From the NCBI RefSeq assembly GCF_964194025.1, contig NC_134475.1, forward strand, positions 8,184,001 to 8,248,000: a stretch of 64,000 bases of DNA, written 5' to 3'. The translations under genes were made by a program, and so were the position numbers. The stretch's first letter is position 1, and each line of letters starts with the position of its first letter. The notes beneath the pieces were generated by a model. It did no database searches. It saw nothing but the letters and a program-made list of their open reading frames with translations, and was not told where the DNA came from. Positions 1-64,000 of the stretch are shown here, in pieces. Source of the stretch: Convolutriloba macropyga. Taxonomy: Eukaryota.

Positions 1-471
1 TGTTTTACTTGTGACTCAAGGGAGCAGACTAATGGTTTACTATTGCTTCTAGTCCTTTTTATTCAAAAGCTATGCTCAAATCTTCTTTTTAAATCAGTTG
101 CTGTGGAATCTTGAACCAGCCGTTCGAGTTTAGTTTTATTTGGTGGTCGAACTTATATAAGGATGCTGAATTCCCTGTCCACAGATGCGTTAAAAATCAA
201 CTCAGGACAATTAATTAATATGATATCCAGCCCGAGTCGAGGTTCGGTCAAAAAATGGTGTAAGACTAGCGGCGAAAAACAATTTCCATCGCTTAAACAC
301 TTTTTTTCACCGCATTCATTGCATTGAGCGCGAATCTTGCACTTTTTTCTCAAATTAACCGCAAATCTTACCTCTTAGCGATTTTTAGCGGTGGCACCTC
401 GACCCGGGAGGTGGCTTTTTAAGTCTCTGACCAATTGTAGTTAACTGCGCTCCACGAGATTTTCAAGTACA

Positions 472-632
472 AAGTTACCTATGATCAGACTATCGTGCGT
501 TCAAAGTTGCATACGTCCAGACTATCGTGCGTTCAATTTTGCTTATGTCCAGATTATCGTGCGTTCAAAATTGCTTATGTCCAGACTATCGTGCGTTCAA
601 AATTGCTTATGTCCAGACAATCGTGCGTTCAT
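472..632. repeat. 32-bp minisatellite, ~5 copies (unit ~ttgcttatgtccagactatcgtgcgttcaaaa)
   Basis: Directly visible head-to-tail units containing 'cagactatcgtgcgttca'; no unique spacers. Confidence 0.9.
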
Positions 633-769
633 TTTTTTTCCAGACCGTGTAATTTTGAGCGCACGGCGCCACCTGGTGCGTTCATTTCGGTCTGGACATA
701 TCGACTTTCGGTCTGGCACCTCAACCTGGGTGGCGTGATCGAAACCTGACGACTGAAAACGTTGCTATT

Positions 770-960
770 CAGCCAATGTCCCTCACAAATATTGAAATTT
801 CAATATTTTCAATATTTACAATTTCAAAAAAATGCGCTCTAATCAAGACAATTGCGAGCAACATTATTTAATTAATGTCGCTAACAATTGTCTTGATTAG
901 GGTGCTTTTTTTATTAATATCTTGCAAACATTGCCGATAGGAAGAGGGGCAAATGACTGT
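770..960. mobile_element. Palindromic MITE-like/foldback element
   Basis: Inner arms gcgctctaatcaagacaattg (~835-855) and caattgtcttgattagggtgc (~885-905) are near-perfect reverse complements. Outer ends cagccaatgtccctc / gaggggcaaatgactg also pair. Confidence 0.55.
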
Positions 961-1063
961 ACGGGTTAGCTTTTGTGGAAAAATAGATACCAGGTATGAG
1001 GTTTTTTTGTAGCTGTCTGAGTCTATCTGGATAAGTACCTGATGTCTCCGTACATTTGGTAAC

Positions 1064-1424
1064 TGTTTATGCTCTTCGGGCAAAGTCTTGCATACTAAAT
1101 CAACTTTTCATTAATATTTGTATTTCTGAAAGTCGCAAACATGGTAGCAAACCAACCTCTATAAATACATCATAATTCGCGCCATTGGCACACAAGTTGT
1201 GGTTAAAAACAGGAAATCCCTTACTATAAATAATATTGAAGGTGAATGTCAACCACTTCTGACTTCTGCAATAAAAACAACTTAATTAAATAGCTTCAAT
1301 GGAAATAAGTTGGGGGAATGGAAATCAGGAAATGAATGGATTTTGGAGGACGAAAGTGTAGGTGGGGGGAGGAAAATGAGGGTGTGTGGGGAGATAAAAT
1401 ATAAAGGAACTTGGTTCCGTTACA
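1064..1424 (-). repeat. 3' LTR of BEL/Pao element
   Basis: tgtttatgctcttcggg...ttggttccgttaca; roughly 23 mismatches versus 8303-8663 by manual count (~94% identity). Short purine-rich 'gccgggag' lies immediately inside on the - strand. Confidence 0.93.
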
Positions 1425-1553
1425 CTCCCGGCAACAAATAGCAACATTTGAAACGAAAATGTAAACAATAAAATAAAGCACAAAAAGTTTTTTTTCTGAT
1501 ATTGAGTTTTTTATGTGGGTATGTGTGTGTGTGTGTTTCAATGAACTTGTTTC

Positions 1554-3022
1554 AGTGACCCTCCAGCGAACTTGACAATTGCGGGAATACACGGCATAGG
1601 GTTACTGCTGGTCTCTGTACCATTTCTGTAGACCTCTGGATGTCGAAGCTCCTGGCTGTTCAGTCTGAACCTTTGTGTGCTTTCACAGTCCTCCCGAGAG
1701 GCCAGATGCCTCTGGGTGTAAAGTCCTTGAGCACCCACACAATGTCACCTTCATCCAGCTCCTCATTTGATCTTTGCCACTTTGTTCTCTTGTTGAGCTC
1801 AGGAAAACTCCTTCAGCAGCCTGCTCCAGTAGTGATCAAGTAGTGTCTGCGTCAACTTGAAATCCTTAGAGGAGAACCGCTGGCTGCTGTTCACAAGAAA
1901 TTTCAAACATATGTGAGGTCTGCGAAGAAAGAAGTGATTCGGAGTAAGTGGTCCCTCATCTGAGATGCTGCAGCCCACATGAGTTAATGGCCTGGAGTTC
2001 AGAATTGCCTCGGCCTCTGCCACATCTGTCTGAAAAACTGAGAGTGTTGGTTTCTGACTGCCCAGCACTATTAGTAGACTCCTCTTCGCGGTCTGTATCA
2101 GCCTCTCCCAGACTCCTCCGAAGTGTGGTGCCAATGGAGGATTGAAAGTCCCCTGAAATTTTTGTTGATCCATTTGCAGTCTGATGTACTCGTTGTCTGG
2201 CTTGTAGGTTCTTTGGAACTTCAACTTCATTGCTTGGTTGTTTCCAATGAAGTTTTTGCCATTGTCACTCACAATGAGGTCAAGGTATCCACGTCGTGAT
2301 ACAAATCTGCAAATGGTCATGAGAAGACAATCGGTTGAGAGGTCATGGCACTCTTCTAGGTGGACAGCTCTTGTGACCAGGCATGTGAACAGGCAGACGC
2401 AGTGCATCTGGGTGCCCTCTCTCTTGCCCTCAATATAGAATAGTCCAAACATGTCCATTCCTGTTTTGACGAAGGGGTACTGCTTGTTTACATCTGGGAA
2501 ACTGAATTCAGGCAGGTCGGCCATCTTCGGTCTCACATTGTCAGCCCTCTATCGTCTGCAAATGAAACAGTATATCCCCAGACTTCTCAGCGCCTTTCTC
2601 GACCCAATCATCAGGAAAGTCTGCTGCAGGTGAGCTTTCACATGTTCCACGCCCTGATGGCCACAGTCATGGTGCGCCTTTTCAATCAACAGCCTTGCAT
2701 TTTTGCTCCTACTATGGAGAACGAGGGGATTTTTCGCACTGTAGGTTAGAGGTGCCTTGTTGAGACTTCCTCCCACCCTCAAGAGTCCGATGTCATCTAG
2801 AAAGGGAGTGAAGGGCATCAGCTTGTCTCCTTTCTCGAGATTGCTTCCCTTCAACAGTGTAGAAATTTTTCCTGAGAAAAATTCGTTATGGGACGTTTTG
2901 ATAAGGTAGTTCCTTGCCCCGTTCTCATCTGATGGAAAATTGTCAGCGTTGGAGGTCCCACGGGATTCGTTTTGTCTTCTAGTTCGGAGTTTTGCCTTGA
3001 AGCGTCTTATTGCCTGGAACAC
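1554..3022 (-). pseudogene. BEL/Pao integrase (HHCC zinc domain, DDE core, Pao C-terminal domain); frameshifted
   Basis: 'HHDCGH...CFICRR', 'TGMDMFG', 'FTCLVTRAVHLE', 'SDNGKNF', 'APHFGGVWERLI', 'LNSRPL', 'LTPNHF', then 'PRGIWPLGR' in another frame. Confidence 0.92.
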
Positions 3023-3122
3023 TATTCTAGTAGAGTTGAGTAGTCGACTCCATGTTGAAAATTTTTCAACCTCAATGACCGGCGTCTGAAGATGTGTCGC
3101 TTGTGTAGCGCATATGTGGGGA

Positions 3123-5222
3123 TCACTGTCCTCTGCAAAATTCCAGGAGTCTTGAGGTAGGTGTGCTTAAAAAGTCCCGTGGTTGAAGCCACAGATTTGG
3201 TATGTCTGATGGGATGAGGCCTCGTGTGCCGTGGTCAGCGGGATTCACCTTTCCAGGGATGTGTCTCCAATTGTGTGGGTTGGAATTCTCGTGAATTTTG
3301 GTCAATCTGTTGGCAATGTACATTTTCTGTCTTTGATTGGATTGTATCCATCCAAGTGTAGCCGTGCTATCTGTCCAAAAGTGATTTGAGGTTATGATTG
3401 TTGTCATCTCGCTCTCACAGAACCCAGCCAGCTCTGCTCCAAGTGTTGCTGCTTCCACTTCCAGTCTTGGAATGCTCAGCTGCTTGATCGGTTCCACCTT
3501 TGTTTTGCTGATCACAGATTTCGATGTGCAAGATCCATCGGCGTTGGTTGTCCTCAAATAAACTATGGCAGCAATTGCACTCATTGAGGCATCAGTGAAT
3601 GTGTGAAGTTGATGGGTCCCATTGGTGTTGGCAATCAAGCATCTAGGAATTTGGAATGAAGTCATGCTGTCGAGCTCATCCATCCACTCCTGTAGCTTTT
3701 GCTGGTAGCATTCTGACACAGGTTGATGCCCGTTCCTTCCCTCTTTAATGACTCTTTGGAGAATGCATCTAATTCTGATGGCAAAGGGTGAAATCACTCC
3801 AACTGGATCGAACAGAGAAGCTGCCATTGAAAGAACCTTTCTTTGAGTCATCTGTTGTCTCTTGTACAGAAGCTTTGGTTTTGCAAACATCAATTTGTCA
3901 GTTTTGGGGTCCCACGTCTGACCAAGGATTCTTTGGGCTTTCATTTCTGCCTTGTCCTCTTCCAGTAGGTTTTCTAATGCGGCTGGTTTGTCGCTCAGCA
4001 ACATCGTCAGATTGAATCCTCCTGTATGTAAAACAGTTTTGATCTCCTCTGCACTTCTGCGGGCCTCCCCTTCAGAAGAGTAGGTCTGCATGAAAACATC
4101 CATGTAGAACTGCTGCATGATTGATTTGTGCGCCTCTGAATGCTCTTGTTTTTTGTCCTTTGCACAATTCTGCAGAACAAAAATCGCACAAGAAGGTGAG
4201 CATGTGGCTCCGAAAATGAACCGATTGTATTTGAAGATCTTCTCCTTGCCATTATCTGTCCACAGAAAACGGAGATAGTCCTGGTTTTGTGGTTGGATGC
4301 CAATCTGCATGAACATCGCCTCGATGTCAGCTGTGATTGCCACTGAGTACTGTCTGAAGCGGAGAAGAAGGCCATGCAGGTTGCAGAGTAGATCCAGCCC
4401 TGTGACCAATGCATCATTGAGTGAGGTACCATTATATTTGGAAGCAGCATTTGTGACTCTGCGGATTTTGTCTGGTCTCTTTTTGTTCATCACTGGGTGA
4501 TGGGGAAGGTACCAAACAGAGTGTCTGCAACTGGGGTCTGCAGTTGTGATATAGTTTTTATCCAAATCTTTTTTGATTGTTTCCTCGTATCGGTCTCTCA
4601 AGTTTGTGTCCCTCTCCAGTCTCTGCTGCAGAGCGTGCCACTGAACTTTTGCCATGAAGTAGTTGTTAGGGAGTTTTTTCCATGGAAGTTCAATCTGGTA
4701 ACTGTCACCAATATGTTTTATGGTATCATTGAGGATGGACAGGGCTTCTTTGTCATCTGCAGATTGTCCCTTTGAAGAACACTGTTTGAAGTTAACTCCT
4801 TCAATTGTCCAGAAGAGTTGGAGAAAATCTTCATCTGTATAGTCTTGTTGTCTCCTGATATGATTGAAAAGTGTTATGCTTGTGCTGTTTGAATGTCCGA
4901 CCCTCTTCTGTGTGTACCTCTGAGGAATGGGCCCTGTCAGTGTCCAGCCAAGCAGAGTGTTGACTCCGTATGGGGTGCCAGTGGGTCCTGTTGTGAACTG
5001 TTTGGGAACCGTTGCTGTGAATGCATCTGCTCCAATCAGAATTCCGATCCGGTTGTCTCTGATTGTTGGAAATCTTGTGTTCTGGAGATGAGAGTGGTCT
5101 CTGCAGATCTCATTCAACATTTCAATTTGAACTCTGGGCATTCGAAACTCCTCCATTGCTGTTGCGTACACAGGGATTCTGATCACAGGACAATTGCTGC
5201 ACAAAGCTCTTATGCCGATCAA
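3123..5222 (-). pseudogene. BEL/Pao reverse transcriptase and RNase H (Pao 'peptidase A17' region)
   Basis: 'WYLPHHPV', 'ADIEAMF', 'YLRFLW', 'FGATCSP', 'FYMDV' (mutated YMDD), 'LHTFTDAS', 'SIPRLE', 'FWTDS', 'WRHIPGKVNPADHGTRG'. Confidence 0.93.
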
Positions 5223-5247
5223 GACATCTGCTGTTATAACTGAGTGT

Positions 5248-7409
5248 TCACCGTGAAGTGAAGCTAGTGGTAGGGTTATGTCTTTCGGTTGTTAAACTGT
5301 TGTCACTGCCACTGTCCAAAAAAGCGTAGGTTTCAATGCAAAGATCTCTGTTGAAAAGTGTTACTGGTATCGCCTGCAATTGTATCTGCGGTCTGATTAA
5401 TGAAGTTTCCTGTTGGTTGCTGCAGGTGTAGTTTTGTTGCGAAGTAGTTGCTTGCTGTTGGGCTACAGTGCGTTGATTGTTACTCTGCTGTCTGTTGACG
5501 CTGTACTGCGCGTTCATCGGCTGAGGGTGAAAACCACTTTTGTTCCAGTTGCCCCTGTGTGAAGTGCTGCTGTTAGATCCACTTCGCTTGTTCTGGTTTC
5601 CACTCTGTTGGTTGTAGTTTGAACTCGTCTGGTGCCTTTGGTTTTCATTATTAAAGTTACGTCTAAAGCTTGACTGGTTTTGCTTTTTTTGGTTTCTGAA
5701 GACATTGTTCTGTGAGATTTGATTCCAGTTCCCAATTGGTTGTGCATTTTGCTGCTGTTGCCTTGCATCTGTCCTATGGAGCGTTGAGTGATGGAAGCCA
5801 TTGCATCTGTCCACAAGGCACCTTGTTTTCGTTTGGCAGAGACCCTTTTCGTGAGCTCTTAGACAGTTAGGGCAGAGATTGATTCTCCTCACACTACCCT
5901 GTCGGTCATATACTGACTTTTCCAAGTATTCGGGACAACGACCAAGGTTGTGGTTTTGTGAGCTGAGTTGACATGACACATCTGGTGGCCCCCTTCTAGA
6001 AAAAGTGTTCACTCTGGTTCTCTGGTTCCGTTGTGGGGAGATGTTCTCGCACGCCTCTGCGTAGGAGTCAATCCAATCAGCAAAGTGGGTAAGGTTAGGT
6101 TGCAGCAAGCCTTGGCTTCTTGTGTGCTGATTCCATCTGATTATCATGTTAGGGTTCAGTTTGTCTCTGGCCATTCTCAAGACAGCTGAAGACTTCAAAT
6201 CAGCTTCAAAGTTGTGGAGCCGGAAGGTTTGTACAAGTCTCTTCAAGAAAGACGAGAAGCTCACAAAAGAGTTTGGTTCGTCTAATCTGGGTTTTGGCCA
6301 TTTCTCTAATTGATCCAGGTATGCAGCGAGAATATGCTGTGGTTTGCCAAACTTTTTGGTCAGTTCAGCGATGGCTTCATGGTAGTAATCACCATTGTAG
6401 GAGTATCCACTTATGGAACCTCCTGCTTTATGTGTTACAGCGTTTTGGAGGTATGTCATTTTTTGGGCGTCTGAGAGGCCACTGTTGTTGTGAATGGTTG
6501 CTTTGAAGAAACTGAACCATTGATGCCATTTCAGAGGGTCACCTGTGAAATTGTCAATTGAAGTCTTAGGCAAACTCAATGTGTTCTGTATCATCAGTGC
6601 TTGGTGTTGCATCCAGTCTGGTGGGAAACTCGGAAAGCTATTGTATAGGTTGTTGTTATAGCCGTTTTTATTGCGTCCATCACGTCCACTGAAATTGTTC
6701 ACTGGTAGTTGATTGATTTGCGGTGTGTACCTATGGCTTATGGTTGGAGCAGCTTGGTTATTGTTGTGAAAAGAACATGGTTGTTGCAAATGCCCTGCTC
6801 TGCTGTCCTCAATTTCAAGTAGGCTCTGTCGTTGAACATTGTTCTCTTCTCTCGATCGTTCATCTGTTCTCAGTGCCCTGTGAGAAATTCCCGGTTCCTT
6901 CCTTTCTCTTCAATGTTCAGAGTGGGATGAGAACTATCAGGGTCCTCTGATTCGGACGAGTCAGCTTTGTTACTTTACTGGTTGTTGCGGCTTGCGAAAT
7001 GATGTTTCATTGCTCTATTGCAAAAAGGGTACTGTTTCCTTAATAGATTAGGGGAAGGCGCTGCTGATGTGTTAAAAGCGGATTTAGAGTCACTTGCATC
7101 TTTACTGTGTATTTTTGCTCTCGGTTTGCATTTCAGCATGGTTATGTTTCTTTCGGCAGATTCATTAGCAAGTGCTTTCAACTCTTCACTTGTCAGCTGT
7201 AGCTTCATGAGTTCATTGCAACTTCTGTCTAACTGCTCTTTTTGAGACCTTAACAGTTTCAAAGTTTCAAGTAGTATGCTTAGACCTTCGTTACTATTGC
7301 TTTGTTCTTCGAAGAGGTCTCTTACTGCGTTCCACTCTATCACTTTCAACTGAAGTTGTTGCTTTAGGCTGTTCTTTGCTGCTGATGATGCTTTGGATTT
7401 GTTTGGCAT
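5248..7409 (-). pseudogene. BEL/Pao gag (DUF1759-type capsid domain, three Cys/His knuckles) plus aspartic protease start; frameshifted
   Basis: ORFs 6975-7409 and 5248-6789: 'FTGDPLKWHQWFSFFKATIH...LSDAQKMTYL', 'CPNCLRAHEKGLC', 'CLVDRCNGFHHSTLH', protease 'YAFLDSGSDNS'. Confidence 0.9.
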
Positions 7410-8280
7410 ATTGATTGTTTTAGAAGACTTTTCTTATTTTACAAAGTTTATACTGCACTGTTACTGCACTAAGTTTCCTTGTAACAGCCCTATTCTATCT
7501 TTTGTTTTGTTAAAACCTATTATTTAAATGAGGCTGTTGCTTACTGTGCTTAGATATTGTTTTTTGCTTATTGTTTGTTTTCTATGTTTTTGCTTGTCGC
7601 TATCACTAATCAGTGATGTTTGATACAGATGTGATGCTAATCAGAAGTTGCATAGAGTTAAACATTTCCACTAATCAGTGAAATTATTACAAACTTAGAT
7701 AAATGTGATGTTTACTTCGTTGCTTTTTTGTTTTTCGAGCGCGACTGAAAAAACTCTAACCTGTGGTGGCTAACTTTTGGTTATTGTGTGTGTCTACTGA
7801 CACTGGTGGGGGGATATCCTCACGTTCCTATAAACCTTAAGGTAGCAAGGGCATACCAGGCCCTGCAACTAATCCTAAGTTAATGTGTGTTAGTGGTGCT
7901 TTCAAAATTCACCTAGAGGAGGACCTACTCCTTTCAGAACTAATGCGGAAAGATACTATATTGATCCAACGATAACTAGACGCCTATTAAAATCCAACTT
8001 TTGAAATGAAGACTTTCAATTCTGCAAGTAAGGCTAGCCCATCTGTCGTGACTAGGCGTCACACGCAAGCATCCTTCTCAGGAGAACTCTCAAATCAGTC
8101 TTCACTTCTAGAGCCACATTAAAAATCAGTTGGATCTTTTGTGATTGTGATCTTTTTGATTAAAACATGTGAAGTTATCAAACCAGAGTTTAAATGTTCA
8201 AAGTGTCAAATGTCTAAGTTCCCCCCTATAAAATCAAAAATTCCCCAGTCTGAGTCGAGCAAGTTTCAAAGGTCCCTTTT

Positions 8281-8298
8281 AGACCCTATGATACGCCA
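8281..8298 (-). other. Putative primer-binding site (TGGCGTATCATAGGGTCT)
   Basis: TGG-starting 18-mer 4 nt inside the 5' LTR on the - strand; cognate tRNA not identified. Confidence 0.5.
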
Positions 8299-8302
8299 GA
8301 AA

Positions 8303-8663
8303 TGTTTATGCTCTTCGGGCTAAGTCTTGCATACCAAGACAATTTTTTATTAATATTTGTATTTCTGAAGGTCGCAAACATGGTAGCAAATCAACCTCTA
8401 TAAATACATCATAATTCGCGCCATTGGCACACAAGTTGTGGTTAAAAACGGGAAATCCCTTACTATAAATAATATTGAAAGTGAAGTTGAACCACTTCTG
8501 ACTTCTTCAATAAAATCAACTTAAATAAATAGCTTCAATGGAAATAGGTTGGGGGAATGGAAATCAGGAAATGAATGGGTTTTGGAGGACGAAAGTGTAG
8601 GTGGGAGGAGGAAAATGAAGGTGTTGGGGGAGATAAAATATAAAGGAACTTGGTTCCTTTACA
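8303..8663 (-). repeat. 5' LTR of BEL/Pao element
   Basis: tgtttatgctcttcggg...ttggttcctttaca, a direct repeat of 1064-1424. Confidence 0.93.
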
Positions 8664-8668
8664 GTATC

Positions 8669-8940
8669 TAAGTAAATTTCGACAGTTTCGAAAGCTGTTT
8701 TGAACTGAAGTAAGAACTTCTTTTTTGCCTTACCTCTTATTGTTTCACAGTAATTTCGAGGTTTGATAATTTTATTGAGGTTCTTCTGGGACCAACCAGG
8801 TGTCTGTCGAATTAAAACGATTTTGAAGTAGTCACAATTTACCATTACGTTTGCGACGTCCATGCGTTTGTGAATATCTAACCGGCTTCTTATATTGCAT
8901 AATAGCAGATGAACACAATTTTCAAGTTGATTTGCAAAGT
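8669..8940 (-). pseudogene. Older LINE apurinic-like endonuclease fragment interrupted by the BEL insertion (continues at ~960-1058)
   Basis: 'LLLCNIRSRLDIHKRMDVANVMVNCDY' resembles the ORF2 start of the CR1 in this window ('ILQL..SLLNIDRRPKLANAVEIGDY'). The frame continues across the TSD to 'GIYFSTKANPY', similar to 'LFYNPTKGSEY'. Confidence 0.5.
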
Positions 8941-9394
8941 CATTATCAGATTGGATCAATACTTTTGACTCTATCTCAATTTTTTCTCTTTCTTTTCGAA
9001 CAGTTTCAAGTCACCTGATTTGATTTCTTAATGTTCCAGCTCCGATCCGTTATCGGAGTTTTGCCAGAACGTCTTGTTTTGCTTTTGCGTCTTCGCCATT
9101 TGATTAGTTGCTCACGATCAATACTTTATCGTACCTATTGGGCTCGCTGACAGCAAAAAATAGCTTTTTTAAAAAAAATGTTTCCTATGATAGATTCCAA
9201 TTCGTTTTATGTCAGCTACCACACGTTCTGTTGAAAATCTCTTGGCTTGCATTCCTCCATACCTCTCATTTGGGTGCTCTCAGTTTTGGGGTCAGCAATA
9301 AAGTTTGCCTCTATGCTTGGAGGATAAAGCTATTGTGTAACTTATTTGTATATTAAAAAGTTTTATGTAGCTATTCGGTCCCGAGTCGAGATGT

Positions 9395-9555
9395 AAGCGC
9401 TGTTTCAGCGCATTATTTTGTAAGAAATGCTTATTTTATGTAACAAGTTAGCTGAATTCGCTGAAATGCGCTAAAATGAGCTCAAATGCGCTGATTTTTC
9501 AAATTTTTCAGCGCAAAAATCTTATATAAAATTACGCTGAATTGCGCTGAAACTT
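9395..9555. repeat. Cluster of short gcgctgaa/ttcagcgc motifs in both orientations (probable non-autonomous DNA transposon remnant)
   Basis: About 8 copies of (g)cgctga(a)-like words within 160 bp. Confidence 0.35.
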
Positions 9556-12166
9556 TTTCTTTACTGAAAATGCAAGTCATTTTCAGTAAAGAACCCCCCA
9601 CCACTCTTGGTACTCAAATAACTTGTGGCAATTTTGTGAAGACCGCGGCAACAAATTGCGAGTGTTCAGTGTTTCTGTATAATTCTGTTCAGGACAATAC
9701 ACAGTCCATTGAGTTCTTTTTTAAACATTTTTTTTACAATTAACAAATATTACTGACAAAAGAATGTAAATGGGGTTATTTTTCGTGATATTTTGCTTTT
9801 TAATTTTGAGGCACTATTCAATGACCTTGGAAAATCATTGATCACAATTATGACAAAAGTGTAGCGGCGTTCCTTTGATGTTTAAAAATTTCCATTTCGT
9901 GGCAATTAAAATTCTTCTACTATCCGAAAAACCGCTTTTATGGTCTTTCCCAAAATAGCATGCCAGTACCCCTTTCAAATTTTTGAGCTTAACGTTTTTA
10001 TTCAGCGAACTTTTTTTCAACAGTATTTTTTATTTATCTGCTCTCTTAAAGAACAGTTTAATATCATTTGGGTCATTTGGTCCCATTCTAGCATTGCTGA
10101 GATTTTAATTTAATTATTATTAATTTTTCTTCAAAATGACTCAGCTCATAATTTTCAATTCCAAGCAATTTTCTTTCTATCATTTTCAATTTTATTTGGT
10201 TTTGAATACAAAAAGTTTTTTAGAGGTCGTTCGTGGCGTATTGTACGGCTGGGTAGCAATGCTTGGACTTTGTTTTATAATTTCTTTTATTGTCTAATAA
10301 TGTTCATAAGAATTCAACGAGCTCAAAATGAAAGAAAGTAATCAATTGCTGTTCAAACCAAAAATGACGTCATAGGAAAAAAGAGAATCACGTTTTGAGT
10401 TCAACAGAAACATTGAAGCAACGAAAAAATGGGACTTAATTGCGTAAGGTATAGCTAGTTAGAACACAGATTAAACAAATTGTCTTTTGCTCCGAATCGA
10501 AAAAGTACTAACGAATTACGCTTTTAGCCAGATCAGAATCAGAATAGGCCATTTGGAATAAACTAATGTGAAAATTTGTTTATATTAACTCAGTTTTTCT
10601 CTGTGTACATTGAAAAATGCCTACAAAACGTTCTTCTGTGAGTAAAATTTGTAGCACGTTTTAAAAAATTAAAGCTCACTCCAACGAAAGTCTCAGCAAA
10701 CCATTTTTTTATAACCTAGGCCAAGAATTGGGAAGCTTTTTAGGTCACTTCATGACTATCAGTAGAAAAAACCTGAAAAAACTTTCATCAGTTGAAAACA
10801 ACGAGAGTTGATTACTTATGAGTAGTCGAGAGATGGCTTCAGCTTCAGATGACAGCAGCATTGACTGTCCATCACACGAAATCTATGAATTCATTTTAGA
10901 ACAACATCTTGTTGAAGAAATTCCTGTTTTAAAATCTTGATGAAAAGGTTAATAACCAATCTATGTGAATAGAGATTATGGTTGGTTTCAAAAATTCAAA
11001 GGTAAAAATAAAGACAAAATTAAAAATAACAAAAGAGAACATGACAAATTAATGAAGACGAAATTGTTTACAATATACAAAATGATTACATCACTAAACA
11101 AAATTGCTTTACCTTTCAGAAAAAAGGAGTTTAAAAAGAAAGCACATATAGAGACAGTTTTGCTCCATGTGTTAAAAATGTCAAACGTTGTGTTGTGGTT
11201 GCAATTGTATGAAATTTGCACAAATTTTGCATCTTTTGATGTGGTCTTTGTATCGCTTATTGATACTTTTCTCCCAAAAAAATTATTTTTGACTGGTCTA
11301 GCCAGAGAATCTCTTTTTAAATAGTATTTAGTGATCAGGATATCAATATCAGATGTTCTTCGGGTTCTCTGCTTGGAGAAATTTTTGTGAGTGCAATGCT
11401 GATTTATCAATCTGTCATCCAGAAGACAGATTCAACAATCTGTTTTCTGAAGGTTTTATTGATGACAAACTACATTTGTAGCTCTGTTTTCATCTGCATT
11501 TAATAGCAAGTTCAGTTAGACTTCGAGTTTTGGCTGAATTGATTCGTTGACTGAAGTGATTCGTTTTGTCAAAAATTAAAAAAAATTATTGGCTTTTGGA
11601 ATTGTTCAAAGAAAAGGGTAGTTGTGACATTTCTTGGAAAAGTTTGCGTTAGTTCTTCACTTGGATACGTTGATTTCAAATATTGAAATATTTCGAGAAC
11701 CAAATCAAAAAAGAAATATCCAGAAAACTCGAAACTGACATGAAAACAGAAATGAAAAAAAAATCATTGAAAAGCTTAGAAAAACTCAAAATCGTACTTG
11801 ACGCAAAATTACTCAAACAATTTTATCAACGGTTCCAAACTCATCTTTCTAACCGTAGATAACCTACCTACTAGAAACATCAGACTGGTTGCAGTAGGGG
11901 CTGCACAACCGGAAAGCAATTCTAGCCAAGTACTATATTTTATTTAACGTCTCCTTTTTTTCTTTATTCGATTTTTCTTTATCGATCTTTTATTCCTTTA
12001 TAATTGTACTTGGTTTTAGGAGGAGAGTGCGTGCATGACAGTTACCGTAAGTGAAAATCATTCCCTTTTCTGGTTTGCCGTGCTCCTGTTTATTCGCAAG
12101 GGGACTGAATTTCAATTCCTTCTGTGATCCGATTTTCTTCTCCTTTTTTGAAGATGTGTTTTTAAA

Positions 12167-12193
12167 CATATATATATATATATATATATATAT
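12167..12193. repeat. (TA)n microsatellite
   Basis: Directly visible. Confidence 0.95.
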
Positions 12194-15100
12194 AAACACA
12201 TCTATCTGATTCATTCGCAAATATTAGGCAACTTTCATCAATGAATAACCGAGAAATTTTTTTTCGGACATGAGAATATTCCTTGGTTTCAAAATAAGAG
12301 ATTTGTAAAGTTTCCTCCCAAGAGTTTGTTGAGAGTCCATGTCAGTTTGTCCGCCAGATAGTTGTTTCAGTAAAACGTTGGTCCAAAAACGTGTGCCACA
12401 GATTTTTTGTCCACCTGTTGGTTGACGAAATTCAAAATTTTTTTAAATCGAGGAAACTAAAAACTCTTTTTTGCAGCTGTTAAATTATGCCGCAAAAAGA
12501 AGTCCCAATTTTTTGTACTAACCTATTGAATGAAAATTTTTTAATACAGTTTTTGTTACCGCGATTGACTTTCAAGGTAATAGGACAGCAACACAGTTAT
12601 GGGGCTCATTTTTTGGGAAAATCTGTGTTTCCTCCATTGTTTAATTTTAATTTACAAGGTCAGCCTATATAAATAGCTTGTTTGTTGATAATCAACTTGT
12701 TTTTTTTTAGGTTCTGAATTGAACCGTTAGATACTCTTACGCTTTCGCACGACATACGTAGCGGGATTTTTCAGATTTTTAAATTAATGCAGTGTACCAC
12801 TTCGTTACCTTTCTTCCTCTCTGAGCTTTCAACATTCCTGCAATTTAATGCATAACTAAAACCAAAAACTGTTACATCTTTGTCACTTCTCTTAAAACTC
12901 AGTTGACAAAAGAGATTGAGGGAGTTTAACTAAAGTTAAATTACGCGTCCAATCAAAGCGAGATTAGATTTTGTTTTCTTGTCTTCCCAAACTTTATTTT
13001 TTTTGTACGATTTACAAGTTATTTTTGTTTTTACAATTGTTACGGATTTAAAACAACTTAAATCATTGGAAGCCAATGCTTGATGAAGTCATAAAGGACG
13101 TTAGTTCATTTCTCTTCGTTGATTGTTTTTTTGGCGTTTATTGGAACAGTAGAGTTTAGCAAACCTAAGTCTCCATTTGTAAATTGTGATTTACATGGCC
13201 AAAAAATGTAACCCGAACATTGTCATTTGGAAACTTAACAGCATCACTCGTGAAAAAATCATTCCATTAGCAGGTTCATCAGAACTATCTATCAATTTCG
13301 TATTGTATTAGGTAAAAATAAACGGTGCATAAGAAAACAACTCTACAGTGGAAGAGTTCATCAATTAATCATTCATTTTTAAAACGCTGTTTCTTTTTTT
13401 GCTAAAGTTTTATCAGTTAAATGCTTGTTGGACATTTATCTGTAGCAATTATAATCATTTTGCTGATCGCACAAGTATGTTGTGACCTGTACAAATGCAG
13501 ATTTTAAAATCAAAAATAGATACATCTCTCTCATTTCTGATAAAACTGAGCTAACAAAGGAGGCTAGTCAAAGTTGCTTTAAATAGTCTGCAAAATTTAT
13601 GGAGCAGAAACAAGTATTTTTTGTCAGATTTAAGTTGTTTTTAATGTTGTTGAGGAATTAAAACAAATTGTTCCATTTGAAGCCAAACATTTAACGCTTG
13701 ATGGAGCCGAAAATGTAAATGAGCATCTTTGTGGTTCTACGTATTTCCATTCAACTATAACAGTTTATGTATCCTAACAATGTCAATTGGTATCTTAGGG
13801 GAAACTAATTAAAACACTCATCAAATTAACAACTTGTTCAAATCCAAAAAAATGACCAAGACCGATATTTGACAAATAACAATAACAAGTTGTCAGTAAG
13901 AAAACTCGACGGAAATCAGTGACTATCATGTAAATTGAATTTAGTTTATCTTACTTTTTGATTTTCAGAAGTTTTTTTCGTATCAAGTAGGCATGGATCA
14001 AATATGCACAGATATACATGGATCCAATACATGAATTCACTCATAGTTTTGCAGTTGCTTACTCCCAATCCCCATTAACATATATTATTTCTGGCAGAAA
14101 TGTCCATAAATTTTTCAATGCTTTTTAGGAAAAATTAAACGATGCTTTGGGAAACATACAGAGTAATAGTTTATCAGTCAGTGATCCGATTTCAAAACAT
14201 TGTTCATTTTATTTGCCTAACAATTCATCAGTCTGCTGCTGGTTGGACAATTATATGAAGCTATTTATATGAAGCAATAAAACTTGCCAATCTAAAATTT
14301 GAGTTTTGCAATACGTAATCAAACAGGTAATAAAAATACAATATACCCTTATTTTGGGAGACGCCAGTTATCACCCGCTATAAAACTTGATTGTTCAAAC
14401 TTTTTATTGAATTTGAAACAAACAGACAGAAAAAAGAGCATTTGTTACAATTTTTCAGCTTTAGCTTTGGAATGGTTAACTTTTGTGGCCATCGTGCTGA
14501 GAAATGAATCCCTCATTTTCTTGCATATTGCAAAGAACAAGTTCTTTAAAGAACTAACTGCAATTTCTGCAACAGCATTTTTGTTTTTTCTTCTATTAGA
14601 CTCAATTTTAATTTTCATGTTCTTGCAAAACATTCAAAAATGACCACCAAATTTCAATATCCGATCAACCAATAACTTTTCCACCGAGGTTGAAAGCTTT
14701 TAAAGCTTCGTTTGCATTCTTTGATTTCACTGACCACTAATTAATGGAGAAGAAACGTTAGCACATGCTATTGATTGATTTTTTCTTTTTTAATATGATG
14801 GCCATACATCGTCAAAAACCCGCGTGTTTGAACGAATATAAATACAGCGGATAAATTATCAAAATGGTGCATATTTATGCGAAATTTTGCCAAAAGTTAG
14901 AAAGCATTATTGTTTGTTGATATTCACAATTTTGTTTGTTATTTTAGATTTTGAATTGAAATACAAGCTACTCTTGAATTTTCACACAACATACGTTGCC
15001 CTAAGTTGAGAAAATTTCGGCTTTTAAACATAGGAAACCGTCAGCATCATCGTTTTTCTGACCAAAAATGTCAAAATTTCTTCTGAGTTTGTCGGCGGTT

Positions 15101-15399
15101 TTGTCATTTTTGTTCGGTAATTAACATAAGAAAGATTCGGTATTTTCGTTTTTAAACGTAAGAAAACTCGGTACCATTGTTTTTAAACGTAGGAGATATT
15201 TGGTAACATTGTTTTCAAACTTGAGTAAGATTCACTATCTTTTAGAGAAACACCAAAATTCTTAACTCCTGCTCTGAAAAGCAGATTAACCCAGCGTATC
15301 GAACGACGAAAATGATTGTCACTACAAGAAAGATCGACACTACTTGCAAAATACAAGAAAGTATGACAAAATTTAGTGAATGCGAATTGTTCAACAGAC

Positions 15400-16010
15400 T
15401 TCTCATCAATGTTCAACAAGTATGTTACATTTAAGAATTCAAAATTAACCAAAAAATTTATACTTATTCATTTATTGAATTTCTGTGACGTCTTTTAGTG
15501 ACATTGATTCAAGTACGAAATAGTGTTTGATTGGATTCTTTTTATCTTTGGAAACTACTGCTTTTTTGCCGTTGCGTAAGCCCTACACAAGTTTTTTAAA
15601 CAATTGAGAATTTAGCGCTAAATCTGCAGAGAACTAGAAGTCAAAATGATCAAAATGACGTGCGAGTTCCGTATTTGAGTTCCTCGCTGTTCATATTTTA
15701 GCTTTTTGTAGCGTTGTTTAAAAACAACATTTTCCTGGATAAAAAGAATTTTTCCCGAAAAAAATGGACGTGAAAATTTGATCATAAAACATAAAAGATA
15801 TTCTTTTGATATTTGATCACCTGTTGATGCATTTTGTAAAAGAAAGTTGTTATAAAAATTCGGTCTCGCAAGAATAAAATCAGACTTTTTTGCAACTTGT
15901 AGGTATGATTTTTGTTAGTTTGAAATAAATCAATTGCTGGTTTACATTGAGTAAAGGCTCGTTATCGCGATCTCAAAACAAACTCATTTCACAATTTCTG
16001 AGATATTTTT
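15400..16010 (-). pseudogene. Polinton-like major capsid (hexon/PY-like) relic, paralogue A (other copies ~19230-19810, ~23900-24500)
   Basis: Collinear motifs across frameshifts: 'ILARPNFY', 'FIQENVVF/NNA', 'ARNSNT', 'LCRAYATAK', 'KHYFVLESMSLKDVTE', 'NFEFLNVTYLL'. These match, from my recollection, Maverick MCP motifs RARPNFY, FIQENIFNNA, AMNTN, CRLYVTTMK, HYVLVFDLTSMQDATE. Confidence 0.72.
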
Positions 16011-16200
16011 CAGTTTAAAACCCTTAACCAGACAAACTTTATTCCTTGCTTGTTTTTGAGTCAGAAACTTGTTGAAAAATAAAATTTAATTCCGGGAAGC
16101 AAAAGCGATGTCTATATGTGTTTTTTATTTCCTTATTGTTGTACTTCGCTGTTGAATAAGAACGCTTGCATCAAGTTGTTAACATGAGTTCGACAATGTC

Positions 16201-16504
16201 NNNNNNNNNNNNNNNNNNNNNNNNNNNNNNNNNNNNNNNNNNNNNNNNNNNNNNNNNNNNNNNNNNNNNNNNNNNNNNNNNNNNNNNNNNNNNNNNNNNN
16301 NNNNNNNNNNNNNNNNNNNNNNNNNNNNNNNNNNNNNNNNNNNNNNNNNNNNNNNNNNNNNNNNNNNNNNNNNNNNNNNNNNNNNNNNNNNNNNNNNNNN
16401 NNNNNNNNNNNNNNNNNNNNNNNNNNNNNNNNNNNNNNNNNNNNNNNNNNNNNNNNNNNNNNNNNNNNNNNNNNNNNNNNNNNNNNNNNNNNNNNNNNNN
16501 NNNN
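16201..16504. other. Assembly gap (other gaps: 19027-19226, 20125-20269, 28722-28984)
   Basis: Runs of N. Confidence 1.
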
Positions 16505-16559
16505 ATTCAAACTCAAATATTAAATAAATTTCAACAAGGAAGTACTGAGAATTTTTGTC

Positions 16560-17030
16560 CCGACATTAGAATTTTCCTTGGCTTCAAAACATGAGTTTTG
16601 TGGAACGTTTCCCACCATGATTTTTTTGACAGTTGATGTCAAAAGTTCCTATCATTTAGCCTTCATTGTAGCTGAAAAAACTCTCATGTTTCGGCGAGTC
16701 TGATTAACTTTTAGTGTTTTTTATTGAATAATGCAACGTTTACAGGTTCTCCACCAGCTAGTTGTTTGAGTAAAACTTTCTTCCAAACCGCTTGCCACAG
16801 ATTTTTTCGCATCCACTTGTTGATGGAAATCAAAATCTCGAAAATTGAAATCTCGATTTCTTGCAGCTGGTAATATTTGCCGCAAATAGAGCTGTTGAGC
16901 TCCCAATTGTTTCTGTCTGAGTTCCTGTCAGCAATAATATAGCAAAACTTAACGATAAAAAATGAAGATGCAAATGAATAGTTCATAATACAACTTTTGT
17001 TACCACATTTGACTTTCAAGGTAATAATTC
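16560..17030 (-). pseudogene. Polinton-like major capsid relic, paralogue B (other copies ~12270-12580, ~20320-20830, ~24880-25350)
   Basis: 'YILPDKNSDF', 'NLWQAVWKKVLLKQLAGGEPV' (cf. RGGQPIV), 'NMRVFSATMKA' (cf. NCRLYVTTMKA), 'IGTFDINCQ' (cf. LVFDLTSMQ). Confidence 0.55.
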
Positions 17031-17379
17031 AACAAAACAGATGCTGGGCTCACTTTTTACTCTGTTTTAAAATTCGTTGCCTTCTTCTTTTACTTTCTGA
17101 GTTTATACTAATTTATAGTAACCTGCAGTAATGTTTAAACAATACTGGGAAAACCAACATTACTACAATTAAATGCACAATTGAAATCAAAAACTGTTAC
17201 ACTGTTGTGATTTCTCATAAAACTGAGCTAACAAAAGACATTGAGGGAGTTAAAACTAAACTTAAAATAATTGTGCAATCAAAGAGAGATTAGGTTACTG
17301 ATATTTTTTTAGTTTTCGTTAAATTTACTTCAATTAGTCTGCTGTTTAGTTGAAGAAGAAACAAGCAATTTTTGTAAGA

Positions 17380-19026
17380 TTTTACTGCTTACTTTTGGTT
17401 CTTAAAGTTGATGCAGAAATAAGTAGCAATTGTTTTATTCGAATTCAACGTTTAATGCTTGATGAAATAAAAAATGATATTAGTTCGTTTTTTATCATTG
17501 ACAGTTTTTTCTGGAGCTTATTGGAACCGTAGAGTTTAGCAAATCTATGTCTCCCGTGTTTAATTTTGATTTACAAATCCAAAAATGTAACAAGGCATCT
17601 TTGTACCCTCTACGGTTTTTTCCAACAAAATCACTGTTTGTCATTGACATGTGTACCTGAACAATTTCGTTTGGAAAATTAACCGAAGGTGGACCAGAAT
17701 CACTCGTAAAAAACTTCATTGCATTAGCAGGTTCGTCTTATCCAGCAGAAGTTCGCCACATCCAAAGATCACCACAGAACAAATAACAGGTAACGGTTTC
17801 TTATTACGAAAACTCAAAAACGTTTATTTTTGCCTAATCCATTTTTGATTTCTTTAACTAAAATTTTATCAGCTTAATGCTTGTCGATCTTTTAAATATA
17901 ACAATTTTAACCATTTTGCCGGTTTCACAAGCATTTTGTGTCTTGTTCAATCGCAGACTTAAAATCGAAATCAGCTATATCTCTTTCACTTCTCAAAAAA
18001 CTGAGCTAACAAAAGAGATTGAGGGAGTTCAACTAAAGCTGAGTTATGTGTCCAATCGAGGAGAGATTAGATTTTAAATAGTTTTTTCTCTTCGTTATAT
18101 TTACTTCAATTTATTTGCAGTTTTGTTGAAACAGATGCAAGTAATTTTTGTCATATTTCATTAACTGTTTTTGGTTCCTGAAGTTGATTCAGAATTAATA
18201 GCACTTGTTTCATTCGAAGACAAACATTTAATGCGAGATGAAGTCGAAATTGACATTAATCACTTTTTTTATCGTACATAGTTTCTTTTAGTTTTTACTG
18301 GAACAGTAGAGTTTAGCAAGCCTATGTCTCCATTGCTTTAGTTTCATTTACAAGACCAAAAAAAAGTAGCCTTGTACTTTCTTCATTTTTTTCCAACAAA
18401 ATCACTATATATCATTAAAATGTGCTCCTGAACAATGTCTTTTGGAAAAATAACAGAAGGTGGACCAGTACCACTCATTGAACACCTCATTCCATTAGCA
18501 GGTTTCAAATCCAGCAGAAGTTCCTCGCATCCAAATATCAGCAGAGAACGGATAACAGGTATAGATTTCTTACTAAGAAAATTCAAAGGCACTCAAAATC
18601 TTCTGTTTATTTCTTTTCCTAATCTGTTGTTTATTTCTTTGCCTAAATTTTTTATCAGTTTAATGCTTGTCGGCCGTTTAAAAGTAACAATTTTAACCAT
18701 TTTAACGGCTTCACATGTATTTTGTGACTTGTTCAATTGCAGACTTAAAAACGAAATCAACTACATCTCTCTCACTTCTGATTAAAATTAGCCAAAAAAG
18801 AGGCTCATTATATTTGTTTTAATGTTGAAAAGGACTTAAGCTGTTTTGTCAGATTTTAGTAGTGATTTTTTGATCCCAATAATGTTGAAGAATTGAAACA
18901 AATGGTTCAATTTGAAGCTAATCATTGAATGATTGATTAAGTCAAAATAGACATTACTCCGCTTTTTCCATTGACAGTTTTTTGGCAGTTATGTGAACTG
19001 TTCAGTTTAGCAAATCTAATCTTTCT
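17380..19026 (-). pseudogene. Tandem Polinton-like minor capsid (penton) relics, ~780-bp spacing
   Basis: ORFs 17495-17719 and 18383-18592: 'LLIFG...MSGTGPPSVIFPKDIVQEHILMIYSDFV' and 'YKDALLHFWICKSKLNTGDI'. Compare the recalled penton motif G.GPH.PEF..DIVR.HSLMIYTD.I...KAPLLR.FPF.SKLK.GDI. Confidence 0.72.
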
Positions 19027-21149
19027 NNNNNNNNNNNNNNNNNNNNNNNNNNNNNNNNNNNNNNNNNNNNNNNNNNNNNNNNNNNNNNNNNNNNNNNNNN
19101 NNNNNNNNNNNNNNNNNNNNNNNNNNNNNNNNNNNNNNNNNNNNNNNNNNNNNNNNNNNNNNNNNNNNNNNNNNNNNNNNNNNNNNNNNNNNNNNNNNNN
19201 NNNNNNNNNNNNNNNNNNNNNNNNNNATTGTTCAACAAGTATTTTACATTTATGAATTCAAAATTAACCAAAAAATTTATACTTATTCATTTATTGAATT
19301 TCTCTGACGTCTTTTAGTGACATTGAATTGAAGTACAAAATAGTGTTTTATTGGATTTTTTTCATTTTAGTAAACTACTAATGTTTTGCTGTTGCGTAAG
19401 CCCTACTATAGTCTTTTAAACAATTCAGAATTTAGCGCTATATCTGCAGAGAACTAGAAGTCAAAGTGCTTAAAATGACTTGTGAGGTCCGTATTTGAGT
19501 TCCTCGCTATTGATATTTTAGCTTTGTTGTAGTGTTGTTAAAAAACAACATTTTCCTGGATAAAATGAATTTTTCCCGAAAAAAATGAACGTGAAAATTT
19601 GATCAAAAAACATAAAAGATATTCTTTTGATATTTGATCGCCTGTTGAAGCATCTTGTAAAAAAAAAGTTGTTATAAAAATTCGGTCTCGCAAGAATAAT
19701 TTCTTCTTCAACCTGTAGCAATGATTTTTGTTAGTTTGAAATAAATCAATTGCTGGTTTACATTGAGTAAAAGCTCGTTATCGCGATCTGAAAACAAACT
19801 CATTTCAAAATTTCTGAGATATTTTTCAATTTATAACCCTTAACCAGACAAACTTTATTCCTTGCTTGTTTTTGAGGCAAAAACTTGTTGAATACTAAAA
19901 ATTTAATTCCGGGAAGCACAAGCGATGTCTATATGTGTTTTTTATTTCCTTATTATTGTACTTCGCTGTTGAATAAAAAAGCTTGCATCAAGTTGTTAAC
20001 ATGAGTTCCACAATGTCAGTTATCATATGTGGAAATCAAACCCTTTTCAGTTTTGCCGTGCTCCTGTTTGTTTGCAACGGGACTGAAATTTTTTCCAAGT
20101 GTGATCCGATTTTATTTTCTAAATNNNNNNNNNNNNNNNNNNNNNNNNNNNNNNNNNNNNNNNNNNNNNNNNNNNNNNNNNNNNNNNNNNNNNNNNNNNN
20201 NNNNNNNNNNNNNNNNNNNNNNNNNNNNNNNNNNNNNNNNNNNNNNNNNNNNNNNNNNNNNNNNNNNNNCAAACTCAAATATAAAATAAATTTCAACAAG
20301 GAAGTACTGAGAATTTTTTTCCCGACATTAGAATTTTACTTGGCTTCAAAACATGAGTTTTGTGGAACGTTTCCCACCATGAGTTTTTTGACAGTTGAGC
20401 CTTCATTGTTCCTATCGTTTAGCCTTCATTGTAGCTGAAAAAACTCTCATGTTTCTATGGGTTTGATTAATTTTTAGTGTTTTTATTGAATAATGCAACG
20501 TTTACAAGTTCTCCATCAGCTAGTTGGTTTAGTAAAACCTTCTTCCAAACTGCTTGCCACAGATTGTTTGCATCCACTTGTTGATGGAAATCAAAATCTC
20601 GAAAATTGAAATCTCGATTTTTTGCAGCTGGGTATATTTGCCGCAAATGGAGCTGTTGAGCTCCCTATTGTTTCTACTAACCTATTAAAGACTATGGAAT
20701 AACCACAACAAAAATCAGAGTTCTTGTCAGGAAGAATATAGTAAAACTTAACAATCAAAAATGAAGATGCAAATGAATAGTTCATAATACAACTTTTGTT
20801 ATCACATTTGACCTTTCAAGGTAATAATTCAACAAAACAGATATTGGGCTCACATTTAACTCTGTTTTAAAATTCGTTGCCTTCTTTTCTGATTTTATAC
20901 TAATTTATAGTAGCCTGCAGTAATGTTTAAAAAATTTTGGGAAAACCAACATTCCTACAATTCAATGCACAATTGAAATCAAAAACTGTTACACTGTTGT
21001 GATTTCTCATAAAACTGAGCTAACAAAAGACATTGACGGAGTTAAACTAAACTTAAATTAATTGTGCAATCAAAGAGAGATTAGGTTTCTGATATTTTTT
21101 TGGTTTTCGTTAAATTTACTTCAATTAGTCTTCTGTTTAGTTGAAGAAG

Positions 21150-22900
21150 AAACAAGAAATTGTTGTAAGATTTTACTGCTTATTGTTGGTTCCTAAATTT
21201 GATGCAGAATTAATAGCAATTGTTTAATTCGAATTCAACTTTTAATGCTTGATGAAGCAAAAAATGATATTAGTTCGTTTTTTATCATTGACAGTTTTTT
21301 CTGGCGCTTATTGGAACCGTAGAGTTTAGCAAATCTATGTCTCCCGTGTTTAATTTTGATTTACAACTCCAAAAATAGAACAAAGCATCCTTGTATCTTC
21401 TACAGTTTTTTCCAACAAAATCACTATTTGTCATTGACATGTGTACCTGAACAATGTCATTTGGAAAATTAACAGAAGGTGGACCAGAATCACTCGTAAA
21501 AATCTCATTGCATTAGCGGGTTCGTCTCATCCAGCAGAAGTTCGTCACATCCAAAGATCAGCACAGAACAAATTACAGGTAACGGTTTCTTATTTCGAAA
21601 ACTCAAAAACGTTTATTTTTTGCCTAATCCGTTTTTGATTTCTTTAACTAAAGTTTTATCAGCTTAATGCTTGTCGATTGTTTAAATATAACAATTTTAA
21701 CCATTTTGCGGGTTTCACAAGCATGTTGTGACTTGTTCAATTGCAGACTTAAAATCCAAATCAGCTATATCTCTTTCACTTCTCAAAAAACTGAGCTAAC
21801 AAAAGAGTTTGAGGGAGTTCAACTAAAGCTGAGTTATGTGTCCAATCAAAAAGAGATTAGATTTTAAATAGTTTCTTCTGTTCGTTATATTTACTTCAAT
21901 TGATTTGCAGTTTTGTTGAAACGGATGCAAGCAATTTTTGTCATATTTCACTAACAGTTTTTGATTCTTAAAGTTGATTCAGAATTAAGAGCACTTGTTT
22001 CATTCAAAGACAAACATTTATTGCGTGATGAAGTCGAAATTGACATTAGTCACTTTTTTTATCGTACATAGTTTCTTTTAGTTTTTACTGGAAGAGTAGA
22101 GTTTAGCAAACCTATGTCTCCATTCTTTAAGTTTCATTTACAAGACCAAAAAAAGCAGCCTTGTACTTTCTTCATTTTTTTTTCAACAAAGTCACTATAT
22201 ATCATTAAAATGTGCTCCCGAACAATGTTTCTTGGAAAATTAACAGAAGGTGGACCAGTACCACTCATTGAAAACCTCATTCCACTAGCAGGTTTCAAAT
22301 CCAGCAGAAGTTCCTCACATCCAAAGATCAGCAGAGAACTAATAACGGGTATAGATTTCTTACTAAGAAAATTCAAAGGCACTCAAAATCTTCTGTTTAT
22401 TTCTTTTCCTAATCTGTTGTTTATTTCTTTGCCTAAATTTTTATCAGTTTAATGCTTGTCGGCCGTTTAAAAGTAACAATTTTAACCATTTTAACGGCTT
22501 CACATGTATGTTGTGACTTGTTCAATTGCAGACTTAAAATCGAAATCAACTACATCTCTCTCACTTCTGATAAAAATGAGCCAAAAAAGAGGCTCATTAT
22601 ATTTGTTCTAAACTGTCTGCATATTTGTTGAAAAGGACTTAAACTGTTTTTTTCAGATTTAAGTGGTGATTTTTTGATCCCAATAATGTTGAAGAAATTA
22701 AACAAATGGTTCAGTTTGAAGCTAATCATTGAATGATTGAATAAGTCATAATAGACATTACTCCGCTTTTTCCATTGACAGTTTTTTTGGCAGTTATGTG
22801 AACTGTTGAGTTCAGCAAATCTAATCTTTCTTTAATGTTAATTTTTTCACCTGGCTAAAAATGTAAAAGAGTTTTTTTGTGGTTTCTACAATTTTTCATT
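21150..22900 (-). pseudogene. Second set of tandem penton relics (further copy ~13050-13560; 'ITDIVELM' penton-like fragments at ~16170, ~20000, ~24660)
   Basis: ORF 22134-22382 'MSGTGPPSVNFPRNIVREHILMIYSDFVEK'; DNA collinear with 17380-19026. Confidence 0.72.
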
Positions 22901-22939
22901 CAACAAACTCAATATGTAACCCAACAAGTAACAAAAGTA

Positions 22940-23480
22940 CAATATATCCTTATTTTGGGAGACGCCTGTTATCAACCGTTATAAAATTTGATTGTTCAAA
23001 ACTTTTACTGAAAGTGAAACAAGTAAACTGAAAATGAGCTTTCGTTACCACTTTTCAGCATTAGCTTTGAAACGATAAACTTTTGTGGCCATCGTGGTGA
23101 AAAATGGACTCCTCATTTTCTTGCAATTTTTTTGGTTTTTTTTCTAGTAGATTCGATTTCAATATTCATATTCTTGCATAAAAGTCAAAATTGACCACCA
23201 AACTTCAATAATCGATCCAAAAACTTTTCCACTAATGTTGACAGCTTTTAAAGTTGGGCTAGCTTTCTTTGATTTGACAGATTGAGCACTATCTAATGAA
23301 GAAGAAACGTGAGCACATGCTATTCAATGATTTTCTCGTTTTTAAAGTGAACGTGACACTTCGTTCAAAACCGCTTTTTTGGAACAGCAGATGTCAGTGA
23401 ACTGCGTAGCAGCTGCGGATAAATGATCAAATTGGTGGCATAATTATTCAAATTTTTAGAAGGCAATTTTGTTTGTTGAC
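22940..23480 (-). pseudogene. Polinton-like major capsid relic, paralogue C, N-terminal half (other copies ~14340-14900, ~25700-26050)
   Basis: Motifs read from the sister copies: 'FSTKCHVNLKKGKNHS' (ORF 25768-25998; cf. FSNCEVYLNNE..YS) and 'KFGGHF..KNMKIKIESNRRK' (~14590-14660; cf. KLGVDFF..PNMKIRLRLIRAR). Confidence 0.45.
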
Positions 23481-26400
23481 ATTTAACTTGTTCTTTTTTA
23501 GATTCTGAGTTTTACCATAAGCTACTTTTCATTTTTTACCCGACATACGTGGCCCCTAGTTCATATACTATGGGCTTAAAAAATGATAAATCGTCGGTAT
23601 TGTTGTTTTTGTTCGGTATATAGCATTCTTAAGATTCGGTGTTGTTGTTTTTAAACGTAAGAAAAGCTAGGTACCGTTGTTTTTAATCGTAAGAGATATT
23701 TGGTATCATTGTTTTTAAACTTGAGTAAGATTCACTTTTAGAGAAACACCAAAATTTTTTAACGCCTCTTCTGAAAAGCAGACTAACCCAGCGTATCGAA
23801 CAACGAAAACGATTGTCACTACAAGAAAGATCGAAACAACTTGCAAACTACAAGAAAGTATGACAAAACATAGTGAATGCGAATTGATCAACAGACTTCT
23901 CATCAATGCTCAACAAGCATGTTACATTTATGAATTCAAAATTAGCTAAGAAATTTATACTTATTCATTTATTGAATTTCTCTGACGTCTTTTAGTGACA
24001 TTGAATTCAAGTACAAAATAGTGTTTGATTGGATTTTTTTTCATCTTTGGAAATTACTGCTTTTTTGCGTTTTTGCTGTTGCGTGAGCCCTACAATAGTT
24101 ATTGAAACAATTGAGATTACAGCGCTAAATCTGCAGAGAACTAGAAGTCAAAATGCTCAAAATGTCCTTTGAGTTCCGTATTTGAGTTCCTCGCTATTGA
24201 TATTTTAGTTTTTTTTGTAGCGCTGTTAGAAAACATTTTCCTGGATAAAATGAAATTTTCCTGAAAATAATTAGAGGTGAAAATTTTATCATAAAATTAT
24301 AAAGGATATTCCTTTGATATCTGATCACCTGTTGATGCATTTTGTATAAGAAACTTGTAAAAATTTGGTCTCGCAAAAATAAAGGCGGACTTTTTTTTCA
24401 ATTTGCAAGTCGGAATTTGTAATTTGAAACAAATCAGTTGCCAGTTTACAGTGAGTAAATGCATGTTATCGCATTCGAAAAGCAGACTCATTTTGTGATC
24501 TTTGTCGGTTTATAACCCTCAAACAGACACCATTTATTCATTGTTTATTTTGAGGAAAAAAATTTGTTGAAAAATTAAATTTATTTCAGGAAGCACAAAC
24601 GAGGTCTATATATGTTTTTTTACTCAGTTTTTGCTTGAGTGTTTATGCATCAAGTTGTTAACATGAATTAGACAGTGACAGATATCATGTGTCAAAATCA
24701 TGCTTTTTTCTGGTTTGCCGTGCTCCTATTTATTTGCAAGGGGACTAAAATTTATATCCATCTGTGATCCGACTTTATTTTCTATGTGATTATTGCTTTT
24801 TTGAAGAAAAAAAACTTCTATTTGAATCAAACTCAAATAAAAAATAGTTGTCAACAACAAAGTACCGAAAAACTTTTTCCCGACATTCATTGGCTTCAAA
24901 GCATGAGTTTTGTGGAACGTTTCCCATCATGAGTTTGTTGAGAATCCATTCAAAAGTTCCTATTGTTTGCATTCATTGCTTAAAATCTCTCATGGTTCCA
25001 CGAACTTGGTAAATTTTTGGAGGAAAATAATGCAACTTTTATAGGTTCTCCAACAGCTAGTTGTTTCAATTACACTTTTTTTCCAAAACCGCTTGCCACT
25101 GTTTGCATCCACTGTTGATGGAAATCAAAACCTCGATAATTGAAATCTCGATTTTTGCAGCTGGTAATATTTGCCGCAAATGGAATTGTTGAGCTCCCAA
25201 TTGTTCCTACTAACCTATTTAGGCCCCTGGAATAACCACAAAAAATCGTTGAATTCTTGTCAGCAATAATATAGTAAATCTTAACAGTCAAAAAAGAAGA
25301 TGCTAATGAAGAGTTCATTAATAGAAATTTGTTACCGCTTTTCACTTTCAAGATAAAAATTCAACAATACAGTTGTTGGGATCACTTTTTTACCCTCTTT
25401 TAATACTTCGTTGCCTTCGTTTTTTTACTGTGTGAGCTTTAACTAATTTATAGTAGAGTCCAGTAATGTTTAAAATTATTGGGAAAGCCACTATTCCTGC
25501 AATTGAATGCATAACTAAAGTCAGAAACTGTTGCATTTTTGTCACATCTCATATAACTGAGCTGACAAAAGGATCAATACACTATTGTGGACCTCGTGGT
25601 GAGAAATAGATCCGTCGTTTTCCTTGCGCACAGCAAAGGACAAGTTTTTTTAAAAACCTGGCCGCAATTTTTGCTACAGTATTTTGTTTTCTTTTCTGGA
25701 GGGCTCAATTTCAATTTTCATATTCTTGAAGAATAGTCAAAATTGACCACAAAACTCCATTAACCGATCAACCAAAAAATTTTTCACTGACGTTGAAAGC
25801 TTTTAAAGCATGGTCAGTTTTAATTGATTTGACAGACTGCGCAGTAACTAATGAAGAAGAAACAAGGACACATGTTATTGAATGATTTTTTCCCTTTTTA
25901 AGGTTAACGTGACACTTTGTTGAAAATTGCGTCTTTGAAACAGCAGATATCAGTGAATTGCATAGTAACTGCGGATAAATTATAAAATGGTGGCACATTT
26001 ATGAGAACTCTTGAGAACAGTTTGCAGGCAATTTCGTTTGTTGACCTTCAACCTGTTCTTTTTTTTAGATTCTGAATTGTACCATAATCTACTCTTCATT
26101 TTTTCATCTGCTATGCGTAGCCCCTAGTTGAGCAAATCGTGACTTTTATATTTGGAAATTGTCGGTATCTTCCTTTTTTTCTAATCAGAAACGTCGAAAA
26201 TTCTTTTGATTTTTTGTCATTTTATTTCGGTATCTAAAATAAGAAAGATTTATTATTGTCGTTTTTAATCGTAAAAAATATTTTTTATCTTCGTTTTTAA
26301 ACTTAAGTGACATTTGGCATAGTTTCGAGAAACATCAGGATATTTTAAACTCCGGGTCAGAAAAGCAGATTAGTGCAGCGGACCCAAGAATGAAAACGAT

Positions 26401-29004
26401 TGGCACTGGGTGATTTGAGACGCAACCAACCGTCGAAAACGTTGCTTGTATACAGCAAGAAAAATATGTCAAAATTTAGTGAATGCGAATTAAGGAACAG
26501 AGAGACTTCCTATCAATGCTCAACAATTCTGTTACATCTTTGATTTCACAAATAACCACGAAATATATACTAATTCAATTATCTTTGCTAATGAGATAAG
26601 AAAAAAGAATTTTTAATGATATTGAACATTCTTTCGGATTTTTTCGTAGGATGTGAAAAAATGGTATCAAAATGTTTGACTCATTTATACACAGAAAAAA
26701 AAATTTTGGCTTCCAGTTCTTTGTTTACGCTATTATTCAAGTAATTTACGTCGGTATGCGGCATTTGCTTTCTCACACTATCAAAGTGCCAAGATTGAAC
26801 CTAAACCAAAAATGCCCTGACTGTCATTAGAAAGTGGTTTGGAATAGCAAGTCTTTTGAAGTCGAGAAATGAGAGAACTCTTATCACATAAAACGTCAAA
26901 ATACAAGTTGGATCAATTCAGAAAAATTGGGACTTTGTTTGAAAAAACCTCCATTGCTAAATGAAAGCAACTGATAACACAACTAGAAAACAAAAGATCT
27001 TTTGAATTATTTGTAAATGACATTATTTGCTCACTTAAAGAGCCCCCCAACAATTTGCTCTAAATAGGAAATATCTTACATAAAGTTTTGCGATCACAAC
27101 AGAAAAATGGAATGAAGAATTTGAGCTGGCCTTCTAGAGTATGGCAATCTGCCTTGAGGTACCAAACATCAGGAGACAGGTACAATTCTGAAAAGCCGTA
27201 GCTGCGCACCCATCCGGAACAAAAAAACCAGAAGGTTGAGTATTATCTATAGCCTCTTTTTTTTCTATAATGAAATAGCAATGCTATGACGAAACCCCAA
27301 GAATTATGGAATTAACATAACGAATAATTAATATCCGGATGTCAGGAATTGTAATTTAGTCAAATGGAAAAAAAATTTGGTGATACGAAGACGAAGGCAG
27401 AAACAACATTGGAAATCACATCGAAAATTATGCTATACCGGAGGCCAATACAAACGCTTTGTTTTCAATATAGAGGCCCAATTAGCCATCGAACTAAACG
27501 AATAACTGCAAAAAATAGAGCCACTAACAGTGATATACAGAGCCATGCATTGAAAACGTGCTCATCATTCTTATGTTCAAGTTTTGATCTGCATATAAAA
27601 TCTCACTTTGTACAAAAAAACAACTTTTAGTGGATGGAACTTCAATTGTATTTTGCAGTTTTGTAGACATATTACCGGGTAGAGGGCAGATTATCCAAAA
27701 AAGATTCATCGGTGGGTCCGCCAATGAACCAAAGTTGTGGCACCTCAAGGGCAAGGTGCCACCAAAGCTCAGGACTGTTGAAAGCCAACTAGCAAAGCCA
27801 GAAACTGTTATCAAAAGATTAGTCAGCACAAGACATGCTGCTTTTTTTGTAATTCGAAAATTACGTTTTATTGTATTAAGAAAATGAAATTTTCAGAAAC
27901 AACACCGGAGTGATCAACGAAAACTTTTGAAAGCCCTATAACATAACCGATAGAATTAAATACATAACGAAAAACGAAATTTCAGAAGTCTTTCTTTCAA
28001 CAAAAGCAAGAACTTAAGGAAACTCAGATTATTGTTTTATTTTCTAATACAATTGAGGTCTTTTTATTTGTATATAGAATACCTTCACGTACGTAATGAT
28101 GCATTATAATGATGCTATCTATTGGCAAAACTTCCAGGTAAACTTATATATATATAAAGTAGTTCTATTACAACCAAAAGTCATTTTGCATGATTGTCCA
28201 AAACAATGCCACGACTAATTATAACCATCAAAGAGCACGTTTCCAGATTTTAACTATTTCTCTGTCCTGATTCTCAAACCGTGTATTTGGAGAGAATAAA
28301 ATGCGTTCCAAACATAGACAGTGAACAAAAAAGTAGTGATAAAGATTCAATGGTTGTTCACTGTTTGGATCAAATCTGTATGGTAGCAGATCTCTGGAGG
28401 GTTTTGATGAGGACGGATGCACTCGTGATCTACAGGAGAAGATTAATGGATAGAAGGTGGCCTTTTGATCTTCGATTGTCCTTTGACTGAATTTCAGCTT
28501 CTTCGTGGACCTGTGTTATCTACAGGAATCCGTATTACGATTGGGCAACTCTAAGCATATGGATTAAACATCGAAAAATGAATCTTCCTCTGAATCTTGT
28601 TTTGGTAGTAACCATTAGCTTTGATATGTCGTCGTCAGTAGTGGTACGTTTAATTGCAAAGGTTTCATTGACCAGGTTGGCAACGAATGAATAAATATAT
28701 CATTTCTCATATAATATTGTGNNNNNNNNNNNNNNNNNNNNNNNNNNNNNNNNNNNNNNNNNNNNNNNNNNNNNNNNNNNNNNNNNNNNNNNNNNNNNNN
28801 NNNNNNNNNNNNNNNNNNNNNNNNNNNNNNNNNNNNNNNNNNNNNNNNNNNNNNNNNNNNNNNNNNNNNNNNNNNNNNNNNNNNNNNNNNNNNNNNNNNN
28901 NNNNNNNNNNNNNNNNNNNNNNNNNNNNNNNNNNNNNNNNNNNNNNNNNNNNNNNNNNNNNNNNNNNNNNNNNNNNNNNNNNNNAATTTACTCCAAGAAA
29001 GAAC

Positions 29005-29243
29005 TTTGGTTTTGCTTACATTTGCGGTTGTAAGTTGGAACTTCTTGGAGCTTCTTGATCTCCCTTGAACGCTGATGAACTCCTCTTCTGATAAAGTCAA
29101 TTCAGTCTGTTTGCAAGATTTTGTTGGTTTTGCTTACATTTGCGGTTGTAAGTTGGAACTTCTTGGAGCTTCTTGATCTCCATTGAACGCTGATGAACTC
29201 CTCTTCTGATAAAGTCAATTCAGTCTGTTTGCAAGATTTTGTT
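29005..29243. repeat. ~119-bp near-perfect tandem duplication next to a gap
   Basis: ttggttttgcttacatttgcgg...gtttgcaagattttg occurs twice, nearly identical. Confidence 0.93.
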
Positions 29244-29302
29244 GATTAATAATTGTAAACCAGTTGGGTTTTGTCGTAATAAAGTATGAAATATAACAAA
29301 GT

Positions 29303-29620
29303 TTGATTTCGACCAATTAATACACTGAAATTGTTAGGTTCTGGCAATTAAAACAATGAAACAAATTGATTTCGGTCTTATTAATCTACCTAAATTGTAA
29401 GATTATGGCAATAACAAACTATGAAACAATCGGACTTCGGCCTATTAATACGCTGAATTTGGAAGATTCTGGCACTATTATAGTAAGAAGCAAGTTGATT
29501 TCGGCCAATTAATACAATGAGTTTACAAGATTCTGGCAATAATACAATATGAAACAAATCGATTTCGGCCAATTAATACACTGAATTGATAAGATTTGGC
29601 GATATTGAACAATGAAGCCA
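29303..29620. repeat. Degenerate ~64-bp tandem repeat, 5 copies
   Basis: Units of gatttcggccaattaatacactgaa...gattctggcaat...atgaaacaa. Confidence 0.8.
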
Positions 29621-30329
29621 TTTGACTCAGCAATACACAAGTGTTTCATGGAATGAATCAATCTTTGTTTGGATAACAGAGTGACTTTGTTAGGCAGTGA
29701 ATTATGTGGACTAATGCCAGCAACTTGAGACAGCCCGCGTTTTCTTGTTTATAATCAATTAAAGCTGGTTTTGTAAAAAAACACATTGTTGTTGTCTAAA
29801 TGAACTAAGAAAATCAATTAAAGCAGAAAGTAGGAAAAACAGATTCATGAATACATCATTTTGATTAATTAGGATAAAAAAATGAAACATGTTTAAATGT
29901 TTTCATTATAATTAAAGTACGAGGAAGTTTACGCCCTTAATTTTTTGGTTTTACATGATCAAGTTTCTCTCTCATTCACAAGTGAAATTCACACCTCTTA
30001 AAGAAATTTTATAAATCACTTGAGATTTCTGTTTTTTATCGAAACTCGACTTCAGCGAAGGCAAGCAGGCTTTCATTTTTCTAGTCTTTAAAATTAAATT
30101 TAACCCGGATATCTTTAGTAGTTTTGTTTCAATGACAAGACAAAGGAAAGACAAAAGCATCACGCTAAGGAAGCCAACCGGGTTTTTACGGACGGTGTTA
30201 CCAGTAGTTCCGGTGAACTTCCTTGAGGAAGTGCAGATTTCTAATCCAATAATGCCGTTCCATAGGATGTAAGTTGTCCAACTAAAACGTGAAAAAAGGA
30301 GAACGGAAGATGTTTTGAAAAATTTGTGA

Positions 30330-32145
30330 GTTCAAACTTCAGAAAATTTCTTTGAACGCTGTTTGAAATACAATTTGGTTCCAAATTTTCTAAAATTCTT
30401 TGTTCTGAAAAAACAATTTTTCTGAGCAAACAGAGCATAATGTCCAATCGATATTGTTAAAGAAAGAGCTAAAGAATAATAGCAAAAATGCTGAGCAGGC
30501 CAAGGTGAATGTTCGAAAAAGCAGTGTAAAGCTAATCGAAAACATCAGTAATATGTTCATGTTACCAATCATATTTTTAACTTGAGCACAAAATGTAGAT
30601 CTTTATGACAGAATATACGTTTAAAATGCTTTCGAAGCTGGAAAAAGTTTTGCAGAGACAAATTAAACCATTTCGTTAGACAGAGCACTCGATGGTATCG
30701 TATGGCCCACTTTTATTTAAAAAATGCTCTCATATGGCTCAAATCATCTCGTCAGGGATAGGTTCAGTGAGATTAATTTTCTGGCGGATGTAGATAAATT
30801 GTCCTGCCACTGCGAATAGGTGGATCTTCCGCAGGAAAACTGTGCAAAATCAAATCTGCAACCAAGTGGCATGACAAACACATGAAATAGACACCTATAG
30901 ACTGCGGCTTTGCCAAGGTAAATAAACACCTCAGGGAGAACAAACCTTAGGCTCTGCCGTCTGACAAAAGGAATGTTTTTGTGTGATGAAAAAAGAAAGC
31001 TGTGAACAAAAAACTCCTGGATGTATTCAACTAATTGCGGTTTAACGAAATGGAAATTGAGAAAGATAAATAATTCTAAAATCTGAAAAAGAAACAAACA
31101 GCACATTGCTAGAAATGAAGAAACAGGAGTTTATAAGTAGACGAATGTACTACAGACTCCAAACAGTAGGAGGTCAAACTGCTTTTCTGTATGTTTAAGC
31201 AAAAGATCACAAAATCGACACGCCACTGAGACCAGATCTGTCAAATGCTGGGAGTAATTACCACAACTCTAATAAACTCCATACGCCAATTTTGAGAAGT
31301 TACTCCAAGCAAACATTGAAACATTCACACTGGATGCACGTAATGAAATTGAGTTAATTGCTCCTAATAACAACGAACAGAAAGTCTTGTTAGATGTAGA
31401 AATTTTTTTCTTTACAAGTTTGCTTGTTTCGGAATAATTGGAAATAGCTCTAAGATTACTCGGTTCATGAGACCTCGCTCCAGATATAGAACGATAAACA
31501 TTGAATTTTCTGTTTAAAATTGTTGTGACAAATATCCATTTCAAATGTAATAATTGATTCAACCGAGTAGACAGCCTAGCAATGGTTACATCTTTAGCGG
31601 TAAAATTAGCGAACATTTAGATGAAATCGTTCGAAGATAAACTAGAGACGAAAGTTGTTTTCATGAGCCAGGCTTAAAGAAAGATCCCAATGAGAATTGC
31701 CCCTATTGTTCAGGAACACTTATTTAGAATAGAAAAAGATTTGATTTTGAACGAAGCAGAAATTGGTTTCAAGTGAGGCCCCAAAAAATCAGCAATAAAG
31801 ATTACAAAAAATGTAGATACTGTATGGTTTTCTAGTAACTGCAACAAATTACTCAAAACAGAAAAGAAATTAGGGAGGCAGTTTATTGCTCATTTTAATG
31901 ACAATTTTATATGTTCTAATGAATCAAAAGGCAGAGAATTGCTCAAAAAATCTAACGAGTAGCATTAAAAATTTCAGTTTACGTAAATAAAAGTAGATGC
32001 AAACGGCGAACTGGCTTTTCTTGACATGAATATGTGTTAGCAAGGAAAGGAAATGAAATTTTCTTGGGAATGATTCGGTCAGCCTATGGATACCTCTACA
32101 GTTCTAAACGTTCATAGTTGTGCACCCACTGCAGGATGTAAAGGC
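30330..32145 (+). mobile_element. Decayed Penelope-like retroelement (RT; GIY-YIG end missing)
   Basis: Across stops and frameshifts: 'MLSYG...DRFSEINFLADVDKL', 'DK..F CVMKKES', 'GGQTAFLY..AKDHKIDTPLRP', 'LDV..FFT', 'NIHFKCN...VDSLAMVTSLAVKLANI*MKSFE', 'GELAFLDM', 'LNVHSCAP'. Confidence 0.82.
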
Positions 32146-32667
32146 ACCTCTGTCGATTAGATTTGCCGTCATTTTAACACAACGATAACGGAGACCATCA
32201 AAAACTTGATTCACCGGTTGTGCAGCAATTAGCGACCGCTGTGGTTTTTCATAGGATTTTAATTGGCGAACCATTGACAACTGCAGCGACATTGAGAAAT
32301 TGATCATCGTTAATGCATTGTACATAAAGCAACGAAAACCAAAAACAGGGACAAATATCGGGGCAGTGAGCGGACACTCAATTATCAGTCTAGCATGTGA
32401 GTTGACGTGCTCGAAAACGTTCAAGAACATTATATTCAAAAGCGCAAAATCACGCTATTGTCGGAAAATTTCCCCTAAAAAATTTGCAACATATTTTTAA
32501 CGTAGAAAATCAATAATTTTTGAGGGTTCTAAAAATTTGAGTTGAACAAATTGACCGGCTCAAAGACCTCAAAAACTAATCTTTGTAATTGTTGTTGTTG
32601 TTGTTGTTGTTGTTGGAGATTAGCAGCGGGTTTGCTGCAGGGCTGATTTATGCCCTGTCGTCAGTTG

Positions 32668-35036
32668 TTAAAATAGAGTCCAATTATTTCTGCATCCATA
32701 GCAGTCGCAAAAAGTTTGCCAAGTGCAGACCTTCTTATCACAAAATCGTTTATTGACAAACTCCCACATTAGGTTTATCATTCTCTTCTTGAGTCCGTAA
32801 AGTCTACTGAATTCAACATATTTCTCTAATTGGTTTGCGATTCTGCAGTTGCGGAAGATGAATTTGCTTCTAGCTTTTTCCATTCTTGTTTTTTGTAACC
32901 GATAGACTTCCTTTGTGCGTCCATTGGCGCTGGTGAGGTCAGGTAGTTCGATGCAGTGCGAGCTTTCAAGCAAGACTTTTGCAAGTAGAAGTAGGTCGTT
33001 CACTTGGAGAAACATAGGCAAGGGGAGGATGTTGAGCAGCGGAAGTTGACTGATGTAATTCACTCCTTTGTTTCCCGTGATCCTTTTACTGCCATCTTTT
33101 GAAAGCGTTCAAGGTTTTGTAGCTCGCTTCTTGATGGGTTTATGCAAGTGAAGCCGTACAGCAAAACGGGTAGTATTAGTGATTTCTAAAGCCCAAGTTT
33201 GATGCTTGATTTAACTTGTACTGCGACGTTTCGTCTGAGGAAGTACAGTACTTTGTTAGCTTTCCTGAGTCGGTTTTCCATATGTTTACTCCAGCTCAGG
33301 TCATCTTTGATGTAAATTCCCAAGTCTTGTACTGAATCTGCATTTGCCAAATCTTCACCCACAATATCGAAATTTTGCCTTTTCCCTCGAAGAGTTATCT
33401 GAACACATTTGTCCAGTGCCAGCTCCATCTTGTTTGATCTGACCCACGAAGCAATGCTGTCTAGGTCTTCCTGGATTGTCTAATCTTTTCCAATCGCGAG
33501 GATTTTCAGGTCGTCTGCAAAGATGAATGGGTCTGAAAACTTCGGCGTGTCGGGTAAGTTTTAATGAAGATACAAAACAGGAGCGGACTTAGTAGTGAGC
33601 CCTGAGGTACTCCATTAGTAACGTCTTGAACACCGGAACATATGTTATCGATTCTGACAAACTGTTTCCGTTAATTAGGTAGTCCATGAGAACATGTAGG
33701 AGACATCCTCCTTCCCCCAAAATTTGCAACCTTTTTTAATAGCCCGAAATTTTTTATCGAAAGCTTTCGAGAAGTCCGTGTAGAAAGCAATAACTTCTGA
33801 GTTTGGATCGTTATCGAGTGGATCTTTTTCAGGAAAGTAATCATGTTTGTGAAAACAGACCGATTTTTAACAAATCCATGCTGGTGCTCTGTCAAGAAAG
33901 TGGCAAAGTGGTCGTAAAAAGCCACGTAGACGCTTTCCAGGTTTTTACTTTCTATGTCCAGTAAGGACAATGGACGGTTGTTTTGTACGTAACGTCTGTC
34001 TCCCTTCTTGTTGATTGGTGTCACAGCGGCTGTCTTCCATGTGTCAGGTATCCTTCTTTGTTTCTTTATCACCTTCAGAATCTTATTTAGGACGACGAGA
34101 TTTGTCGTGACTTTTTCTTGAAGAAGGCCAGAGGGAGTCCCTTTGGGCCCTTGGATTTAGCAATGTCCAATTCGGACACAAAGGAACGTATGGTTTCAAC
34201 CGATATGTTAAAGTTTGTCAATGTAGGATTTTTCGTTTCAATGTCAGAAATGCTGAATGGTTGTTCTGGGAGAAAACTGAATGGAAGAACTTGTTCATAA
34301 TGTCGACTTGTTCGTGGACAATGGTTCTCACTTTATCACCACTCACGATTTGCTTCGGAAGGCTGGGTGATTTATTGAGACTTCTCAGATGTTTGAATAT
34401 AACGTCGGTGTTTCTTGGGGACATTCAATTCTCCTGGTAGTCTTTCCTGTCTGCCTCGGCTGACTCGGTTACCAAGTTCTTCAGCTTCATGGCTGCTGCT
34501 TTCCAGTAACTCGTTGGTTTCCTTTCAAGAAGCCTTTTCTGCGTTTTCAGTTTTTTCATAAGACTTGCTGTTTTCCAGTTTGCATCCGGGAAGTTCAGGT
34601 CGCCACAGATTAAATCCAGTTTTGAATTTGAAATGCTTTTAAGGAGTTTTTTGAAATTGTTGATATTATATCGGTATTCACTGCCTTTTGTTGGGTTGTA
34701 GAACAAACAATTATCAATTCAGATCTGTCTAGTTAAATTTTGCAGGCTATGCATGAGTCGGGAAGATCCGCATTGATCTTCTCAGAGTTTAGAGAGTTTT
34801 TAATGCTATGAGGCTACCACCGTGGGCGTTTTTATCTCCAAAGAAAGAAGGGTCGCTTCGATATAAGTTGTAAACATTTAAAAGTAGTTCCAGTCGCTGA
34901 TCAATTCGTTGAGCCAGGTTTCGCAAAGACAAATGACAGTGTAGTCCCCTATTTCAACTGCATTGGCAAGTTTTGGTCTTCGGTCGATGTTCAACAGACT
35001 TCATGTCTTGAGTTGAAGAATGTTGAGGAAACCTAG
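32668..35036 (-). pseudogene. LINE ORF2 (APE endonuclease plus RT); frameshifted and internally deleted
   Basis: 'VICLCETWLN', 'YNPTKGSEY', 'ICGDLNFP', 'WKTAAVTPINKKGDR...RPLSLL', 'QHGF', 'GVPQGSLLSPLLF', 'FIFADDLKI', 'DLGIYIKDDLSW'. Confidence 0.9.
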
Positions 35037-35780
35037 TCATGGAGAATCGGTTTTCTCAGATTCTAAGTGAAAATTCTTCCCGTCATTGAACAGCTCCAAA
35101 TTTCGAATTCGCAACATCTCTCGAGGAACGCCTTGGGCGAGTAGTTGACGTCTTGTTTTCAGAATGAGGTATTCCTGCATTGCATCTTCTCGCGAGAGAG
35201 CAGCCAGGAAGTAATTGTTTCGCTTAGTGAGATTTTGACTGTGTTCATGACTTTTCGCCAAGGCCAGGCGTGCTTGATGTTCGTTCTCTACCGTGACGAG
35301 AAGGGGTCTAGGTTTCTTTCGCTCGGGGTCGAATTTGCCAAGTCTTTTGAACTCGAGAACATGTGGCTCAGCTCCAATCGTAAACAGTATTTCGTTCTGT
35401 TCAGAGTTCGTCGGGACAAAATTTCCCGCTTTAGATTTCGATGGGTCTTCTTTTAACCCTTGGATTCTGAAACTTTGGTTGATATTGTGATTTGACTTTT
35501 GGGCTTCCGCATTTTGTGCTCTCTTGGGATTTCCGCTCATGGTTTTGTCCACGGCGACAACACTTGCGTATGTTTTATCCACATTGTCGCAAGTGGTCGT
35601 CATTGCGTCTCCATTTTTAGAATCGACTAAGTCCGATAGTCGCTTTTCCATGTTCTTTAACTTTTCACCCACGTCAAGGTTTTCCAGTTTCTCAGAGACA
35701 CTTGCTAGAGCGCGTCCTCACATGAAATTATCGCGCTCGTTGTTTTCTACGCACGTGTTGCAGAGTGGCATCGCATTCAT
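35037..35780 (-). pseudogene. LINE ORF1 (coiled coil plus RRM-like; remnant Cys 'LCNTC' at the 5' break)
   Basis: 'FRIQGLKEDP', 'FKRLGKFDPERKKPRPLLVT', 'LSREDAMQE', 'LRIRNLELF'. Confidence 0.8.
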
Positions 35781-35830
35781 TGTTGATATAAATTGTTGAT
35801 AATAAATTGTTGATATAAATTGTTGATAAT
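35781..35830. repeat. 13-15-bp tandem repeat (tgttgatataaat) at the LINE 5' break
   Basis: About four visible copies. Confidence 0.8.
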
Positions 35831-35949
35831 TTTTTTTGATATATTTTCATTTTGCTTCAATGCACTCATAAGAAAAAATTTGATAACTAGACGATGCTAG
35901 TCAAAGCGAAAACGTTCGTTTTTAAATTTAGATTTAGACTATTGGATTT

Positions 35950-36450
35950 TTAATATCCGCACAGCGAGAGCTGGGGTTATTATTGGCCTTCTCTTGGTTT
36001 TTTTTATTTCGTAAGATTTTTGTCAAGACCATATGGCGTCATAACCAGTTAAAATCTGATTTCTGTTCATTGGCTCATGCAATTTCAACTGAAGTGCGTG
36101 ACATCCTTTTTCGCTCTTAGTGAAGTGAGTTTTTTTTGTTCATTCGCTTGATTAAATTTTTGGTCTTAGGTGACTTACTCTCAAAGATGACTCCCTCACT
36201 GTGAAATTGACTTTTAATTACTTTATTTCATAGAGATAAAGTCAAGTGAATGTGTGTCACTCTAAATGAAGGTAATTTGAGAGCAGCTATTATAGGAAGC
36301 AATTATTTATACAGATTATTAATCGAAATATAACATATCAGCCTTCAGTGAAAGGACTATTTTTTTGGTCTCTCACTGTTTTTTTAGATCGCAGATCTGC
36401 GAAGGTATTGCGGCTATTTTCTGGCAATCCGCCAGCTGTGTCATTTTTTT
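35950..36450. repeat. Dispersed repeat, copy 1 (related to 45996-47608)
   Basis: Shares the start ccgcacagcg.agctgggg.tattattggccttctcttggtttttt and the body catgcaatttcaactgaa...gagagcagcta...gcggctattttctgg with the intronic copy. Confidence 0.85.
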
Positions 36451-36458
36451 ATTCCAAT

Positions 36459-36604
36459 TAATCCTATGCACAGTACCTTGCACTATGTTTTATGTTGCAA
36501 TGGGGCACAACTACGAAAATTTAGAGGTGTCGGTAGGCTTACGGTACCATTTGCATCATTTTTTAATTTCCTTGCTAACATATATGTCAAGAAAAGCCAG
36601 TTGA
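36459..36604 (-). mobile_element. Short Penelope RT C-terminal fragment, inverted relative to 32010-32140
   Basis: 'QLAFLDIYVS', 'CKWYRKPTDTS', 'LNFRSCAPLQHK', 'VQGTVHRI'; DNA ctggcttttcttgacat...tgttagcaaggaaa matches 32011-32048. Confidence 0.8.
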
Positions 36605-37278
36605 CCGTTTGACTTTTGTCATGAAAAGCCAGATCACAAGTGACAGTAGCTGAACTGAAGTGGCGGCAGTTCACTGCTGAAATCAATTGAAAATTGCGCC
36701 ATAGAAATTCGTGCAATTTTTCAAATTTATTAGTGGTATATGTAAACCTCTAGTGTCGTCATTTGAAGCGACCGTGGAAAATATTTACCGCCCTGCAGCT
36801 GAAGTAGGCTGCAATAGATTCGAGCTCCCACTAGCTCGAGAGCAGTTCTTTCGACGTTAATTGGTCATAATAACTTTTTCGGTCAATTGACGTTTCTAAG
36901 TTGTAATACCCTTGCACCACCCTCACTCAGTGAAGATAGGCTCTATAAGCGTAATGTAGTTATAACCAGTTGTACCAATAGTTAAAGAGCAATCCGATAT
37001 TAGTCGGCTATGTTCATCATTAACTGGTTCGTTATTATTTGTCGTAGACTGGTCGTAAAATGGACATTCATTTGTATCTGTGAAAACTGTCGTGCACATC
37101 CTAGAACCTAACAGCGGGAATAACATCCCAGTGGCATATCCACGAAGTCATAATAATAATAATAAATGTTTACCCAGCTGACACGCATGAAAACAATGAG
37201 AATTCATTTTCTTTCGAGAGTACTGTTTTTAATCCACTACTGGGTTCTATTTGGATAATTGTTGTCCTCAGAATTAAA

Positions 37279-37857
37279 ATGGACGATTTTGACGATGATT
37301 TGGATGACATAATGTCTCAGCAGTGTTTTAATTATGAAGATGATTCGACCTCGAAATTTAAAAAAGATTCAATTGTACGAAAAGTGGACATTGAACAACG
37401 TCTAAAACAACTTGAAGATGAGAACAAAGCATTGAAAGGTGAAGTTTCGCTGTTACGAAATAAAAATGCTACCGAATCAGCAATGCAAAAGAAGAAGCAA
37501 CAAGAATTGGAAGTTAAAATGCAGCAAACGGTAGAACAATGCCAAAGGGATGTTGGAAAGTTGTCTGCTGAGTTGGATTTCAAACACATAGAGCTCGCAT
37601 CCCAGAGAAAGTCTTTTCAAAGTGAGCCAGACACAAGGGGCAACATTGGGATGGCAAAACGATCGAGTTCAACTATGAAAAGCGAACTGCCCACTTATCT
37701 GGAAGTAATAGATACAGAAAACTACGATTTTTACAGTGAGAAGAAACCTGTCTTGAAAGTGAATGGTACAGCATTGAAACTTTCTCAAGAAGAAAAGGAT
37801 AAGAGAATGAAATTCTTTTGCAGAACAATTCAGCCTTTCAACCCTAACGCAGATTAA
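37279..37857 (+). CDS. ATRIP: ATRIP-like coiled-coil protein (192 aa; N-terminal part only)
   Basis: Clean ORF preceded by a splice acceptor (gtcctcag) and aaaATGG context. Acidic 'DDFDDDLDDIMSQ' resembles the ATRIP RPA-binding motif. 'KGEVSLLR...KLSAELDFKHIEL' resembles the ATRIP/Rad26 coil 'NGEIKILR...LQSELQFKDAEM'. The ORF is likely real; orthology is tentative. Confidence 0.55.
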   Translation: MDDFDDDLDDIMSQQCFNYEDDSTSKFKKDSIVRKVDIEQRLKQLEDENKALKGEVSLLRNKNATESAMQKKKQQELEVKMQQTVEQCQRDVGKLSAELDFKHIELASQRKSFQSEPDTRGNIGMAKRSSSTMKSELPTYLEVIDTENYDFYSEKKPVLKVNGTALKLSQEEKDKRMKFFCRTIQPFNPNAD

Positions 37858-38199
37858 ATTTCTGAACAAAAAATTAATTAGATTCATACTTGTTTGTTTT
37901 CGCCTTTTGAAATAATTGAAATTAGATTGCCTTATTTGCTGTTTTTACTTTGTAATGCACATTCTTTGTAATGCACATTTTTTGTAATGAACATTTTCGT
38001 GTGGCCGATTAGACTTTGTTTGTCTGGAGAACCGTAATATATGGAAAAACCCGAGGGCACTAAGTTGCTGCTCAGCTCAGGTCTATTAGCTTTACAGGAC
38101 TCGAAATGTGATGTTTACCGAGTGCAGCGGAAGTATCAAATCTCCGAATTTTATCACCGCTTGACAGTATTCCGACACGGCTTTTTAAATCTTTTCCGA

Positions 38200-38950
38200 A
38201 TTATTTTTTTAAACTAATCAATTTTTCTTTGGACAACGGAATTTTTCCCCCCGGTTCTTAAATTGGCTATCGTTAAAACTTACAGTAAAAAGTGAGTTTA
38301 GATTATGAGGTGTAATCTGTTAGAAAGAGCGGCTTTTGTAGACTCACCGAACACCTTCAAAAGCAATAATTTGTGTATATTCCAAAGTGCGCATAGAAAG
38401 TTATACTCAGCTGAAACAGCCCTTCTAAACGTTACCAATGACATTTGCCTAATTTAGAACTCATGAAAAGCACTTTTCATATTGAATTCGACCTAACGAT
38501 ACACCATAGCATAGTATACTTCTATCTATTCTCCATGTCAGCCTAGGTTTCGATGGTTCTGTTGACTACTTCGTGAAAAGCTATCTCAAAAGTAGATCTC
38601 AAGAGGGCCTGGGATTCAAGATCTGTTGTCTTTGGAACAGAAAATCAAAACAGAGATACCAAAAAGTTCTGTTTTAGTCCCCTTGCGTTTCACCTGTTCT
38701 TTTTTGTCCCATTAGAGGCCATATTCGAACGGCTACAAGTCAAGTATCATTTCTATGCAGATGCTACTGTGGTCTACTTAGTCTCCAAAAAACTATAATT
38801 CAAGTAGATTTTTGAACAATGAGCAACTTAGACATGGTTTAGTGGCGTCAAATACTAATGAAACAGAACTGTTGAAAATTGTGAGAAAGAAATCTTCTAT
38901 TGCTTATCTTTCAATCCCAGTGAATTCCAGTTTGTCAAAAACCGTACAAT
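38200..38950 (+). mobile_element. Highly decayed L2/CR1-type LINE RT fragment
   Basis: 'FQSAHRKLYSAETALLNVTNDI', 'TEIPKSSVLVPL' (cf. GVPQGSVLGPL), 'YHFYADAT' (cf. YADDT). Confidence 0.75.
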
Positions 38951-41423
38951 TTCTTGGCTTTTTTTTGATGATAAACTTCTACTTTGAAAACAAATCAGAA
39001 TAGTTAGTTCCACCTGGTACTTCTTTTTAGGAAAAATCTCTTCTTTTAGAGATTCAGTTGATAAGGTTGTTATAATTGACATTGTGAGTGTACTTGTTTT
39101 TAAGTAATGTGACTATTGCAATTCACTTTTGTTTTCTTGCTATACTTAAAACCTACAGCGGATAATGAGTTGTGCCTGCAGGCTGATATTCCGATAGTCA
39201 ACTGGAACACCAACACCAAGGTTCATCAGGCAACTAAACTGGTTACCTATGCAGAAACGTGTTCTCTTTTGGCCATCGCTGAATTCATCATACCTACCGA
39301 GATCCAGAGTACCTTAGATCACTTGTTTTTCTTATGAATAATGTTATAAGACGCCATTAAGTATAGAACCCTTGAATTCCTACTGTTAAGGCGGCTTTTA
39401 GAATGAGGTCAATTCGTCCTGCCTTTCCTCGTCAGGGAACATACTGCCATTTGTATTGAGGCTATTACCTGACGAACTTATTTTAAAAAAAATGATTTCT
39501 GAATATTTTGTACAGCACTCTTGATTACTTAAATGGTCCCTAATCCTATCATGATAATAGTTTTGGCTACCAATTTCTTAAGTTCTTTTCTGGAATTTTA
39601 ACTTTGCTAGACAGCAATTTATTTTAATATACCTAATTTTGCGCCTTTTTGACGTCTCTAGGCTAATTTGACTCCTCTTCTAATGCCGCGCTTGATCTGC
39701 AGAGAAATATCATCAACAAAATCAAACAGGATCAACCCATAAACACCAGATTTAGATGCCCAGTGTTTGAACTTCTTGCTAATAAGTCTTAGTTACCATG
39801 TCCAATGTTTATTGCTATTGATGTCAATCCCTGTATCCTCTCATTAAAGAACAGGGGTATGTGTGACTGTAAATATCAGTCAAAAAGGGTTGTACTTATG
39901 AAAAGTTTTTTTGTGCAATCATTTTTTTCGGTTCTTTTTATGCAATGGGAATATATGGTGGCTATTTTCCGGCAATTTGCTGGTATGTTTTCGTGCTTAA
40001 GATTCTTTTGGTGTTTTTGATCATTCTTTTGGTGTTTAAGATCATATGGTGTTTTTGTTTTTTATAGAAATTTGAATATCTATGCGTGCTTGAGACAGTT
40101 TTAACAGCGGCAATCAGAACAAAGAAATGAGTTGACAGCGAAAAAAAATCGGAAGTTTAATCTCAATTTAAATCAATCCTCGAGAGAGACGATCTGAAAT
40201 ATTTGATTGGCTTCCGAAACTAAAAAATTATACGTTTCATTTTGGTTTAATTTGCTAACTTAAAAGATCAAGATTGCAAATTCTTATAAAGGATGCAAAT
40301 TCCAGACACCTATTCGTCGATGTTTCTGCATTAATTGTTTATTAGCTATCATTTTTAAGCTCAGTGTTTGCAGGCAAATGCATTTTATTTTTCAACTTTA
40401 TCTAATAACTATTTTTTGTTTCCAGATTTGATAATTGTCGAAAGAAAAATGTTTTCTGTGGAAAATTTCAATTTTGAGAAGCATAATACGGCTCAGTTAT
40501 TGTTTTTTGTTTTGCCGGCTTGGTATTTATATTGAGTCTTTCGTTATTATTTAGTCTCTGGATAGCATTGAGACGGTAATTTTCTTAAAAATTTCTTGCA
40601 TAATTTTCGGGAGAGAACGAAACGGCCTGCAATATAGTTCCTTATATTTTCTTTGAAAATGTTGATAGAAGTTTGAAAATAGAAGACACTATTCTGATTA
40701 ACAATAGTGCTGAATATTGATATTTGCAGGCTTTTTATCCAAAGTACAGGTTAAGCTTTAAGCAATAATATCTCTCATATTATTTAACAATGGTTTAACT
40801 CAATACAAATTTATAGATTGCAAAATGGAAAGCCTCTTCGCAACGTTGAAAATACTTATTTTGCATTGTTATTTTTTATTGTTGAGATGTCAGTATTTCT
40901 CATTTTAACATTTTGCGGAATTGTTTCTCTACAAATCTGCAGTAAGCGGTTTTTGCATGCTTGAAATTTTGTTATTTAATTGGCAACTAATGCGATGCTC
41001 TTCGCAGATTTGCTACATAATATGGTGCAATGGCTTGCTCAGCGTCTCTGTAAAAATGTTTGTTTTTTGCTTTTAGTTGTTTTGGAAAGAATTGTCATGT
41101 GACTGTTTTAGTTTCGCGTGACTTGACAAAAACTTAGTCATTTTACTGTGACGTATTTATATTTTCAGAGCTGAGAATGGTATGAGCTGAATGTGAATGT
41201 TATTATTTTGTTTTGGCAGCGCGCTTAATTGGAGCTCTGCTTTGCGTTGAGTTTGCTTATGCTAAACAAGCAGCCATTTTCTGGTCAAACTTGCGTACTC
41301 TCCAAAGTAGGTGAAAATGCGTTGGTAGATCGTGTTTGTTATCTCCACGATAAGTAAACATTTGATCCAGTTGTATATAGCATTAACACAGTTGTGTTGT
41401 ATATTAAGAAGGCCTTTAAAAGC

Positions 41424-42093
41424 ATGGAGCAGTCCCTGTCAAGTAATAGCCTCTCTGGCCTTTCGTCTACTGGGAACGGCGGTAGGAATCAACTGTCTAA
41501 CCAGCAACAGGGAGCCACTGGAACTAATTCAGCCGCTGGCGTAAATATCAACAACGCTTCCAATGAGAACACAGAACTGCACGACTCCTCGCTAGAAGAA
41601 ATCCGGGGTTTGAGTTGCCAGATTTGTTATCAAAACTTTTCACGAGACGGTGAACACGTGCCTAGAAACCTGCAATGTGGGCATAGTTATTGCACCTCTT
41701 GTCTTAATCGTTTGGTGGGACAGTACTGTATTGGAACCGTCCGCTGTCCGACCTGCAAACACGAAACTCTCATTAACGGATTTATGGACGACGTTCACCA
41801 ACTGCCCAAAAATTTTGGCGTCCTTGAGATTCTGGCTGCCCAAGAAGAGGATCCGCAGCGCCAGGGCCGAAGGAACCCGGCAATGCCCAAGCGACCGCCG
41901 CCAAAACCCCCAAATCCCCCCTCTAATGGTGGAGGAGCAAGTACTGCTGCCACTGGGCTGTCTGTGGGAAGTACCAGAATGATGCACAGCGGATCCAACT
42001 CTTTGGGGTCGAGTGGGGGTTCTATTGGTATCGCTGCTCCGCCTTCAAACTATGACATATCTCCATATGAAATGCGCTGCCAAGTTCACGAAG
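41424..42093 (+). CDS. TRIM/RBCC E3 ligase, coding exon 1 (RING finger)
   Basis: 'CQICYQNF...VPRNLQCGHSYCTSCL...VRCPTCK...LPKNFGVLEIL'; donor G|GTAAC, phase 1. Confidence 0.92.
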
Positions 42094-42606
42094 GTAACAT
42101 AAATTTTGTAGGGAATTTAGAGCTTCCACCCATTTATTTACAATATTGATGAGGCTATTGATTACCAGGCTTTATTTATAATTTGGTCATTTTTCCCCAA
42201 TCCTTACAATTTGTTTAACGTTTATTCTTTTAACAGCTATCTTATTTTTAGTACTGAACCAGACCCTCTTTGTTAACGACTTCAACGATCATAATAGCCG
42301 TTTATTGCTCAGAAAGTTCTCGAGGCCTTATTTTGAACAATTTTAATCGTTTTATTTTAGTGGCTTGTGTAAAGTATTTATTAATTGCTCTCGAACGAAG
42401 TTCGTATCAATTATTGTAAACGTGTTGGTCTTTTTATGCAAATTTTTTGCGTGACAGTTTTCGCGATTTTCTTCTAGAACATTCTTTGACTTCTCAACTG
42501 ATTTTTTCACGCTTTCGTTCTTTCATTTTTGAATGATCTCTATTGCTCTCACTCCGAAGTAAAGCTTGTTGTGAAAATAAAATCGATTGCAACAGAGCAG
42601 CAAGAA

Positions 42607-42790
42607 GGGCCTGATAGCCGAGTGGGCAGTGGTTCTGGTGAGGGATCGGGAGGTCCATTGTTCGAATCTCGGGGTGGTCAACTATTTTTGTACCCCTAAA
42701 TAAAAATTTATGTAGGCTACAGCCCCTGAATTAAATTGTATCGCCTGTCATTCGAGAGCAATTCTTCCGACATTTGTCGGGTTATTCATT
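42607..42790 (+). mobile_element. tRNA-derived SINE in TRIM intron 1
   Basis: Pol III A box TAGCCGAGTGG (42615-42625) and B box GTTCGAATC (42660-42668); body motif gtcattcgagagcaattcttccgac recurs elsewhere in the window. Confidence 0.65.
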
Positions 42791-43753
42791 TATTGTGGCA
42801 AAACGTCTGAAACAACTCAAATAGAACAGTTGTTTTTTGGTGGCCTAGACAAAAATAATGCCGCTGTAGATTGATAATGACCCCCGTAATAGTTAGTTTT
42901 ACAAATTTTAATGGATAATCCCACCACTTAAAATGATGTTACTATCACTATGCTATGCAAACCATTTTCAGTATAAAACAAACGTTAGGTTGTTCAAATG
43001 ACACACAATGAAAACATGAAAACAAATTTTGTTGACGTTGGAAAAGGAAACAGTGCCCATGCAAGAATACTGAACGTAAAAAGTAAGTTAGCACCCCCGC
43101 CCTAGTTTTACCTATTTTTGACGCAATAATACTATCTTGTAACTTTCAATCAAATTTCGGATAAAATTTGTACACCATTGATCCCGCTGGTCTTGTCTAC
43201 TTATGAAATTCAGATATGTAACTGTAAGTTACCAGATACCCAGAGTAAAGGAGACGAACAACATTCAAGTCTCACAAGAAGAAGAAAAATTGTCACCATA
43301 TCACATTTTTTAACATCCTTTCTCTCTCTGTTTAACGCAAATGCAAACTCAATCGTAGTTGAAAACATGTGAAAACATATCGCATTTTGAGACAACTTTC
43401 TTTCAACAATGAAACTTGGATGGAGTTCGTCAAATTCACATTGGGATATCTTGTTAACTTTGCCTATTATCTGTACTTTCTAGGTTGGCAAGACTACTAG
43501 CCAAGGGGATCAATGTTGTAATTATTTCCAAAATTTGAATACAAGATGTAATAATAATTATAATTTTGGTTCCTGCGTAATCGCAGCGGAACAGCATTAG
43601 GCTACTGCGACCTGTTCTCAGCTGCCCTTTTTCTTATTAGAAAATATTGCGTCAAAAATTGAATTTCGCAAAACTAGGGCTTACTTTTGACGTTCAGTAT
43701 ACTTGACCGAAATGTTTCAAATGATCAATTTAAAGGAATATGTTGTGTTGCAG

Positions 43754-44138
43754 GAGAACCGATGAAAGTGTTCTGCAAAACATGCAATGAACTAATTTGT
43801 ATTTACTGCCAAGTCTACGGCTCACATCAGCAACATACATGCGAGTTAGTTTCACAAACCGCAGAACAGGGCAGACGAGAGGTGATCTCGATGTCCGAGA
43901 ATTTAGGCAGAAGTAAAGAGAACCTTCTGCTCGCTCGTCAGATCATAATCGAAACTATATCTGCGGTTCGTCACAAGGAAGAAAAGACCATTCGTGAGGT
44001 TACACACCATTTTGACACTATGCGGAAGAGAGTTCACAAGCGGGAATGTCAGTTGAAAGACATGGTCAAGTGCAAGACGTCTCAGAAGATTGCGGCTTTG
44101 GAGGCGCAGGAGAGAACCATTTCTGATCTCATCGATCG
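43754..44138 (+). CDS. TRIM gene exon 2 (B-box2 plus coiled coil)
   Basis: ttgcag acceptor; splicing restores 'CQVHEGEPMKVFCKTCNELICIYCQVYGSHQQH'; donor CG|GTTAG, phase 2. Confidence 0.9.
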
Positions 44139-44674
44139 GTTAGAAGTCCACTTTTAACTTCAAAGTCACAATTTAATTGTTCTTCATAGCTGCGGTAACT
44201 TTTTTGAGAACTTAAGTATTTGAAATGACAGTGAATTGTAAGCATAATCTTTAAACGTGCATTCCGAAATGGAAATTTTGTCAAGGTAGTTGAAATTTTG
44301 GCATACATCTGGGTTTTCTTTTCGTATGCAATATTTCTTGGACCCATTTGCCTTTTCGGGGGGTTTCTCGCCCTCAACTTGATTTTTGTGTTGTCTATTT
44401 CGCTCTCATTCAACATTTTAAGCAGCTGAAATCAATCGATTTCGTTTGCTATTTGGCGTCAGTCAAGGACAGTTCCAAACGAGAAGCAAAATTTTCGTTC
44501 AGACTTTAGTTTAATGACAAAAGGCGCGATAATGATCTCTAGTTACTCGTTTTTTAAGCCTTTAAACGTAGAAGTTGAGACCCCTGTACCGTCATTTGAG
44601 AGCAATTTGAGCTGTCATGTTTTGAAGCTGTAGAATTCTATTTCGAATTGAGCCTGAACAATTTATGTTTTCAG

Positions 44675-45583
44675 ATGTGAAGTAACTCAAAGGGTGTGTA
44701 CGCGGTCATTGACAGAAGACGATGTGACTGTTGTGCAAGAGAAGGATGCCCTTTTACACGAGATGACAGCTTTATCCGACATATCAACCGAATGCGAACT
44801 GGCTCCCGTTTGCATTGACAACATTCTATGCATGTTACCGCGAGATGCCTTCGACGTTATTATGATTCACGGGACGGTCGAGGAGTCAACATCCTCAGAG
44901 CAGGATCCGCTTGGCAATCTTGCAGATATTGCGTCCAGTTCTAGACAAACTGACGTAGGGTTTGGCGATCGGGTTTGGGCAGAACCCGTCGAGGACAATT
45001 TAACATTTTTACCCAATCCGCCTAGAGATGATCTGGAGTTGGGTTCTAATGGGTTCAGGCAAACACGGCGCGGAGTGAGTCAACGGGCCCGGGGTAGACT
45101 TGCAAATCCGATTGGACCACATGACCTTTTTCCGATTGGAGGGGGAGGTCTGATGCAACAACTGGCATCGGATGTTCCGATCATTAATCCAGCAAGAATG
45201 AATCATGCCAGACATCGATCATTGTCCCATCATTCCGGACGTCAGAGAGCAGACTTGAATGCGAGCTACTCTTCGACTGAAGAACAACTTCGATCCTCAA
45301 TTGAGGAAGCTATCAGGGCTGTACAGAATGCAGAGATAAGAGAATCGCGAGGAACTAGAGGTGGAATGATGACTCCCCAGTGTCCGAGAGAGGCGGCTGC
45401 GCAAGCTGCCATTAAGAGGCAACAAGTTACTCAAAACTTGGTAGGGAACATTTTGAGTGTGGTGAGGCCGGCGTTAGAAGAGCAGAGCTCTGAAGAGGGA
45501 CAGGCAGTTGATGACACTCAGCTTACGAGTAACTTGACGACCATTGAGTCAGCTATGCACGAGATACAGAGTGCTGTTTCAAG
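44675..45583 (+). CDS. TRIM gene exon 3
   Basis: ttttcag acceptor, phase-compatible with exon 2, open frame to AG|GTAGA. Confidence 0.85.
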
Positions 45584-45829
45584 GTAGAGAATGAAGTGTG
45601 CCTTTAAAATTCAGTCATCTGTTACAACTGATTTTTTTGTCCATTTGATCCCATTTGGGCATTTCTTCGACAGTTAACTGGTTTGTCAGATTGTGCATTG
45701 TAGTTCTGAAAAAAATAGCCAAACGTTCTGAAAATTAGGGCATCCCATTTTGATGCACGAATTCATTCTTTTATTACTGCGATTTTTTGCGTGACCGCTT
45801 TTTCGTCTGACCCTTTTGACTTTTCACCT

Positions 45830-45856
45830 CCCCCCCCCACACACACACACACACAA
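45830..45856. repeat. poly-C/(CA)n microsatellite
   Basis: Directly visible. Confidence 0.9.
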
Positions 45857-45995
45857 CCCCCTTATGCTCACCTGACGCTAACTACCACCTCCCTTAATTA
45901 ATCTAAAGCTGGCCTCCCTAAGCCGCAGCTGGCTACTGAGGAAACCAACTGCTGGCCAGTCGTTTGAGAGCAATTTACCGGCGTTAGTCGCTTAT

Positions 45996-47608
45996 TAATA
46001 GCCGCACAGCGGTAGCTGGGGCTATTATTGGCCTTCTCTTGGTTTTTTACAATTCAAAGAATTTGAATTGTATTGGGGCACTGTCTTTTAAGATCTGATC
46101 ACACATTTTCATGATTTTTGAAGTCAAATTGGATTAGTGATTTTGGTCACGCCGAAACAGGAATTAGAGCGAAAAAGCGACTGGTTTTGTGGCGTGAAAT
46201 TTTTTCGCTCTAATTTTAAAGTAGAGTGAGAAAACGGTGTTTGAACAAAAATTCGCTTTCTCGCTAGTGGTTTTTTGTTCACATGTGACATTTTCACTTT
46301 GATTTTTACTTTTTTTTCAGTTTTTTGGATCGGATTTTTTTCCAAATGGTTTTCCCAATCCATTCATAGTTCATTCTAGGCCTAGTTTTTTTGTTTGAGC
46401 CAAATTTCCATTTCTCGCTAGTGGTTTTTTGTTCACATGCGGAATTTTGACATTGATTTTCTGTTTTTTTAATTTTTTTTCTTATTTTTTTAGAAATGGT
46501 TTTCCCAATCCACTCATAGTCCGTTCTTGGTATAATTTCTTGCTTAGTCAATGAAAATTCTTTGAATTATACGTAAGGACTTGTCCTGCTATGTTTTTAC
46601 AATTCAAAGAATTTGAATTGTATTTGGGTGGTGTCTTTTTTTTAAGATGTCTTTACAGATTTTCATGATTTTTGAAGTCAAATTGGAGTAGTGATTTTGG
46701 TCACGCCCAAACAGGAAGTAGAGTGAAAAAGCGAGTGGTTTTGCGGCGTGAAATTTTTCCGCTCTAAATTTAAAGTAGAGTGAGAAAACGGTGTTTGAAC
46801 GAAAATTCGCTTTCTCGCTAGTAGTTCTTTGTCACATGCGGCAATTTGACGTTGATTTTTACTGTTTTTTCGATTTTTTGGATCAGATTTTTTTCTAAAT
46901 GGTTTTTCCAATCCATTCATTGTTCATTCTAGGTCTAGTTTTTTGTTTAAAACAAATTTCCGTTTCTCGCTAGTAGTTTTTTTTACATGCGGCAATTTCA
47001 CTTTGATTTTTACTGTTTTTCGATTTTTTGGGTAGGATTTTTAAAAATTGTTTTCCCAATCCATTCATAGTCCGTTCGAGGTCTAGTTTTCAGTTTAGTC
47101 AATGAAAATTCTTCGAATTGTACGTCAGGACTTGTCCTGGTATGTTTTTTGTTTCTTCTTCAAGGTTTTTGTTACGACCTTATGATGTCACAACCACTTC
47201 AAATCTGCTTTTTGTTCATTCGTTCATGCAATTTCAACTGAAATACGTGCATGACATCATATTCGCTCTTATTGGAGCGAGTTTTTTGTTCATTCGCGTG
47301 ATTATATTTTGGGTCACAAATGACTTACCTAACTCTCAAGAATGACTTCCTCACTTTGGGGGGAATTGACTTTTATTTACTTTAATTCAAAGATATAAGG
47401 TCATGTGAATGTATGTCACTCTAATTGAAGGTTTTTTGAGAGCAGCTAATAGAGGCAGCAATAACACAGATTCGTAATCGAAATATAACATCTCAGCCTT
47501 TAATAAAAAGACTTTTGGTCTGTCTTTTTTACTGTTTTTTTAGACTGCAGATCTACAAAGCTGTTGCGGCTATTTTCTGGAAATCTGCCAGCCATGTTAT
47601 TTATTGTT
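45996..47608. repeat. Dispersed repeat, copy 2, in TRIM intron 3, with a ~550-bp internal tandem duplication (46043-46593, 46594-47143) built from ~125-bp subrepeats
   Basis: ttacaattcaaagaatttgaattg starts both units; tttctcgctagt and ccaatccattcat recur inside each; ends match 35950-36450. Confidence 0.88.
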
Positions 47609-47659
47609 CATGCTTTGAAACGAAGTTATAGTTACCTAACTTCGCCTTTATGCTTTCAG

Positions 47660-47861
47660 CGCTCGAGCAACTTTGGAAGAATCTATGGGCCATAATCCAA
47701 TCAATAATTCACCAGGAAATGGGGATGACTCCAATGGATCGTCAACTGCCTCTTCAACGACACAGCAGGCCTCGCCAGACTCTGGCTCATTCGAAGTTGC
47801 TCGGCCTTCAGTCCAGTCTGGTGACGAAGAAGAAGCTGACGATGGTCGAATTTACGAACAG
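47660..47861 (+). CDS. TRIM gene exon 4 (Ser/acidic, disordered)
   Basis: ctttcag acceptor (phase 2), donor CAG|GTAAA (phase 0). Confidence 0.82.
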
Positions 47862-48301
47862 GTAAATGCGATATTTTTTATTCGTAAGTACCTTTGACCT
47901 CTGTTAAGCAATTTTGTGTATTCATTAACCTGTGTGAACAAATTTGTAAGGGTTTCTTCATTGATGATGAATTGTTAAAACAAATGAGAGGTTGCGGTTT
48001 GATCATTAGAAGGTGTATTATATTTGGTCATATGGGTAAGAATTATTAATCAGACTAAGCGCTTTGTTCTGAAACTGTTGCTAAATTATTGCAAAGATTG
48101 GATGTGCCAAAATAAAAAATTGAGAATGTGTTAAATACTGACTCAAAAGCAGACAGGAATTATTAGCTGCCGTGTCCTCAAACGTTCGAGGACACGGAAA
48201 GAACCTGCAAACAAAAACGGTTTTTCGCTTTCGTTTGAACTTTTGCCTCATTTGTATGACCACTCCTCTATATGCTAAACTTGACATTCTATTCTACGCA
48301 G

Positions 48302-49870
48302 GTTTCTGATGGTGAAGTTGACAATGAACAGCCTCCGTCTTCTCAAGTCAGTATTGGCCAAATTGTCCCGGAAATGCTCCCGCAACATCCTATCTCGGAT
48401 ATGGTTCCAATGGCGTCTAATGGCCAGATACCAGGAGACGTGAGTCCGCTTTATCATGTTTATGACTCGTCCAACTCTGCAATTTATCATACTGTCAACC
48501 CATCACCTGTAAGTCAGCAAACCAGGATAAATTACAACTCGGACTCCTCTGATGATCGATTGCCGTTGACGATAAATGGAGAAGATATATACGACGGACC
48601 TTACTACAGCTGCGATTGTGGCGAGGATTCAGTTTCTTGTAGTTGTTCCGAGTGTAATTCCGCCGACGAAGATGAAGACAATGACTCAAATGTGATGATC
48701 AATGGTCGGGGCCAGGGAGCTACTGCGGGGCGTTCCTCGGGTTGCAGACAGCGCCAGTTTTTTTCGGGCATTCCAAACCATTTGGATCTGAGCTCGTCTC
48801 TGGAAAATCAAGCTGCACTGCAAATGATGCATCCGGCAATCATGCGACGCTATCGGTTCCAAAATGACTCGCATGGAGATCCAGTACCTGCTCAGATTAG
48901 TGGAGGTTCGAGAGATCAAAACAATGAAGATATGGGAACCATGAGCAAGCTGTTGAATAGAATGAATTTAATAAAGAACAAAAGTAAGAATTCTGGAGCC
49001 AGAAAGAAGCATCACCACAAATCAAGCACGCCCACCCATCGTCCGAGAAATGCGAGAGCTAGGGCAACTAATGAACACCACACCAATGTTCTGACGTCTT
49101 CAAGTGGGTCTTGTGGGCCATTTTTCTTGTCACCAAATCGAAATTGCTCAGGTCAAGGAACGAGCTCAAACGCCGGGGTTCCTCACAGTAGTCACGCTTC
49201 GATGCCGTCAGGCGGTACCAGGCCAAAGACTTCGTCCACCACCCAGAAGCAGAAATCTGTGAAAAAGACGAAGACTACTCCTAGGTCAAATGAACCAAGG
49301 AATCAGCGACAACAAGATGTTGTGGGGCGCGGTATTTCAGCTGAGTCACTCGCCACTAACGGCCTTAACCGAGGAGTTGCATTGAACAGTGAATCACATC
49401 ATAATTTATCACATTCGTCACTCGCAAATTCGTTACCAAAATGTGTCAACCAAAGTAATGGATCCTGTTTAAGCGGCGAGCGGGCCCTGTTCGCTTGCTC
49501 TTTCTGCCAGAAGAAGTATTGCCATATATGTGCTGTACATGCAGCCGGCAAGAAATGCTCCAAAAAACCAAACAAAACTCACTCGATTGTGGCGTTGGAC
49601 GAGGACTTAAACGATGGCAACAGCAACCCGAACGCAAACTTGAATGTGCCAAAAAACCCAGATAGTGTGAGTCATACTTTCATGCTCAAGTGCACGAACT
49701 GCGGTGACGTCAGTGAATTCAAAGTGAACTCGAAGGCCTGTAGTAAATGTCGCGCAGATTTGCAAGTTGATCTAAACCTGTATAATCCGTGCCCGAATTG
49801 TGATCTTCTGAACTCGAAAGACGCAATTGCCTGCGAACTTTGTTCATCTGATATCATTCCAATTAATTAA
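48302..49870 (+). CDS. TRIM gene exon 5 (disordered region, Cys clusters, C-terminal zinc ribbon plus RanBP2-type finger); spliced CDS 3735 nt = 1244 aa
   Basis: acgcag acceptor, phase 0; 'CSFCQKKYCHICAVH', 'CTNC...CSKC', 'CPNCDLLNSKDAIACELC'; TAA ends at 49870. Confidence 0.85.
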   Translation, partial: VSDGEVDNEQPPSSQVSIGQIVPEMLPQHPISDMVPMASNGQIPGDVSPLYHVYDSSNSAIYHTVNPSPVSQQTRINYNSDSSDDRLPLTINGEDIYDGPYYSCDCGEDSVSCSCSECNSADEDEDNDSNVMINGRGQGATAGRSSGCRQRQFFSGIPNHLDLSSSLENQAALQMMHPAIMRRYRFQNDSHGDPVPAQISGGSRDQNNEDMGTMSKLLNRMNLIKNKSKNSGARKKHHHKSSTPTHRPRNARARATNEHHTNVLTSSSGSCGPFFLSPNRNCSGQGTSSNAGVPHSSHASMPSGGTRPKTSSTTQKQKSVKKTKTTPRSNEPRNQRQQDVVGRGISAESLATNGLNRGVALNSESHHNLSHSSLANSLPKCVNQSNGSCLSGERALFACSFCQKKYCHICAVHAAGKKCSKKPNKTHSIVALDEDLNDGNSNPNANLNVPKNPDSVSHTFMLKCTNCGDVSEFKVNSKACSKCRADLQVDLNLYNPCPNCDLLNSKDAIACELCSSDIIPIN

Positions 49871-50769
49871 CTTGTTCATAAGATTTAATAGAACTCACTG
49901 TTCGCTTTAGTTTGTAATTTTTGTTCTCTTTGTAGTAACTTTTTACTGGCTTGAACTGATTGTTGTAAATAAATCATTTGAACGGCTTATGTAAATACGG
50001 TAGATTGAGAATTAACATATTTTCTGTTGCAGTCTTTTTGCTTTCTGTCGTATTTCCATTTCTTTTTTCGAACCTTGCACATTTATTTGGAGGCTTGGAG
50101 TTTTCTGATTTCTGCGTGTTTTCAATTGTTCTGATTAATATTTTTTTAGCGCAGAAATGCAAAGGTGGAGATAAAAAAGGTATACTGGAAAGCTCCCGAA
50201 AAACAATGAATCCATTTGGAGCCTTTTACAAATTTCTTACCTTTTAACTTTTTGTCTACGCTTGAAATATACGGAGGATATTTTGTGAAAGCGATCCCTT
50301 GAAATAGCTTTTAATCACTCAATTGTAGCAGTTCGAAAGATCTACAATGGCCAGGTGAAACCGTGGAATTCGGACAAGTCAAAACCATTTTCAGGTCACA
50401 TTCCAATGAAATCGCATTTACGCCCGCATTTACAATAGTAAAATTGAATTCTGATTAGAAGCATCTGAAATACTTATTGGTTCGCTAATTTAATGAACGA
50501 ATTTTTCAAAGTGTCAGTAAACCCTTATTTGTCCGAAATGACATACGAACAGAGTAATTTTTCAAAACATTCAATTTCACGGTGCTTTATAACGTCAGTA
50601 TATTCTGAGCGTCAATACAGAAATGGATCGCATTATTAATTGCGCTCAAGCGAAACTTGAAGCATTATGTAAGTGCTGGTGGTCTTTTCGTCCGACCATG
50701 TGACTTTGATTTGTTGTTGATTGCTCTCGTAGAGAAGCAATTATTGTAAGCGTGTCTTTTATACAAAAT

Positions 50770-51095
50770 TTTCGCTTGACCGTTTTGACTTTTCGAGTGA
50801 CTTTTACGCCCTTGACTTTTTGCGTTTCGCGTGATCTAAAATTCCCTCTTAATAACAATTTCAATTGGCGGCAATTTAATGCTCAAAGTCAAATGAAAAG
50901 TGCGCCGTAACTGGTGCCATTTTTCACTTTAAATCTTAATAGTGGTATATGTTAACCTATAATGTGGTTACTTGAAGCGCACTATTGAACTTCTTAGTCC
51001 CATTTAGGCTCCCTCGCGACTGACGCAAGCTGCAATTGATTAGAGCTCCCACTAGTCGTTCGAGAGCAAGTCTTCCGACGTTTAGTCGGTTATGT
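50770..51095. repeat. Dispersed repeat related to 36600-36870
   Basis: Shared ttgaccgtt(t)tgactttt, agtggtatatgt.aacct, gctgcaat.gatt.gagctcccactag, cgagagca...cgacgtt. Confidence 0.75.
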
Positions 51096-52799
51096 TTCTT
51101 AATTCTCTTTTTTGTCGGAGAGAAAAATTGAAAACGATTTCTTAAGATAAACTGAGGAGAGTAAACTCAAAAGTCTTTCAGCAAGTAATATTTTAAAAAA
51201 GATTAAAATAGAAACTAGTTATTTCTCTTGTTATTTTATACTACTTTAATACATTATGTGCCTGGAAATCATGCAGAAGCAATCAGTATGCATTAAAAGA
51301 GGAAAAGGCTAAGTACATTTTCCGATATGAAAAAAAGGGGAGATCTATGCTGTCTCTTCTTCCATGGGTTTCGTAAATCTATCCCTCAAACATATTTTTC
51401 CAATTGGAGTGCTATTGGAGACTTTACGGAAAATCAGTTTTTGAAAATAAGATGAAACAGCTTTTATTTTTAAATTCCAGATATAGTTTTGAATTTGACT
51501 ATTTCTTCGTTCGTAGAAGTTTTATCAGTCCTTAAAATGCAGATAAGATAAAGATTTATCAGTTCTAAGATATAGACAAAAAGGCAGTACCTGAATTGCA
51601 GAAAAGATCAGCTAAAATCTGTTTAATACTCTTTAAAACGAGATTTCTTTAATTTATTTTGTTTACTCTGTATTGCCAATCCAACGGTCAAACATCCTGT
51701 CTATTTTAACAAGATCTATATACAAGAACATCAGAGTTCGTGTATCAAGAATCAGTTGATGTGAATTTAAAAGTTTTATACTATACTAAGATAGCGAAGA
51801 CCAAATGAAACAAATTTACCACATGGAGAACAACGTAGAACTAACGCAAGATTTTTTTGTCACCGTTTTGTTTTTCCTGAACACCCAAGTTGACATTTTT
51901 AAATTTTTCAAATACCGATAAATTTGTAAGTTAGTTTAAGAATCCTTTAGTTTGTAGGGTTGTTGCATTTAATAATCGGTGATTGGAAGTGAACTTACAT
52001 CTGACACGAATTGTTAAATGAGTTTTGAGAATTCTGTGATGACGCTAGAAATTGGTACTCACGCTAGAATTTGTTTTCAATTCTTCTTCGAAAAAAAAGT
52101 TGACTTTTTTCTACAGCGTAACGACACAGCCAGCTTAATTCACTCAATTTTTGTTGTTGAATCAATTTCAATATTGGCCTGAGTTGTAATGTTAGATTTG
52201 CTGTATGGTTGAAGGAAGAATTAACTTACGGTTTACGTTTCTATATTTACAAGCTTTTTTTGCAGCAAGTGCTATGCACTATAAAAGTATGAGATACGCC
52301 TGAATTATGTAGCAAATTTTTTGTTAAATTTTCCCCCTTTGAACATAGGAAACCGTTTTTTGTTCCCATCGACATTTTTGATTCCAGATTAAGAATTGTT
52401 TTATTCTTTTTTGAAGTCTGTGAATTTTTTTATTGCAGTCCAGGAATAATTTTTTGGTTTCTCGGGACAATTAACGGAAGTAATCTGGTTTCCAGATTTT
52501 GAGATGGTTGAGTATTTTAGTTGGACTTAAAGTTATACTGCCGAGATCAATTTTCGCTTTAATAGGTAACAATAAAACGGAAATTATCTTCAAAAAAGAA
52601 CATTGTTAATTTCCTCTGGTACACATTAGAATGAAAAACAAATGGTAGAAGAGGCAATGTAAGGTTAAGAATATAACATTATGTAAAATTATAAAATCAT
52701 TAAATTACGCAACTAAAATGTGACATTATATTAGTAAAAATGGCTGGAAATGCGATTATAAAACGTTCTCACAATTTTATATGTACATCATGAAGATTG

Positions 52800-53490
52800 A
52801 AAAAAAAATTAAAATCGAATGCTCTCAATGTCATCGTTCATATCAGTTACTTTTGGGTCTTTCAAAAATTCTTTCCAAAAATATTCATTCCGTTCTTTTT
52901 TTAAGGAAGCTTTCGATGCTGTTTTCAGTCTAATATTTGAAGGCAGACTATTTTAAATTGGAATGGCCTGTGCAATAAAAGAATTAGTTAAAAACTTATT
53001 GTTCTTTCTTATTTCGAACGTTATTTTTTTGATCTGTCATGTTGTTTTATTCTCATGGTAGAGAGAGGTTCAATTTTAGATGCTGGAAGATCGTTGCTGA
53101 GTAAGCGAAAAAATATTTTGAGCAATGATATTTCAAGAGAAAAGAGACTGGTAATATTTTGTTGCGAAGTTTGAGATCTGTGGACCGATCGTACTTTCTC
53201 CTATTAAAAATGGTTTTTATTCCCCAATTCAATTGTTTTTCTAAAGTTGTGAGTAATGACTTTTGCAACCCTATCAAAATTAAAGCGGAATAATGTAGAT
53301 GGCTTATTACTATTGCATTAAGCAATAAGATTTTCGTTTTCTCTGGTAAATTTTTACTTAGTGTATTCAAAACCTTTATTCCACAAGCCATTCTCTGAAG
53401 AATCACTTCTCCATCAAAGTTTAGTTTGCTATCAATAATTACGCCAAGATACTTCACACTATTTTTCTTCATGTAAAAAATAATTCAAGT
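52800..53490 (-). mobile_element. 5'-truncated LINE (RT C-terminal region)
   Basis: ORF 53053-53472 'VKYLGVIIDSKLNF...LPEKTKILLLNAIVISHLHYS...LEKQLNWGIKTIF'. Confidence 0.85.
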
Positions 53491-54991
53491 TGATCATTAT
53501 GAGTACTTTTCTTGTACATACTAACCGCAAAATATACAAAAATGATCGCTCGATTTCGAGTTTTCGACCCACTTGCATGTCTTTTCTCATTTTGCTTTCT
53601 TTCTAATAAATTTGAAAAGTCATTGACGAATCTGTGCTGCCTCTATAAGGCGAAAGATTTTTGTCAAACAACTGCTTCAATGATACATGTCTGAAAGTTC
53701 GTGCGAGTTCTTTGACTTTCAATTATCTCCCAGATTTTTTGTTCACATTTGTGTTGGATGATCACATGCCACAAATGGGCTAAAAGGATTGAATAAATTC
53801 TTCATTTTTACCCCTTTTGAATTGATAGTGTCATGAGATCAGATATTGACTCTTAAGAATAGAAGGCCTTGAAGTATCATGTGACAGTAGTGACGAATAA
53901 TTGAAAGATCATCTGTTTTCAGTCGTAATTTCCCCTGTTGTGAATTAGAAATAAAGTAACAGACCTTTTCTGCCTCATCTTCAAATTGCCAAAGTCAACT
54001 GTTCCAATTATGCGTAAATTAGCTAATTCTGAACAGCAGATGTTCGTTCAAATTTGTTTCCTTTAAGATTCTAATTTTCAATTTGGTATCGAGAATTTGA
54101 GACGCTAGCTTTTTACACTCGAAAAGTAACTTTTGAAATAATTTTACAGCTTTTAGGTTAGTACGTTGTTTTAAATACGCTCAGAATTGTTTAGTAATAT
54201 TAGGTGCTCTTTCATAGAAGTTTATTTTCGTAGTTTTAGCTAAGTTATCAAGCAAAACTGGATAACAAAGCGCTAGAGCTGAAGAAACCCTTAAAATTGC
54301 CGCGTAAATTGTCGGAAGGACTTGGCGACTGAGTCAAGCAAATTAAGATATATATTTCTTTTAGCGTGGGAAAAATCTTATAGAATAAATATGCAAACGT
54401 TGTTTCCTGTCTAGAAAATGAATTACGAAATACTTTCTCAACATGCAATTTTTCTAGAAATTTTTTGCTTCAAATTTGTCTATCAAGACGTGAACTTTCT
54501 TCTACAGAGGATTTAACAGAATTTTTTTTTGATAAAAAATGTTTGAATTATAATTAACTTGGTTATCATAACTATGGTAATTAATTCAACAGATCAGCAG
54601 TTCAATAATTCTAAATTCAACTGTCCATTTCAAATTTGCACGCGTGAAATGTTCGTTTATATTCTCCCCACTTTGGTCAGGTAAGAATATAAACTCGTGA
54701 TTGAAGGATTTAACAAATTGTGAATGCAGCTGTACTTTCAATTAGATGTCTTTGAGAAAACTCGTTTCCTTCGGTGATTTCGAAGTTTCTCTGCTGATGT
54801 ACGAGGACAAAAACTAGTAAAATTATCTGAAGTCACCACTCATTGGATGACATTTAAACACAGAAGGCCTCCCAACTCATGAAGTGAGTCCAATATCACT
54901 TGAGGTTAGTGAATTCTTGAACCGGATTTTCTTGACCCTCTGATTGGGCATAGCGGCACAATTGGATGCGACAGTCCCCATCAATTCTGGC

Positions 54992-57900
54992 TCATAGTCG
55001 AGAACCTCTTGCAATCAGCATTGTAGCTGAGCCACGCATGGCACTTATTGATACCGCTTGAGCGAGGTGACTGAAGGCTACTGATAGGCCTGAGGGCTGG
55101 AAACCTCTGTTATCAGATAAAAGAGCTATTCTTATCAATGTTTTCCTTGTTGTTTCGGATAGTCCGCCAAAAGTTTCTAACGCCAAAGGTATGAAGTGGA
55201 TACCCATATCGCTGCACTTCTTGTAGTAATGCCCAATCTTTCTGTCTTCTGCTAGGTTTAGAGCAAAACCACATGTCCTCGCCGCATCTGAGATAAGACT
55301 GGCTTGCAGTGGGGACGTAATGGTGACGTCTAAGGCTGCGGGTTGTCCTGCTATAAAACTTGGCAAATACACGTCCCCTGGTCTTGAATTATTTTCCGGC
55401 AGAAGATGTTTTTGCTCACATACAGGGGAAATATTGGCGGACGAACATGCTGTCATTATTGTGTCACGTACTCTGTCATGACGAGAGATAATATCGCCAC
55501 GCCCGTGACATGAAACGGCATGATCTCCAAATATGTCGAAAATAGCTGACTTACAATATGGACATCTCCTGTCCGAATCATAGAGTGGAACTCCTAAACG
55601 GTATTTCAGAGCAGCTAGGAATTCGTTAGGTTGAAGGTGTAGGCCAAGAGCAGGGATAGGTGCTGCCGTCAACCAAGCTCCTGATTGAGGTAGGGAAAGA
55701 GATAACAGTCTAGTTTTTTCTCTGGTGGAGGTTTGACCTTCAAGAAGGTTGCTTAGAGCCGTCAAATTGTTCTTGAATTTTCTGTTGCGTCAAATGAGGA
55801 ATAGCAAAAGCACAATTCCTTCACTAGGTCTGTGAAACTAACTTCGTGAGTTGGGTTCACACCAGTAATTTGTTCTTCTATGTTTGCTGACTGGCATAAG
55901 GAACCAACATAAGCTGCTTTGAATTGGTTCAGGGAACGTCGAACTCCAGCTCCTGTTTTGCTTATTGGCAAAATATGTTTTCAAAATTTGTTCGTTGGAG
56001 ATGGTCAAATTTTTCAAGTATTATGTTACTCTGTGGACGGTGTGTTGCATCTCAACGAATACACTAACTTAGGTGCACCTAGACAGCTACGCAAAATTCC
56101 AAGAGCGCACTGAGGGTCCTCTATATAGCCTCGATTTTCTAATACCTTCTCGAGTTTTTTAACCAGTTTTTCTAAATAAAGACGCAACAAAAGTGGATGT
56201 TCCGATTGCAGCGCCCAAGATTTCGATTCCTGATTGGCTGTTTCTCATTATCCTACAATCAACAGCATTAAAACACGAGGTGGACCACAACTCGCACTTG
56301 TCTCTTCTGAGTTCAAGGCCACACTTGTTGCCATGAGTTGCTAAAATTTCTAATGATTCACATAGCTCCTCTTCCGTACCTGCTATAATTCCATCATCAA
56401 GGTTCCAAGAATTCTGCATAAGATTTGGTAACTTATCGTCGAGTTCTTTGATAATGGGCAAAAGTCCTAAAGAAAATAGTAGGGGACCCAGTGGGTCTCC
56501 TTGTTGGACTCCTGATTCACTTTGAATATGAGTTGCATTAAAAAAGAGTTTGCTATGCTAAGAATAGCAAAAAGACGCAAAATGGGCTAAAGAGGGAATG
56601 AATTTTCGAGCTGCATCTAACATACTGCTTCTCGTAATGGAATTGAAAGCATTTTTGAAGTTGATTTGAAGTAGGCCCGCTTTTTCGTTGTTCAATAACT
56701 TTTGAAATGTTTGTTTTGTTGCGTGTACAATGCTTTCAGCGCCGCATTTAACTGCCACACCAAGTTGTCTGGATGAAAAAAGTTCAACAGCATCAGAACT
56801 GGCCTCTTGCACAATACATTTGGCTATGAGACGTCGGAGAACTTCTCCCACAGCGATTGGCCGTACACCTCCTTTTGTTTTTTTCAGCGCTGTAAGCGAA
56901 GCAGAGCAAAAAGTTGGTGCAACAAAACTGGGGAGCTGCCCTCTGCTAGCCAAATTCACTAATTTTGTGATGCTTGTAATCGATTTTTTGGACTGATCGG
57001 GGACTGCGCACGTTACGGCATGTAGAAGGTGCTCAGGGTACATTTTGGATGAACGGGCTGCTGTGAAGTTTGAGAAAGATTGCAATTGTTTAAACACAGA
57101 CGCTTCGTCCAACTGATAAGCGTAACTACTGTAATCGTCAGTTACCCTCGGTGGCACTTCTTCTGCTGGATGCAAGTTCATCAACTGTTTTAGCGTTTCT
57201 TTATTATCAGGGGCCACTCCATCCGAAGACAAGATTTTTGCTGCACGTCCAAATTGGCCTTGAATGCAGAGATTTTGCACGTGCTGCAAGCGTTTCCATT
57301 GAGTCATGATTTATTTTCTTGGCTTGTTTCATAGAGGCTGCTTCGAACCATAGCCCAGCATAGTCGCCATTCTTCCAACGCTCAAATCTAGTTAACATGA
57401 GCCGATCCTACTGCTGTTTGTGTTTCTTCCCCCCTCTGTTGCTAGCGCGCAGAACGCACTTGCTAATTGCAAAGTCTCTTCCAATTTTCTGGGGAATTTG
57501 TTTGAGAAACACAGCCCTCAATGGTGTTAACAATTCAGACCATCCTAGCCGCAACTTGACAGGAATAAAGCGGAGTGTAAGTATTTTTTTCTTGCAAATC
57601 GTTTCAAGGTCTGGGAGGGCGTTTAGATCAAGATTTGCTGTGTTTTGAGAGGTATTACGTTCTTCCATTTCTTCGCTGTTTGTGGCAGAGACTAGCTTGT
57701 CAATGCGGGCTGCAATATCACGGGGAATTTTCTTACTTGTTGACAATTGACTACTAAACTGAGAGTATGCCCAAATTGATCTACAACATACCCATTCGTC
57801 AAAATTTGGGCCCCAGTCTACGTATCGTATTTGTGTTTTGTTTGATTGATGGTCGAGTACAACTACTTTATATAAGTTGTCTTTTTTATCAGGGTAGAAG

Positions 57901-58001
57901 AGGGTTGTATGTGCAGAAACTCGAAAACGCAAATCAAAATCATCAATCGTTAAATTTTGTATTTGTTGTGTCAGACCTGACGAAGTATTGGTCTCATTCA
58001 A
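54992..58001 (-). mobile_element. CRE-clade non-LTR retrotransposon (chromo-barrel + RT + CCHC + restriction-like endonuclease), frameshifted; element probably spans ~54520-58560
   Basis: 'GGVRPIAVGEVLRRL', 'QLGVAVKCGAE', 'FKNAFNSITR', 'GVQQGDPLGPLLF', 'WNLDDG', 'ILGAAIG', 'GAWLTAAP', 'CPYC..DIFGDHAVSC', 'RHDRVRD', 'RPGDV...ALDVTI', 'FIPLALETFGG'. Confidence 0.9.
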
Positions 58002-59021
58002 AATGATTGAATTTTGTTTTTCCTGTCCAGGTTCTGCGGCTTTTTTTTTCCGGAGATTGAAGGCATTTCGACAATATCCGTATCCGAAATCAGGGATTTT
58101 TCATTGCTATTAACCGTCTTTTTCTTTCTTGTCATGTTTATGAAAAACCATGTGCTTTTTTCTTCTTAATGCTTATGTGTTTCCTAACGTGTTTATTTTT
58201 TTCAATGTGTTCGTTTTTCAAGGTTGTTCCTTCTGTTACGTTAAAGATATGAAGAAGCTTCTTACCAAAAACGCATTTTGTTTCCGTTAATTTCGTAGAC
58301 CAAGAAACTGCTGTGAAATTGATGAAGCCAGAAAAAAACGATTCGGTCAAAGATCGAAAAAAAGGAGAGGGGGAGGAATTGGTTTGATCTCACCAGTTTA
58401 TTTCGTCCGTTCTATTCCTCGATTCCAAAAGAAACACTCCATCATCACAAAGTCTCTTGCTGCTGTCGAGTCTCAACATAAATCGTAAAAAGGGGGGGTT
58501 ATGTTCGGGTCCAAAAGATGTTGTCAAAGTTCAAGATATATTTTCTGCCAATTTTGTTCTAAAAAAGATTAACTCAACGCACGTGCTATTCACATTCACA
58601 AATTGCATTGTGTGCAGGTAAGCAATTTTGAGGAAAATCGTGCAGGTAAACATACTTATACGTTATTTAGAGCGTAAGGTTATAGCAAATGGCTCTTTAT
58701 TACATAACATAAGGTGGTATCAAATATCTTATAGTTATGACAGATTTCAGTATTAACTATCAAGGCACATGAAACAACATAACTCAAATAATAACTTCGA
58801 TGATCGTGACCGTTTCTCGACTCAATACGAATTCCTGAAATACTGTTTTTGGTCCTGTTTTCCATTTAGTGCTCTGTAATATTTTCTAATAAAATTGTCC
58901 TATATTTAAATTTTTCCCTAGTTGAAATTTGCAAATTGGCGCCAAAAATTATACATCTGTAAATTATATAACTATTGTGTTCTCATAAATTTTCATCTCT
59001 CGATTTTGTTACAGCCATACA

Positions 59022-59274
59022 ATGCTAGAATTAGTTCTTCGTATTTTTCTATCCTTCATAATCTGGTGTGCGGTTGGTTCGGCGATTAGTTTCAACCAGC
59101 CAATCAAAAACGCCGACTATCAAGGTTTGATTGGACCAGGGTTTGCGACCAATTATTTCAAAACCCTCGCTTTCCAAAAGTATCACAAGCAGAACTTGAT
59201 TGATGTGTACGCAAGGGGATTCCGCAATCTCAGGCTCAGATGTCGGGCTGATTTGGAAGGACTCAATATGACAG
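59022..59274 (+). CDS. Secreted glycoside hydrolase family 5 (cellulase-like), coding exon 1
   Basis: Signal-peptide-like 'MLELVLRIFLSFIIWCAVGSA'; 'LIDVYARGFRNLRLR' matches GH5 'I...GF..VR'; donor G|GTAAT, phase 1; upstream acceptor gttacag ends at 59014. Confidence 0.8.
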
Positions 59275-61732
59275 GTAATTATTTAATAATTATATTGAGT
59301 TGTTCATTTTTTGTTTTTGACGTTTTTTTGTCCATTTACTCGCCTTACCCATTTCAGTTTATTCCTTCTTCTCTATACAACTTATTTTGTTGAAAAATTG
59401 TTGACGTTTCCATTTTGTTCCTGTAATTTTTTTTAGAAAATCTTTTCGCAGATATGAAAATGATTCCTTTTTTATAAAAAAATTATGGGATCTGCAGCTC
59501 ACATCCGCGCGTTTTTGGGCCTTTTTCTCGGAAAAATACATTTTCGGATTTTAGCGGGTTTAGGAGTTTGACAAGAAAAGAAAGGAAGACAGCACAATTT
59601 TTCTTCGCCCGTTTAATTATTACACATTTTACAAGTTTTAAAGTTGATCTTGTCTTTCATTACTGAGTTCAAAAGTTAGAGTTGTTAAATTTTTTTTGCT
59701 CTAATTACCGAGTTTGGGAGCTGAGCTTCAGTAATAGTATAAATTTTGATGGACGGCAAAAAAAATGTTGTAACTCGCTCAGAGATAGAGAATAAGGAGT
59801 GCCTTCTGAATTTTATTTAAATACTTCAACCGAAAAGGGATAGATGGTGTAGAAAAAACAAATTTTGATGAGAAAAAATCTTGATGAGAATTGTGTAATT
59901 TGAGTATACTGTTGTTTACAATTGCGTTTATTTGTAACGCTTGAACGTGAACTAAAGGCTTGTCTGCATAACTTTAGCCAACGTACTCTATTGTTGTTGA
60001 AATTTTCTCATGGTTCGAAATTGTGTTCGTCTATGGCAAAGTGATTCAATTTAAGGTGCTTCCTTTCAAAATTTTCACATACAGATGAAATCAAAAAAAT
60101 CCTGTAAATTTTTTGCTTTGAAAGATTTGAAAATTACAACAAATTCAAATCAAATACAATAAACTCATTTGTGTAACAATCGGAACGCTGTGTTCATCAA
60201 GTATGAGTGGAAAAAAAACGAATTCATTTGACGCATGAAATTGTTTGGTCGATGTTATTGGAAGCATTTTCACAATAATAAAACAAAATGCAACAAGAAT
60301 TTTTGTCCATTGTTTTTTGGTTGTTATGGGACAATTTAGAATTATTGTTTAAAATTTTCAATATAAAGTATCTATCCAGCAAGTACCCTATAAAAGTAAT
60401 AATTTTAATATGGCTTTGTTATGACCTGCTTCGTTGAACAGTTTCTAGTTTTCGGGGTAGGGAGTTTATGGGTAGGCAGTTTATTTAATATTTTATTGCA
60501 GTTTGCAGATTTAGAGGATTTAGGAAACGTCGATTGTTGGTGTAGTAGCTTCGAGTTTACGCATGTACACAATTTGCATTGCTTTATGGAATATTCTATT
60601 CATTTTTTTTTTTGAAATTTCAATTTGCAAGTATTTGTTCTTAGAACTTGAGTTAGCTGCCAAATTTTAATTGCTCAAATTTACTGTGTTATATCGTTAT
60701 GTTTGGAACTTGGTCTTAAAGTTAGAACTTCGATATTAACAAAATGCGAACTCTGATGTTGAATTGAAAAATAATTGCGACAAGACTAAATTCAATTTTG
60801 ATTCCATTATTGTTCTTGCGCTACCTCTATTTTATTAACCTATCAATCAGATGGCTGATGTAAAATTTGCTCACCCAAATGATCTCGATTTTAATATCCA
60901 CTGACCTCAAACTGACAAAATTGATCTAATGAGGTGTTTATAATTTTCATGGTAATTTTGCCTATAAAATTCCACTAGAACTGGACCTTGTCGTGTGAAA
61001 CACATGCCATGTGAAATATTTTTTGCTAATCTAAAATTTGATGGTTTTTTCACATAAATAGGTATTATAAATGCTGGCTCAAACCTATATTTTTAGTTCC
61101 AAATTAATTTATTGCTCAAAGCAATTTACAAATTCTGAACATTTTCTGGCTTGGTAATATAATTTTTCCATTGTTGGTAATATGCGTGACACAATTTTTG
61201 ATCTGATACGTTTATCCGCCGTTTTCGCAGTTTTGAAACTCAAACTCATCGGGCTTCATTTTAAATCTAAGTGCGCAGCTTTTGAATCAAACTCTGTGCT
61301 TGAAAATAATGACAATTAAAAAAAACTCGATAGACTATTTTTTTTACGACGTCGCGCAGAACCATAAATTCTTAGATGTCCCGCCTTTTCGCCTCCATAT
61401 TTTTCACCCCTACCCCCTTTAATTTTAACCCTATTGAATCACACCTCTGTCACTTAACCTCGATCTTACATCGTTATATAATTGTGCAAATTGAATTCCA
61501 GCGCAAGGGTAGGTACGGTTTGGGGAAAGGGTTTTTTTTTAGGGTCAAAAGCGTGTTTACAATTCAATGGAAGATTAAATAATGTATGGAGTAAAAATAT
61601 GCGATACTAAGTTATAAGGGGGGCCAAACAAATCGGGATTACACAAATAGAACAACTTTCGTCACGACTTCCATTTGAGCAATCACACCTCCCCCAATAA
61701 ATATTTATTTGGCTGTCTTCTGTTTATGTCAG

Positions 61733-61904
61733 TGTTCCTGCATGACCTGGACATAGTTGTGGATGACTGTTTGGAAGTGGGAATTATTCCCATAATATCC
61801 TGGGAGCATCATGAGTACGAGGCCTATGCGACTGAAGAGGCTAAAGAGAGTTACCTCGAATGGTGGAGATTGGTTGCAAAGAAACTCAGATACAAGGACT
61901 ACAG
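61733..61904 (+). CDS. GH5 gene exon 2 (gene continues, probably beyond the window)
   Basis: gtcag acceptor, phase 1; 'LDIVVDDCLEVGIIPIISWEHH...LEWWRLVAKKLRYKDYR' matches GH5 'LD.VVD.AL..GL.VII..HH...W..IA..F'; donor AG|GTGAGT. Confidence 0.82.
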
Positions 61905-61994
61905 GTGAGTTGATTTCAGGTATCTTTTCTATTTGTGCCCCCGGCTTAGTTGGTGCCTATTATTTGCACTCCCGACCCTCGACGCACGCTCATA

Positions 61995-62265
61995 TCCCAG
62001 GTTGAGGTCCTCGTTCAAAATGACCTATGAAAATACCCATCCAGACCATTTTTTTCTATGAAAATACCCAGACAGACCAAAATCACCCATGATCAAGACT
62101 TTTACTCGTTCAAAGTTTTGGCGCATTCATGTGCTCATTCAAATATCCTTATGAAAAGACTCATCCAGACCCATATGCGATATGATCTATACTTTGGCTC
62201 GTTCAAGTTATGAAAAGACTCACGCAGAACAAAAGAGTTCATGATCCAGCCTTGTTCGTGTTTAA
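61995..62265. repeat. Degenerate minisatellite-bearing repeat related to 392-740
   Basis: cccaggttgaggtcc is near reverse complement of ggcacctcaacctggg (715-730); units with tatgaaaa.ac.ca.ccagac and atgatc...cgttcaaagtt. Confidence 0.5.
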
Positions 62266-64000
62266 AGAAAAGACCGATCTTTGAAAAAGTCCATGGTGAA
62301 GACTTTAAAAGATTTTTCTCATTTGAATAGGCTGTCGATATTTTTACATAATGATCTACAATCTAGAGATTTACTTTCTATGCTGTGTAACTGAGGTGCT
62401 TAACGTACTTTTTTAAAAAGCAAAGTTGCATATTTCGAACCTTTGCTAGCGTTGCAAATTTTGGGACTTACAGTACGGGATCTGACTATAGTCCCAACGC
62501 AAGTGAACGTTCGAAAAACTCCAGACACGATGCAAAGCGCGTGCTGATATCTAAAGGTTTTCAATTTGAACTTTGATCGTTGAAACGTCCTCGGTTAGCG
62601 TTGCAAATTTATGGGACTAATTATACTTGCAAGCCTAGTGTGCTAACAGTTATACTAACTTACCCAGTTATACTAACTTGGGCATCACTTCTAACCCAGG
62701 CTCTTGTTTTTTCTTGTTCCTCAAGGCTTTATCACTGGTAAGTTTTGATGACGTCACTGATCGATGAACTCGTGAAGCTCTGGGATTGACAACCGCGTAG
62801 CAGTTTGAGATATATGTCAGATTTTTGAAGTGACGTCAGCAGCGTCACAAAATTTTGCTTGAAACACCAATTGGCTTTTTTTGAAATCTGGCACTGTATA
62901 CAGAAACATCTGGTATTGCAGAGATCTGTTTTTTGAAATTGTACATCCGGATTTCAAGTAAAGTTTATCGCAAGCGCAATTTGAGTTAGTTTGTTCTTTC
63001 TGAACCTTCAAACAAAGGGTTGAGAAAGAACAAACTAACTGTTCTTGCCGCTGGTCAATACGGCAAGAACAAAAATTTATTCCTAGTTAAGAGGCGTTCT
63101 TGCATAATTTCTCTTCTGTGAGAAATAAGCTAAATCTTTTTTGTCAGATACGGCGAGTGGGCAGATGTGAAGAAATTGTTTCAATGTTTTCCAGTTTTTT
63201 TAGCGATGAACTTTCATATTTAAACCCCTTTCAAGATTGCCCGCAAAAATTGTGTCAGATGATGTTTAGTGGGAGGAAAAGTTCAATTTGGAGGAGTTGA
63301 TTTTGATCAATTAATTTAGGGTTCTACGAAAATAGTCTCAACGCAATCACCCCTTCATAAGATTATTGGCTGCAATCTAAGATTAAATTTATACAATGTT
63401 TCAATCTGGTTTATAGCAAAAAAAAAATAGAATAAAAATTAGTGATAGGTAGCGCATTGTTGCTGCTGGTTGGTGGTTCGAGTCTCAGAGACGACTTTAC
63501 ATGAAGTGAAGTTTTTGTAAGTTCAACGCCCTTTTTGCTGTGACCGTATCTAAATTCATCGCATGGATTTTAAGACCACTGCCATTTTAGTGGCAATCTA
63601 ATGCTAATTCAAAACGAAAATTTTAAGTGCATGGACTTCACGTAATCGCATGAAAGATCTTTCCACTACCTTGGCTGGAATAATAGCAAAAATGAGATCG
63701 CAGTTAATCATCAATATTTTTCACCCAATCTAATAACAATCGTGGGTTTAGATTATGTATTATTAAACAAGAAGTTGTGGTAATAAAAAAACTGCATAAC
63801 ATGCACGGTTGTTGTCACTGAGACGTTCGAACGCAAAACGCGGAAACCAATTTTGGATCGCACAAAGGTCTGGCTAGGGACACAGCCTGGATATATAAAA
63901 ATTTAATCTGGTATAGTCTAGACACATAATACCGTCTGACGCATCAGATTTGAAGGACTGAGTTATGTTGTTTTCGAAACAAAATTTAGATTTTAACCGA

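Follow-up and report, generated by a model that had tools for sequence, protein, structure and literature searches.

Local duplication of a decayed Maverick/Polinton module as the probable origin of a capsid-gene repeat array in Convolutriloba macropyga

The repeat array described here is derived from a Maverick/Polinton: it has both capsid genes, a retroviral-like integrase, an adenovirus-like protease and the gene order of these elements. We consider it probable that it represents the integrase-minor capsid-PW-major capsid-protease half of a single old element, likely dead before it was duplicated in place, and that two of its apparent units, B and C, are likely haplotypes. The array therefore counts as ordinary genomic debris and not as a capsid-gene satellite, and it is predicted to have no function. 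Coordinates are positions in the window, the whole stretch of 64,000 nt that was analysed (NC_134475.1, 8,184,001 to 8,248,000, forward strand), and the name PW was assigned by position only. The features are as follows.

11,176 to 11,400, minus strand: protease remnant (adenovirus-like C5 type), single copy, after the last unit; score 131
11,816 to 11,925, minus strand: possible major capsid C-terminal end; score 47, inside the control range of 41-50
12,019 to 12,400, minus strand: unit A major capsid, N-terminal part, middle of the gene missing; tblastn E 2e-6
12,400 to 14,200, minus strand: unit A minor capsid remnants with nested duplication, and PW-position remnant (DNA tiles)
14,200 to 14,998, minus strand: unit A integrase remnant; tblastn E ~1e-14 at 14,681-14,241, frameshift-aware score 177
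14,999 to 15,476, no strand: part of a MITE-like element (about 900 bp, dispersed), cut off at the unit junction
15,477 to 19,026, minus strand: unit B, major capsid (to about residue 390), PW-position gene and two sub-repeats of about 780 bp
19,027 to 19,226, no strand: 200-N run between units B and C
19,229 to 19,295, no strand: MITE-like element, short junction piece, 96.7% identical to the piece at 15,410-15,470
19,296 to 22,915, minus strand: unit C, major capsid, PW-position gene, two sub-repeats of about 780 bp and a partial third
22,928 to 23,528, minus strand: unit C integrase remnant, reference residues 28-236; score 102, 6 stops, 3 frameshifts
23,554 to 23,973, no strand: part of the MITE-like element, unit C; junction to the unit D major capsid at 23,973
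23,974 to 25,571, minus strand: unit D, major capsid, PW-position gene and 3' end of the minor capsid region
25,617 to 26,086, minus strand: unit D integrase remnant, reference residues 31-196; score 109
26,117 to 26,702, no strand: MITE-like element, longest copy; upstream limit of the relic

According to self-BLAST and a tile map, repeats run head-to-tail on a single strand from about 12,030 to 26,640 and form four apparent units of 2.7, 4.7, 3.8 and about 4.3 kb, with a nested duplication of about 780 bp within. A prior sequence-only reading had proposed about 3.5 head-to-tail units of 4-4.7 kb; the arrangement stands and the lengths do not. It was right that long ORFs are lacking, as no N-free stop-to-stop frame in 12,030-26,580 exceeds 126 aa, and its collinear minus-strand motifs were recovered: ARPNFY, FIQENV, a CRAYAT-like motif, HYFVL and SLKDV[TR]E are each present in three minus-strand copies, in constant order, and are absent from the plus strand. 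The GP...FP motif has four minus-strand copies and one plus-strand copy. Stops are many, and a gene copy may carry up to 14 frameshifts. Identity between units ranges from 76 to 95%, or 76-85% once the B/C pair and the junction region are set aside; B and C are the most alike (90-95%). The sub-repeats of unit B consist of the integrase tail and the middle and end of the minor capsid. Unit C has its major capsid at 20,400-19,296, the PW-position gene at 20,809-20,424 and the sub-repeats at 22,591-20,961, and unit D its major capsid at 24,947-23,994 and the PW-position gene at 25,318-24,985 (DNA tiles for the region). No close intact parent was found, and gene breaks were therefore placed against a relative that is about 40% identical. 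No close DNA match to an array unit was present outside the locus among the 40 scored of 809 candidates.

Since the open-frame relatives of the capsid genes (450 and 280 aa) have no Pfam match, and the 450-aa relative no PDB sequence match, capsid identity was based on folds, predicted for these natural relatives and not for the window's own sequence. The window is linked to them by tblastn and frameshift-aware alignment. With the 450-aa ORF as query, major capsid copies scored 125, 111 and 87 versus 41-50 for controls; the copy in unit D (tblastn E 1e-9) is the one scoring 111 and has 4 stops and 14 frameshifts, and that in unit A covers profile positions 31-125 with a score of 61. Minor capsid pieces match the 280-aa ORF with a tblastn E of 5e-10, and in unit A positions 5-172 align at 14,170-13,758 (score 66.5 versus a null of 48). 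The stretch at 11,816-11,925 may be the C-terminal end of the major capsid, its one support being its position before the protease. The predicted fold of the 450-aa relative matches the PBCV-1 capsid with Z 16.1 (rmsd 4.4, 294 aligned), and all 14 of the top matches listed in its fold search are viral capsid or scaffold proteins. The model of the 280-aa relative (mean pLDDT 65.5) finds capsid-vertex chains of mavirus, Sputnik and adenovirus as its best Foldseek matches (E 6e-6, with a TM of only 0.34), mavirus penton chains being the best. On these models the 450-aa relative is a double-jelly-roll major capsid and the 280-aa relative a penton, and the copies in the window are pseudogenes; the capsid assignment first suggested from motifs is upheld. 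Searches from the broken copies gave less: Pfam matched none of eight single-frame window pieces, plain hmmsearch on single frames was weak, and a homologue search from one broken capsid piece returned none among 37 candidates. DJR-like_dom (PF21738) has 126 scored matches in the genome; the ORFs of the 15 of these loci that were retrieved showed no tblastn match to the window, and they are assigned to another Maverick-like family.

The proposal that only structural genes were amplified has to be abandoned, since integrase and the PW-position gene lie inside the unit. Integrase, said to be missing, left remnants in A, C and D of the four units, scoring 177, 102 and 109 against a null of 39, which also applies to the protease; the tblastn query was an open-frame integrase of the same genome, whose reference ORF matches Pfam rve with E 4e-12. 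A stop occupies the identical integrase position in A, C and D. Unit A has a second, weak integrase tail at 13,491-13,426 (frameshift-aware), and in unit D most of the minor capsid gene is deleted after the remnant. The protease, likewise thought absent, was found by tblastn (E 1e-10) at 11,403-11,173, just outside the array as first delimited, unrepeated and with 1 stop and 2 frameshifts; its reference ORF has a weak Peptidase_C5 match (E 0.0019, under the cut-off). The absence of pPolB and ATPase was borne out: at the sensitivity used, polymerase, ATPase and other upstream ORFs gave no match in the window outside the array or in the 10 kb on each side, and their scores stayed at null level. 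The 1467-aa reference ORF, which we take to be the polymerase by two motifs, was not identified as such by Pfam or PDB. Frameshift-aware matches to the ATPase (64, 56) and to a 145-aa ORF (45-58) were rejected, the stretches being better explained as minor capsid. Self-BLAST showed no inverted pair flanking the relic, though an old single end could escape. DNA downstream of the relic matches only another repeat, and that upstream (26,650-28,700) matches unrelated repeats and not Maverick genes.

In units A, C and D the MITE-like element occupies one common site within the 5' end of the integrase, and its end and flank are the same at 14,999, 23,554 and 26,117. On the other side, MITE matches end on the same base at 15,476, 19,295 and 23,973, forming one fixed junction in which the major capsid at about residue 390 is fused to the inside of the MITE; at 23,973 it is bridged by a read-derived contig (run X2, record 13). 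A start of the array by recombination between two separate MITE copies was rejected because only one insertion site is seen and the junction lies inside the MITE. Comparison of A, C and D over 399 codon pairs gives 77/76/102 differences by codon position, a third-position share of 0.40, versus about 0.65 between open-frame integrase relatives, which show about 33/33/130 in each of 11 out of 11 cases at 78-80% identity. Purifying selection on open frames, as in a domesticated viral gene array, was thus not seen; the third-position excess between copies is slight (p 0.015 against 1/3), with codon pairs that are non-independent and an alignment that favours conserved codons. Because one MITE site breaks the integrase in three units and the differences are near-neutral, amplification likely followed the death of the element. 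Unit C is nearer A in the MITE (91.6%, versus 76.4% to D) and nearer D in PW and capsid (84.6%, versus 79.4% to A), as unequal crossing-over predicts; the integrase identities (A-C 81.0, C-D 82.7) give no clean fit to a simple chimera.

In the order that we infer, the element would have inserted and decayed, the MITE inserted and the piece of about 780 bp been duplicated. A tandem duplication with one end in the interior of the MITE and the other within the capsid gene would then have created the junction, which unequal crossing-over would have copied once more. Single units may subsequently have been trimmed by deletions, with loss of the polymerase/ATPase half, and finally both haplotypes of the middle unit would have been kept by the assembler, with a gap between them.

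Units B and C likely represent a single unit in two haplotypes, which would reduce the array to about three partial units, because the pair flanks the 200-N run and the depth of each in one run is about half the single-copy value. B/C alignments extend to both edges of the 200-N run. This is likely a scaffold gap, being N in the genome's own stretches too, unlike the other N runs of the array, but it may instead be a stretch of withheld sequence. In run X4 mean depth over B/C is 28.9 (3 bins) and 29.8 (5 bins) versus 63.2 (8 bins without MITE or N, in parts with one mapping place), with bins chosen by hand, summed contig depth that is no copy number, and all four runs from one study. Depth climbs again at the end of the B/C overlap. 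Runs X1-X3 barely cover unit B, if at all, and were left uncounted, as such a hole proves nothing. According to PMC9516828, heterotype false duplications are marked by a gap between copies, haploid depth on each and read-pair discordance; B and C appear to resemble them as adjoining near-copies with a gap between and apparently haploid depth on each (contig depth, one run), and differ in that such an error would explain only these units of the array. An assembly artefact, raised earlier against the repeat, therefore likely accounts for one unit, given the gap and depth, and not for the array as a whole, since A, C and D are 76-85% alike and covered by read-derived contigs, which come from one study, possibly the source of the assembly.

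It is rather unlikely that all four units are true tandem copies, B/C being a recent duplication and the N run hiding the integrase and MITE of unit B; even then the array would be a dead, local duplication. The 5-10% difference between B and C is high for alleles and above the one clear allele measured, at 14,367-14,975 (15 substitutions and 5 gaps in 606 bases, about 3%), locus L090 carries the same module in a gap-free duplication at 96%, and half depth was also seen outside B/C, in five X4 bins at 11,000-13,704 (mean 30.4). Against this, D and both integrase regions are about twice as deep in X4 as either B or C, the depth step coincides with the end of the B/C overlap, and a round 200-N run separates them.

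That the Mavericks of this genome duplicate the capsid module while replicating or integrating often enough to matter, with the array a fossil of this or a host-kept anti-Maverick RNA locus, is very improbable. A rival reading has the module amplified in a still-active element, as a capsid gene-dosage 'accordion', before insertion and decay. Five of five young Mavericks from elsewhere in the genome have internal tandem duplications, all touching a capsid gene and four at 99% or more identity, although these elements were picked for them, and the slight third-position excess points the same way. The duplicated unit, however, runs from inside the integrase-breaking host MITE to a point within the capsid gene, which left every copy truncated at the outset, and divergence between units is near-neutral; the shared MITE largely refutes a large-unit accordion, and this account is scarcely credible. 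Retention by the host as an anti-Maverick small-RNA source or structural satellite is just as hard to credit: Mavericks have invaded this genome heavily and would give a defence locus its target, but the few units are not homogenised (76-85%), the scored candidates hold no close off-locus DNA match, and about 40% aa identity to the young family is too little for base-paired silencing.

Macrosatellites such as D4Z4 consist of many near-identical, equal-length multi-kb units. The array resembles them in its multi-kb, head-to-tail units at one locus, but has three or four unequal units, 76-95% alike, with no sign of homogenisation. The macrosatellite label is replaced by local duplication because of these unequal lengths and identities and the lack of a close DNA match elsewhere among the scored candidates; the unequal units number four at most and likely about three, and outside B/C and the junction region they are 76-85% alike. 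In the accessible literature (titles and abstract openings) no report of a Maverick capsid-gene satellite was found. A viral capsid-gene satellite or regulated amplification of virion genes would, if true, be new; the evidence points away from both. As it stands, the array is a decayed, locally duplicated transposon piece in a Maverick-rich genome and matters little, apart from its use as a caution: where a round N run splits a repeat, the two sides may be two haplotypes.

Animal Mavericks/Polintons have the module order integrase, minor capsid, PW, major capsid, protease, as given in PMC8097293, section 7, and the array has this order (int-mcp-pw-Mcp-pro) on one strand. Unlike an intact element it consists of that module only, broken throughout and repeated, with polymerase, ATPase and terminal repeat not found. 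Polinton PY is a double-jelly-roll major capsid and PX a penton, according to PMC4028283; the folds of the relatives match these and, as that paper describes, a single gene separates the penton gene from that of the major capsid, while in the window the copies are pseudogenes and the folds are predictions for relatives. A young Maverick family in the same genome (loci L045-L050, L075-L077) measures about 19.4 kb, with terminal inverted repeats of about 960 bp, AGTAGT ends, a 6-bp target duplication, open frames and copies 98% alike; its ATPase lies upstream of the integrase on the same strand. No DNA match between the array and this family was reported. The five genes of the array occur in it in the same order, as read in three of its copies, with 28-52% aa identity in tblastn pieces, and the array records a different, older Maverick lineage, with no close copy found in the assembly.

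Self-BLAST of the window, which is part of a 1.18-Gb genome, returned same-strand repeats at ~12,030-26,640, spaced by around 3.8 and 4.6 kb, as well as a nested repeat inside the array spaced by 778 bp. The array has a G+C content of 30-34% and, in keeping with the lack of a long ORF described in the sequence-only reading, holds no N-free frame longer than 126 aa. Four units were found when it is read in gene direction, with a protease remnant occurring only once (frameshift-aware alignment):

26,702-23,974, minus strand: unit D, 2.7 kb
23,973-19,296, minus strand: unit C, 4.7 kb
19,295-15,477, minus strand: unit B, 3.8 kb, contains a 200-N run
15,476 to ~11,170, minus strand: unit A
11,400-11,176, minus strand: protease remnant

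These sizes depart from the 4-4.7 kb proposed earlier. Units A, C and D are pairwise 76-85% alike, rising to 88-92% near the junction, and B and C are 90-95% alike.

Broken array pieces alone gave no Pfam matches (0/8), and identification was made through open-frame relatives. One array piece yielded 150 scored genome matches among 423 candidates, 146 of them outside the window and many within an open 280-aa frame. Three of these sit within ~19.4-kb elements that resemble one another at 98% and carry terminal inverted repeats of ~960 bp, AGTAGT/ACTACT ends and, in at least one, a 6-bp target duplication. Their gene order is ATPase, 145-aa ORF, integrase, 280-aa, 149-aa, 450-aa and protease, with Pfam matches for the ATPase (Pox_A32, E 1.5e-4), integrase (rve, E 4e-12) and, weakly and below the cut-off, the protease ORF (Peptidase_C5, E 0.0019). 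The model of the 450-aa protein (86 relatives, mean pLDDT 64.9) resembles double-jelly-roll capsids (PBCV-1 Z 16.1, faustovirus 15.3, Sputnik 12.9, mavirus 12.0), and that of the 280-aa protein (88 relatives, pLDDT 65.5) has the mavirus penton as top match (E 6e-6, TM 0.34), followed by Sputnik and adenovirus chains. Five motifs singled out in the sequence-only reading indeed recur three times each in the array, collinear and confined to the minus strand, and there are four occurrences of GP...FP; the 450-aa protein carries ARPNFY, FIQENV, CRAYVT and HYVLV, the 280-aa protein GP...FP. Since the relatives' predicted folds match capsids and the motifs stand in those relatives, the capsid identification is correct and the array genes derive from Maverick/Polinton capsid genes, an identification one step indirect as the folds were computed for relatives ~30-50% identical to the array pieces.

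The reference set also matched the window with the integrase (E ~1e-14), the 149-aa protein (E 2.5e-6) and the protease (E 1e-10). Frameshift-aware alignment placed integrase remnants in D, C and A (scores 109, 102 and 177; null 39) and 149-aa gene remnants in D, C and B; PMC4028283 places the penton gene one gene away from the major capsid gene. Polymerase, ATPase and the other upstream ORFs went unmatched across the remainder of the window and the 10 kb flanking it on each side, and scored at null level in 26,500-33,000 and 7,400-11,500. The repeat is therefore half an element rather than the selected set of structural genes that had been proposed: polymerase and ATPase went unmatched, in line with the sequence-only reading, but integrase and protease, which it did not see in the unit either, are both matched.

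A DNA search with unit C matched, outside the locus, only one ~400-bp part (at least 55 matches; best 40 of 809 candidates scored). This part is a piece of a dispersed ~900-bp element whose terminal inverted repeats begin CCCTAGTTGAGAA. We label this element MITE-like. It also carries internal inverted repeats, and its copies (window 14999-15476, 23554-23973 and 26117-26702; L004, L006-L010 and L071-L074 elsewhere in the genome) are 70-85% alike. Its end lies at 14,999, 23,554 and 26,117, with similar flanks, just ahead of integrase residue 28-31, and hence A, C and D share a single insertion older than the unit duplications. The copies in A, B and C all break off at one shared base, where the major capsid gene is joined on at ~residue 390, and that in D continues to ~26,702; the repeated unit thus started within a host transposon and ended within the capsid gene. 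Over the MITE, unit C most resembles A, and over PW and capsid it most resembles D, a pattern that fits the origin of a middle unit by unequal crossing-over; integrase identities are ambiguous on this origin.

The duplication likely followed the element's death. In addition to the shared insertion, a stop at one integrase position is common to A, C and D, and differences among them by codon position 1/2/3 are 77/76/102 (399 codon pairs, not independent), a third-position share of 0.40 (p 0.015 against 1/3). This slight excess, which may come from the alignment filter or base composition, is far short of that in the control, where 11/11 integrase relatives, 78-80% identical to the reference, show ~33/33/130. 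A portion of the breaks may reflect assembly errors or alleles, but the one-base differences of the assembly from the reads (12 of 16 listed) are too few to account for the dozens counted.

Units B and C are quite probably two haplotypes of one unit. Of the N runs in the array, the 200-N run between them is the one that reads N in the stretches of the genome itself as well, and the B/C alignment reaches both its edges (15,410-19,026 versus 19,229-22,831). In X4, one of four sequencing runs, the three bins in B have a mean contig depth of 28.9 and the five in C one of 29.8, compared with 63.2 for eight bins in D and the two integrase regions. A gap and haploid depth are signs of false duplication according to PMC9516828, and a gap and about half depth are seen likewise here. 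The haplotype reading is weakened by five bins at 11,000-13,704 likewise near depth 30 in X4, by contig depth being no measure of copy number, by B and C differing more than the sole measured allele (~3%), and by all four runs stemming from one study. Apart from this question the array is real, and an artefact of the whole array was rejected, because read-derived contigs cover 12,208-15,133, 22,512-24,208, which crosses the junction, and 25,780-27,200. The macrosatellite label was rejected, there being at most four units, unequal (2.7-4.7 kb) and 76-95% alike; the array is a decayed, locally duplicated Maverick half, likely inflated by one haplotype duplicate.

Internal Maverick duplications, real or assembly errors, recur in the assembly, as shown by five places picked by eye for two capsid matches <5 kb apart (L089, L090, L091, L092 and L093; a hand-picked set that gives no rate). 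Each of them contains a head-to-tail duplication inside a Maverick copy, from two families in total, 1.4-4.2 kb long, over capsid genes, without N and 96-99.9% identical in the assembly; one has ATPase-integrase-penton-PW-capsid twice. The young ~19.4-kb family (L045-L050, L075-L077; copies 98% alike) has a 1467-aa ORF with polymerase-like motifs and no Pfam or PDB polymerase match, and several accessory ORFs without a Pfam family. A second abundant Maverick-like family (L015-L029), its capsid matching Pfam DJR-like_dom (126 scored matches among 1792 candidates, most in open frames), showed no relation to the window by tblastn.

Elsewhere in the window, a minus-strand LTR retrotransposon (1061-8663), which we take to be of BEL/Pao type, has long gag/pol-like frames between 364-bp direct repeats (93%; 1061-1424, 8300-8663). 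Plus-strand exons at 41358-49870, probably one host gene, show cysteine patterns, presumably RING- and B-box-like. Broken non-LTR retrotransposon-like frames lie on the minus strand at 54992-58100 (related frames in L086), and three remnants (26807-27259, 31674-32127, 36460-36606) match an ORF of L088 (179 aa, rich in cysteine) that is likely to be the 5' ORF of a LINE. The terminus of a further small, dispersed element bearing inverted repeats lies at 9380-9560 (at least 40 scored matches elsewhere).

Titles and abstract openings in the literature included no publication on such a Maverick array. Yeasts have been reported to carry a viral tandem array that was domesticated (10.64898/2026.05.24.726934, abstract opening); ours is not of that kind and shows no sign of domestication. 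The array is not an intact Maverick member but once worked as a Maverick module, and its gene order matches the module described in PMC8097293: integrase, minor capsid, PW, major capsid and protease.
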